Notes: generated by a model not told the origin, from the sequence alone. Numbered from the stretch's first letter, positions 1 through 64,000 are shown. The stretch is 64,000 nt of DNA from Microthyrium microscopicum (GCA_010405405.1 MU004232.1:267481-331480); one strand, 5' to 3'. Numbers and translations: made by a program.

Positions 1-400
1 AAATATTATCTTATTCTCTTATAGTTATAGCTATAATAAATAAATAAGAAGTTTATTTATTTATTATATTATTTTATAAATCTATTTATATCTCTATAAA
101 TAATAGTATATAAGAAAAACTAAGACAAGATTTAGATTCTCCTAGTCTAGAGCTATCAAATACTATAGTTTTTATTAAAAAATAATTAAGTTTAGTATAA
201 AAACTAGTATTTACTATTACACTATTATAATAGTAATTATAATAGTTTTTACTAGAGTAGTATTATTAAATACTAGTATTAGAATAAAGTAATCTTAGAG
301 CATACTAGATAGTAGTATAGTAGAATAGCGCTAAAATTTTCTCGTACTAGTATTAGAATAGAGTAGACTAGACTAATAATAGAGTAGTTTATACTAAGTA
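1..400. mobile_element. End of an AT-rich, RIP-degenerated repeat block (family not identifiable)
   Basis: Very AT-rich, TpA-rich and CpA/TpG-depleted, with an abrupt change to normal composition near 400. The motif tactagtattagaata recurs at 271 and 346. No protein motif could be recovered. Confidence 0.75.
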
Positions 401-1303
401 GTTTACCAACCCTGCCAATTACCAACCGCAGCAATACAAGATCTGATTATTCAACCATCGGATTGGTTGTTAGTCCGCTTCGCCTCTCGCGCTTCCGGCT
501 TGTTGCTTCGCCAGTTTCCACCTTCCTGGCCTTTTGTTGCTTGTCTGAAGTGTGTGAGTCTGGTTTGTCTCGCCCCAATCCCAATCCAATGCTTGCCGGC
601 CTCTTCCTGAATCCTGGCATGTTCTGGTCACTTAGTCCCTTGGTAAGGTAGTCCCCCAAGTCCCCATTGCAATGATGCGGTAGCTACTGCGCGAGCCTCA
701 GCGCCAGATGACTATGTGACTGCTGGCTTGTCTCATCCACCGCCCTACTAGGCTACTTGCCGCCTGATGAGTCTGATTTAGACACCTCCTCCCCTTCCTC
801 TCTCAAGTCAGAGGCCGTTTATAATAAGCCCCTTCCCAATTTCCAATCCGTTAAATCTGTCCATGCGCCTCTGCCTGTTACTCCAACTTCCTCTGGCCTT
901 GCCTTCACTCAGTAACCTACAGCTGCTCTGAGTCTATGGTGCTACTAACCAAGCCTCCTCGACCATTGTCACCTGGCTATTTCCCAATTTATGACAAGGC
1001 ATCAAAGTGACTTTCTGTACCAAAGTCTGACTCTAAATCACCCTAGTCCGGTTTCTAGTCTACCAGTTTCCACCGGTGTCTCTTACCATTATTCCGAGTT
1101 GGGTACCTAAATTCGACCATTGATTATATTCAACTATCATCCTCGACTCAACTCCGGTTTGCTCTAACCAGTAAACACAATTCATATCGCCACATTCTAT
1201 CAATTTCTGGTGCTTTGTCACCTATTAATAGTCTATTCTCTCACTGGAAATTCCAATCAACTTTCATCCCACTCTCTCCCACTTTTCTTCCTGCCAATTC
1301 CAG

Positions 1304-2723
1304 ATGTCTGACAAAGTGTCAACTGCCATGTCTATCAACAACATTATCCATGGGAGTGGCTCACAGCTTCTTACCCCATCACCGGACGATATCTTCACAA
1401 AGAAGTCACAATCGCCCGAGCCATTAGAGCAAGTGGACCCTCCTGTAGTTGGATTCACTCCTATCAATGCTTCTACCAACGAGTAAGTTTTCATTTTTCT
1501 ATTTCCTCGTGGGTCGACAAAATGAATGGCGCGCTCCCATACAAGACGATCTGCTATCGAGTGCTTTATTTGCCATCGAGCCCGTTCAGACATGGACTTT
1601 AAATCGAATGCGATGGGAAATATAGCATCTCTAATTAATAGCGTTCGTGGGAGCCATCTACGCTGATAGGAGAACGCCAGTTATTTTGTCCATCAGTTGG
1701 GGTACTATGTGATACGACTTACTGACATGCTCCAGAACCCCATTATTTCCAACACAAACTCGTTTGGTTGAACGAGAGTCAATGCCAGAGCACCTGTTCA
1801 CAGCCTCAAAACGACCACTATCAGGTAAAAACTCGCGCACAAAACCCACCTCACTGCAGAGCAACATGAGCACAATTTTGCGCCATCCAGCTGAATATCT
1901 GTCTGACTTGCAAGAAACAGTCTACGTATATCGCAGTGGATTAAACCAAGAGATGGACATGCTTGCCAACGCATGCGAAGCCAAAAGCGACGAAGAAGCA
2001 CGAAAAGCTGCGAAAGAAGCTGCATTAAATGCTCCTCCCCCTAGCACAAAACGTCGGGCACGAAAACCTGGCCAATCTTACGCGGAGGGCCCTCGCTCTG
2101 AACCTAAAGCTCGTGAAGCCCGGGGTCGCAAGCGCAAAGCTACTCCTAGTGACAAAGATGACACACCCAAGCGCATGCGAGCGGAACCCAACAAGAAGGC
2201 CAAGTGGGAGGAGTATGCAGATATTGTCGACTACACGCCACCCAACATGGAGGGCAACTTCCACAACTGGGACAAACAGGAACCAAAGAACCTCAAACTC
2301 GATCTATCCAATGACCCACTCCGCCACATGCTTCATCCCCGGGAGCTGGAAGCTTGCATGATTCACAACCTAGACTGCAACCGCTACCTAATCAGCAAGC
2401 GCCTCATATTCTATGGCAAGGTCGAATACATGGTGAAAGAGAAGAAGGCATACACCCGGACACATGCTCAGCAATATGGCATTATTGACGTCAACAAGTC
2501 TTCCAACCTCTGGGCCTTCTTCAACGCACTCGGATGGTTCAAGGATGAAAACTTCGCTGAAGCTGTAAAGGATTATCGCAACCGCGCAGCCACCTCTGGC
2601 GTCGATGGAGTAACACCCTGTGTCGACCCTTTGATCAAGAAGTCAGACCTGGTGGCAGTCCAACGCGAGAATGGAGGAAAGCTTCTAGAGGTTCGTCACT
2701 GGTTGAAGACACACCCCCATTAA
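1304..2723 (+). CDS. SWIRM-domain protein (Fun19/YOR338W-like); exons 1304-1482 and 1736-2723
   Basis: The C-terminal LDLSNDP..LHPREL..YLISKRLIF..AQQ..IDVNKSSNLWAFFNALGWF matches fungal Fun19-type SWIRM domains. Donor GA|gtaagt at 1483 and ctgac..ccag acceptor at 1735 join in frame with the 1764 ORF. Confidence 0.8.
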
Positions 2724-4590
2724 GCTACTGAGAAGACGTCAACTTCCAGCTCTCTCTAGTGGAAAGATGACGCTCATCTTGACAATCTGCTCTCAAATCC
2801 CTGAGGCATCTCATGATTACATTTACTTTCCTTTGTCAACCCACCCTACCATTACGCAATTCACGCATTGCACTTTGGATTTTATACCCTAACGACACAA
2901 CATTTTGATACCCCAACGATACCACACAACTCCATTATGGACAACGGAGCATGGGACAGACTTATCTCACCTTGAGTAGTCTCCTGGAGTTTTGGGATTT
3001 GCTTATTTTGTATTTTGGACTTTGCCGTCTCCCATGTTCGTGGAGATGAGCTTTCATGACTGTTCTCTCGCTGCATCAAGCAGCCAGCCAGTCAGTCCCC
3101 GCGGCTGCTTTATACCGTTGTTGTTTTTTCTACTTTGACACGCTCTTGTGTCCAAAGTCACATGTACCTTTTTTAGCCTCGTTTCCTCAATGGTACATAT
3201 TGGGCTTTTATAACATGATGGGATGATGGGTGGGTGGACTTTGACAGTATCGAAAGATCGATTATTCATTGCTTGGATGATGTTGGCTAGCTACTGGGCC
3301 ATTATTGCTACGGAGATAGGATAGAATACAAAGCATTTTTTGCTCAACTCACTTAGCAATATCGTGATCTTCTTCAGTGAAGATTGAATCCTAACTGACC
3401 GGTGTGGGGGCCAGAACCACTGCCTTTAATGAATGATACCGACATCCAAATTGATAGAAGCGGTGTACCTTGCATCCACAGCCTTGCAAGCTGCAAGCAA
3501 TGCATCAAAAAGGCAGCTTCCAGCAGGGCCTCAATCCTCTCCCCGAATTCAATTGATGAGTCAATGGCACTGACGTGACCGGTCATCTCGCACATTTTTC
3601 AGCCTGACAAGACTCACTGGCTTCTAGTAGTATCAAGCAGCCTATTTGGGTGGATATATTTATGGAGGCACGGCGACTAGGCTGAAGCCGCGCTGGTGGC
3701 CGCGTTGGTTTCCTTTAGCGCCCGCATAATAGTGGTGATAAAATTAGATATTCCTGGTTGACCTCGGCGGTTCTGTAATGACTTTTGGTTGAGGAACAAT
3801 GTTTTTCAACAGTTTGGATAGGAACAGTTGGTTTCCTGCTGCCATCAGTCGTTCATTGTATAAATCACATGCATGCATTCTGCAGCTGCATGTTGTGTAG
3901 TAATTCAAGTGCCTTTGTTACTCGTTGACTGATAAGTACAGTCTTAAACCACAAAAATGGCAACATTAAAGCGATTGACTCCCGTGCGCGACGTTAAGAC
4001 AGCTATGAAATCTTATAACAGTAAAATCCATTCAGATTCGTAGGCTAAAACCACTGGATCTATCTACATTGAAAGCAAGCAGCCCCAAGTCTCATCTATC
4101 ATTCTAGTCTTCTGAAATAACTATTTGAAGGACCTGGAACGCTTGAATACTAGCACCAATTATGCTTAAGAACCCACTCCACTCAGTCGGTACTAAAATG
4201 TAGAGCGGGGTTGCAAGAAGAGTAGCCAACAGAGCAGCTATCATCAGTGTAATACTCACCCTTCTGGGAAGCTTATTTTCTTTATAAATTGGGATGAATG
4301 AAAGAACAGTCCCGAGAAGCTGGGTAAGACTGGACTGTAAAAGGAACCAGAAATCTGCGTCTTCGAATGTTCCATGTTGGTGAGGTGAGAAAGAATATCC
4401 TAGCGCGAAAAGAGGGATTGTTGCAATAGTAGTAATTGAGAAGGTGAGCCAAAGAATTACAGTTCGAGACTACGCGATAATTAGCTAAATGCTTGAAGCC
4501 TAGGACTTATGCAATACCCAGAATCCGGATTTACGGTCAAGTTTCAGCTGATCATCTATCTTCTTTGACAAAGAATCCCTAGACAATTCA

Positions 4591-5360
4591 TTAGATGGTT
4601 TTAGTTTTGTCGTGGGCTGAGATGTACCAAGTATCCACGTTGCGTGGCATATTGCAACACTGTGCTCGAAAGTCTAGACACTCGTCAAGACGCGTCCATC
4701 GCTCACTAAGCATAAAAACGATGTCTCGTGTCAAAGACCCTCTAGGTGCTGCATGTAGAATTTGACCAACTAGAATGGTGGCTTTTTGCTCCGCGGAGCC
4801 TAGTTGTTCAGAAACCCATTGTATGGAATTCGGAGAATTTAACTCAGCTGGCATGAGCTGACAGGCAATCCTAGTGGACTTCTGCCAGTATTCAATGAAA
4901 ACCCGCTCTGTAAGATAGCCGTCACTAAACTCGGCTCTTCCCATTAAGATGTCCCCGAATTGCTGGGATATCATCCTGATCGATGCAGTGACCACTTGAG
5001 CTTCGTTCTGGCCAGCGGGATCGTCTTGGTTCAATACACCATCGATGATTAACCTGTAAGCTGAAAGTGTGATTGACAGAATGATCGAATCAAGTGATTC
5101 TAGAGTCCGGGCAATAGCCAACAGATCGGGATTCTGAATTCCTTGCCCATTGGGAGCCTTAATAGAAGGAAGAATACCTGTATTTACAGTTCGATCAGCA
5201 AGCATCATGTGAGTGAGGGAAAGCATTATTAGACTTGAGTTTCCAGAGCCTTTGCTTCAAACGATTTTCTGAATCACTTACTTGGAGTAACCCAGTTGGC
5301 TCTTCGACGCACAGTTCCCGGAGCGGAAGCATTACTGCTCGACGCCACGGAGTTGGACAT
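4591..5360 (-). CDS. Hypothetical protein; exons 5360-5282 and 5177-4591
   Basis: ATG at 5360 (MSNSVASSSNASAPG...), gtaagt donor at 5281 and gctgat..tacag acceptor splice in frame into the 211-aa ORF. No recognisable domain. The 3' end is uncertain. Confidence 0.55.
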
Positions 5361-6049
5361 TGTTAAGAGAGCATATAAAAGCCAAAAAAAAGATATTGAT
5401 TAGGACATCAACGAATATCAAATAAGGGAAGGTAATGAATAATCTGCTATGAGCTCGGGAGGATAGGATAGGTACTACCTGTGTATGTTCTGCTGCGGAA
5501 AAGGCGCAGTTGAGGCTTAGCGACGGCGGGCGCAGCGCCAGACAGCCACTACAGTGCTATCGGAGACCTGCTTATCCCCCCCCTAAAATCGTGAAGCGTC
5601 AGTCCACCGTATGATTGGCTTTGACTCAAGCCTTACGCGTGTATCATTGGTGTAAACAACGAGATCGAGAGACTAAGCCTGATGTAGACGAGATGGCTTG
5701 CCTCTAAGCCAACCAGCTGTCGATTATTCTTGTTAACAATTTTGGGGGGGGATAAGCAGGTCCCCGATAGCACTGTATGAACCGGACAGCCTGATGCACT
5801 GGACGGCCGGGTGAGTCTGATAGCCTACTGAACTGAACAACCTGTAGGCGAATGTCCCAGTCGTAGGACCTCATGAGGTGGTAACTTCGCGTCGACAATA
5901 ACTGAGCCACGAGAGAGTCATAGTGGACCTAACAATGGGACATCGAGCCTGAAAATACCGGGAATAGTGGCGGTGCAAGCAGGAGCAGCGTTGAGCTGAT
6001 GTTGAGTTGAAAGTAATATCGCAGAGTCAAAAAACCGAAACCCGCTAAC

Positions 6050-6395
6050 TCAGGAACGATATTTCCCCAAATACCAGCGAAGTAAATGGCTTTTTGTAGT
6101 AGCTATAGGCAACAGCATTCGTACCATGCTAACGTCTTTGGAAGCAGCGAGCCAATAGGTAAATTCTGATGGGAGTATGCCCAGTGGCATAAAAGTGTAG
6201 TTGAGCGAGGCTACCTTGGCACTGTTCCTGTTGAGATTGCTAAAAAGGAGCCCATTGACTTCCATATCACTGATACTAAGTAAGCAAAAGAAGCGTATTG
6301 AGCATTGGTATCTGTAACTTACCAGGCCCCAGTAGCATTCACAGGAGTGCGCTCAAGAATAGTTTTATTCTGATGGCCGCTGTATCCATTGGTGA
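6050..6395 (-). pseudogene. Spliced fragment of an unknown gene with no start codon
   Basis: ..WFTNGYSGHQNKTILERTPVNATGA then TG|gtaagt (6322) ..cttag|T ATC AGT GAT ATG GAA GTC, which splices in frame into ORF 6050-6265. An in-frame stop lies just upstream and no ATG precedes the first exon piece. Confidence 0.3.
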
Positions 6396-6398
6396 ACC

Positions 6399-7124
6399 AG
6401 CGAGGGCTTCATATCCATCACCATAGACCAGCCCGAAGACGCGAACATCATCGACCACCCCGATGGCAACATAGTCTACAACAATGCCACCATACTCGAC
6501 AACCCCGCCTGGGCTAAGTACCCTCGTGCAGCCGACGCATCCTTCATCATCGACCAGCTAAGCAACGCAACCGCCATGGACTCACTGCTCCCGCAACGCG
6601 GGCCACGCCCTTTCCCGACCGACCGCGTCGCAATGCTAGGACACTCGGAAGGTGGCGGGTCGGCCATCGTTGCTGCCAGTCGAGACCAACGCATTCGTGG
6701 CGCGATCAATTGGGATGGCACCATCCAGGGCTCGCCCGACTTCTCGGGACTGACCAAATCTCAGCCAGTCATGTTTTTCTACCATGATTTTGGCAACCCT
6801 GCTGCTGGTGATCCTACTTGGCTGGCAATGTGGCCTCAAATACTGGCAGCGAAGTTGATTGTGCGTGTTGGGAACACGACGCACCAGACATTCTCGGATG
6901 TGCCAACGCTGCTCGAGGCAGCTGGACAGAGCACAAAGCCACTTGCGGATGTGTTGGGCACAATTGACCCAGCTCAGATGGTGCGGATCGTGATTGCGTA
7001 CACGACAGAGTGGATGAACGGCGCGTTCGCTGGCAAGGAAGGGGGAGCGCTTCTGAAAGGCCAGGAGCCGGACAAGTTTCCTGAGGTCTCTATTACCTTG
7101 AGAGCCAATTTTCAGGACATGTGA
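6399..7124 (+). pseudogene. PAF-acetylhydrolase-like alpha/beta hydrolase, 5' part missing
   Basis: The frame is open from 6396: SEGFISITIDQPEDANIIDHPDG..RAADASFIIDQL..GHSEGG (nucleophile elbow)..GAINWDG..HQTFSD. There is an in-frame TGA at 6393 and no upstream exon with the expected N-terminal half was found. Confidence 0.7.
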
Positions 7125-7562
7125 TGCTCTGCGGAAGCTGTAGTCTTGTAGCATTGGTAAGCGCAATATACTCATGGCTCTGAGCTAGTTGCTTTCTCAA
7201 ATTGTACAACGCTCATTCTTGTAATGTGAACTATACTCTTGCCTGAATATGACCCTTGAAATCAGCATCTCGTTCTGCTGATACTGTAGGTCTCACAGCG
7301 TTCAGGAGGTCGCTCTCCAGGGACAAAATAAGTGAGCCGTTTGAGGGAGTTTCCATCGATTACAATGGCTGCCGATTATTGAATGCGATGGTAATTAAAG
7401 CAGCCACTCTTAGGAAGTGATATGGTAACCATTGTAATCGATAGGAATAATTATCAAACCCGTTCACTGATTTTGTCCCCGAAGAGGGTGGTTCGGAGGC
7501 GCTTGGAGCCTGGAGGTGAAGTAAACATGGAGAAGCTTGTTGAGGAAGGAGCTCAACATTTG

Positions 7563-7714
7563 TGTTGTGATGAAGAACATGCTAAGGGATTAGATAATCG
7601 TAGGACCTAATTAGGGATAACATAATCCCCTAATTAGCGTATCCTAAAAACTATATTAGGCCCTTAGACTCCTATAGTAATTAACTACGCTTTATTTCTT
7701 ATATTTTTATAATA
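7563..7714 (+). repeat. 5' LTR of the outer element
   Basis: Aligns without gaps to 24759-24910 and differs only by transitions. Confidence 0.95.
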
Positions 7715-10700
7715 TCTAGTAGTAATAATTTAATTTAATTAGGACTTCTAAATAATAGACCTTTTATAGGAATCTCTAAATTTACCTTATTATTAATAAT
7801 TACTTAAGATTAATATTTAGTAAAATATACTTTAAGAATATTATTTCTTAATTAGTTAGCCTTATTATAGCCTAATACTTAATAACTATATATTAGGAAA
7901 TAATTCTTAAGATTTATATATAATAATATTCCTTACTATAATATATTCTAAAAATATCTTAAATTATCTTTAATTTAAACTACTACTTTAAGGATTATTA
8001 AATATATTATAAGAATTATCTTTCTTATAATAATACTCTTCTTATCTTTACTAACCTTTACTATATTAATTATGTAGCTATTAGATAAAATATAAGAACT
8101 TCTTCTTAGAAAATTCCTTAAGATAATATTATAGGAACTTTACTATATAAATTAAAGCTAATAAGTAATAATATAAACTCTTAGCCTTAAATTATCTTAA
8201 GAAATTAGATTAAGATCTTATTTATATTAAGGAAGTATAAAAATCTACTTTAGAATAATTTTCTAACTCTAGATTCTATCTAACTAACTTTAGTATAGAA
8301 ACTTTTAGACTTTAAGACTCTTCTTTTATTTTACTAAGATTATACCTTTTATTAAAATTATTACTTCTTTTTACTAAAATAAATAATTAGTATAATAATA
8401 TTATAGCTTAAGCTATAAAATAAGATACTTAGTAAGTATAATATTAAGCTTAAGTTACTAACCTAGGTTTCTAAAATAAATAACTTACTTTTATATTACT
8501 AAATAACTTTCTTAGCGTACTAAATCCTAGTCTTAATCTTATAACTTAGATTACTAATATTTAGTAATTAAGGCTTTAAGCTCTAAACTATTTTACTAGT
8601 ATGTATTAAGTTAATTCTTAGACTATTAACTATTCTTTTACTAAACTATAAACTTCTTTTTAGGCTTAAAACTATACTTCTAAAAGACTTAACTATATTC
8701 TTTAGGCTTATAACTAAACTTTCTAATATAATAATAATAAAAATTAGTAGTTTATAAATAAGCCTATTTTTCTTTAGAGAGCATTATTTTACTCTATTAC
8801 TAATAAGTAAATTAAATAAGATTATAGCCCTAAATCTATAAAAAATATTTAATATACTTAGTAGTAGAAGATAATAAATTATATTACTAAATTAATCTCT
8901 TATCTTAACGTAAGTAAGTTTACTTTATATACCTAAGATTACTAAGTAAATAAAATTAAGGCTTATATCTAGACTTAGGCTTTAATTTAGAAAACTTTAT
9001 AAATAAGTATTACTTACTTAGATTTTATAAGAAAGCTAAGTAAGGAGTTAAATAAGACTATTAAATTACTCTTCTAAACTTTTAGTTCCTAAAAACTTAT
9101 TAAGATAATAAAAGATATTCCTTAAGAATAAAGATAATATTTAACTAAGTTTAAAATACTTCTTAATAATTTATTCTTTAGAAAACTAAGTAAATATAAT
9201 GCTTAGGCTAAGAGCCTTCTTTATATCTTTAAGGCTAGTAAAGATATTCTTTTATTAAATTCTACTCTACCTAAGTAGTAAAAAATTACTAAGGTTAAAG
9301 AATATCTTTTTATTAAGTAATATCTTTTATAAGCTAACTTAGCTTAATAATAAGTTATAAAGGAGTTTAAGATACTTAAAAGTTTATCTTACTTTTTTAT
9401 CTACTTTTAACTTATATTTAGTATTAAAAAAGATATACTTAAGGTTAGTATTTAGTAAAATTATATATTATAGGTTTTATTTACTAAGGAATTTATTTAT
9501 TATTTTTATATTTTATAAACTTAAATAAATCCTATACTTACTAATTATAAAATAAGTATCTAAATTTAAAGAGACCTTAAAGAATAAGTTATTCTTAAAG
9601 CTAAGTATAAATATAGTACTATTCCTAACTTTATAGTTAATATTTTAGCCTTTAAATAAGAGATTATTAAATATAATATAGACTTTTATAGAAATATATA
9701 TAATACTTATAATATTTATAAGCTAAGGTAGCTTAATAAAATCTTTTCTAGTTTTAAGGAAGATAAAGAGCTTACTCTAGATACTAGTTTTAAAAAATAT
9801 CTTAAGGAAGTTAATAGTAAAAACTATACTAATAATAAGTTTAAGTTAAATAATAAAAATTTAGAGTAGCTTAACGTTATAAATAGCTATAGTTACTATT
9901 CTAAAGGATAATATAATACTTAATACTTTAAGAAATTTAACTTTAATAAGAAGTTATATTCTTCTTATAAAAAAGACTCTAAAAGTAAGAAAGCTTCTAT
10001 AGATAACTCTAAACTTAAGTACTAAAATTATAATAAACTTAGCTACTATACTATAGATTATAAAAAGCTTAACTAATAATAATAAGATTTAAAAAACTAT
10101 TATTACTAAGAGATAAATAAAAATTTTTTAGCTTAGAATTAAAATACTCTACTTATCTATATAATAACTAATAAGCTTTCCTTAACTATATAAGTAAATA
10201 TAGTAATATTCTTTTATATCTACTTATTTACTTATATTATAAAAATTATTCTATTAAGACTATAGCTTTCTTAAACTTAGAAGCTAATTCTATTTACGTT
10301 AGTTAAAAGATTATTAAGAAACTTAAAGCTCTTATAATACCTATCTTAAAGAAAGAAGTTATTCTTATAAATAGCTATATAGTTATAACTTCTTTTAGAA
10401 TTTATTTACCTTATTATATTAAGACTTTTTATAGCTACTTTAAGGCTTATATCCTAAATATTTTTAATTTTAATATTATTTTTAGACTCTTATAGTTCTA
10501 GTTATATAATTTATAAATTAATTAAATAATAGAGTAAATTAAACTTATAAAGTAATACTTAAGAAGCTTATATACTTATAAGCTTACTATAGAACACTAA
10601 GTAAAGCTTCTCTAGAATAAGAAAAGCTACCTAAAATAAGTAGAGTAGTTTATAGCTAGCTTTCTTTATATAATCTTTTAAGTACTTTAGAATAGAGTAA

Positions 10701-11524
10701 AAAGAGTAAGAGATAAAGTTAAGAGCGTTCTTTAGCTAATTTAAGAAATATAGAAATAGCTTAATATCCTCTTAATAACTAATAACCTTAATATTAATAA
10801 ACTTACTCTAAAAGATAAAGATATATAGAAACTTTTAAATAATTATTATAAGTCCTTTTATTATACTCTTCTTAAACTTCTATTATATTCTAAGTTTAAT
10901 TATAAAATCTCTATAGAGAATACTTCTTCTTATAATTAAGCTTATTATTAAATATTTAGCCTATAACTAGAAGAGTAGAAAAAGTAGATTTAAGAACTAC
11001 TTACTAAAAGACTTATTAAAGTCTTAGAAAGTTTTTAAAGTTTTTTTATTTTATTTATACTAAAGCTAAGAAGAAAATAAAGAATATATATTAACTACTA
11101 TCTACTTAATATAGTTATATATAAGGATACTTATTCTTTATTATAAATTAATAAGTATCTTAATACTATTAGTAAAGTAAGATTCTTTTTTAAGCTTAAT
11201 TTCCTATTAGGCTATTAGTAAGTCTATATAGTAGAAAAAGATATTAAAAAAATAGCCTTTAATACTAAGTCTAAGAAGTATAAGTTCTTTATTATACCTT
11301 TTAGATTAATAAATATACTATTATTCTTCTAGTATATAATAAATACTCTTTTTTAGCTTTTTTTATTAACTTATATAGTTATTTACTTAAATAATATTAT
11401 TATTTACTTAGATACTATAGAGGAATATTATAAGTATATTACTTAGGTTCTAAAGATCCTTTAAAATAATAAGCTCTACGCTTATTTTAATAAATACGTT
11501 TTTAGGATTAAGAAGATTAAATTC

Positions 11525-11726
11525 TATTAGGAACCTACGAGCGTAAGGGTACAAGCTAATAGTAGATATAATTCAAGAAAACTAATACGAAGAATCTAAG
11601 AGAGAGGGCAAAGAACGATTATAAGTAAGCTACGCTAGATAATCTTTAGGCGCTAAGCCCTTAGCATTACGTAATAGGAGATACTAATAATATTATAATA
11701 AGATTAATAGTGGCAAATCTATAACA
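11525..11726 (-). repeat. 3' LTR of the nested element
   Basis: Direct repeat of 18727-18928, adjacent to the polypurine tract. Confidence 0.93.
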
Positions 11727-14700
11727 ATACTCCCCCTTCTAAGATTAGCGCTCCTAAGCTAAAAACTTACAAAAGGATAAGATTTATAATTAAGTCGTAT
11801 GGTCCTATAATTCCAACACTTTTAGGGTATAAAACATAAAATATAAAAAGCAAAGATAACATCCTTTCTTTATATATAACTACTATACGTACCTATTCCT
11901 TATATTGTCCTCTAGCCTACTAAAGTAACTATTAAGAGGCATTAATAAACCTTAAGATATCTTTAGAATACTCTAGTTTATAAACTAAGTATTAAGGTAT
12001 ACGTAGTAGTATTCTTTACTATTCTAAGGAAAGTCTATCTAAATTATACTCCTCCTCTTTCTTCTTTTAAAGATCTATAAATATAGAATATAGCCTTAGT
12101 TTATTAAGGTTTTAGTTATAGTACTTAGTAATAAGTTCTAGATAGGAGTTAAGATCTAACTATAGTTACTAATTAGGATCGTAGTTCTAATTATCCTATC
12201 TTATAAACTAGACTTTATACTATAAAACCTTCTTCTTACTAAAGCCTTTTATAATACCTATCTTACTATTAATAACGTAATTAACTATCTACTCCTACTC
12301 TATATTATTATCTATATTTATAATTATAGGAAGGTTATCTAGTTCTTAAAGTACAGCAGTATATTTAGGAATAAAGTAGAGTAGCTAAGCATAGAAGATA
12401 AGGTAAATCTTTATCTTTTCTAGTAGTTCTAACTTATAGGTAAGGGTGTTAATCTTCTTAATAATCTTAAAGAGTCCTATAGATTTATTATTAAGGAATT
12501 TTAATAGTTAGAGAGATTTATAATAGTAAGCGTTAAAGCATACCTAATTACCTAATTTAAGGTCTAGTACTAGTTAATGAGTCTTATTAGCCTACTCTTC
12601 TATAAGAGCGGTAGACTACAAGATCTATTTTTAAAGATACTTATAAAGGTCAATACAAGTATAGAGATATTAGTTAGTAAGTTATTATTTAGTTTAGGTT
12701 AGCTTAGTTCCTAAGCAGGCCTTTAGAGGCATTAGTTCTAATCCTAATTAAAGAAGATAACCATTAAGTACGTAGAAGAGACTTATCTTAATAGAGGCGT
12801 AGACAGTATAGTTAGCTTTAAACTTAGCGAATAGTAGTAGTCCTACTTAGTTATTCTATTACTAGTTAATAAAGCATCTAAGGTAAGCTTTTAGTACTAT
12901 AACTAATATTTCTATAATACTATTACCCTATAAGTACTAAGTAGTAGTTAAGTAGATAATAATACTAATACGTTTATAAAGACGTTACTAAAATGCGAAC
13001 GTAAATTATAAACTATAGTTAGAGAAAATAGAGTTAGGCTATCTAGTATATTTCTAGATTTAGTTAAGGAACGTAAGAACTATTATCTATATACTTAAGT
13101 TAGAGAAAGGTATAAATCGTTAGGTATATATTAGCCTATCTATAATAACTATAATATAATAGTAGATAGTTCTAAGGTAAATACAAAGTAGTAAAGCAAC
13201 TATAAAGTTAATAAAGATATTAAACTAGGTATAGTTAGGTAGTAGAAACGACTAAAGAAGACCCTACTTCTTTTATTTAACTAGCTTAGAGAACGCGCAC
13301 TTATATACTTTAATATAGTACTTTATATCTTTAGCTATATAGGGCTAATAGTAGAATTAATAGAGGCGCTAATATATAGAAGTTATACTACTATAACCTA
13401 TTATTTTATAATTATATGTATATTTAATAGCGCAGTGTTAAAGACGTCCTATAAGGACAAGGAGTTATTATCTATACTAAATAGTGCTATTAGTAAGTAC
13501 TTAGTAATCACTAAGTTCAATTAAGTCTTTTTCTAAGGTATTATATAGTAGGCAATATAACTATATAGCTTTAGAGTTATAGATTATTTAAACGAGCTTA
13601 TCTAATTAGCTAGCCTTAATAATATCTTTCTATAATATCTCTAGGTTAGCTAGCACGTTATTTATCCTAGAGTAATTAATTAACTTGCCTAGGATTAAGG
13701 TAAAACCCCCTATAGTTAGTTAATTAATTAGCTCGCCTTCTATAGTTAGTATATTAACTTTATTAGCGACGATTATAATAAGTTTAATTATTATAGGTCG
13801 TTTGCTATTAATAAAGAGAATAGCAATCTTAATAGTATATTAAGTATTATAAGAGTAAGAAATCTCATAGTAGGTATTAAAGTTATAAAAGGAAAGGATT
13901 AGTTATATTTATTAGGTAATCTATAGATTATTATTAGATTTTAGAAGATTCTATAATCTCTAAGTTAGTATATCTACTTTTGTATTAAAGGGACTATTAT
14001 AATATTTAATCTTAAACTAGAATTAAGAGAGAAACTCTACTTATTAAGCTTAATAGCAAGATAGCTTTTTAATTAATATAAAAGTATGCAAGTTAAGATA
14101 GTTAGTAAAAACTTATATAGGATTAAAGGTTAAAAATAATTCAGGTTTTTATTTCTTAAATACCTATATGATTATAAGTAGCTCTTTATTATAGATATTA
14201 TAATTATACTTTATTAGGGTTATCTTTTTAGAAAGAAAAGCTACTAGATAAAGCTTACTATTTATGCCTTTCTAAGAAAGGATAGTTACTACTACCTAGT
14301 CTAAGGCATTAGTTTTAACCTAAGTCTTAGTATTAGAGTTAAAGTAATAAAGAATTAGAGCAGTAGTAAAGGCCTTCTTTAATATGTTAAAAGCTTATTC
14401 TTTAGGTCTAGTCTTACTCTATAGGAAGTATAAGAGAGCGTCCTTCTTAGTTAGTATAGTAAGTAGTATAATAATTTTTAAGTATTCTTTAATAAAATAG
14501 TAATAAAAGTTTATAAAGCTAAGGAATATCTAAACGTCTTTTAGAGAGATAGAGTAATGCTAGTTAAGTACGATATTAACCTTCTTCTTATCTATTTAGA
14601 TTCCGTTAGATATAATAATAATACTAAGATATTTAACTAATTAGGTTATAAACTTAGATTTAGAAATATTAAGATAGAGTCTAGCTTTTTTAAACTTATT

Positions 14701-17700
14701 AAAGATTAGGTAGACGTAGGTAATATACTCTTCTTTAGTCTTACTCTAAATAAGAATGTTATTAAGGTAGACTATAATAAAGTTATTAAGGTATTTATAT
14801 ACTACGTTATTAATATAAGATTAAAAGCTTCTTAATAATTCTATTATACTAAATAGCATCACTAAGATTTTAAAGAGTCTATAGCGTATTAAGAACGCGA
14901 TCTTATGCTTATCTTCTTTACGAATTTAAATATTATTAAAGGTAGCAATAACGTTAAATTATAAAAAGAATTTTACCTTATAAATCTTTATTAAAGTTTC
15001 TATTAAGAATAAAGATATATTTTAGTTAGTTAGTATAATTTTATTAAGTCTATAATAGTTAACGTAGATATAAATACTACTACCTAGTTTACTAATGTAT
15101 AATATAGATATAGCGTAATAAGAGGTACTTAGTTAGATAAAGCTTTTTTTAAGCATATTCTTAATATATTTCTTAACAACTTATGCCTATTAGCAAGATA
15201 TACTATAGGATTTACGTATAGGTACTTTTATATTTAGATTAATAGTAATAGCATAGTTAAAGCCTAGTTAATATAGTAGTAGCTTATTAGCTTAGTAAGA
15301 GTTAAATAAGGAAACGTAGTAATAAAACTCTAGTAGTATTAATTTTAGTAATTCCTCTCGCGTTAGTAAGTTATAATTAAGCTTTTCACGCTATTTAGTA
15401 TAGTCTTTAGTAAAGATTATAATAATGCTAGCAACGTTCTACTAAGGAATAGGGTTAAGGTCTTCTTCCTCTTCTAAGGCGTTAAAGTCTTCTTAGTAAA
15501 AAGCTATAAAATAGTAATCTTTACGCTATATTATAGCTATAAAGACTTATAGTAATACTATATAAATATTAAGGGTTCCTTTTTATTGTTTATCTATAAC
15601 TACTTAATCTTTATAGTTAATAGTTATTAGGTAATAGAAAGCTATATAGTATCTTATATAATACTTAAAGTAGAAGCTTAATATACGTTAGTCTTTCTAG
15701 AGTATAATTTTATGCTTATTTATTTACAAGTCGCTAAGGATTATATTATAGTTAGCAACTTTTATTACAAAGTATAGAATCTATTTAAAGTAGATACTAA
15801 TACGTAATATAATAGCTACTATATAGGTTATTTTTATAATAGCGTAGCTATTAGCTATTTTAGCGTAGTAGAGTTAGGTTATCTCTACTAATAGAATACT
15901 ATAGATTTAGAGGTAATAAGAGTTAATGATACTAAAGGCATTACTACCTATATTAATTAGGACTTTTGTTTTAGTGTACGCATTATTATTAATAAGAATA
16001 TTACTAGTAGTATTCTACTATTAGCCTATTTTTAGAATAGAATATTTTAGTAATTAGTTAATAAGGACATAAGCTACTAATATGCATATAATAGCTATGC
16101 TTATAGGGTTACTTTTAGTTTTAAAGTTACTTAAGTAGTTAATAATAGCCTCTATCTAACGTTTTCATTATTTATTATATGCTTCTATTTTATTTAGCTC
16201 CTCTACGTAGCGTTATAAAAAAGCGTCTAGTTTCTCTAGTCCTAGTAGTAATAATTACTATATATTAATAAGTAATTATTTAGTAGGGTTAGGTTTTATA
16301 CTTAAGTATTATCTTATTATAGACAAATACTAGCAAGTTTAGTAGTAATGTTAGAATTAGAGAGAGCTAATTTGCCTTTATACTTTAAATTCTTATCTTT
16401 ATAGTTATAACCTTATTCGCTATATTAGGTATAGTAGTAGTCTTATATAAGACGTTAGTATAGAGTAGTCTTACGACGTAGTATATAGTTAATTTAGTTA
16501 TTAGTTTAGTTACTATTATTATTATTCTAATTGCTAAACGGCTTATTATTATTATTAGTTTTACGTTTAAGGTTTTAGTTAATAACTTATAATTTGTTAA
16601 TATACTTAGCAATAGTAGTAGCTTTTAAAAGGAATAGATATTATATAATTTCTTTAACGATTATATACTTAAGGTAAGTAACCTTATCTACTTTTATAAG
16701 GCTAGCGTTAGTAATTTTGCTATTAAACTTAGTAATATATAGAGTAAGCTTCTTAGTCTTCTTTATTTAATTTAAGAAATTTTATAATTAGGTAATAGTA
16801 TCTTTATAAGTATTATATTTCTAAGTATATTAATCTAGGTCTTCTTAGAACTCTATTATATTAGAGTATAGGTTTAGTAATTCGTATTAAGTATAATCTT
16901 TAACGAACCTAAGGATAATATTAAGAGTCTTACTATGTACCTAAATAGTAGCGTCTAGTTTTATAGAGAATAAGGCTTACTTATTATAAAGATAGTCTTT
17001 AATATAAAGCTTCTACGTAGAATATTATTTAAGGTTATAACCTAAGTATTTACCTAGATTGCTCTATTTACGTTTCTTACTTTTACTACTAACTAAGAAT
17101 CTAGATACTACTAGGGTTAGGCTATTAGTTTAAATATAAGGGGCTTATTAATAAGGGGAAAGTATTACTCGTTTGTCGTTAGAGTTAAGTTAGTAGATAT
17201 TCTCTTTAGACTTATATATAAACTAACTAAGCTAGTTCTTAAGATCTTTATTCTAAAGGCAAAGGGCTATAATCTTATTACGCTTCTTAGTATAGGAAGT
17301 ACGTAATTATTTAATATTATTAAGTGCTTTATTAAGTTCCTATCAATTTATATTATAGGCGTTCTCTAGATAGAGGACATATTCATTATTCTTATAGTTA
17401 GCTTTAATTATGCAATTAAGTTATTAGTAAAGTTAATCTACCTTCTTACGTTACTTATTAGCTATAACTATAGTATTATTAAGTTTATTAGTTATGTCTT
17501 TAACCTTTTATTCATAGTATTAACTTATATTAGTTATATTATTTAGCTAGGCATAGGTTTCTTAAGTATAGAGGTTAGCTACTTATACTAATTTAATATA
17601 GCTACGTAGCTACTTAAACTAGAGTTTTAATAATATTATAATACTATGAAAGAAACCTTTATAAGTCTTAATAACTTCTAGGTATAAATTACCCTAAGTA

Positions 17701-18726
17701 TAATATATAAGTATAGAGTCTAGAGAAACGCTTTTAATAATACTATCTAAAGGGATAGTTTCCTAGGCTTAGAAGATAACTTCTTTATAAAGAAGTTATA
17801 TAGAGGATACTTAAGTCTTCTTATTAAGAGTAATTAACTAGTAGGTAATAAAATAAAAGGGTATCTAGTAGTTTAATAGTAACTCCTTAATCTAGGCTTA
17901 GTCTACTAGTTAAAGGGTAGTAATTAGAGGATCTATAGAGGATATCTTTCCTTTACCTTTAGTCTAGAATTATAACTAGCTATAAATATAGCTACTCTTA
18001 GCAATTTCTAAGATATTAGATAGTAAAGGTACTTTAGTAATAAAATTATAATAAGAGTATAAGAAATTATAGCGTAAAAAGTAACTATAAGGTAGTTCTA
18101 TAGTAGTATTCTCTTTATTACTATTAATCTAGGTATAAGGTTACATAATTATAAACTAAGTAGTATTCTAAGTCTTTAATTATTATTACTTACAAAGATA
18201 AGATATAGAGTAAGTCCTATAGGTCTTAACAATATCTCCTATAGTAAGATAAAGGTTTAATATTAAGTAAGTATAAGTAGTAAGTATGAGCGCTAAGAAG
18301 TCTTAAAACAAAGTATAAATAAGTTATAAAGATATAATAAGTAATTTAGAGAAGGAAGTAGGTAGTCTAATTTATTATAGTTTATCTTTAAGGCTTATTA
18401 TAGTATAGCAAAATAAGTAAAGTCTTGCTATAGGTATAGTAGTAAAGAAAAGTAGTAGTAGTAAAGAATTATTAACCTATAAGTCTAATAGGGTAGAAGT
18501 TCTAAGTTAACTAGGATTCTTTAATTACTCTAATTAGACGCTAGGAGTCTAAGCTTCTAGCAAGGTTAAAGATTAAGAATTTATATATTTACCACGCTAG
18601 TAGGTTAAATCTACTAGGATCTAAAAATAGGATTCTATATTTATATAAGTAGACGTATCAAATCTTTAGATTTTAATATACTAAAAATTAGGATTATTTT
18701 TTAAATAGTATAAGGTATTAGTTTTA

Positions 18727-18928
18727 TATTAGGGACCTACGAGCATAAGGGTACAAGCTAACGATAGATATAATTTAAGAAAACTAATATAAAGAATCTA
18801 AGAGAGAGGGTAGGGAACAGTTATAGGTAAGCTACGCTAGATAATCCTTAAGCACTAAGCCCTTAGCATTACGTAACAGAGGATACCAATAATGTTACAA
18901 TAGGATCAATAGTAGCAGATCCATAACA
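18727..18928 (-). repeat. 5' LTR of the nested element
   Basis: Direct repeat of 11525-11726, ending ...ataaca and followed by the AATTC duplication. Confidence 0.93.
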
Positions 18929-21900
18929 AATTCTATAGCTATAAAGTAAGAGGTTAGTAAATCTAATTCTTACGTAAAAAGACTACTTTAATTAAGTTTT
19001 AGCTTATACCTAAGAACGTATATAAAGTATATTAATTCTTTAGTCTTACTTTATACTATTAGTAGTATATTAAAAACTTTATTAAGATTACTATTCTTAT
19101 CTTTAACCTTTTAAAGGAAGCTAATCTAGATATTAGGAAAAAGAAGTATTACCTTATTACTTAAACTTATTAATATACTATAGCCTTTAATAGAATTAAG
19201 ACTCTATTAACTTTATTACTTATCTTAGTAGTATATAATTTATAAAAGCTTATAAAGCTTTAAATAGATACTTTAGATTATATAATTAGTTATAAGCTAG
19301 TATAAGAAAATAACTAAAGTAAATAGTACCTAGTTACTTTTAATAGCTATAAGCTAAATAAAGCTAAACTTAATTATTTAGTATATAAGAAAGAGCTTTT
19401 TATAGTTAAGGATATAATTAGAAAATACTAATACTACTTCTTAAAGAAGACTACTAAAGTAATTATAAATTATAATAGCTTATAATATATAAATATAATT
19501 AAGAATAATACTTAACGTATTACTTAATAGATTAAAGAGTTCTAAGAATTTAATCTTATCTTTATATATTATAAGAGTTCTTAAGTAGTAGTTTCTAATA
19601 CTCTTAGTTATTATTTAAACTTTTAAGAAAAATAGATTAATATTATTTAGGAAATAGAGCCTAAAGATAATAATAATAACTTATTTTCTAAGGCGTAAGC
19701 TACCTTATTAGAACCTTTATAAGAGTAAAAAGAATAAGAAGCTCTCTATATATAGAGCTTATAAAAAGTATTAAAAAAGAAAAATTATACTATTTTTACT
19801 AGTATATAAAAGAAACTTTAAAAAAGTATTCTTAATTATTTTTAGATTAACTCTAATAAAGATATTAAAAAAAAATATAAGTATTTATTCTTAGAGAAAA
19901 ATTTTACTAAAGCTAAAATACTTACTAATTTACTCTATATTTACTTATTCTACTACTAAGATTTTATTAAGAAAGTATATAATTAATATAAGTATCTATT
20001 ATATATAAGCCTTACTAGTATTCTTAAACTAAAAGATTAATAGCTAGAAATAAAGAATAACTTTTAAGAATTTATCTAATTCTATTCTATATATTAAGTT
20101 TAATAGATAGATTAAAGTAGGCCTAAGTATAAGTCCTACTATTAAGTATAAAACCTATAGCTATTTAAGGCTTAGGGAATTAACTTAATTAATAAACTTT
20201 TATAAAGTCTCTTTAGGAATTAGTATATTATCTATATAATTAACTATACTATAAGATAGCTTATTATAAAAGTAGTACTAAATATTACTACTTTTATAGT
20301 TATAGAATTTATTTATAGAAAAATTATTTTAGAATATAGTCTTTCTTAATTATTAACTTTAAATAATAAACTTTAGTTTATTTTAGATATAATTCTATTC
20401 TTATTATAATAAATAAAGACTAAGTACTACTTAATAGCCTTATATAACCCTTAGTTTAATAAGAAGATTAAGAGATTTAATAACCTACTAAGTATATTTC
20501 TAACTAAGTTCTTAGAAGAAAAACTTATAACTAGCTAGGATCTATACTTAAATTAGGTAATTTATACTACTAAGATATAAGCTTATATTATATTAGAAAT
20601 ATCTTTTTTTTTCCTTATTTATAAAAGAGATCTTAAGAACTTTAAAATAGACTAAGTAAAGAAAAATAAATAGGCTAAATTAACTAGTACTATACTTCTT
20701 ATCTATATAATTATAGAAGATTACTTAAAGAAGGTTAAAACTATTAGGTAAGTTTATTATAATGCCTTATTAAAATAAGCTATAGCTTTAAACCTTATTA
20801 ATAGTAATATAATTTTAAAAAAGGACTTTATTATTAAGTTTCTTATAGATTCTTATATACTTCTTAAAAACTTAAATAAAACTAAGTTTTAGGTAGTATA
20901 GTTTAGCTTTTATAAAGTCTTAAAGGTCTACTCCTTAAGAATATACGCTCTTAAGATACCTAATAAAAAAGTATTTAAAAACCTTATTTATAGGAATTAC
21001 TTTATATAAGTATATATATAAGAAGAAAATAAATACTATTACTAAAACTAGTTATATTCTAAGTATAAGTAATTAAGTAAGAATAACCTTAAAGATATCT
21101 TAAATAAAGAGTATAGAAGTAAAATAAATATATTTACTATAACTAAGAAAGACTAGCTTAATAAATTAAGGAATCTTTTAATAGAGTTAATTAATATTAA
21201 GAGGTCTAATACTAGGAAATATTACTTAAGTTTATTTACTATTCTTTTTAACTTTATAAAAAAAGTTTAGGAAGCTAAAGTAAATATTTATAGATAAGAA
21301 AAGAAATACTTTATAGTAATTATTTATAACCTAAGTAATAACTTAAAGACTTTTATAGCGTTAGAATATATTCTTCTTAACCTAATTTTAGCTTTAGTAT
21401 AAAGTAATCTAGAATAGATAAAGTAAATTATATAGAAAGTAAAATATTTTATAGTATTATAAAATTTAGTAAGAAAAAAGAATAATAATATTCTTATCTC
21501 CTTAAATTAAAGCTTAATAAAAAAGAAAATTTTTCTAACTATAGTAAATTAAGAATTAATCTTTATATTACTAAAATAATAAGAGTAGAGAGATAAATTA
21601 TTAAGGCTAAGGAGCTATAATAAGATTACTATTTTAATTACTTATACGCCTATACTAGAAGTAATAAATCTATATAAATAAGTATCTAATCTTAGAAAAA
21701 ACTATTAAGGTATTAACTCTTTATTACTAGATATTATAAAAGTAGAGGTTTTTTCTATAGATTATCCTAAACCTAGTCTACTATAAAATATAGATATAAC
21801 TAAAGGATTCTTATAAAATACTAATATATTTAGGCTAACTATAATATTTAGTAGTTTTATATACCTTAGTACTAGCTTATAATATTTAGAATTAGAATAA

Positions 21901-24758
21901 AGATAGTAGAAAGCTACTCCTAAATAAAAGATTATTCTATATATAGATATAGGTAAAGTGCCTATAAGAAAAAAAAGAAAAATTAATTTTTTATTATCTT
22001 TTTTATAATCTTTCTTAATTATATTTATTTAAGAAAACTATTTATAAGAAATTACTTTTATTTATTATTAATTTAAGTAAACTATTATAAGTAATAATAA
22101 CTAAAATTAAACCTTTAAATCTTCTTAATAATTCTTAAGACTATTACTAAGGTTATTTAAATATAATAAGCTATTTCTAAATCTTTTTAGTAATCCTTAG
22201 AACTATTACTAAAAGCCTTTTTATAAAATATTTAATAGTAAGAAATAGGAAACCTAAATAACTTAAATTTCTAAGCTAATTTACTACTTTTTAGTTTTAA
22301 AGTAACGTAAGCTTAATACTACTTTTCTTTATTCCTTAAAAGATAACTAACTCTAAGAGTTTAGTTCTATTTTTTTCTCTATATAAGTAAGCTAATATAC
22401 TTCTTTTCTACTAGAATTAAACATAATTAATAAAGCTTTTAAATAACCTAAAAATAGCATAGATAATAAGCTATTAGTAAAGCTATAAATAGGAGTAATA
22501 GGTAGTCTAGTAACTATTTATATTAATTATATAGTACTTATACTTACTTTTTTTATTATAAATAAGTAATATTATTTACTATTTAAGGTATAATTTATAT
22601 AAGCCTTATTAAATATAAAATTACTTTTTATATTCTAGAAGACTATATAATTATACTAAGTAATAACTTCTTTATCTAAAAGCTTAAGTATATAGTAGTA
22701 TTTATATTTATTATAATACTAGTTAGGTTAGTAACTCTAAATATAAATTATAGCTACTTATAGCTTATTACTACTAGATAATAGATTAGTTATTACTATA
22801 GTAGCTAGCTTAGTCTAAGTAAGACTATGCTTAATATAGTACTTAAGTAATACTAAAATCTTTTAAGGAATTTTAACTCCTTAATTCTAAAAATCTTATA
22901 AAACTTAGATAAGCTTATTCTAAGTCTTTTTCTTATATATCTATAACTAGTAGTTTAAATAAATTAATTAACTACTTACTATAGTATAAGCTATATTATT
23001 AAGTAAATACTTATAAGTCTACTTATTAAGCTTTTTTAAGAGAGTTAAATAATAACCTAAACTAGGCTTTACTTTAATTTAAGGCTTAAGTAAAGTCTTA
23101 TACGTACTATTTTACTTTTTTATAAGCTAATATAATAGCGTCTTTATCTTCTTCTTACTTAAAGACTTAATATACTCTAGTTTATTCTTAGGAATATTTA
23201 AGAAGCTAGTTTTATTAACTATATACTTATATACTTATAAAATACTATAAGTTTATTTTAGCTTAGGTATTATATAATAGTAGTAGCCTTAACTATATTC
23301 TTAATTAATAATTTAGTATAAGGTTATTTTAGAGTATACTAAGCTATTTTAAATATACTAAAGTATATTTTCTACTACTTAAACTTAGGAATATATTATA
23401 TCTTACTTTATATATACTTATATAAAATTAAGTAGTATAATATTTAAGAAGTTATAGTTTAAACTAAAGGTATTAATAATATAAGTACTTAATATTATAA
23501 ATAGCTTAATTTTATTTTAATCTAAGAGACTTATTTCTTAGAGCTATTAAAGTATTATTTATATTAAAGTATTCTTCTTAATAAAACCTACCTTTTATTT
23601 AGATATCTCTTAAGTAGCTTACTTATAAGCTAACTTTTACTAGTAAAAGAACTTACTTTCTAAAACTAGAAGATATTATCTAAACGTAGGTAATTATTTA
23701 TAAGATTATCTTATCTTAGAATTAATATTATAATAGCTTATAGAAGCTTACTAATAAGCTTTTTTAAGAAAAGGATTTAGATAGTTAATACTCTATTAAT
23801 AACTAGATCTAGCTAAAGAAAGTAGAAAGTAGTTATTATTATTCCTTATACTTAGAAATCTTAATATACTACTTTATTAGCTATAAGCTTTAGCTAAAGA
23901 AAATAGATATATAGGCGTATTTATAAATAATTATAGACGTTCTTTAAAATAAGGTTAAGTAACTAGACTTAAAAACTAAGTAATAGAACTTAAAGCTTAC
24001 TATAAAGATTTAGCTTAATTATATTAAGCCTAAGAAACTTAAGAGTAAGTACTATACTTTTTAGATAGCTTTAAAGATAACGTAATTAGCTTAGTATAAG
24101 GAGCTATTCTAAAGAGCTCTTATAATTAAGAGCTTAAGAAGAATTAAGGATTAAAGAAGAAAAATATATAAAGCTATTTATACTTAATAATATTAAAAAT
24201 ATAAGAAAAAATCTACTTTTACTAGCTTAAAGTATTATAGAAGTATAATAAAAAAGAAGAAAAGAAGATAATAAATTATAAAGCTTTATAAATATAGAAT
24301 TAGGCCTTTATCTTATATTTACTTAGACTAATAATTACTACTTAGTTCTTTATTACTACTTATATATTACTTCTTATAAACTTTATTCTTTAAGGCCTTA
24401 AAGCATAGATTATATATATTCCTTACTAGATTAAGTAGCTTTAATATACTTATATAAATTCCTTATAATTTCTTAATTTACTACTACTAATAGCCTCTAT
24501 ATAAATAAATCTTCTTAAAAGGATTAGGAACTATAAATACTTAAGTACTATTTATAATAGTTTAACTTAGATCTTAAAGAAAATCTTAGGAAAATAATTC
24601 CTTAAAGATTACCTTATAGTATAACTAAGGTAATAACCCTAAACCTTAAGTAAAAGTTCTTTATTAATTATTATAATATTCTTTTTATTTTACTTATTTA
24701 TTAAAGCTATAATTATAGAATTTATAATCTTAAGAGAGTTTACGCTAGTAAAAGAGAA

Positions 24759-24910
24759 TATTATAATAAAGAATATACTAAGGAATTAGATAATTATAAG
24801 ACCTAATTAGGGATAATATAATCTCCTAATTAGCATATTCTAAAAACTATATTAGGCCCTTAGACTCTCGTAGTAATTAACCACGCTTTATTTCTCATAT
24901 TCTTGCAACA
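24759..24910 (+). repeat. 3' LTR of the outer element
   Basis: Ends ...ttgcaaca and is followed by ATTTG. Confidence 0.95.
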
Positions 24911-25071
24911 ATTTGAATACTGCATCCATCACGTGCCTGCCCTCCCAGCACCCTCAGCCAATATTCAATCTTCAACCTCCTCTGCTACAGCTCATTACTC
25001 CACTCTCTCTCCATCAACAACCCCTATTCCGCCCTCACTCAAAACACATTCATCACATTCTTCCGTCAATC

Positions 25072-26898
25072 ATGTCTGAATATATAGGGTAAGGCCACCA
25101 AAATATCCCAATTAGCTAGCTAACAAACCTCTCTAGCTCCAAGATATCTCTGATATCCAAGAGCGACATCCGCTATGTCGGCACGCTGGTTGAAATAAAC
25201 TCCGAGAACTCGACAGTCGCGCTCGAACAGGTCATGTCATATGGCACAGAAGACCGTCGCACCGGCGACGAATCCTTCCCTCCTTCAACCTCCCTTTTCG
25301 AATACATCCTATTTCGTGGTAGCGATGTCAAAGACCTGAGAATAGAAGAACCAGCAAAAGAGCCTTCTCCGCCACAACCACCGTCAATGCCAAACGACCC
25401 TGCTATTCTTGGAGTAAGTCTTTCCTCTACCACCTCGACAAGCACTGTGATGAAGTATTCCGGATGTAAAATTACACTTTGGCCGAGAGCGCAAGCCCAA
25501 AAGGGTTCATGTGGATATTTCCGTTGCCTTCCTTCTGATCTGCTATCAACCTCATCTACATTAGCATATATGTGTTCTTCAATAGCTGACAAGCTCTAGT
25601 CTGCCAGACCCAACAAGCCTACACCTACTCAACAGCCTAGCCAACCTGCTCCTCCTCCAGGTCCTGGCCCGCAAGGCTTCCCTCCCCATCACCCACAATT
25701 CAATCAATTCGGTCCCTATGGAGGCATGCCACCACAAGGACCACCACCTGGAGGATTCGGTCGTGGCTTCCCTCCTGGGGGCCCACCTGGTCCATTTCCA
25801 GGAGGCTATCCAGGCATGCACTTTGGACCAGGTGGTCCCAATGGCCCACCCCCAGGATGGTACCCCCCCGGTCAAGGATTTCCGCCTGGTCAGTTTCCTC
25901 AGGGCCCTGGTATGCCTCCTGGGCCCCCAGGCCACCAAAAACAGCATGGTCCGCAACAAAATCGAGAACAAATTCCAGTGGAAAAAGATTCCGATACCAA
26001 GGCTGCCCCCGAAGTGTCCGCAAAAAAAGCAACCGAAAGCACACCAGCTGCTAAACCAGCCGCAGATGGACCACCTCCACCTGTCGAATCGAAGCCCGAT
26101 GTTGCAACTGCTATTGCTCCTCCTGTGCAGACTAGCAAACCGCCCACTGGTCCCAAAGGAAAAGTTGCTTTACCCCGTCCCGGACAAACAAGACAACCTG
26201 CAGAGCAAGCTACCACCCGAGTGCAAGCCCAAACAACTGTAATTGCGACTTCGACACAGCAAACTACGGCTCAACAAGCAGCCGCCGCTGTGGCTGCAGC
26301 CATGGCCAAAATACCAATGGCGGCGAAAGCTCAGTCAGCTCAACAACCACAGAATGGTGTTGACAATTTGACCCGAAAACTCAACGAGATGCGTACGCAA
26401 GATTCTACCCGCCCAGCAAGATCAGGTTTCCGAGGTGTCGGCCGTGGACGTGGTCGTGGAGCTCATCAAGGGCGAGTGGAAATCCCAGCCACTGACTTTG
26501 ACTTTGAACAATCAAACAAGAAATTCAATAAGGAAGATCTCGCGAAAGAAGCTCTGACAACACCAGAGCCTCATGGCAATGGTGCTGCCGAAGACGAGCA
26601 GAGTGAAGATGTGGTGATACCACCGCCTCAACAAGGTGGGGCATACAACAAAACTTCTAGCTTCTTTGACAATATTTCATCCGAGCTCAAAGATCGAGAG
26701 GAGAAGAAGACCTTCGGTGGTCCCGAGTTCCGTACTGAAGAGCGAAAGAAGAACATTGAAACATTTGGCCAAGGAAGCATAGATGGATATCGCGGCGGAT
26801 ACCGGGGACGCGGTCGAGGCCGAGGCCGTGGACGAGGAGGATTCGTACCTCGCGGCAGAGGCGGAATGCGTGGACGTGGCGCTCCTGTGGAGTTGTAG
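25072..26898 (+). CDS. SCD6: Scd6/Lsm14/Sum2 P-body translational repressor; exons 25072-25088, 25137-25413, 25600-26898
   Basis: The spliced N-terminus [37 protein letters not shown] is the Lsm14 domain. Also present: DFDF box (TDFDFEQSN), FFD box ([10 protein letters not shown]), TFG box ([11 protein letters not shown]) and RGG repeats. All splice sites are canonical and in frame. Confidence 0.96.
25441..25544 (+). ncRNA. snR52: Intronic box C/D snoRNA, snR52-like (predicted guide for the 18S rRNA position equivalent to yeast Am420)
   Basis: Lies in SCD6 intron 2. Box C GTGATGA at 25447-25453, box D CTGA at 25535-25538, terminal stem AGCA/TGCT. The guide GTTGCCTTCCTT is complementary to conserved 18S AAGGAAGGCAGC, and the D+5 rule points to the A after AAGG. 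The 3' end agrees with my recollection of yeast snR52. Confidence 0.85.
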
Positions 26899-27270
26899 AC
26901 CAACGACCAACCATGTCTACGAGGCTATGGCAAATATAGCATATTCTGTTACTCGAGGGCGATGGCAGCCAACGCACTCGATGGGAGCTGGCTACTTATT
27001 CCTTCGAGCGATGACGAACCATATTCACGATGTTCGCCAGAGGATTCTTATAGCGTTCTGGACGAGGACGAACATTTTCTTCTATCAGCACTATGTAACA
27101 TAGACGAGAAGTCTGCCAAAGAACGGCTTATTACTATCGAATATAATCCCGAACGATTTGATCAACGAAGCGAGCCTTCCGTGAGCGACACCCCTGGCCC
27201 AAGCAAAGCCACGAATCGGATTGTGGTAAGATAATCCATCCTTTGCATTTCGTGACACGATGCCATAACT

Positions 27271-27337
27271 CTGTTCATCTTCCCATCGCTGTTCATCTTC
27301 CCATCACTGTTCATCTTCCCCACCGCTGTTCATCTTC
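27271..27337 (+). repeat. 18-bp tandem repeat (ctgttcatcttcccatcg), about 3.7 copies
   Basis: Units start at 27271, 27289, 27307 and 27326. Confidence 0.9.
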
Positions 27338-28430
27338 TATATCATGCTCTAAAGAAACCTTTGCCAAATCCCGGCCATGACTTCCGACTCATGGGCTCAG
27401 CACTACCTTTTGATCTCCCAAAGCATTTCACACTTACACCCAACACGCTACACAGCCCTGATCAGAAGCATATTTCTCTGCTTTTACGATGTACTTACAC
27501 CCACTAGGCAGATCCACTTCTACCAGGTCTTGAAAATCGTCTTGTGCAGGTCTGGTCATACTCAGGATCGGGTCGAGGTCGAGGTCGAGGTACTCCATAT
27601 AGAGGTGTTGCGGGATGGCCTCACCCTGAAGAAGAGTCAGCAATACGTGACTTATGGCGTAACCCCTCCCCTCCTCCGCGAACTCATCGACCTTCAGCGA
27701 CTCGTTACACTGCAGGGCCTGACGGGATACGAACGGCGGGTTTGACTGTGCCACCCGGGGGGCTTATACCCGATTATGTGCAAGACCCTGCAGCGCAAGC
27801 ACCACGATCCTTTGCACAGAGCCATTCTGGACAGCCACAAGACCAACATGGAGCACACTATCAAGGACAGGCACCATATTTCCAGCATTTAATGTATCAG
27901 CAGCACCACCAGCCATCACAATTTTATCAGTACTCGCCATTCGCAAGCCAATTTCAGATAAATCCGAGTATACCAAGAGACTGGGGCCAGCCACAGACTC
28001 CATATAGCTATCCTATAGCACCACCCTTCGCATTGAATCCGGGTGCACCTTTGTATAATCCAACTTCCGATCTTCACCGGATGCAGTCGCACCAGCAAGA
28101 GAACAGGCAGCCCCCAGCGTCACAGCAAACCGCTCATCGAAGGAGACCAGTTATACAAACTGACTTGGGTCTAGCTCCAAGCTCAGACTCGAGTCCTAAT
28201 ACACCACAGTTCTTCCAACCTCGATCGCAACGACGCGATATCCAGGTAAAGCCTGACTACGCTGCTGGTCTCAGTGCAGCACTGCAAGTCGCTCATGGGT
28301 TGCGCAATGGTGGAAATCGTCTTCCACCTGTGCCTGTGCCTGTGCCCGCTGTACACGACATACCCGGATTGCTCCAGCCTACATCAGAGAGCTATTTGGC
28401 GAGCAGGTAAGATTCTCCCGTGCCAATAAT

Positions 28431-28750
28431 CACATTTCTTGACGATATTCATTGGTATATCAAAAACACCATATTTCCCATCGCATTCGATGGCTGCCAT
28501 AGAATGCGTTCCTAATCGAGTGCTGTGGCTTCCACCAAATGCGATGGGAGTTTTACGGTTTCACGTTGAAAGACCAAATAGTCTTTCCAGCCACATTCTT
28601 TGACGATATTTGTTCCGACCAAAAGTGACACATCTCCCATCGCATTCGATGGCCCCCATAGAATGCGTTGCTGATCGAGCGCTTTGGCTGCCACCGGATG
28701 CGATGGGCAGTCGACTCCCCCGCAGCGAAAAGACCAAATGGTCTTTTTAT
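28431..28750 (+). repeat. Intronic tandem duplication of about 160 bp, each unit with a 72-nt hairpin and a small AAAGAC..GTCTTT hairpin
   Basis: cacatt..ttgacgatatt..cccatcgcattcgatggc..catagaatgcgtt..atgcgatggg..aaagaccaaat(a/g)gtcttt is seen twice with a period of about 159-161. Confidence 0.9.
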
Positions 28751-29215
28751 CTTATACTAACGAGTTCTAGGTTATCTGCGATGCTGGAACCAGCTCAACA
28801 TGAGCGACCCCCTCCTTTGTTTACAAATGAGGTTGCATTTCACCATGAGGATCGCTCACTGACTCGGCAAGTCTCGCAAACTGAAAGGGCACATCAGAGA
28901 GTTGAATCTTTCAGACCACAAAACTCTAGACCTGTCAGTTTATTTCCAGTTCCTGAAATGACTACAACACAAGCAGACACCAGAGATGAAGATTTGAAGG
29001 AGGAAGCAGAAGCAAAGTCTGCCGCGGAAGAAACACAACAATCCTCACGAGTAGAGGAGCGGGAGAATGGCGAATCGAATCGGGACGAAGCCCCAGCGGT
29101 TATACGGGAAAGATCAGGCGCCGTGGATGAGCTGGGTATTGACTCTTTCCCGCCTCGCGTCGTCAAAAAGTCTGAGCAAGAACCTAAAGTACAGCCCAGT
29201 CAGCACTCTGAACGA

Positions 29216-29416
29216 GAGCAGCCATCCAAGGAGCAGCCATCTCAGGAGCAGCCAGCCCAGGAGCAGCCATCCCAGGAGTAGCCATCCCAGGAGCAGTCAT
29301 CCCAAGAGCAGTCATCCCAAGAGCAGCCATCCCAGGAGCAGTCATCCCAAGAGCAGCCATCCCAGGAGCAGCCATCCCAGGAGCAGCCATCTCAGGAGCA
29401 GCCACTCCAGGAGCAG
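29216..29416 (+). repeat. 15-bp coding minisatellite (GAGCAGCCATCCCAG, encoding EQPSQ), about 13 copies
   Basis: Directly visible. One unit has CAG changed to TAG. Confidence 0.95.
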
Positions 29417-30507
29417 ACCGGAGCTTCTCAGACAAAGACCGCACCGCCCCAGTCAAAACCCACACCACCGAAGGTCAAGAAGAACCCTCTCCCCGAACAC
29501 TCAACACCCTACGCAGCTCCAAGGCGTCCCCAAGTCAAAATCCAGCCTCCCTCAAGAAAAGCATCGCCTCCAACTCCACGGCCGAAATTCGATGAAAGCA
29601 AATTGATGCCCAAGCCGGAAACGGCAAAGGACAGGAAAGCTCGCGAACGCGCAGAGAAGAAGGCTAGACAGAAGGCTCCGGCATTTGATTCCGAGCAGAG
29701 ACTATTTCCCCTGAAAGATCCAGCAGATCTGATGGCGCCCAGCAATGAGGATGGTGGAAAGGATGTTTCGACAGATGGACAGGATGAGCCGAACGAGGAG
29801 GCTGAAGAGAAGAAGGACGATGGTGAAGAAGAAGGATGATGGGAAAGAAGAAGGGTGATGGACATTTTCCGTGATGGACATTCTTTCATTAATTTGGTCA
29901 CTTTTTATGCTATTGCTTGTTGATATTGCTCTGATTTTGTCTTTTGTTTCATTTTTTTAGACAGAAATCAATCATTGCTTCTCAACTTTATTGGCATTTT
30001 GAGACCGTGAGTAGTTTACAAAATAAACGGTGTTCTCCCATCGACTCTGATGGCTCTCACCAACGCATTTCATTAAGAGGTGCTTTACTTGCCACTGCAT
30101 TCGATGGGAAATCCAAATGTGAACGCCCTTTATGATAAATAAAGCACTCGATATTAAAGCGTAGCAGATGGGAGACACCGTATTCGATGAGAGACACCGT
30201 ATTCGATGGGAGCGCGCCATGTATTTGTCAAATGGTTGATACTGATACCTCTCATGAACACTCAGCCCATTCCGAAGCTCAAAAACATATACCACTACAA
30301 CAAGACGGTTAAGTCACTCAAGACATACACACAATTGGTAGCATCACGCTCTTATTTGCCATCAAGTGCTATTACATTTCTTTTCCCGTTGATGCACATG
30401 TAACCCCGAACAATTTACTAATCCTTTGCAACCGACGCCCTCCTGAACCCACGACTATTAAGACCGCCAATCGACTTTTTGGAATGAAATGATACCGTAG
30501 AAGAGGT

Positions 30508-32884
30508 TTACTCGAGAGCAAGAACCTATAGATGTGATTAGCAAAGACATATCAAATGTTTGGTGTGAAGACTTACAATAGCAGTGCGGGTAGGAATATA
30601 AACCTGCACGAAATTCTTCCTCTCATTCCACGGCATATCTGTCGTAAAGAACCTCGACGCACTATCAATATTCTTGAACCCACCAAACTGCTCCGCATCC
30701 GTGTTGACCACAATCTTGTACGTGCCCGCGCGATCGACACCAACGCGATAGTCCGTATAACTTTCCGTGGGATGGAAATTGAAGATCCACAATAGGCCCG
30801 CGCGTTCGAAAACGATGACTTTGTCGGCATCATGTTTGAGGGAGACGTATGCTTGGTCGGCGGCAAGCCAGCCATAGCGTGCTTCAGTATTTTGCATACA
30901 GCTGTCGAACTCGTTGAGGAACTTGTAGCGTAGGAGGGGATCATCGACGAGGTTGAATTGCCGGCGTGCGTAGTGGAAGCTGTTGTTGTTGCCTTCGCGG
31001 GGGAAGTCTAGCCATTCGGGGTGGCCGAATTCATTGCCTTCAAAGTTTAGGTAGCCTTCGCCGCCGAGGCCGTGGGTTAGGAGGCGGATCATCTTGTGGA
31101 GGGCGAGACCGCGGCCGATGACTTCGGTCATTGGGGACATGACACTCATGTTTGTGTAGAGCTCTGCATCGCAAAGCCACATCATCAGACTCTTGTCGCC
31201 AACTAGTGCTTGGTCGTGGGATTCGGCGTATGCGATTGTCTTTTCGCCGTGACGGCGGTTGGTGAGAGTGTAGCAGAGGTGGCCCATGTCCCAGTCAATG
31301 TCGGCTTTTTCTTTGAGCCATTTGATGTATAGATCAGGGATGGCCATGGCGAGGCGGTAGTCGAAGCCCATACCACCGAGGGAGAGGGGAAGACAGAGGG
31401 CGGGCATGCCGGAGACGTCTTCGGCGATGGTTATTACGTCGGGGTAGATGTTGTGAAGCATTTCGTTGGCAAGCATTAGGTAGACTACGCCTTCTTCGTC
31501 GACTTGGTCGCCAAAGTATTCGTGGTAGCCTCCAGAGAAGCCGCTGTGATGGTTAGATGATGCTGACAATATGGAAAGGAAGTACTTACGTCCCGATGCC
31601 GTGATGAAGATATAGCATGCTTGTGACACCGTCGAATCTGAACCCGTCGAATTGATACTCGTCCATCCAGAATCGCAGGTTGCTAAGAAGAAAGCGGAGG
31701 ACTTCATGGTGGCCATAGTTGAACAGCCGGCTATCCCACAACTCATGACGGCCTTTTACGCCTTCATGGAAGTATTGATGATCACTACCATCGAATTCAT
31801 TCAACCCATCAAGCACATTCTTCGAGGCATGAGAGTGGACAACGTCTAGAAGAACCGTGATTCCCATTCCATGAGCAGTATCAACAAGCTCTTTCAAGTC
31901 GTCAGGGAAGCCATAGCGACTACTTGCAGCAAAGAAGTTGTTGATTTGATAACCAAAGCTGGCGTAGTAGGCATGTTCCATGATGGCCATTAATTGGATG
32001 GTATTGTAACCAAGATCGCGGATCCGTGGGAGGATGTTATGGGTGAACTCCTTGTATGTCGCGACTTTCCCTTCGGGTGATGAGATACCAACATGAGCTT
32101 CGTAGATTCGAACGCTCTTGGGATGTGGTGGCTTTTGGTTCCTGAAGACGTACTTTTCGGATCCTGGTGGATTCCAGAATCTAGCATCGTATACAGGCGA
32201 TACATTCAAGTCTTGTGTAACTCTTTTGATCCAGGCCGGTAATCTTTCAAGACGCTCGCCGTGCATTGGGGCTTCTAGTGAAATCTGGCGAATTGTTAGA
32301 CAAGTCGGGCTAAGCTTAAGAGATTCCAACCTTGATTTTGGAATCATGTGCGATCGCAGGTTGGCCGTTGGCAGCAGGGATGAGAATCTCGAATACACCA
32401 AATTGATTCTTCTTCATTTCATGGGAATGACGATCCCAGCCATCTAATCATGTTAGTACGAGTTGTTTTCCAAGGAAGGTGGCATACTAAAGTCGCCAAT
32501 TAAGAAGGCCTTGGTGGCATTGGGAGCCCATTCGCGATAGAGGATATCATTGTTTGGCTGTACGAGGAAGCCATAACACTCGTATCCCTAGTGCGATTAG
32601 CTATAGTTGTAAAAGCAAATGACTAGTACGTACCCTACTGAACTTCTCGAGCCCGCCCTCAGTTTCATCAAGGGTCTTGATCCATTTTTGGGCTTTGCTA
32701 AATCGACGTTTGAGGGAGTCCTTGAAGGGTCCAAGCCATGGATCTAGGTCCACGACACCTGAAAAGATGCGCGTTAGTCAATTGGTGAAGTAGATGAAGC
32801 TTGGGACTTACCAGTGCCGTCTGGAACCTTTTGACCTTGGACAACTGACTGATTGACAGAGTTGCTGGCGTTGGACAGCGCCAT
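30508..32884 (-). CDS. GLC3: 1,4-alpha-glucan (glycogen) branching enzyme, GH13, multi-exon
   Basis: [93 protein letters not shown] at 32884; the last exon VLALE* ends at 30508. Six GT-AG introns were located. Confidence 0.97.
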
Positions 32885-33552
32885 TGAGTATGCGATGGAG
32901 CTAGCTTGTGGTATAAGCGGTGAGAGGAACAAAGGTTGGAGGTGGATGGCAGGGCCAATATTTATGGCAGGGAGTATTTAAAGATTTTGGAGAATGATAT
33001 GAAAATGGAGTAGAAATTGTATACGAAGGTTGTCCGTAGAATTATCTTGTGGTTTGTTGAGCTGTTGGCTGTTGGTGGAGCTATCTTTGACAAGACGTCA
33101 GAGTGCTGGGATGATGCTTCCTGCATGCCATTTCTTCATCCCTCCCTTTACAGGAACACACTGCCATTTCAAGCCTCCGCTATCTCTCAAGCAGCAAGCT
33201 CCTAATCTCATCTTCATTCAGCTGTGGGTGATTGGACCCTTATCCGATCCCGACCTCGTTGTTTCCAACCGCCAGCAACCGTTTGACTGGCGGCAACCCC
33301 TCCTCCAGAAGTGTGCCTCCAATCCTCTACACAATCTCCATCCGACATTACTCTCCGAGGGGTCTCTTCACTGCTACTATTGTTTTGCCTCATTGCTCCT
33401 TCCCTACTTCTCCATCCCGACTTCCTCCTGTGTCTGTTGTTCTTTCCCAATGCGGGTGCCATCCCGGTCCCGACTTCCCGCATAGCTTCCATAGCTCCTT
33501 CCCCGCCTTCCGCCATACCATAACCACCACATCATACACAAGTAGTTACACC

Positions 33553-35550
33553 ATGCGACCTAGAGCCAGTCCTCTCTCCTTCCTACGCCCCTCTCGGTCA
33601 AATCTTCCAAGATCAAAATGGCACCCGGCTCGCCGAACCCGTCGATTCTCTACTCCTACACCTCGCCGCTCCTCGGGTCAATTCAACCGGTCCGATTTTG
33701 GCAATCAGCCGTTCAGCGGCATATATGAACCAGGCGGTCCTACTCAAGGACCACTTGGTGGTGCCAGTAATATCGGCGCGCCCAAGATCACACCCAAAAA
33801 GCTCAAACAGCATCTCGATGAATTTGTAGTCGGTCAAGAACGCGCCAAAAAGGTACTCAGTACCGCCGTTTACAACCACTATCAGCGAATCGAAGAGCTA
33901 CAGCGGCAGCAAAGGGAATATGAAAAGGCAGAGGAAAGACGAGCTCGTGTAGAGTTGTCAAATCGGCACCCCGTCGAAGGTACCTTGTACCCCGTTCGCG
34001 ATGGTTTTGTCGATTCCCATGACGACTCCCATACAATGGGGAGTAGCCATGCCCAATCACGCAGTTCTTCTGCAGGGCATGGCAAGTTTCATCGTTTAGA
34101 TCTTGATCATGATCCTGCTCAGCAAATGTATAATGAAGGCTTTCTGATGGATAGTGTGCCAGATGAATTTCCAGGCCAGCAGGCAACGCCTCGGAGCCAT
34201 ACCGTGCCTCCACAACAGCCACTTGGAAAAGAGGCTACATTGTCGGAGATGCATGATGATCCACCTTCGATAAGCTTGGAGAAGTCGAACATATTACTAC
34301 TTGGTCCGTCGGGCGTTGGCAAGACCTTAATGGCAAAGACATTGGCACGAGTGCTGGATGTGCCTTTTAGCATGTCAGACTGTACACCATTAACGCAAGC
34401 GGGTTACATTGGTGAAGATGCCGAAGTAGTAGTACAAAGACTACTATCAGCTGCAAACTATGATATTGCAAAAGCCGAGACGGGTATAATATGTCTAGAC
34501 GAGATAGACAAAATTGCCAGTGCAAAGGTCAGCCATGGCAAAGACGTAAGCGGCGAAGGCGTCCAGCAAGCTCTTCTCAAAATTATCGAAGGGACCACAG
34601 TAACAGTACAAGCCAAGAACGAAAAGACATCTCCCGCTACAGGTCGCGAACGAGACCGAAATTCTGGCTCGCCACCAAATACCTTTCCTCAGAGCCCACC
34701 CAGCAGCGGTCCGTCGGGCGGCAAAAACGAAGTCTACACCGTTCGTACGGACAACATCCTCTTCATATGCACCGGCGCCTTCATTGGCCTCCACAAGCTC
34801 GTCATGGAGCGCATCGCCAAAGGCTCAATCGGCTTCAATGCGCCCGTCCGCGCCTCCGCTGACCCCAATAAAGGCTCTCACGACACCACTATCAAAGTCG
34901 ACCGCTCCAACGCCCATCTCTTCAAAGACCACATACCCTTCTGGCACTCCCCCTCCGAAACCACACCATACGCCCACTCGTCCAACGCGCCCCTCCCCCG
35001 CAAAACAGAGCCAGAAGACGATCCGAATCTCCTCAACACGCTCGATCTAATCACCCCATCTGATCTCCAAAAATTTGGCCTCATTCCCGAACTAATTGGC
35101 CGCATCCCCGTCCACTGCGCCGTCTCGCCGCTCTCCGAACGCGCACTCGTCCGCGTTCTCACCGAACCACGCAACGCGCTCCTGAAGCAATACCAATCCC
35201 TCTTCAACCTCTCTGGCATCGAACTACGCTTTACGACTGCCGCCATCCGCGCCATTGCATCTAAAGCATCCGGTCTAGGTACTGGCGCAAGAGGTCTACG
35301 CGGTGTGCTGGAACAGGTGTTGGCAGAGAGCATGTTTGAGGCCCCGGGAAGTGGCACGAAGTACGTGCTAGTCACCAAGGAGGTGGTGGAAAGGAGAGCG
35401 GCGCCAGTGCATTTGGCAAGGGGGCAGGGCCAGTTGTTCGCGAGTTTGGCAGCGCAGGAGGAGGAGAGGGAAGGGGATGGTGAGAGTGGAGATGGGGCCG
35501 TGAGTAACTTCCAGGAGTATAGGAAAAAGGTTTCTGCGGCAGGCCAGTAA
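33553..35550 (+). CDS. MCX1: Mitochondrial ClpX AAA+ chaperone; probable intron 33980-34162
   Basis: Arg/Ser-rich presequence from ATG 33553, then LDEFVVGQERAKKVLS, KSNILLLGPSGVGKT (Walker A), TQAGYIGED, IICLDEIDKI (Walker B), DVSGEGVQQALLK, IGF loop, GLIPELIGRIP and GTGARGLR. Confidence 0.95.
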   Translation: MRPRASPLSFLRPSRSNLPRSKWHPARRTRRFSTPTPRRSSGQFNRSDFGNQPFSGIYEPGGPTQGPLGGASNIGAPKITPKKLKQHLDEFVVGQERAKKVLSTAVYNHYQRIEELQRQQREYEKAEERRARVELSNRHPVEGTLYPVRDGFVDSHDDSHTMGSSHAQSRSSSAGHGKFHRLDLDHDPAQQMYNEGFLMDSVPDEFPGQQATPRSHTVPPQQPLGKEATLSEMHDDPPSISLEKSNILLLGPSGVGKTLMAKTLARVLDVPFSMSDCTPLTQAGYIGEDAEVVVQRLLSAANYDIAKAETGIICLDEIDKIASAKVSHGKDVSGEGVQQALLKIIEGTTVTVQAKNEKTSPATGRERDRNSGSPPNTFPQSPPSSGPSGGKNEVYTVRTDNILFICTGAFIGLHKLVMERIAKGSIGFNAPVRASADPNKGSHDTTIKVDRSNAHLFKDHIPFWHSPSETTPYAHSSNAPLPRKTEPEDDPNLLNTLDLITPSDLQKFGLIPELIGRIPVHCAVSPLSERALVRVLTEPRNALLKQYQSLFNLSGIELRFTTAAIRAIASKASGLGTGARGLRGVLEQVLAESMFEAPGSGTKYVLVTKEVVERRAAPVHLARGQGQLFASLAAQEEEREGDGESGDGAVSNFQEYRKKVSAAGQ

Positions 35551-36472
35551 GGGCTTGATGACGATGAATGAATTACATGCTTTGGCGAGTGAAATGCCGC
35601 TGGTTGCATCTTGATGGCATATGGACGAGATATTGAGACCTAGAATACACTACCCTCCAATATGTCAAAATAGTACGATGTACGATCTCATGAGGGAGTG
35701 AGTATACGAGAATATGAAATATAATAAACACTATTCATACACCTATCTTCTCTTTCAGAGTTTCTGCTTCCTTCAAGCTCAATTGCAACACGATAGGAAA
35801 GAAAGAATTAGCCAAAGACTAGCAGTCTAGCAAAGAACAATTACCTCGTCAATCTTTAACCCCATCGATCGTGGCATTGACAACTAAAAATCTACTGCCA
35901 TCTTGAAGATCAATATCCACTCATTCTCGGAGTCTCAAGTCCATGGAAGTCTGATCATAAGACGCCGACGGCCACCGGTCGGCCAGCGAACATGGCAAAC
36001 AGTGCCCTCCAAAATCACAGAACACGACTGAAAGACGGTAGGTAGTACACAATCTTTTGCATATAGACATGATCCAAATCCTTTATTTCACGTATGCCTT
36101 CAAAAAGACCAACATTACCACCGCCGTTGATCAGTCTTAGCCCTCAAGTAAGGCAGTCATGACATTTCAAGTAATCGGTGATGTATCAGGATGAAGTATC
36201 TGTATACCATAGTGAGTATCTATCTATAACCTGAGACAATGCTTTCGATTAATAGCTCCTCAGATTCCAACATCCCGTTGAACAGCCAGCAAACCAACAG
36301 ATAAGTTCATGGGATGAAGGTATTCAGCACCGTCAGTCCCGGTCCTCTCCACCAGTGCATCAAAGTACGAGATACCAGTTCGCAGCCACCACGCAGCGAG
36401 CCGCGCCGCTGAGCCTCGCAATGACAAGGCCAGCGCGCAAAGTGATTGGCCATGTATCATATCTCCATCCAC

Positions 36473-36511
36473 ACGCATCGACCCAACGCATCGACCCAAC
36501 GCATCGACCCA
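36473..36511 (+). repeat. 13-bp tandem repeat (acgcatcgaccca) x3
   Basis: Three perfect adjacent copies. Confidence 0.9.
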
Positions 36512-37293
36512 AGGCGAAGCAGATATCGGAATGCATGCCACCAATCAGGACCAGCGGGGAAGAAGATGCAACGTCCCGATGCTTGTAAGAGCTATATCGG
36601 AATCATCTATATACAGTACCTGACCTGGCCTTGTGGACCAGCGCAGCCAATGACCTAGAGCCGAAATCCAACAAACCTCGTGCTTTGATATCCAAAGAAC
36701 TATGGAACCAGCGAACACACACAGTAATCACACACCAAGAACACACAAAGATTGAAGGGGTCAAATAATTGTTTCCCACAATCCATTCGATGCAAGATCT
36801 ACGAACGGAAGGATGTGCGCACACACCCGAGAGAATTAACAAATAAATCCTCTCTGTAAGGAAAGCAAAAGAACTACTCTAGAAAGAAAGAGTAGAACAA
36901 GATCGAACCCCGAAAAAAAAAGGTTGCAAAAAAGCAGTCGTCAATGGTCGTAGAAAAAACATCAAAATGTTTCTGCAAAGTGCAAGCAATTGCAGAAACA
37001 AAAAAATGATGATATGTTTTTGACGTCCCCCGAACGCCGAGCTTTTTTGGTTGTTGTGTTGATGGGTAATGTTATGCAGTAAGCTGAATGGTTCTCTCTC
37101 CTCCGTCTCTCCGTCTCTGTCTGTACTCTTGATATCTGGAGATATCAAGTGTTTCCAAAACTCTTCCGTTGGTCGTTAGTGGATACCAGGGTATCTTGGG
37201 TATCAACAGTGTGCACTGCAAAAATCGTTTCGTTGGCTTAGGGGTTGAATGAGTTGGGTAAAGGAGTGGATTGGGTCGGTTGTGAGACATCGC

Positions 37294-38317
37294 TTAGTTG
37301 GGGCAGTCTGCCTGGAGATGGCCGGGCATCTTGCAGCGGTAGCACCTTTTGAAAAATCAGTCTTGTGCTTGTTTGATATGAGGAGAGAAGCCTTACATTC
37401 GCTCGCCGCCGCTCTGCTCCTGAGGACAGTTACGCGACATGTGACCACGTTCACCACCTATAGATTCGTTAGTATTTCAGGAATGTATGGTCAGGAAGAC
37501 AAAAGCTTACAGTTGTAGCACTTTTGGCCAGAGGCGCAATCGCGAGACATGTGTCCATAGCCACCACAGGAGAAGCACTGGGATCCGGCACCACCGTTAT
37601 TGTTGCCATAGCCGCCGCGTCCTCCTCCTCCATAGCCACCACGTCCTCCGCCGCCATATCCGCCTTCTCCACCTTGGGTGCAGTTACGGGCAATGTGTCC
37701 TGGCTTGCCGCCTATCAAGAACTATTAGTACATTCCGCCGTGGTATGGTTTGGCGGAGAGGGGTACTGACACTTGTAGCATTCTCCGCTTCCACCACCAC
37801 CGCCGCCGCCGCCAGAGGCATTACCTCCAGCATTGCTGGGACAGTTGCGCGAGAGATGGCCGACTATAATATTTCATTAATATTCTGGCAAGGCGAAGGG
37901 ACTGGGTGGATTTTACCTTGACCGCATCGGAAGCACGTAGCTCCAGAGCTGCCGCCAGCGCCGCTGCTTGTGGGACAGTCTCGACGGACGTGGCCCTTTT
38001 CGCCACATCCAAAGCAAGTTGGCTCGCCCTGCTCTTCAGTGCAATCACGAGAAATGTGACCGGGTTGGTTGCCTACATGATATCAAAATTAGTATACATA
38101 GAGGCCAGTTGAGGTTGAATGTATATCAAATTGAGCGCAATGTGGGATGTGGGTCCACATGGCTTGGTTGGACGTGGGCCAATAGCTGCATCGTGCGGCG
38201 ACGTGGAGTAGCACGCAGGTGCATTTGACGAGTGTTTGCAAAATTCGACAAGATGTCTAAAGAGAACTTACAGCGATAGCAGACGGCGCCCGAAGGCTGT
38301 TGAGATTGTTCTGCCAT
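37294..38317 (-). CDS. GIS2: CNBP/Gis2/Byr3-like protein with seven CCHC zinc knuckles and an RGG linker; exons 38317-38272, 38072-37917, 37863-37771, 37711-37511, 37457-37397, 37345-37294
   Basis: Manual splicing gives seven CX2CX4HX4C motifs ([14 protein letters not shown] through [14 protein letters not shown], then PN*) and [10 protein letters not shown] repeats. Confidence 0.92.
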
Positions 38318-39533
38318 GGTATTGAGGTTGCTCTAGTGTGTCTAGAGCTTGTGAAGGAGGTTGTTGTGGATGTAGGAGAGATGGAAGTGGGATGCTGGCA
38401 GGAGAGGTAGAGGGTTGTGTTCCAAGTAGCTGGGATTTCTTTAGGTTTGGAAGAAAGAGAAAGTGAAAAAAAAGCTCCGTTGGAAGTTTCAGAGCTTCAG
38501 AAAGTGAGGTACCTGGCCACTCTGGGGCAAAATCAAAGCGGGCGGACCCGACAGCGGGTAACGATTCTTGGTTGAACCACTAGACAATCACGTGAGGAGT
38601 ATGGCAGTTTTGAATGAGGTTTAGCCGAGCAAGAAGAAAACGTGCCAAATGACCAAATGACCTCCTAGATACCTTCCAAGCAAGGCAGTCGGGATAGCGT
38701 TGGTAGGTAGCTGGGTACAGAAAGCACGATGCAAAAAGAAGCTCGGCAACTGCAATCCCACCACCAACAAACCAACAGCAAATTCAACAGAGAATGCACC
38801 ATCCATGCTTGCCGTATTTGACTTTGATCTGTCGGCTCCCATTGACGGCTGCTCGCGGGGCAAATCATGTCCCCCGCTACCTTCCGTCATCAAGCTTTAA
38901 GCCTGTCCGCACAACTCGAATTTTTAACAAAAATACTGTGATGCAAGGCCGAGTGCGGAGCTTTGGAGGCGTTGCCCCAAGGGAATGGATTAGCGGCGCT
39001 TTTGGCGCGTGGGTTTTAGCCGGGGTGGGCTGCTGTCAAGCTGCAGATCGACCAATTAGAATGGACAAGGGAATGAACTAGCCTTTGATGGGCATAGCTT
39101 TGCGAGGTTTGAATAAGAAATACACGTTTATCTCGACTTCGTTTGAGCAACAACCAACGGACAAAAAGGTGAATGTTGCAGAATGCCATGGCCGCTGTCG
39201 CGTTTGTCGAAAAGCCGGGATGTTATCGTCCTTGATGGGATATTTAGTGTCCATCTTAAACAAGCAGAACAGCTGTTTACTCTGGAGGCAGGCCTAGCCG
39301 CTCTCACAACGCAAAGGAAATGGTTATAACCAGATGTATTCATGGCATTACAACTCTTTGATTTCGAGAATACCTAAGCAGGAACTAATCCAGTCCATCT
39401 TAGCGGTCATCTCAGCAGTATCCGTGGTCTATTCCTTTTGCCATAGGGCACCACACCGCTTTCTGCACAATACCCATTTTGTACAACATTCCATTACTTT
39501 AGCTCACCAAAAGCTAAAAGCCTGCGCATTCCA

Positions 39534-39640
39534 TGATCAAACATTACTCTATAACAGTCAATTGATCATGCCCGAATCGCTGTCCTGCTGTGATCACATA
39601 TTACTCTATAGCAGTAATTTGATCATGCTCCGAATCGCTT
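39534..39640. repeat. 57-bp imperfect tandem duplication
   Basis: tgatca..attactctata.cagt..ttgatcatg..cgaatcgct starts at 39534 and again at 39591. Confidence 0.8.
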
Positions 39641-39751
39641 CCAATGCCTGGAACGCTTCAATGCAAATGTATAAAACAAGGGGTATCATAGTACACGTAA
39701 AAAAATCTAAAGTAGTCGTATCGTATGTTTTTGGCATGTCATCCTTTTCGT

Positions 39752-42700
39752 TCACTCGCGCGCTGGTGCCGATTGAGGATGTGTTGTGTAGGGGTTCCCC
39801 GTATGGGGATTGGAAGGTGGAAGAGAACCGCTAAGTCGAGATGGCATGTGAGGACTATTAAGTCTCGCGCGCACTTGTGGACTGGCAGTCGCCCGAGGAA
39901 GAGAGGCTGGACTCGCAATATGCGGGCTTAGAGTCAGTGGAGGAGTTGCGTTGGGACTCGGCGTTGGACCGGATTGCTGCGAGCTGAATAGCGAGGAGAG
40001 GCGCTTAACCTCTCCTTCAATATGATTAATTCGCTGTGGGTGGGTCTCCATTGCTTCCATACGCCGACGGACCGGCTCGTATTGTTGTTGGATTTTTTGA
40101 CTATAGGCAGCGATGATGCGGGCATGTTCGGCGAGCTGAGCTGGATCGACATGTGCCTGGTTAGAGTCGCGTAGATAAGCCAACATGGCTTGGAAAAGTT
40201 TGTCGGTGGTCAGGTTGTTGAAACGGACTTGGAGGCCGCTTAACATGTTGCGCTGCGCCTCCGCCTGAAGAGCATAGTCTTTTATCTGCTCCGAAAAGTT
40301 CTTGTCGTTGGCTTCGGCGATGCGAACGTTGTTCTTGTTCAATCGTGCGGACTCGATATGATCGGATTGGAGCTTGTCAAGTTTGGTTTCCTGGCTTTGA
40401 TGCGCCTCGTGGAGAGATTTCACGTTCCTCTCCACACTTTTGATTCGCGCACCAAGCTGCGCCGTCGCAGATTGCTCTGCATTTGACGATACAACGGAGG
40501 CAGCGCGAGAAAGAGTAGCTTCCAAGGTCGTGGCTTTCTCACTTTGTTTCTTCAGTTGATCCATTTCCTCGGCCCACAATTTCATGATACTCTGATATTG
40601 CTGAAAGTTATTGTCAACTTGCTCGTGGAAGTCAGCGAATTTGCCGCTGAGCTTGCTCGTAGATTCTTGGAACTCTGCGCTTAATCGATTGGAGGACTCC
40701 CGAATATGTTCAAAAATCTCTTCTTTGCTAAGCAGACCTGACGTATTTCCGTTTGCAAGCTGTTCTCGAACAGCAGCTTGCACAGTCGGATTAATGGCAT
40801 TCCATAACGCAGGCGTACCGTCCGCGTCTTGTAGAGCTAGAACATCACTCCGAAGATTTTCAGGCGACAAGCGAATGTTAATCATGCGCTCAAATACTGC
40901 AGGCAAGTTCACCTTGCTTACATGGCTTCTGACTTCTTCTGTAACCTGTTTGTGGAGATTCTTGTCAATTGTTTGGTTCCCTTCAGCGATAATTATGGGG
41001 AGCACCTTAGTATTTATGAGTCCAATCAGAGTGTCTTGCACATAGCTACGGAACACTTCTCGAATGCTCTCAGTATTGGGAACGTTGAGGTCGTTGACGG
41101 CGGATGTCGCAATGGTGCGAATAGTCTGATCAGTAGGAATGTTGAGGTCGCTGATGGCAGATGCAATACTGGCACGAATAGACTCCTCGGTAGGAACGTT
41201 GGTGCTCGTTGTGGCATGTGTAACACCGGCGCGAATAGACTCCTCAGCCGGAATTCTGGTAACCTTGATGGCAGATTCAACAATGGTGCGAATGGTCTCC
41301 TCAGTTGGGACATTTAGGTCAGTAATGGCAGATTCGACACTGGAGCGAATTGTCTCCCGAGTAGGAATTTTGAGAAATTCCACGTCAGCTTTGAAGTTGG
41401 CTTGATAAATAGCTTTGATGCGCTCCGTGGTAGGAATGTACAAGCCGCTGATGGCGGACTCAACAGCGGATGCAATACCAGTGTGAATGGTTTCTTCAGT
41501 AGGAATATTAAGATCCTTAATGGCGGATGTGATATCGGCACGAATTGTCTGTTCGTCGGGAATACTGAGGTTGCTGATGGCGGATGCCACCACGGACGTA
41601 ACAGCGGTGCGGACTATATCGTCAATCTTTTGCAGAAGGGCCGGTTTGAACTGCTCCTCAGAGCGTTGCGCAACTTCTTGTGTGACGTCTGGCTTTAGCT
41701 CCTGAACTATCTCCTGCTTGAGTTCAGTCTTTAGTTCTTGCTTCACGTCAGACTTGATCCGTGGATATAGGTCCTTAAGCACATTCTGCGTCACACTCGC
41801 AGTGACAGTGCCAATTAGCTCTTGTCTGGATTTTGCATCCAATTGCGGCGGTGGTATTGTTTGAGCGAATTCTGTACGCAGGTCTCTCTTCACTTCGTCG
41901 TTGACTTCATTCTTCAGTTGCGGTTTCAACTTGGCCATCAGCCGAGCTTCAATCTTCTCCGTCATCTCCTCTTGCATTTTGGCAAAGTCGGCCAAAGTCA
42001 GGGTGATAACGCCACTGGTGACCGAAGGTGTAGACAGAGCAGGAGAACCTAGAATTTGTTTAGTATGAATTTACCGCGCTGTGCACACTGCCCGGATTCT
42101 TACCTGTCGGATTCTGTTTCACCACTGTTGGCGTGCTGCCATCACTGGTTTGTTTGCTGAGTTTCTTCAGGTGTTTGACATCGTCAAGGATAGCAGTATA
42201 ACAACTTTGACAATCTAGAGTATGTTAGTGAAAGGATTCTATGCAACATTTTTCTCCCGAAAATCGTTCTTACCTTCAAGACCTTCAGATTGCGCCTTCA
42301 CTTCTTCTGCCAACGTTGAGTGCAACTCTAGTTCTTTATGGATTTTAGCCACGTCCTTTTGAAGTAGAGTAATTGTATCATTGATCTTGGCTTGATGGAA
42401 CGTGAGGTCTTGCGGAGGTTGAGGCGTATTATTCGGTCGAAATCCAGCATTCCTTTCGAGATTATTGTGTCTTTGATCAAGCGTATTATGCTTCATAGCA
42501 AGCGCACCATGTTTTTGACCGAGCTCAATCTGTTTTTGACTAAGCACACCATGTTTGTGGCTGAGGGAATAATGATCTTTGGATAGCATGTCAAGCTGTT
42601 CTTGCAATATCTTGGTTTTCTCATTCAATGTCTCCACGTCTTCACCGAATTCTTTGCTTAGCTGCTGCTCTAAGGCGAGAGTTTTCAGCTTGATTGCGTC

Positions 42701-43817
42701 AAATTCTTCCTCGAGGACTGTGAAGTTGTTTTGCTGCTTCGCATTCTGACTCTGTATGCCCCTATGCACAGTGAGTTCATGCTGGAATTTTGCATTTGTC
42801 TTGAGCAGTTCCTCTTGCTTCGTCTGCAGGCCATCCACTCTGCTGAAAACGTTTTCTCGGTTAAGTCGGGCGGTTGTCTGTCCAAGCTCGTTAAGCTTGG
42901 TCTCATACCGATCGAGTCTCTTGAATACGTTCATGTGATTTTTGTCAAGCACGGCCAGCTTTTCTCCATGTCTAGTCTGCGTCTTCTCGACCTCGTCGAA
43001 GCGATTATTGGTTTGCTTCCGCAATGCGACGTGACGCCGATCAAAGTCGTCGAACTCTTCTTGAAAGTCTCCTTGCCCACCAGAGTTTTTGCTTAGCCGT
43101 TCAAGCTCCTCGCGCGCGTTTCCTTTCCAGATGAAAAGGCGGTCGATTTCGTCATCGTGCTTCTGCACCTTATTTTGCAAATCAAAGATTGGCATTAAAG
43201 TCTGCTCTTGTTTGTCGCTTGCCTTTTGAGCTGCTTCCTTGTTCTGCTGAAGTGTGGACTCATAGTCGGATATTTCCTTGATGGCCTTTTGATATGCATC
43301 TAACGTTGCCTTGGCGGGCTTTTCGGATTTGTCTATGACCGTTTTCCGGTCTGATGCTTGCTTTCTTGACAAGGCAAGTTTTTGTTCAATGTCATTGGAT
43401 ACAATTAGACCTCGCATGGATACCTGCTGGTCCTCAATATAGGCGGCAGCACTGATCGACCGTGGACCCGTTGGCAACGAAGGCGGAGGCTTCATGGGTG
43501 TTGATGATCTAACACTCGATGCTGCTGATTTGGTCGCAGGAACGGGGTCTTTATTTGGCTCAGACTGGCCACGATTGCTCATAGATGAACGTCGGGAATT
43601 GATAGGCGAGGCATTACTGCTAGTACTGACTTCGCCTATGTGTGAGGCTCGACGATCATCTTGACGCTTCGTGTATTCACCTAATGAAAACTGATAGTTG
43701 ATTAGTTCGGAGTTTTGAGATTAGTGGAATAGTACTTACTGTCTTTTGCTTTTTAGGCTCGCCATTAGGGTGTAATGCAGATGACGCAGGTCGTTTTGGA
43801 AGTGTAGGTGTATCCAT
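39752..43817 (-). CDS. Large (about 1300 aa) coiled-coil protein with an internal ~19-aa repeat; exons about 43817-43740, 43681-42273, 42215-42104, 42048-39752
   Basis: Long ORFs 42239-43582 and 39752-41995 are linked by gtaag donors and ctaa(c/a)..tag acceptors. ATG at 43817. The protein is heptad-rich in E/K/Q/L. No family was recognised. Confidence 0.8.
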
Positions 43818-46816
43818 TTATGATATCGGTTTCTATGTATGTTAGCTTTCTGAGTAGTGCGCACGATGCAAGGGCAACTATAAGCAATAGGTTCCACATG
43901 TATAACCTTATGAATAATAAATAGATTTGGTTTACATAGTGTATGCTCAGCTCAAGATTTTGATAATTTTCACTTACTTCTACAACACTGAGCTTTTATA
44001 TCTTTGACTCCTCTAGCATCAGCTTCTCAAGTTTGGCAGCTTGCGCCAGCCAAAGTTGAGAACGACGCGTAGAGGTGAGGTTTGTTGACGTGTCGATGAT
44101 CAAACACTGAGGTAAACAATTGTGTTGTCGGGTCGATGAGTGAATGGTAATCAAGATGCTCCCGCGCACCGTAGATTGATTGTCGAGCAATTGCGAACGT
44201 ACCGGGAGCGCAGTGACAGCAATTGATGCTCAAATGTTGGAGGTTGCAGGAGAAATAAATTCTGGGAGAAGGCGACCAGGTACTAGACCAAATGCACGGT
44301 ACTAGTTTTTTGGAGGTCTGTGCAGAAAGGCGGGGCAGGGATGGTTGCACAAATGCCACAAACACAGCCAATGGAATTGCCTCCTCAGGCCAATCGCTCC
44401 TTCTTTTTAAGCTGATCGCAGCTTCCTCCTGAAATCCTGGGATCTTTCGATTGTGAGGCCTCACTGAGTCACCCTTTGGCAACTGCAATGTACCAATATC
44501 AATCGATTTTTATGTCTTGACTCTTGATTCTAGTGCTTGAGTCTTATGCTCGAACAGTCACTATGATCTTCAGGGTTTCAATGCTATTCATACACGTTGT
44601 AGCAATGTATGTCATAGACTTTATTCTGCTTGCTTCTCCCAGATTCTGCGCCAGGAAAACTGAGCCGTCGGAAAGAAATGCAGCTCCCCGTAATTGGCTT
44701 GCACTACTTCTTTCCAGCTGGAGTAAGAGTGGATATTCTGGGCTCATATGCTTGAATATTGATCTTAACCAGACATGATATCATCCATAAGATTTGTACT
44801 ACTTGGTAGGTAATCGTATAAGATGTAAAGAAAAATGAGTAGACATTACGAGTAGTCTTTAAGAATGATAGAACAATTGAGCGAGAAAGTTTAAGAGACG
44901 AAATACGCGTTACGGAAAACCCTAGCTTTTATACAAACGAGTATTAATTCGTAAGCGAGCACGTGAATGAGCAATTAAACTTGATTAACATAGATTAATA
45001 TGGCCCTATCAATGCACTAGAGACAGATCAGGTTTAGCTTACCCCTTAATGTTTTAAGCGATTGGATCTCATGCCTTTCGGAAGACGGAACGATTCCCCA
45101 AATGAGCTCTTGCATTGAACAGAGCGTATCTGCTACGAGTCATGAGACACCTTCCTTAGATGAATTCTGCGGGAAAGAGTTGTCGCGATAAGAGCTTCTC
45201 TAAGATTGGGAATTATGTATCTATCAAAGAACGGAAAAGAATGGGAAGTCTCCATTGAATTATTGCTGAAGCTGAAGCTTAAATTCATATTCAGCTGTCC
45301 AGCTGAAGCACCTCGCAATGGAAGCCTAAAACCCCACAGAAACATCAATCGTATTCGCTCCGGGAGAGCAGACAATACTCTCAGGAACCGTCCTTAAAAA
45401 CGGGCAATTTGGCAGCAAAACTCACATTCGAAAAGCTGCCTAGGTTGCACACCAACGGAACCAGTCCTAAGGAGCAGCTTTTCGGTAGTGAAGCTAAATC
45501 AAGAGCTTGAGGTTAGAGCAAACCTTAAATTCACAACCTCATGTCCTGATCCCGTCATCTCCAGACTTTCCGCTCCTAGACTTGAGTTGGAGCTGCAAGA
45601 ATTTCTGCGAAGGTCTGGACGGAGCATCATGCTGCTATCGCGCTTTGTGCTTTCATACCCTTACGATATGAAAGCACCGCTACTGCGGCATGTTGGATGA
45701 AAGAGGATATCGATCAACGCAAGAGACCCTCCTGTTCCTGGCAAATATCAAAAGTCAGAGATGGTACCAACTAGGTGGTGATATAACCGATAGGACACCG
45801 CGAGTTACCGAGTTTCGATACCGAGTCCAATGGACTCAAAGTTACAGAAGTACGTTTTTGAAATTTAGTATTTTACGACTCTCGGCATGGCTGCTAGCAC
45901 TTTATCTTTGCCCTTGTACAATCACTGGAGCAGCAGTACTGGAGGACAATAGCACTCTGATTGCCTTGGTATCGCAAGCAAACGCAGTGTGAACTGAGTC
46001 TTCGAGAGTACCAGGCTTTGCGTGGGTGGAGCTTGTCATAGACCTCACGATAGGCCTCACCAGTTCCTACTGGCAAGAGCGTCAATGTCATTCATCATGG
46101 CACTATGGATATGCCCATAATAGCTTCATTGAGGGGAGCTTCCACATGGAATGTGGAAAGATTGCTCGTAGCTGATTGATATTGAATAGTACATCAAGAC
46201 AAGCTTCGTAAGTCCTGCCTTATGAGAAGGTGTCTCGCTACTAGCAGGCGAAGCATTACAACAGACTCGCACAAGAGTCGAGTTTCTAGAAAAGTGCAAG
46301 CTAAAACAAATGTCAAAACACCAAGTTTCAAAACGAAAGCTTGACCTGAGCACCGCAGAAAGCTTGTCCCATGTAGCTGCAATTACATTACATGAAAAAT
46401 GCTTATCACTTCTAGGCAAACAAATATGACTCAAGAATTCCTCATTGCATTATTCTATATACATGAATCCTTGTATCCAATTCCATGATCATCCTCCAAT
46501 ATATACATAACAACAATGCACAGGCAGCGATGCCAAACCATGGCACAATTATCTAATCAGGCATATAGCCCAGCCAAACGCGTGGCTAAAACGTCGCCTT
46601 GTATCCAAAAGACCTTTGCTATGCGGAGAATTGGGAGCGATCCCAAAACAAAAAGAATTCAATATGCTAGAAATGACCGCTTTCAACCACTCGCGGGTGG
46701 GAGGAATATGCTAGGCCAATCTAAAACGCCGGTAAAAATGCAGCACCTTCCTGGCGGAAGGGCAATGGGTATCTTTTCATTAAAAATTTCGTGTCGAATG
46801 CGAGTAATTGGTTGCT

Positions 46817-47850
46817 TCAGCGGCGGAGCTTGCGGATCCAGTTGACGGGCTCTTTTTGCTTGTTGGGTGAGGGAGCTGGTTTCTTGATCCAGGTTTTTGT
46901 TTCTGAGTCCCAGATGTGACTATGGAATGGTTAGTAAGAGTGTGGTGTGTAGAATGGTGTTAGACTTACCCTTCGTACTCGGTCAATGTCAATGCCTTTT
47001 CTTGATATTCTTCCACTAGGAGTTTATCGTACGCATATGGCACTCTCGTAGGGACGCCTTCAAACGTCGTCTCCCGCATGGGATACATATCCCGCATCTG
47101 ATAGTGATGTAGATTCTTGCAGCTGATTATGCCTGGGCTTGTTTGTGGATCAGTTTCGCTTAGGCCGGTGATATCGATGTATAGACCATTCTTCGTATCG
47201 ATCCAGCGCGCATCGATAATATTCATGCCGTCGCCACGTACCCGCTCCCAAGACATTGAGTTTACATCCAGCAGATACTCGCGCGTCGACTCCGTGTCTT
47301 TGCCGGCATATTGGTGTTTGGTCTGGTTCAGGTGGCGAGCCATGTATGCCAGTGTATCGCCAGAAACTTGTGTATCAACATCCCAGTCCCAAGGCAGAAT
47401 GTGACCATTCCACCACCAGCCGAGGAGCGTGCCGTGAGCAATCCAAGTTTCGAGACCGCGCTCGCGGAAGAAGTTGAGATACGCGCGCATCATGTGAGAG
47501 AGGGTGGCGGTGCGCTCTTCGTAGGAGACTATGCCTTTGAAGTAGCGGATGTCGTAGTGGCCGAGTTGGTCATCGTTGCTATAGACTATGTTAGTGATCT
47601 ATGAATGGTGAGTGATATGTTTGAAAGGGACATACCCTGGCTCATCTGTAAATTGATTAGCTTGTTGTACATTGGACTCAGTTGGAATCGAGTACTTACG
47701 GAAATACTTTGCATCTTCATCAACCCATCCTTGTGCTAGCCTTGTATCGCGAGTTGGTGGTCCAACGAATGGTGGAGGCGAGCGGCCGGGAAGTGCTGAT
47801 GCTATTGCCAGGCAAAAAGCAGAGGTAGTTAAACAGCTTATCAGCCGCAT
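46817..47850 (-). CDS. LicD/Mnn4-family nucleotidyltransferase-fold protein with signal peptide; exons 47850-47700, 47645-47636, 47578-46970, 46919-46817
   Basis: Spliced KYFHEPG..LGHYDIRYF, TWIAHGTLLGWWWNG..PWDWDVDTQV, NIIDARWID..GLYIDIT, CKNLH and FEGVP, with a hydrophobic N-terminus. Confidence 0.9.
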
Positions 47851-50800
47851 GGCCTCGGTGTTCTATAGAGTTCTGATCTGCATACAATTGCGGTGGTAGG
47901 TACCGGAGTAGTGGAATGTTTCAAAATGCTGATGTTGATATAACCAATACGCGGAAAATAATTTGTGACTTTTTGATAAAATGTGATGAGATGGTTCTGG
48001 CACACAGGACAATGATGAAGTAATAATTGGTTTCACTTCAACTTCGGATGCTGACGTAGGATCCAAAAAAAGAGTACAGCCGTGTCAGGAAGCTGGGGAG
48101 GCGTAGCGCCACTGCGGTTAGATCGGGGTTGTTGCGTGTTCAGGGACAATGAACAAGGCTGGAAAGCTAAACCGAGTAATGTTTGATAGAATAGTAAGTG
48201 GTTCCCGGTGGAAGTTTAGGATCCAGTCGTGGAAGGCGATATTGTGATAGAAGATTCCAATGGTTGAACCCAAAAGGGTGGGTGGTAGAATGGCAGGGAG
48301 GTTGTTTATAGAAACAGCCTTTGGGAAGTTGGGAAGAACAAGGAACAACACCTTGCAGGAGCGTAACACGAAGCCAAGGAGTTTGCCAAGTACAACTAAA
48401 ACACACAAGAAATGGTTAGGACGACTGGAGATGTAGGTAAAGTGCTAGAGATGCAGCGCAAAAGCTTGGTATAAAAACCGATGGGAGACGATCTGAATTC
48501 AAGGTTCAACACTCTTGTAGCGAACAGGCGTCGCAACAGTCGCAGAAGTCGCACGACACCACTCAAGGGCAACGTCATGCAGCCGCCATCCCGTACCGCT
48601 AGGTATTCTTTTGGAGTATCCATCCGTATGGGGGTGGATCTGGCGGGAGGCTTGCTGTCAAGGGGACAAGGAGGAACCAGCGACAAGAGGTTCCGGCTCC
48701 CTGTCACCCATGCTGTGAGCCCGGGTATTACTCTTTGTACCCACCTTGATAGCAAGAAAATGCCTCCTAGTTTCTGCAAAAGGTCAATATCATGTGCTCG
48801 CGTGAGCTGAAGCTCACTTTGTGTGAGAGTTCCGGGTTTTTTTGACCATTTGATGGCGAGTCAAACCCCTACTTGAAGATCAGATATACTCATGATCTCT
48901 TGCCAGACTTTGGTGGCCAATCCACCCTGGTTCAAGCAAGTGCCACGAGTAACTTTGACTCTTAAGGACATGGCGGGGAATTTGCTGCCCCCGGTATTCG
49001 AAGGTTGACCTTGACGGCGATCATGGCATAGGTTCAAAGTCCTGGCGAACTGCTGCTTAGGGCGTCATGTATTGCTACCAATTATCATCAAGTGGATGCA
49101 GTGCATTAGACTCGGTTCTTGATGATTATTATGCGCGACTCGGTAGAAAACTGCATCGCTATCGTTATGCAAAAGTCAAGAGGCAAGGCCTAGTAAGGAG
49201 CACAAAACACCAAGCCGGTATCCGGCAAGACTCAAGTATGCAAGTTTGCATTTTGCCAAGTCTTGACTAACAGAGTTGAGAAGGAGGACACACGACACCT
49301 CCATTTTAGCATCTTCTAAAGTTCTAACACGCTTTTGCTTGCTTAGCGACCGTTGAGATCTTCTCTCCACCCACTAGAGCATAGAGCCTGCCATCTTTTA
49401 TCCATCTTATCTTGCTCACCCGCTTGCTTTTTGCCTAATGCATGCGCTCGCTTACCATTCCAAGTTGTCAGTGGACAGTAACAATCAACCCACTCTTGAG
49501 CGGTATCAACAAACCAAACCACCTCATCCGTCTTGAAGGTGCTTTTGTGTTGCATTTTAGTAGTGGGCCAAGACGGATACGAAAAGTGTTACAGAGAAGT
49601 AGCGATAAGCAGTCCTGAAAATACTGACCCACGCCCGCCTAACCGCCAGTTTCATTTACGCCATAAGTTTATGTGAGATGAAAACAACCAACCAAAACTG
49701 CTCGCGTGCCCGCCCGATTGCTTGAGCACGCGGCCTTGAGAAATGAGGTTCGGCACCAACTCCGTTCTCCTCATCAGCCTCATTCCTCGGCTCAAACGCC
49801 ATGGCACCTCAGTACGCGCGTTGCGCTTTCTTCATTCTTCAACGTTTCGGCGCCTGCTGACGATGTGTTTAAACACCCGCTTTGTACGTAAACCCGACAC
49901 GACGATAGAAAATCTCATTTTCCTCAAAATGCTTCATGCCCCGCCCGAAAGGGACAGAGACGGCATCGATCTGCGCTTCACCACCCAAGCAAGGTCTCTC
50001 AGAAGTGGAGACACATGGTCGCATCCTTGAGGGTTCTGCAGGTGCAGCGCAGCCAGTGAAACTGCCCGCCCAAGTTTTCTGTCTCGCGACAATAATACCT
50101 GACGACATCAACCTGCAATAATAAACGGAGCGGTTGGTTCATGGAGAATCTGACAATTGCGATGCCGGCTATAATCTCATCTGACATGATCTTCCCTCAC
50201 ATGAGTCCCCCTCTGCGGCGTCTGTGCCGCTGCGTGCCTGCGCTGCATTCCGCTCGGTCGCAATTTTGCACCCAGCGACTGGGCGGGTGAACGCGCGTCC
50301 TACCAGCTCAATGGCCAAAGAGTAATGAGGATCCGCTCAAATCTGAAGCAAGAACGTTGAACCGTTCGCCTTTCAAACGGGATGTTACCGCTGTACAAAT
50401 TTCGGGATTACAAGAAATGCGGCTCGTCGTGTACAGCAGGTCCTGAAGCAACCTGAAATATCTATTTTTGATGCGACAGAGCCTCACTGATCGCTGGTCA
50501 ATCTTTAATTTATTTAAATTGGTTTGTTGGCTCCTGCGTCGACTATTCCGGGTATTTGGTTTGAATCCTTTTCCTCGTACTACTTTTCTTCAACTTCACC
50601 TTGAGTTGTTAAGAATTAATTTGATACTTATGAACCATTCAACAATAGAGTATTCCTATTCATGTATCAATGCAGCACTTACCGCTGCACAATCACCCCG
50701 GCGCTGGCTGACGGATTATGGATATCCTGATATCAGAAGCTTTCAATGATTGTTCTAACTTGTAGCTGATGTATTGTTTTAGTTGCTAAAGGACCTCGAC

Positions 50801-51384
50801 TTCACCTCAAATGCTACCACAAAGTGATACCATAAGGCAGTGAACGGATACCGATGCCGCGTCTTGAGATGTCCTACAGACCTCTCTGAAGCTAAAACAA
50901 ACATTCATATATGTTGTCTACCATTTTTTAAGTCGGGCTTGTGTCTAGCAGTAGGCATTGTTAGACAGGAGTGGTGCTATCCAACTCTCCAGGAGCAGCA
51001 ATCGCCTATCGACGCAAGTCTGAGAGAGGTAGCTCAGCTTCAGAGAAGGCTGAAGCTTTTGTTGCACCAATTACCAATTCCAGCAGAATGTAAATGCTTT
51101 GGAAGCTCATGTTCTTGTGCCGGTAATGCTGCGTCGAAAATTATGCCATACTTTGTACCAGTTCCTATTAGTAGAATTTGATTGCGACGAACTTAAACTC
51201 TCCTCCCCCTGCAGGACTATGTTGTGCTTCCACTGTTCTCTACGCCTCTTCTCACGCTCACAAGCGGCTTCTTTTTCAGTTGACTCTGAGCACATCGACA
51301 TCCTATCTTCCTCCTCTCCACGGCGAACTATCTCGTAATGCTCAAGGTTGGCAATCGAGGAGACCCCTATGATGGCAGGTATTG

Positions 51385-51891
51385 TTAGTCATTTTGTACG
51401 TGAGATGTGAAAATTGGCTTACCCGTATCACGATTAACACTGTTACTAGCAATGCCGCAGCTATTAGGCCTCCAGCTTTCTGGCGAACTGTTTTGGCGAT
51501 AGTCTGGCGAACTGTTGTAGCCATAGGACTCAATGCGACGAGCGCTCCTTTTGTACTCGGACCAGCGCTCGATGTCGTAGTGCGAGGAGAGATACACGTC
51601 GAACGATGATCGACGGTTTGTATCCGTCATAATGTCTAAATTATCAAAAATTCTGCTATTCGATTCAAGTTTATATAGTTGTGACTTCGATATCCAGAAT
51701 TCGTTCTCACCCTCGCAGGCTGAGTTAGAATGGATGACACTCTCTCGGGGTCCACCAGTTCCGTCATGATCGCACTGAAGGCCGTCAAAAGAGTTTTCAA
51801 AGTATGATGGGCTGCTATCGTGTAAATGAGGACGCTCCATCTCCATAGATGTTGACATTGCAGTACTGAAAGCCTCCATGTTACGATACAA
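51385..51891 (-). CDS. Possible hypothetical protein exon
   Basis: 168-codon ORF with a gtaagc donor (51422) and a ctaac..tag acceptor near its end. No motif was recognised and the downstream frame is unresolved. Confidence 0.3.
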   Translation of the reverse strand: MYRNMEAFSTAMSTSMEMERPHLHDSSPSYFENSFDGLQCDHDGTGGPRESVIHSNSACEGENEFWISKSQLYKLESNSRIFDNLDIMTDTNRRSSFDVYLSSHYDIERWSEYKRSARRIESYGYNSSPDYRQNSSPESWRPNSCGIASNSVNRDTGKPIFTSHVQND

Positions 51892-52449
51892 TCAAGCAAA
51901 GATGCTGATTGAAATTTGCAGGTCCTGGGCGACAATGTCTGATTTGTGTCGGGAGATAAGTACAACTGTATATGAGAGTTATAGGTCTGGGGGATGTTGA
52001 ACGTTCTCAAGGAAGAGTTGAGGTGTCAAAAACTGCCTGCGAATTTGACTCGGCTTGGTCTTTGCCTTCTCTCATGTAGGCCAGTTCTCTGCCAATTGAA
52101 TCGTTAGCCGTGACTCAGAGCCGCCGCTGCAGGCGTAGGCAGACGGAAAGATTGACCGGTGAGAGGCAAAGAGCCTGGGTTGCTTTACCCTTGTCTTCCA
52201 ATCGAAGGCAAGCAATGAAGCATCGCGCATGATGGCATTACAATATTGCTTGATTGTTCATAAGACAAAGTGGCACAGCGTATTCATGTGCATTCGTAAG
52301 TGCGTTTCTGCCTGTCAGGTCTTTCCGTAGTTCGAGATGAGAGATTGTCTAGAGAGAGCATGAAGTGAGATCAATCATCGCGACTCTACATCGAGGCTTA
52401 ACCAAAATGTTTAGATTTTAGGTACAAGATCGTCCAGGTCCAAAATGGT

Positions 52450-53458
52450 ATGGCACTCACTGGAGCCACGAAAGACGTAGAACTAGGACATATTCGCGAT
52501 GGCTATCCGGCTCTTGCTTCATGGATTGGCCGAGATCCCGACAACGAGAGCTTTGTGTTCAGAAAATTTACAAGAATGAGCGCCAGAAATTTGCTCCATC
52601 TGCAGAGTCGACTGACGGAACTGGAGCGCCAGATTGATGCTCTGGATAAAGCGGCTCGGCATAGCTCCGATTTGGAAGCGAAGCAATCTTCGCGGCGATG
52701 GGAGACGCTCACAAAATATGCCGCTGATGACTCGAGAGGAGAGAAGATACGTTTACAGAAAGTGTTCGAGCTTTCAGAAATGATCAAGCAATACCGTAAG
52801 TAGCCTTACAAGTTACAACTTGAACACTGAACGATGAGTCAGAGGACTGACTTTGGGCGCAGATGAAGCTCTTGTCCTGCAGAACCAAGTATTCAACATG
52901 GAGCGTCCCAGCAACCGCGTTGCCTCCGTCTGTCGCGAATATGTCACCGGAGAAGCCTCAAAGGACACCAAGCTGCCCATAATCAGTGGTCGAGCAAAGG
53001 ACTATCTCTCAGATGCAGCCGATTTGGTTGCCCTTCACAAAGGTGTCGAGGCTGATGTCCTATCGAAAGCACTGAAAGCACATTGGCCAATTCAAAAAAG
53101 ATTGGCACTTGATCCATTCGATCGAACAACAATATACAGCAGTTACCATGTCACCTGGACAGTTTCAGTGATCAGCCTGCTCTCAGCAACAATCCTACTC
53201 ATTGGCGCCATCGTTAGTCTCTATGCGGTAGTAGATCCCAAAGCAAGGTTAGGAATGATTGGGGCATATACGATACTATTTGCTACTAGTATCGCACTGC
53301 TTACGAATGCCAAAAGGGTGGAAGTGTTTGGAGCAACTGCAGCATATGCTGCTGTGCTGGTTGTGTTTGTGTCCGGAAACTTGGGTGGTGGGATTAGCAG
53401 CCAGTGTTTGATACAGGTTGCTGATGGCATATATAAAAACGCTCCATGTCCAGCATGA
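52450..53458 (+). CDS. DUF6594-like fungal membrane protein; exons 52450-52795 and 52863-53458
   Basis: GYPALASWI..FVFRKF..ARNLLHLQSRL..LE..LD at the N-terminus and three C-terminal hydrophobic helices ending EVFGATAAYAAVLVVFVS. The gtaagt..ctgac..gcag intron keeps frame. Confidence 0.85.
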
Positions 53459-53705
53459 TATGAAGTTGGAACAAGAGCCAGGGGCACAAATCCCAAGCGC
53501 TCGCACAAATTTGTAGGATATGTAATTCTTTCGACGAGCTACAAGTAGCAGCCGAGCACCGCCTGTTCTACTCTACAGATATGAACAAGTGAAGACGAAC
53601 GGAGGCAGCCATATCCAAGTCCCACTAGACACAGTTCATCAAGACATCAACTTCTATCTCATGAACCAGGACTTGCCTTTCCCATCAAAAGCAAAACCAA
53701 GGATT

Positions 53706-55462
53706 CTAACCACCGACAATCTTCTCACTTTCATCCTCCTCCGCAACCTTCAATCTCACCACAACCCCATCAGCCGGACAGTCCGTCAACGTCAAATTAT
53801 GTCTAGCGGCATCCGAACTACCACCCTCAATCTCACTATACCGCTGCATCAATCTCACAGTCACATAGCCAGCCTCCGTAAGCGCAAATTGTTGTCCAAT
53901 GCAGATCCGTGGACCGCCGTTGAAAGGCAAATATTCCCACCCACTTCGTTTTCCCGCCCATCGTTCTGGTCGGAAGACATTTGCATCTTCACCCCAGATA
54001 TCGCGTCGTCGGTGCATAACGTACACCATATACACGACCTCCGTACCCTTGGGTATGAAGATAGGCTTGTCGCCCTGAGGCCCACCGCCGCGGGGAAGGC
54101 TGGTGTCGACGATTGCGCGGCGGGCGTTGATGGGGACTACGGGGAACAGACGGAGTGCTTCGTTTAGACACCATTGGAGATAGGTGCAGCTTTTCAACTC
54201 GGCAAAGGTTAGGTTTCGCGGATTTTCGAAGGTTCCGAAATCTTGGAGGATGGTTTTGCGCAGTTTAAGGCGGATGGTTGTGTATTGTGGGTCTGCGAGG
54301 AGGAGGAAGAGCCAGCCGAGGAGGGAAGCGGTTGTGTCGCGGCCTGCGAGGAGGACGTTGAGGAGTTGACTGCGTAGTTCGATGGGATCGCGGGTGGTGA
54401 GCGCTAGGGCGCGGAGGAAGACATACCGTTCATCGTTGAGTTTGTCGTTGAAAGGTGTGTCGTTGCGTGGTTTGTCTTCAGGGTTGTTGTTGATGGGTGT
54501 GTCAAGTGCTAGGCGCACGTAGTAGTCTACATACTCATGGACTTGGCGAGTAAGTGGTTTCAGGCTTGGGCAGAAGATATGCCCTAGCCACCAAAGTGGC
54601 CCAAGTCGTGAGCAGAATGCTATGATGCGCTGGGACTTGTCGAATGCGACGGCAAAGTCGATGTTGACAGGGTGTTTGGGCTTCAGATCATTAGGCTTGA
54701 GGCCATCTGGGAGGAGTGTGAGTTGGCTGTCAGCGCTGTCACCAAAGAGGAACTCAGTGGCGGTGTCGAGCGTCAAGTTGAAGAACAGTGGAAGCAAGTC
54801 AATAGGTTTGGTCTTGCCAGTGTCAGGATCGATAGGGTGGTTGTCGATGACTTTGATTAGAGTTTGCACGTGGCGTTCCTCCGTGGAGAGGTCAGCGACT
54901 TGGTCGCGGGAGAATTGTGGGCGCAGAAGAGCACGCGAATGGGCCCATTGGTCGCCGTCGCTTGTGAACTTGGAGATAATGTTAGGTTTGGTTTCGGATC
55001 TGATATTGGTGCTTTGATGTGCGAAAGAGTACTTACGATACCAACTCCAAGAAGAGGCGCGAATCCACCAGAACGATTCTCACCCAGCGCAAAATCTTTG
55101 AATTGAGTAGCGAGCACCGCCTGGATATTCTTGGGATCGCTGGTGGTGATGCGCCATTCACACGGTGGGCTTCGGACTCGAACGGTTCCTTCTGGACGAC
55201 CGAGGTCTTTCCATGCAGCTTCGAAGCGTGCTATCAGATAATGCGGTAGTCGTTTCGCCTTGTCGGCTTGCAATACATCCCATATCAGACCAATACCGAA
55301 TGGTAGTCTTGCGGGCACAGTGTGTGGCTTTTCGCAACCTAGAGCTAGCGATTGACGGTGATGGCGGCGACAGGTCAGGACAGCCTTGACACTCAGGTGA
55401 AGGACAGCGAGAGCAAGATAGGCAAGAGCCAGAGCGAACAGATGACCAAGTGCTCGATGCAT
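53706..55462 (-). CDS. Cytochrome P450, CYP52 clan (alkane/fatty-acid hydroxylase-like); exons 55462-55037 and 54968-53706
   Basis: N-terminal membrane anchor, [16 protein letters not shown], spliced [38 protein letters not shown] and the heme motif [15 protein letters not shown]. Confidence 0.95.
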
Positions 55463-56025
55463 TTTCACTTTGTCTGTGAGCCTTGTTGGAGTGAGGAAAG
55501 TAATGGATTTTGGATGCAAAGAATTTATAGGAAGACGATTGGGAGCAAAAAACTGGAGTGTTAGGCTATTCTCCAGCAATATCTGCGCTCCATCGTGGTG
55601 GTCCTAGTGGTTCACTTTCAATGGGTCAAATGAGGAAATTGTAGAAGACTAGTAGCAGTAAAGGTGATAGCCAGACCGTGGACACCCGACGAGAGCCTAA
55701 AGCAGGAAGAGCCATTGGGGGATCCAGGTGCTAGTTCTAGGTGAGGTGATTGATATGGCCAGGTGGTTCTCTAGCTCTTCACATATATGGTTGATATTGG
55801 CAACAGCAATGGTGGTTCAAGCTAATAGAGCAGGTGTCTTGCCATGCGGACTGACTTTTCTGATACGCCTGCCACGCGACAGGTCAGTTGGAAAGATGCA
55901 TCTGATATGATACATACCCATAATTTTACATTAGTACTAGCTTCTTTTGTCTAACAGCTCGGAGTTCACACCAGACTCGCCCGTTTCTTTGCCGAAGCCT
56001 TACGAGACCGAGGTTTTATCTCTTC

Positions 56026-57538
<1,513 letters not shown>

Positions 57539-57936
57539 ATTTGAAGTTGGTGTGTAGTGAGATGAAGAGCTTATATTAGGTGATGAAACGGAGATCCATT
57601 CGAGTCGGATGATAAGTTGTGGAAGAAAGTAGCCTAGCCTGTCGAAGAATTGAGAGGTTGAGTGTACTCCTGCAGTCAGTCGCGACCGTGCGCTTTGGAG
57701 GTTGGAAGTCGCGACTCTAGCCCATTTTGGCCCCTTTCTTAGCTAGTAAATAGCCCCTAGTACTTGGATGTTGCTGACAAAGTGCCTTGAGTGCCTAGAC
57801 CTTCAGCGGTAATGGAAGTGATTAGAAAGTCGCCAGGCAACTTCCGCTTCGTCAGCCCATCACCACTCCATTCACCATAAAACCAACATGACTATTCCTC
57901 TACATTCACAAGCTACACACCCTACCAAATCCGAAT

Positions 57937-58977
57937 ATGGCTGACAACTCCAATCAACCTGATATGGACCCGCAGAACAACATGGAGCCAGAACAGGACC
58001 AAATAGAGTTGACAATACACCACCACAACAAGCCTATCACCATAGCTCTTTCAGCAACAGGGACTCTCAGCGATCTCAGCGATCATGTCGCCGCCGAACT
58101 CTCCATACCATCCACAAACCAGAAGTTTCTCATAAGTCCTAAAGTTGGCCTCCTACGCCCGCCCTTCAACAATCCACCAACTCTCGCTTCCCTCACGTCC
58201 AAGAAGATCGTCCTCATGGGTTCCACCACCAGCGAACTCACCACCCTCACAAAATCTATAACTCAAGCTTCTGCATCAATGAACCGCAAGCCAGGTCCCA
58301 TCAAAGCCGCAACACCCGCTCGCACCCGTGATCCCAAACGCGCCCACGCAGACGCTACCTATACCTTCCACAGCATCCGGCCGCTTTCCTACCTTCCGCA
58401 ACCAGATCGCAGTCATGACTTTCTAACGCGACTCGCCAATGATCCAGGCATTAGAGCAGCCATGCGAAAGCACGAATTCAGCGTCGGTCTATTGACAGAG
58501 ATGGATCCAGCAATGCATACAACGCGCGATGGCAAGACCTTGGGCTTAAACCGGAACAAGGGCGAAGTGATTGAGCTACGATTACGCACAGATGCATATG
58601 ACGGGTATAGAGATTACAAAGTGATACGACAAACATTATGCCATGAACTGGCGCATAATGTATGGAGTGACCACGATCGCAACTTTCACAATCTGTGGAA
58701 TGAGATTGAGAAGGAAGTCCAGCGGGAGGACTGGACGAGAGGCGGTCATTCAGTCAGCGGCGAGGAGTTCTATGAACCGCCGAATATGGATGAGGAGCAC
58801 TTTGATGGGGGTGGTTGGACTGGTGGGGAGTTTGTGCTCGGTGGTGCTGGACCCAGTGGTGCCGGGCTTAGTAGGAGGGAGATAATCGCTAAGGCGGTTG
58901 AGGAGAGGATGAAGAAGCAGAGGGACGTGAGTGGCACACCACCGCCGGATAATAATGCTGGACCGTCGAGTTCATGA
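57937..58977 (+). CDS. Ubiquitin-like + WLM (Wss1-like) zinc metalloprotease
   Basis: N-terminal UBL-like region (TLSDL..LSIP..NQK..KIVLMGS), then LANDPGIRAAMRKH.FSVGLLTEM, LGLNRNKGEVIELRLRTD and the HExxH motif LCHELAHNV..HD.NFH. Single exon. Confidence 0.92.
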   Translation: MADNSNQPDMDPQNNMEPEQDQIELTIHHHNKPITIALSATGTLSDLSDHVAAELSIPSTNQKFLISPKVGLLRPPFNNPPTLASLTSKKIVLMGSTTSELTTLTKSITQASASMNRKPGPIKAATPARTRDPKRAHADATYTFHSIRPLSYLPQPDRSHDFLTRLANDPGIRAAMRKHEFSVGLLTEMDPAMHTTRDGKTLGLNRNKGEVIELRLRTDAYDGYRDYKVIRQTLCHELAHNVWSDHDRNFHNLWNEIEKEVQREDWTRGGHSVSGEEFYEPPNMDEEHFDGGGWTGGEFVLGGAGPSGAGLSRREIIAKAVEERMKKQRDVSGTPPPDNNAGPSSS

Positions 58978-59251
58978 GATGCATGAGGCGCGTTGAAGTT
59001 CAGTGAAAGAATACATTTCATCAGCATAGCGAGACTATCTACAGATATTCCACCGGTTGTTTCCCGCATGCCTTTCTACGCCATCCAAAGACCAAAAGAA
59101 ATTGCTGATCATGCCCAGCACATGGCTCGAGTTTAAGATAGGAAAAGAAAAATGCCACCGAGTTTCTGCGCGACGAGTCCTCAGACCAGCGAAATACTTC
59201 GCCAGCTATCCGAGGACGGGCCCCTGGATGAAGTGCGCACCTTCTCCGGGC

Positions 59252-59917
59252 TTAGGCGTTTGGGGAGCCCTCCATATCCATATTCTTCTCAATTCTGGCA
59301 CGAGTACCGCGGAATGCCTGGAGTGCCGTGAAGCTAGTGGTTGCTGCAAACAATAACCTTTTCTCTTGTTAGGCTTTATACTTCCGAATCCACCGCACCA
59401 TGAGAGTGTTTTTCGACATTGGACTTGAAGTCCCTCTTGGGCTGGGACGTGTGATAGGAAAACCACTTACCATTGCAGAGCAGCAAAAGCAGTACCCGCC
59501 TTAGCAACATTGCACACATTTCCAAAACACACCCTCGCACTCAAAAATACAGCAAGCGCCACAAATCCACCGAACCAAAAGGTCATCGTCAACGCCTCAA
59601 CGCCTAGAACGGCGAATTTGTTGGCGAAGGCGGAGTATTGGAAGCGGGAGAGGCTGGTGGTTACGATGTAGGCGAGGGAAAGGAGGGTCCAGACGGAACT
59701 GAAGAGCAGGAAGTTGATTTCGGCAGGGGACATGTCGCGCCAGTATTTGGACCACCAGTTTGCCACTGGGGACTGTTAGTATGGCCTTGGATAGGAGAGC
59801 AGAACCCGCTGGCGTGGGACGATGCATGGACATACCATAGGCAGTGAAGCCGAGAATAACCATGCTGACAGCAGCTTGGAGGCCGCGCAGCGGCATAACG
59901 TGCGATGGCTTGATCAT
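59252..59917 (-). CDS. MARVEL (membrane-associating) four-helix protein; exons 59917-59836, 59767-59471, 59357-59252
   Basis: LRGLQAAVSMVILG..AY, SPAEINFLLFSSVWT, EALTMTFWFGGFVALA, C..AKAGTAFAALQWLLF. The introns keep frame. Confidence 0.88.
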
Positions 59918-61078
59918 GTTGACTGATTTAGTTGATACCGGATCGAGTAGACGATGAAGTTGTATTATGCTGAGAAATATAACGCCAGCGCTGTGTAGAA
60001 GAATGTGAAGAAAGAACGAAGAGAGAAATCACAGAACGAGATTACAGCAGCATAGGGGATGAGTGTGAGGAGTCCGGATTGCAAGTTGGGGCAGTCGATG
60101 TAGAAACTATATGCTAAATGGCCAGCTGTGTATAAACATGTTACCTTTGAGTCTCCAAACCCGATATGTCAGGATTGGTGTCTCTGCTTGCGATGCACAT
60201 GTCGCATAGTCTTTGTGCAGGCAGAGTGTCAGGCTTGTCAGGCCTGGTCTTGGCCCTAGATTTCTGGTAAGACTGGGTCTGATTTGCTTGAGCTCTGCAA
60301 AAGAGTTTCTGGGGCGAGATTGGTGGTTGGTTAGTGGTTGGATGCAATGTGGGTATGAGAGACGGGGGAGTGTGTTTCAGATGTGCTGAGTGTTGGAGAT
60401 CACTTTTTCTGGAAGATGATCGGATTTGCGGTCTCAAGAAAGCTTGTTCATCGATCAATTGTTAGATTCTCTAGTCATCGTCTGTTAGTATTATCTATCT
60501 TTGATCTACCATCTCAGCCCTCCGACCTGATTGTAACTTAGTACTGTACCATGATGATGGAAAGGCTACTGGCAAGGCTGGTGGCGGGAATATTCAACGC
60601 TGATTGGCCAGACCACTCGAAACCTCCAACTTCATCTGTTGGCTGTTCGCTCCATCTTCAAACATCTCCTACTTCATGACTCCTGTTTCCACTAATTTGC
60701 ACACTTTCTGCACTTCTCATGTCTTGTTAAAAGCTTACTGCCACCTCACCTTCCCGCTGTATACCAAGAATCTTGGATTCCTGATGATGCGAACCTCAGT
60801 ACCAACTAGAGCGACTCAGCAGTACCAAGAGAAGCCTTGAAGCTCTTGGTACTTTTTATGTCCACTGGCCTTGTTTGAACACGAAATGAGATGTTTATTT
60901 TGTTACCGTATGCTTCTTCTGAAGCCTGTCGACTCGCTCAAGGGTCATGAAGGCGAATTGTGCCTGGCAGCGTGCAGTAGTCTTTGTCAATATGTGCCCT
61001 TTCTATGATCTTGGATTCTAAAAATGCAGCATATTTTCCGAGTCAGTACCTTGCAAGAAATATCCTTTCATCATATCA

Positions 61079-61447
61079 TTACCCAATCGAGCATAACTTA
61101 TCACTCGTGGTACCAACTCCATTTGCGCGTTGTTTGGTGAGATGTTTCCTCAACTGCATGTCCAATTTCGGCACTCCGCAGGTCATTCTGAGATATCTCT
61201 GGATAACCCGAAAGCTTTTACGGCCCCAGCATAGCCCGGACGTATAGCTGTGTGTCGCATATAGCGGAGAGGGGACTTTGCTCTCATCCGCCATGAACTC
61301 TTGGTCTGAGCAGCGGGGTGTGGTCCCGCTGTCAGTGTCTGACCTCACTTCATCGGCCCGGCATCGAAAGCAATAAATCATTTCGTCGATTTCCCGCGTC
61401 CAAGAGCCTGGAAGTGGAACAAATCTTGTCTTGTAAGGGTCATTCAT
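61079..61447 (-). CDS. Possible hypothetical protein or gene relic
   Basis: 122-codon ATG-initiated ORF ending at a gtaatg donor-like site. No recognisable motif. Confidence 0.25.
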   Translation of the reverse strand: MNDPYKTRFVPLPGSWTREIDEMIYCFRCRADEVRSDTDSGTTPRCSDQEFMADESKVPSPLYATHSYTSGLCWGRKSFRVIQRYLRMTCGVPKLDMQLRKHLTKQRANGVGTTSDKLCSIG

Positions 61448-61729
61448 TCTCTAATCCCTCATAAATTGTCAGAGACTTGCTAAAGGCGGGCCGGCGCCAG
61501 ATACGAGCTTCTCCTGTCGTCAGTAAATTTGCAAGACATGCATCTATTGATGACTTTCCAAATCCCCCGTTGCATATACCACAGCTTCTTTGTTGATCTC
61601 ATTTGAGCTAACAACAGAAGACTGCGAATTTGTGGAATCTGCTCCATGGCCGCCATATTCGCAGTCATACAGAACTTTTGAAGTCAATCTTGGTAAGCTA
61701 CCAACCTGCTGGTTCCAAGGCTAAGATTT

Positions 61730-62255
61730 CAGTTCGGTCCCAAACTCGAGCATTCGCCAAATCGTATATAAGCCGCCATTCCCCCGAAGCAAAAATGCTC
61801 GCGGTCTTGGCGACAAAGTGTACATTTTGACGGCTTGTTTGGTCCCAAACTCGAGCACTCGTCAAATACCAGTAGTACATAGTATATAAACCGCCATGCC
61901 CCCCTCGCAGAGCTACTCGCAGCCTTCTCAGAGCTCACCGGATAAGAGGCCATCCCGTCCTGACTTTGAGCGCTGGACAAATCGCATAAATACGTTTATT
62001 TCCCGAGTGCGGCAAGAAATTTCGCAGCCTTAGCATGGTAACAATTGGAGATGCATTGGATGAGAGACCCTTAGGATGCCAACTCTCAGCACTCGCTAAT
62101 TATATATAAGTCATGACTATCCCAGCGTAGCGGTATCTTGCACAACCTTTGATGGGCTCCAACAGCGCATCGGTTGAGAGCCCGTTGGGTCCCATAAACG
62201 GGCACTTGTCGAACCGCATAAATACCTTCATTTCCCCCGACCCAGCAGAGCTTTC
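61730..62255. repeat. Degenerate array of five ~105-125 bp units
   Basis: The core (g)tccca.act.gagca.tcg..aa..cg.ata.a..c...at..ccc recurs at about 61736, 61841, 61957, 62076 and 62188. Confidence 0.7.
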
Positions 62256-62384
62256 TGCCAACCCTTTACGTCGCCAACTCTAGACATCTGCGACTCAGGA
62301 TGGACGCCAGCAACGGCGCACGTAATACTGACTCATCTCGTGCGTACACATGAAATCACCTGGCAGCCAATCCAGGATTCCCAT

Positions 62385-62790
62385 TCTTTTCAAAACCTCA
62401 TGGTCCGTCCATATGGGCCACTTGGAAATTTTGCTTCCTAAATGGGAGTCAAGGTAAAGTAAAAAATTGTCCGTGAAGCTAATATTACACGCAGAAAAGT
62501 CACAATGGCCAATCCCCAGCGCTGTATCTTTACAAAACGGCCTGATGGGCCACTTGAAAAATCTCTCACCCCGATCGGGAATCAAGGGAGAGCTCCAAAG
62601 TGACCGCCCGCCCAATATTACACGCAGAAAACCCACGATAGCCAATCCGCACCCCTCTATCATTTCAAAACCACATGGCCCGTTCATATGGGCCACTTGG
62701 AAAATCTGTCGTCCCAAACGGGAACCGGCCTCATCCATAATTACACGCAGAAAAGCCACGATAGCCAATCTCATGCCCAATTTCATTACA
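62385..62790. repeat. Degenerate array of three ~130 bp units
   Basis: atgggccacttg(g/a)aaa occurs three times (about 62413, 62545, 62688) and attacacgcagaaaa..cac.at.gccaatc three times (about 62484, 62616, 62740). Confidence 0.85.
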
Positions 62791-64000
62791 TATCTGTGCT
62801 TTCCCGTGATATAACAGAGCATTGAGCAACTGCTAGTGAATTGCGTGCTCAGCACGGTGTTTGCACGGTGTGCTGGAGGCCAGAGGCCGATGCAGAGTTG
62901 GTGACTGAAGGCTGGTGGGTCGTGCGGTTCTGATGGGTATAAAGACTGTCGTTCGCTCTGACTTTGGGGATCTTCCTTTCTCCATCACTTCATTGTCTCT
63001 TGGGATTCCGAGATGGGATGCGCCAATTTTAGGCTTGTTTCTTTGGGTTGTCTCCGTTGAGTGGGACTTATCTTTTTTGTTTGATTCTTTGAGCTGTCTC
63101 CGTTGAGTGAGACTCGCCAGCAACAACTCCCAAACCTGGTGGTCATCAGTCTTCTCTCTGTCGAGGCTTGCATACCAGTGCCCTCCAAAGATCTGCCGAA
63201 AACAAACTCGCGGAGTTGTAGGGCTGGGGCCGGTCCGTAAGTCTTGTTTCTCACTCGTCTTCTCATACCGTTCATGTCTAATTCGTCGTGACTTAGTTGG
63301 TCAACCCAAAACTGGCAGGTGCCATCGCCAAAGTGCTCTCTCTCGAATCCAGGTGGACAGCTGAGGTCGGTTTGTAAGTATAGCAGCTTCATATCATCAT
63401 ACCATTGTTCCATATTCTAACTCGTCGTAGTCGATCATGCCATCGAGCGGGAACCACAAGCATTGTCGACTTCTGTCAGCTCTATCGCGCTACAACGATC
63501 TTCAGGCGTCCTGGAAGATCCCGCCTGACCCTAGAAGTCCTGGTTATGTCCAAGGGTGCAATTCCGACACGGACTTGAACTCCGTCAGGTCTGTCGGTGG
63601 GCTGGTCTGTCGGCAGCTCGAGTCACCTGTCAAGAGCTTGGAATGGCAATACAAGATCTCGGACTAGTCGACCAGGATCTCTCCTGGAACTTCTTCTGAC
63701 CGACTGCGGAAGGTCTTGAGATCCGATGTCTTATGATATACCCCCAGGACGGGGGGTTGCTGTGCTCCGGATCAGAGGATACTCAACCTGCGAAAGAACT
63801 TGGCCACTGCCACCAACTAGCAACAACCGTCAGGACTTGGTCTTGCTCGATCACGAAGATCCGGTCATGAAGTTCAGGATTCGTTCTGCTGAGTTCGACT
63901 TCCGAATTGTGGCTAAAAGGGTCAAGGACTGGCGCTGTCCGGTTGGCGCTTCAATTCCAACCAGCAAACTTATCGTTAAGGAATGCGGGATGTCTGTTGT

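Follow-up and report, generated by a model that had tools for sequence, protein, structure and literature searches.

In Zymoseptoria tritici, RNA-seq assembly merges adjacent same-strand genes whose 3' and 5' UTRs overlap; according to the accessible part of that report, Iso-Seq found true polycistronic molecules to be always rare relative to single-gene transcripts, and the merged assemblies were judged artefacts (10.1101/2023.04.26.537486). Polycistronic molecules as such are described in the accessible texts on Agaricomycetes (PMC4503453) and on Z. tritici (10.1101/2023.04.26.537486).

Stop codons can also be recoded by A-to-I editing. In fungi no triplet is edited more often than UAG; in the available portion of the source, editing is reported only from Sordariomycetes and Pyronema (one Pezizomycete), and neither Aspergillus nidulans nor Botrytis cinerea showed it (PMC11156358). 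The accessible part of a study of F. graminearum gives 403 genes with stop-loss editing sites (PMC13123824). The tails known from stop-loss editing are short (24 aa in FgDbf2, in the same partial source) and are not spliced into a neighbouring gene.

The locus described here lies in a window of 64,000 nucleotides, the whole stretch of DNA analysed, from Microthyrium microscopicum (GCA_010405405.1 MU004232.1:267481-331480). It holds an SCD6 gene followed closely by a second gene (gene 2; Table 1), which the original prediction had proposed to connect by readthrough or editing into a long Scd6. The explanation we favour, with a probability of about 0.65 for the whole, is an ordinary arrangement: two separate + strand genes in tight tandem, with SCD6 terminating at its canonical TAG (26896-98) and gene 2 being transcribed, spliced and translated from ATG 26962, 63 nt past that stop, a spacing that agrees with the one first reported. 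As in the tandem genes of Z. tritici and the Agaricomycetes, closeness merges the assembled RNA, coverage dips between the genes and stops separate the ORFs; the differences are that both ORFs share a frame, that the 21-codon spacer is open and that the second start lies so near the first stop. Whereas the Z. tritici work had Iso-Seq counts of single-gene and two-gene molecules, the RNA evidence here consists of short-read contigs.

Table 1. Features of the SCD6 locus and of the downstream gene (positions counted from the first letter of the window).
Feature	Position	Strand	Evidence
SCD6 exon 1 (ATG + 14 nt)	25072..25088	+	GT..AG joint 25087>25136 (cut +1), RNA contig
SCD6 exon 2, LSm14 domain	25137..25413	+	Pfam PF12701 LSM14
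SCD6 intron 2, 186 nt	25414..25599	+	joint 25413>25600, GT..AG, RNA contig
C/D-box snoRNA inside SCD6 intron 2	25438..25546	+	Rfam RF00335 snoZ13_snr52
SCD6 exon 3: FDF domain, RGG boxes, stop TAG 26896-98	25600..26898	+	Pfam, homolog alignment
Spacer, 63 nt: SCD6 3' UTR plus probable 5' UTR or promoter of gene 2	26899..26961	+	
Gene 2 exon 1, 88 codons, sole Met at start	26962..27225	+	codon-bias z 3.3; donor by joint 27224>27507
Gene 2 intron 1, 282 nt	27226..27507	+	GT..AG joint, depth 199 vs unspliced contig 11
Gene 2 exon 2, RG repeat, Q/P/Y-rich	27508..28406	+	open 300 codons; RNA contig 27507-28404, depth 221.5
Gene 2 intron 2, 364 nt	28407..28770	+	GT..AG joint 28404>28769, depth 221.5 vs unspliced contig 14.1
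Gene 2 exon 3, ends TGA 29837-39	28771..29839	+	open save TAG 29279-81; RNA contigs 28769-29266, 29360-29794
15-nt tandem array, 13.4 copies, five-residue PSQEQ-type units	29216..29416	+	TRF score 311
In-frame TAG, one C>T in the CAG codon of a unit	29279..29281	+	codon-phased unit listing

The SCD6 gene and its stop codon

Proteins of the Scd6/LSM14/Sum2 family act in mRNA decay and translation repression. The first gene encodes an orthologue of 530 aa with an LSm14 domain (25138-25413; E 2.3e-29, 101.7 bits against a cut-off of 30), an FDF domain (PF09532; E 1.3e-17, 65 bits against 26.1) and C-terminal RGG boxes, and its spliced translation begins like the N-termini of homologs. Domains, boxes, length and stop position are all those of the family, the sole notable departure being the C/D-box snoRNA in the second intron (77.4 bits, gathering threshold 47, E 1.1e-14). 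Among 8000 candidates scored, 1198 homologs reached E<=1e-10. Judged from its closest database relative, just 55% identical by BLASTP, or 67% when the aligned tree columns alone are counted, the Scd6 lineage of M. microscopicum is poorly sampled.

The position of the stop is typical as well. The RG columns are invariant in all 13 alignment rows (the window's protein plus 12 homologs), and the distance from the last RG box to the end of the protein is 5-13 residues in 11 of the 12 homologs and 7 in the protein of the window, which places the TAG where homologs usually end. A tail resembling 26899-27225 was found in none of the 12 aligned homologs.

Structure and coding signal of the downstream gene

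The three exons of gene 2 add up to 2232 nt, or 744 codons, in which the only stops are codon 558 (TAG 29279-81) and the terminal one, ahead of which lie 743 codons. The frame is open past the SCD6 TAG, through ATG 26962 to the donor GTG/gtaaga at 27225/27226, with every coordinate as first predicted; this donor joins 27508 in phase 0, and the donor 28406/28407 joins 28771 across a split codon. Both predicted junctions (27225/27508 and 28406/28771) are present, in phase, in the contigs of run X1, a single public run that its record classes as RNA by guess with the growth stage unstated, assembled as de Bruijn contigs. The joints skip 282 nt at a depth of 199 and 364 nt at a depth of 221.5; the corresponding unspliced contigs reach 11 and 14.1, and almost all RNA with exon 2 hence includes exon 1. 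Of the two starts proposed for exon 2, 27508 is the acceptor according to the RNA joint (27507/27508), while 27550 is unused.

Codon bias in the proposed frame gives z-scores of 3.3, 2.6 and 4.4 for exon 1, exon 2 and exon 3 before its TAG, and of 3.8 for the non-repeat part of exon 3 after it. The bias is weak over the first 128 codons of exon 2 (z 1.45), where frame +1 scores higher. As to the start codon, the sequence favours 26962 over the next in-frame ATG at 27892, since eight out-of-frame ATGs lie between the two and 216 open codons precede the latter; against 26962, the only Met of exon 1 sits in repeat-derived sequence. In its first 27 nt that exon is similar, at 84% over 25 nt, to one arm of a dispersed hairpin repeat. 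Repeats also occur in both introns: an 18-nt tandem repeat at 27271-27337 in the first, and in the second two copies of a hairpin (MITE-like) repeat of about 75 nt, with fold z-scores of -5.5 and -4.7.

The product is probably intrinsically disordered, judging from its composition (72% disorder-promoting residues), internal tandem repeats and low predicted-structure confidence. Exon 2, searched against 1.84 billion protein representatives, matched only the gene model of this same genome (P0001); neither exon 2 nor the spacer plus exon 1 matched anything in word-based searches among longer proteins, and Pfam on five pieces and PDB on two likewise gave no match. By these searches of large protein libraries, made with exons 1 and 2 rather than exon 3, gene 2 is lineage-restricted, as the original prediction held in calling it an orphan, although its close relatives may simply be unsequenced, the nearest Scd6 being only 55% identical. 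It resembles other lineage-restricted genes for disordered proteins in having no detectable homolog, in its disorder, tandem repeats and low structure confidence, and in the repeat elements that sit at its start codon and within its introns. Compared with orphan genes born de novo it is long and mature, with 743 codons, three exons and codon usage like that of other genes.

The in-frame TAG of exon 3

In the tandem array of exon 3, all 12 other units with a Q codon at the position of the TAG read CAG. The TAG is probably a plain nonsense change of recent date, C>T (CpA>TpA), in a single 15-nt unit, and the protein of this strain would then stop after 557 aa; alternatively, it may be a base error of the assembly. 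Beyond it the frame stays open for 185 codons with coding-like bias, so translation of the tail either ceased only recently or continues, a point against the explanation we favour.

These open codons, together with the distance of a single base between the TAG and the repeat consensus, would also suit a TAG that is absent from the living strain (a base-call or consensus error) or private to this isolate, the full 743-aa protein being normal. Assembly of tandem arrays is difficult, and even the RNA contigs are interrupted here, at 29266 and 29360, with none of 29267-29359 covered by arithmetic on depth bins. However, assembly errors in arrays usually affect copy number and not single bases, and the public gene model P0001 is constructed so as to avoid the TAG, so the base is present in the deposited assembly. 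We regard such an error or private variant as unlikely, if still worth some weight; it bears on the second TAG alone and could hold alongside the two-gene explanation.

The spacer and the transcripts across it

Between its stops the SCD6 frame remains open for 111 codons (26899 to 27234), and ATG 26962, the unique in-frame ATG within exon 1, lies in it. Because exon 1 is coding by itself, two conditions suffice for a coincidence: identity of frame (1 in 3) and an open spacer. When the spacer was shuffled 20,000 times with its composition preserved, a fraction of 0.32 had all 21 codons free of stops, and the real spacer is open in two of its three frames. The combined probability of about 0.1 (0.32 x 1/3) puts a figure on the chance match that the original prediction had itself allowed for. 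The common frame of SCD6 and gene 2 is most likely a coincidence. The spacer has a codon-bias z of 0.4, uninformative at a length of 21 codons, and the spacer with gene 2 showed no resemblance to eight distant metagenome loci (best E 0.48).

With its ATG so close to the SCD6 stop, gene 2 must have its start site in the spacer or in the end of SCD6 if it is a separate unit, and the SCD6 3' UTR and the 5' end of gene 2 would overlap. The spacer contains two out-of-frame ATGs, at 26913 and 26927; with a start site located before 26913, both would become upstream ATGs of the transcript, opening frames of 8 codons and of 58 codons, the latter overlapping the main ATG.

One RNA contig runs without a break from about 25027, in SCD6, across the spacer to 27226, where it ends, at a mean depth of 836; among the listed contig pieces none spans both genes, and neither a transcription start nor a poly(A) site was evident. 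Such continuity means either that the transcription units overlap or that there is some read-through RNA, and contigs cannot discriminate between the two. Under the two-gene explanation, short-read assembly would have merged overlapping SCD6 and gene 2 transcripts into one contig, with the caveat that a single long transcript would likewise yield an unbroken one. The depth of 836 compares with 199 + 11 = 210 at the 3' end, so coverage drops about four-fold within the SCD6 contig, and we infer that most SCD6 RNA ends before the donor at 27226.

The same contig, the spacer of just 63 nt and the depths of gene 2 (199-484), a sizeable share of the 836 reached over SCD6, would also fit a dicistronic RNA: gene 2 would be promoterless, its exons residing mainly on SCD6 transcripts that run past the proximal poly(A) site and undergo splicing at both downstream introns. 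We consider this improbable. Contigs cannot reveal single molecules, the four-fold drop would have to occur before 27226, and molecules of this type are rare in Z. tritici (accessible part of 10.1101/2023.04.26.537486). The codon bias of gene 2 also argues against it, being coding-like despite the poor translation expected in that position. An ORF behind one of 530 codons is hardly translated by scanning ribosomes.

Recoding of the two UAG codons

The original prediction's potential product of about 1,280-1,300 aa interrupted by two UAGs amounts to 530 + 1 + 21 + 743 = 1295 aa. Readthrough, or sexual-stage A-to-I editing, at 26896-98 and 29279-81 could in principle yield a long Scd6 isoform of up to this length: the frame is open and in phase across both introns, both stops are UAG, and both TAG adenosines lie in predicted hairpin loops. 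UAG followed by C is a leaky context, and the internal UAG has C next; UAG followed by A is an efficient termination context, and this is the one at the SCD6 stop. The locus shares UAG, predicted loops and disordered downstream sequence with the stop editing of Sordariomycetes, as described in the available parts of the reports on FgDBF2 (PMC13123824), PUK1 (PMC4817773) and fungal editing at large (PMC11156358).

It differs from those cases in several respects, and a long Scd6 made in this way seems to us very improbable. The conserved protein end in 11 of the 12 homologs, with a similar tail in none, the spacer showing no coding bias over its 21 codons and the probability of about 0.1 for a chance frame match all speak against it. 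The A>G change looked for at 26897 did not appear: the RNA contig, of a sample with its stage unstated and of a kind that drops rare variants, reads A there with no other letter. The internal TAG derives from CAG (Q), as its sister units show, so editing to UGG would not restore the residue and would put W into a Q-rich repeat, unlike the repair of a stop derived from TGG. Nor are the hairpins around the TAGs better than those of shuffled sequences (61-nt z -1.32 and -1.27, with 20 of 200 shuffles as stable in each case; 31-nt z -0.3 and -1.6).

In a quick Scd6 tree, built from a single fast-evolving gene and thus a weak marker, the Scd6 of the window groups with five metagenome proteins (SH-aLRT 99), on a side split (SH-aLRT 98) from the clade of Leotiomycetes and Sordariomycetes. 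By the class labels of the tree rows, this is presumably the side of the Dothideomycetes and Eurotiomycetes. On this tree the organism would fall outside the Sordariomycetes, where, along with one Pezizomycete, editing is documented. Among the papers searched, none names both Scd6 and stop codon readthrough, and the terms 'Scd6', 'LSM14', 'Sum2' and 'FDF' are absent from five supplementary files of PMC13123824, a weak result as these may list locus tags only.

Very improbable, too, is a developmentally gated UAG recoding, by A-to-I editing or programmed readthrough, on a spliced read-through transcript of SCD6 in a non-Sordariomycete fungus. It would extend the RNA-granule protein Scd6 by a disordered tail of 743 residues, rich in RG and Q/P/Y, in which the second UAG would be a further gate, compatible though this is with the SCD6-to-donor contig, the confirmed in-phase introns, the UAGs in loops and the bias past the second UAG. 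The U at position -1 of the adenosine at both sites is automatic for any TAG.

The SCD6 Gene and Its Downstream Neighbor

The Scd6/LSM14 gene of the window (SCD6) is followed on the same strand, after a spacer of 63 nt (26899-26961), by a three-exon gene (here gene 2; 26962-29839, +), and the original prediction raised the possibility that readthrough or A-to-I editing of UAG codons yields a long Scd6 isoform. The observations most likely reflect ordinary biology, namely two adjacent genes whose reading frames match by chance: SCD6 would have its normal end, and the tightly abutting orphan gene would be translated separately.

The spliced SCD6 product comprises 530 aa. When the window's Scd6, with the TAG read through as X, was aligned with 12 homologs, 11 of these stopped 5-13 residues past the last RG-box column, which is the site of the window's TAG. 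The remaining homolog, P0039, runs on for about 55 residues, and this tail has no conserved column in common with 26899-27225. Reassignment of TAG as a sense codon is ruled out, since the SCD6 TAG stands exactly where the homologs end. SCD6 intron 2 contains a C/D-box snoRNA, snoZ13/snR52 (RF00335; 25438-25546, +), at full model length (77.4 bits against a gathering score of 47; E 1.1e-14), which accounts for the intron length of 186 nt. It was the sole Rfam match in 24500-30600, with none in gene 2 or its introns.

Structure and Expression of Gene 2

The sequence coordinates, the open in-phase frame, and the two in-frame TAGs of the original prediction were all reproduced. Past its TAG, the SCD6 frame stays open over 26899-27234, through ATG 26962, to a donor at 27225/27226. 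A scripted join of the three gene 2 exons gives 744 codons with only two stops, a TAG as codon 558 (29279-81) and the TGA that closes the frame; readthrough of both TAGs would give a hypothetical product of 1295 residues.

Joints and depths (see the table) were taken from contigs of X1, a public sequencing run whose RNA label is a guess; it was counted as containing cDNA on the sole ground that the four GT..AG introns of the two genes are absent from its contigs. Both predicted introns of gene 2 are present as GT..AG joints, and the acceptor used is 27507/27508, so that the proposed alternative exon-2 start at 27550 falls away. Comparison of spliced and unspliced depths indicates that nearly all exon-2 transcripts include the end of exon 1. 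Gene 2 is real, expressed, and spliced as first proposed.

Features of SCD6 and gene 2, with read depth in X1 contigs and codon bias (z against shuffles; reference, nine other ORFs in the window)
Feature	Position	Strand	Observation
SCD6 exon 1	25072-25088	+	
SCD6 intron 1	25089-25136	+	GT..AG joint in X1 contigs
SCD6 exon 2	25137-25413	+	Scd6-like Sm domain, Pfam E 2.3e-29
SCD6 intron 2	25414-25599	+	GT..AG joint in X1 contigs
SCD6 exon 3	25600-26898	+	FDF domain, Pfam E 1.3e-17; ends in TAG 26896-98
Gene 2 exon 1, proposed frame	26962-27225	+	codon bias z 3.3
Gene 2 intron 1, spliced	joint 27224>27507	+	282 nt skipped; depth 199
Gene 2 intron 1, unspliced contig		+	depth 11
Gene 2 exon 2, whole, proposed frame	27508-28406	+	depth 221.5; codon bias z 2.6
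Gene 2 exon 2, first 128 codons		+	codon bias z 1.45; frame +1 scores higher there
Gene 2 intron 2, spliced	joint 28404>28769	+	364 nt skipped; depth 221.5
Gene 2 intron 2, unspliced contig		+	depth 14.1
Gene 2 exon 3	28771-29839	+	contig depths 394 and 484
Gene 2 exon 3 before TAG		+	codon bias z 4.4
Gene 2 exon 3 after TAG, non-repeat part		+	codon bias z 3.8
Gene 2, both introns		+	codon bias negative in all frames

For comparison, SCD6 exon 3 has a codon bias z of 6.2. The likely start of gene 2 is ATG 26962, because it encodes the single methionine of exon 1 (its first codon), because eight out-of-frame ATGs separate it in the spliced RNA from the next in-frame ATG, at 27892, and because 216 codons are open upstream of the latter. 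Intron 1 includes an 18-nt tandem repeat (27271-27337; 3.7 copies, 90% matches). One contig of low depth (13.4) links 26988 with 28476; it has TG..TT ends and one side of 27 nt. As both ends lie in copies of a hairpin repeat, this joint probably stems from chimeric assembly or from a copy located elsewhere rather than from splicing.

Transcription Across the Gene Boundary

The spliced SCD6 contig extends from about 25027 to 27226 without a break, and the assembly graph forks there into spliced and unspliced paths. Against its mean depth of 836, a depth of just 199 + 11 continues beyond its 3' end, so that coverage falls about four-fold within the contig; for most SCD6 RNA we infer an end located between the stop codon and 27226. 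Since gene 2 transcription must begin before 26962, its start site would lie in the spacer or within the end of SCD6, and the two units would overlap. The situation resembles that in Zymoseptoria tritici, in which RNA-seq assembly merges adjacent same-strand genes with overlapping UTRs; genuine polycistronic molecules, with 224 supported cases in that study, are rare compared with the transcripts of single genes (10.1101/2023.04.26.537486). Part of the gene 2 RNA may originate at the SCD6 promoter. Two separately translated genes at this site would make the locus a clean example of packed tandem fungal genes that share a frame by chance and are merged in short-read RNA assemblies.

Frame Match, Readthrough, and Editing

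The 21 codons of the spacer show no coding bias (z 0.4, from too few codons to weigh). The spacer is open in two of its three frames, and 0.32 of 20,000 spacer shuffles stay open; combined with the 1-in-3 chance of the frame itself, this gives a probability of coincidence of about 0.1, which bears out the caveat, voiced at the outset, that chance might explain the match. The alternative, in which the SCD6 frame continues into gene 2 as one protein, is left with very little probability: the end of SCD6 is conserved (11/12), X1 contigs contain no joint from a donor within SCD6 to gene 2, and the two genes are not paralogues, gene 2 as a partial SCD6 duplicate being ruled out by a best BLASTP E of 3.7. 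The readthrough- or editing-gated long Scd6 is accordingly not upheld. Position 26897 is A in the RNA contig, although contigs drop rare variants and the stage of the sample is not stated. Both TAG adenosines are in predicted loops, and the folds are no better than those of shuffles (z -1.3 and -1.3; 61-nt windows).

A quick maximum-likelihood tree of Scd6 (32 rows) groups the window's protein with five metagenome proteins (SH-aLRT 99) and places it on the Dothideomycetes/Eurotiomycetes side, split (98) from Leotiomycetes and Sordariomycetes, the class labels of the rows being those that we take to apply. According to one review, fungal A-to-I editing tends to occur after U (position -1) and in hairpin loops, frequently affects UAG, and is stage-specific; it is documented in Sordariomycetes and one Pezizomycete, and neither Aspergillus nidulans nor Botrytis cinerea showed it (PMC11156358). 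Stop-loss sites have been described in 403 F. graminearum genes, with a tail of 24 aa in FgDbf2, and five supplementary files of that study, which may list locus tags only, include no Scd6, LSM14, Sum2, or FDF by name (PMC13123824). Our literature search found no paper pairing Scd6 with stop codon readthrough. If a fused product were nevertheless made, stop-codon recoding would reach a new fungal lineage and a new scale, with a whole neighboring gene added to a conserved RNA-granule protein.

The Second TAG and the Public Gene Model

The TAG at 29279-81 falls within a tandem array whose 15-nt unit is present in 13.4 copies. Phased by codon, its unit differs from the consensus by one C>T, and the 12 other units with a codon at this position all have CAG; the TAG therefore appears to have arisen recently from a glutamine codon by a CpA>TpA transition. 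Beyond it, the frame stays open and coding-like for 185 codons. A UAG-to-UGG edit would introduce tryptophan within a repeat rich in Q, and would thus not be a restorative correction. X1 contigs end at 29266 and restart at 29360, leaving 29267-29359 uncovered (by arithmetic; depth bins 29123-29323 and 29324-29524). Most likely, the second TAG is a simple nonsense substitution, or a base error, in a tandem repeat. RIP prefers a CpA context, which the C>T at 29279 fits, yet a single change is not attributable to it.

The only database protein for gene 2 is the public gene model P0001, of 425 aa, which spans 27892-29606. It begins 216 codons too late, quits the reading frame after 29263, and re-enters at 29337 in the +1 frame; the jump corresponds to a 73-nt GC..AG intron (29263-29335) placed to dodge the TAG. 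Such an intron was rejected, as the frame entered scores -0.37 vs +0.19 bits per codon for the straight frame; X1 shows no joint at this place, which its contigs leave uncovered. The longer three-exon model is supported over P0001 by the RNA junctions and codon bias, which corrects both the late start and the invented intron with its frameshift.

Relatives and Protein Character

A HMMER search with exon 2 against 1.84 billion cluster representatives returned one match, 100% identical, to P0001, evidently the model of this gene from the same genome. Among longer proteins, word-based queries of exon 2 and of the spacer joined to exon 1 gave no matches; Pfam assigned no family to five gene 2 pieces, and a PDB sequence search with exon 1 and the exon-3 tail gave no matches. 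The predicted orphan status held in that the large-library queries (exon 2; spacer plus exon 1) matched only P0001. It may reflect just the absence of any sequenced close relative: the best database Scd6 (P0002) is 55% identical by BLASTP, and those of named species about 37-50%, so that the lineage is thinly sampled and the label calls for caution.

The gene 2 protein contains 13% P, 10% S, 10% Q, and 9% E; disorder-promoting residues make up 72% of it. The ESM Atlas structure model of P0001 has a pLDDT of 0.41 and a pTM of 0.13; its top feature match there (0.75, "SUZ domain") is at chance level, and its top TM-score is 0.22. AlphaFold2 gave no fold for exon 1 alone (pLDDT 42), a single-sequence run and hence uninformative. 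We read the protein as probably intrinsically disordered and lineage-restricted. Residues 10-13 and 30-33 (26989-27000 and 27049-27060) form two [W/Y]xx[L/I] cores with acidic/Ser/Thr flanks, which we take to resemble putative Atg8-interacting (AIM/LIR) motifs; exon 2, after these cores, has an RG repeat and a Q/P/Y-rich tract.

Repeats and Neighborhood

A metagenome scan seeded with an alignment of Scd6 gave eight loci, with Scd6 34-54% identical; the P0002 contig is outside this set. By tblastn, five gene 2 pieces had a best E of 0.48 against these loci, with nothing like the spacer or gene 2, and these relatives are too distant for dating gene 2. An alpha-amylase-family gene (30538-32413, -; Alpha-amylase and Alpha-amylase_C domains) converges on gene 2 across a gap of about 700 nt that contains hairpin repeats; this neighbor occurs in none of the eight loci. 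The only recurring neighbor is a SWIRM-domain one, in metagenome locus L006 (5377-5613), about 3.9 kb downstream of Scd6; the window's SWIRM-like ORF (1713-2723) is upstream of SCD6, across an AT-rich block.

The hairpin repeat is dispersed, MITE-like, and about 75-95 nt long, with copies at 28462-28556, 28621-28715, and 30022-30116 and partial copies near 1601-1617, 30167-30226, and 26962-26988. Its arms match a 17-nt core (28477-28493), with nine matches in the window vs 0.05 expected, and the copies are predicted to form strong folds (z -5.5, -4.7, and -3.4). Other RNA contigs have loose ends at 28636, 28678, 30046, and 30121, which suggest more transcribed copies elsewhere. The opening of gene 2, its start codon and first eight codons, matches the reverse complement of a repeat arm (84% over 25 nt), and the present start may be repeat-derived. 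An expressed, lineage-restricted disordered protein with its start codon in such sequence would be a modest lead on gene-end remodelling. Upstream, a 17-kb block of 18-27% G+C (about 7500-24800), which looks like RIP-degraded repeats, ends about 270 nt before the SCD6 ATG.
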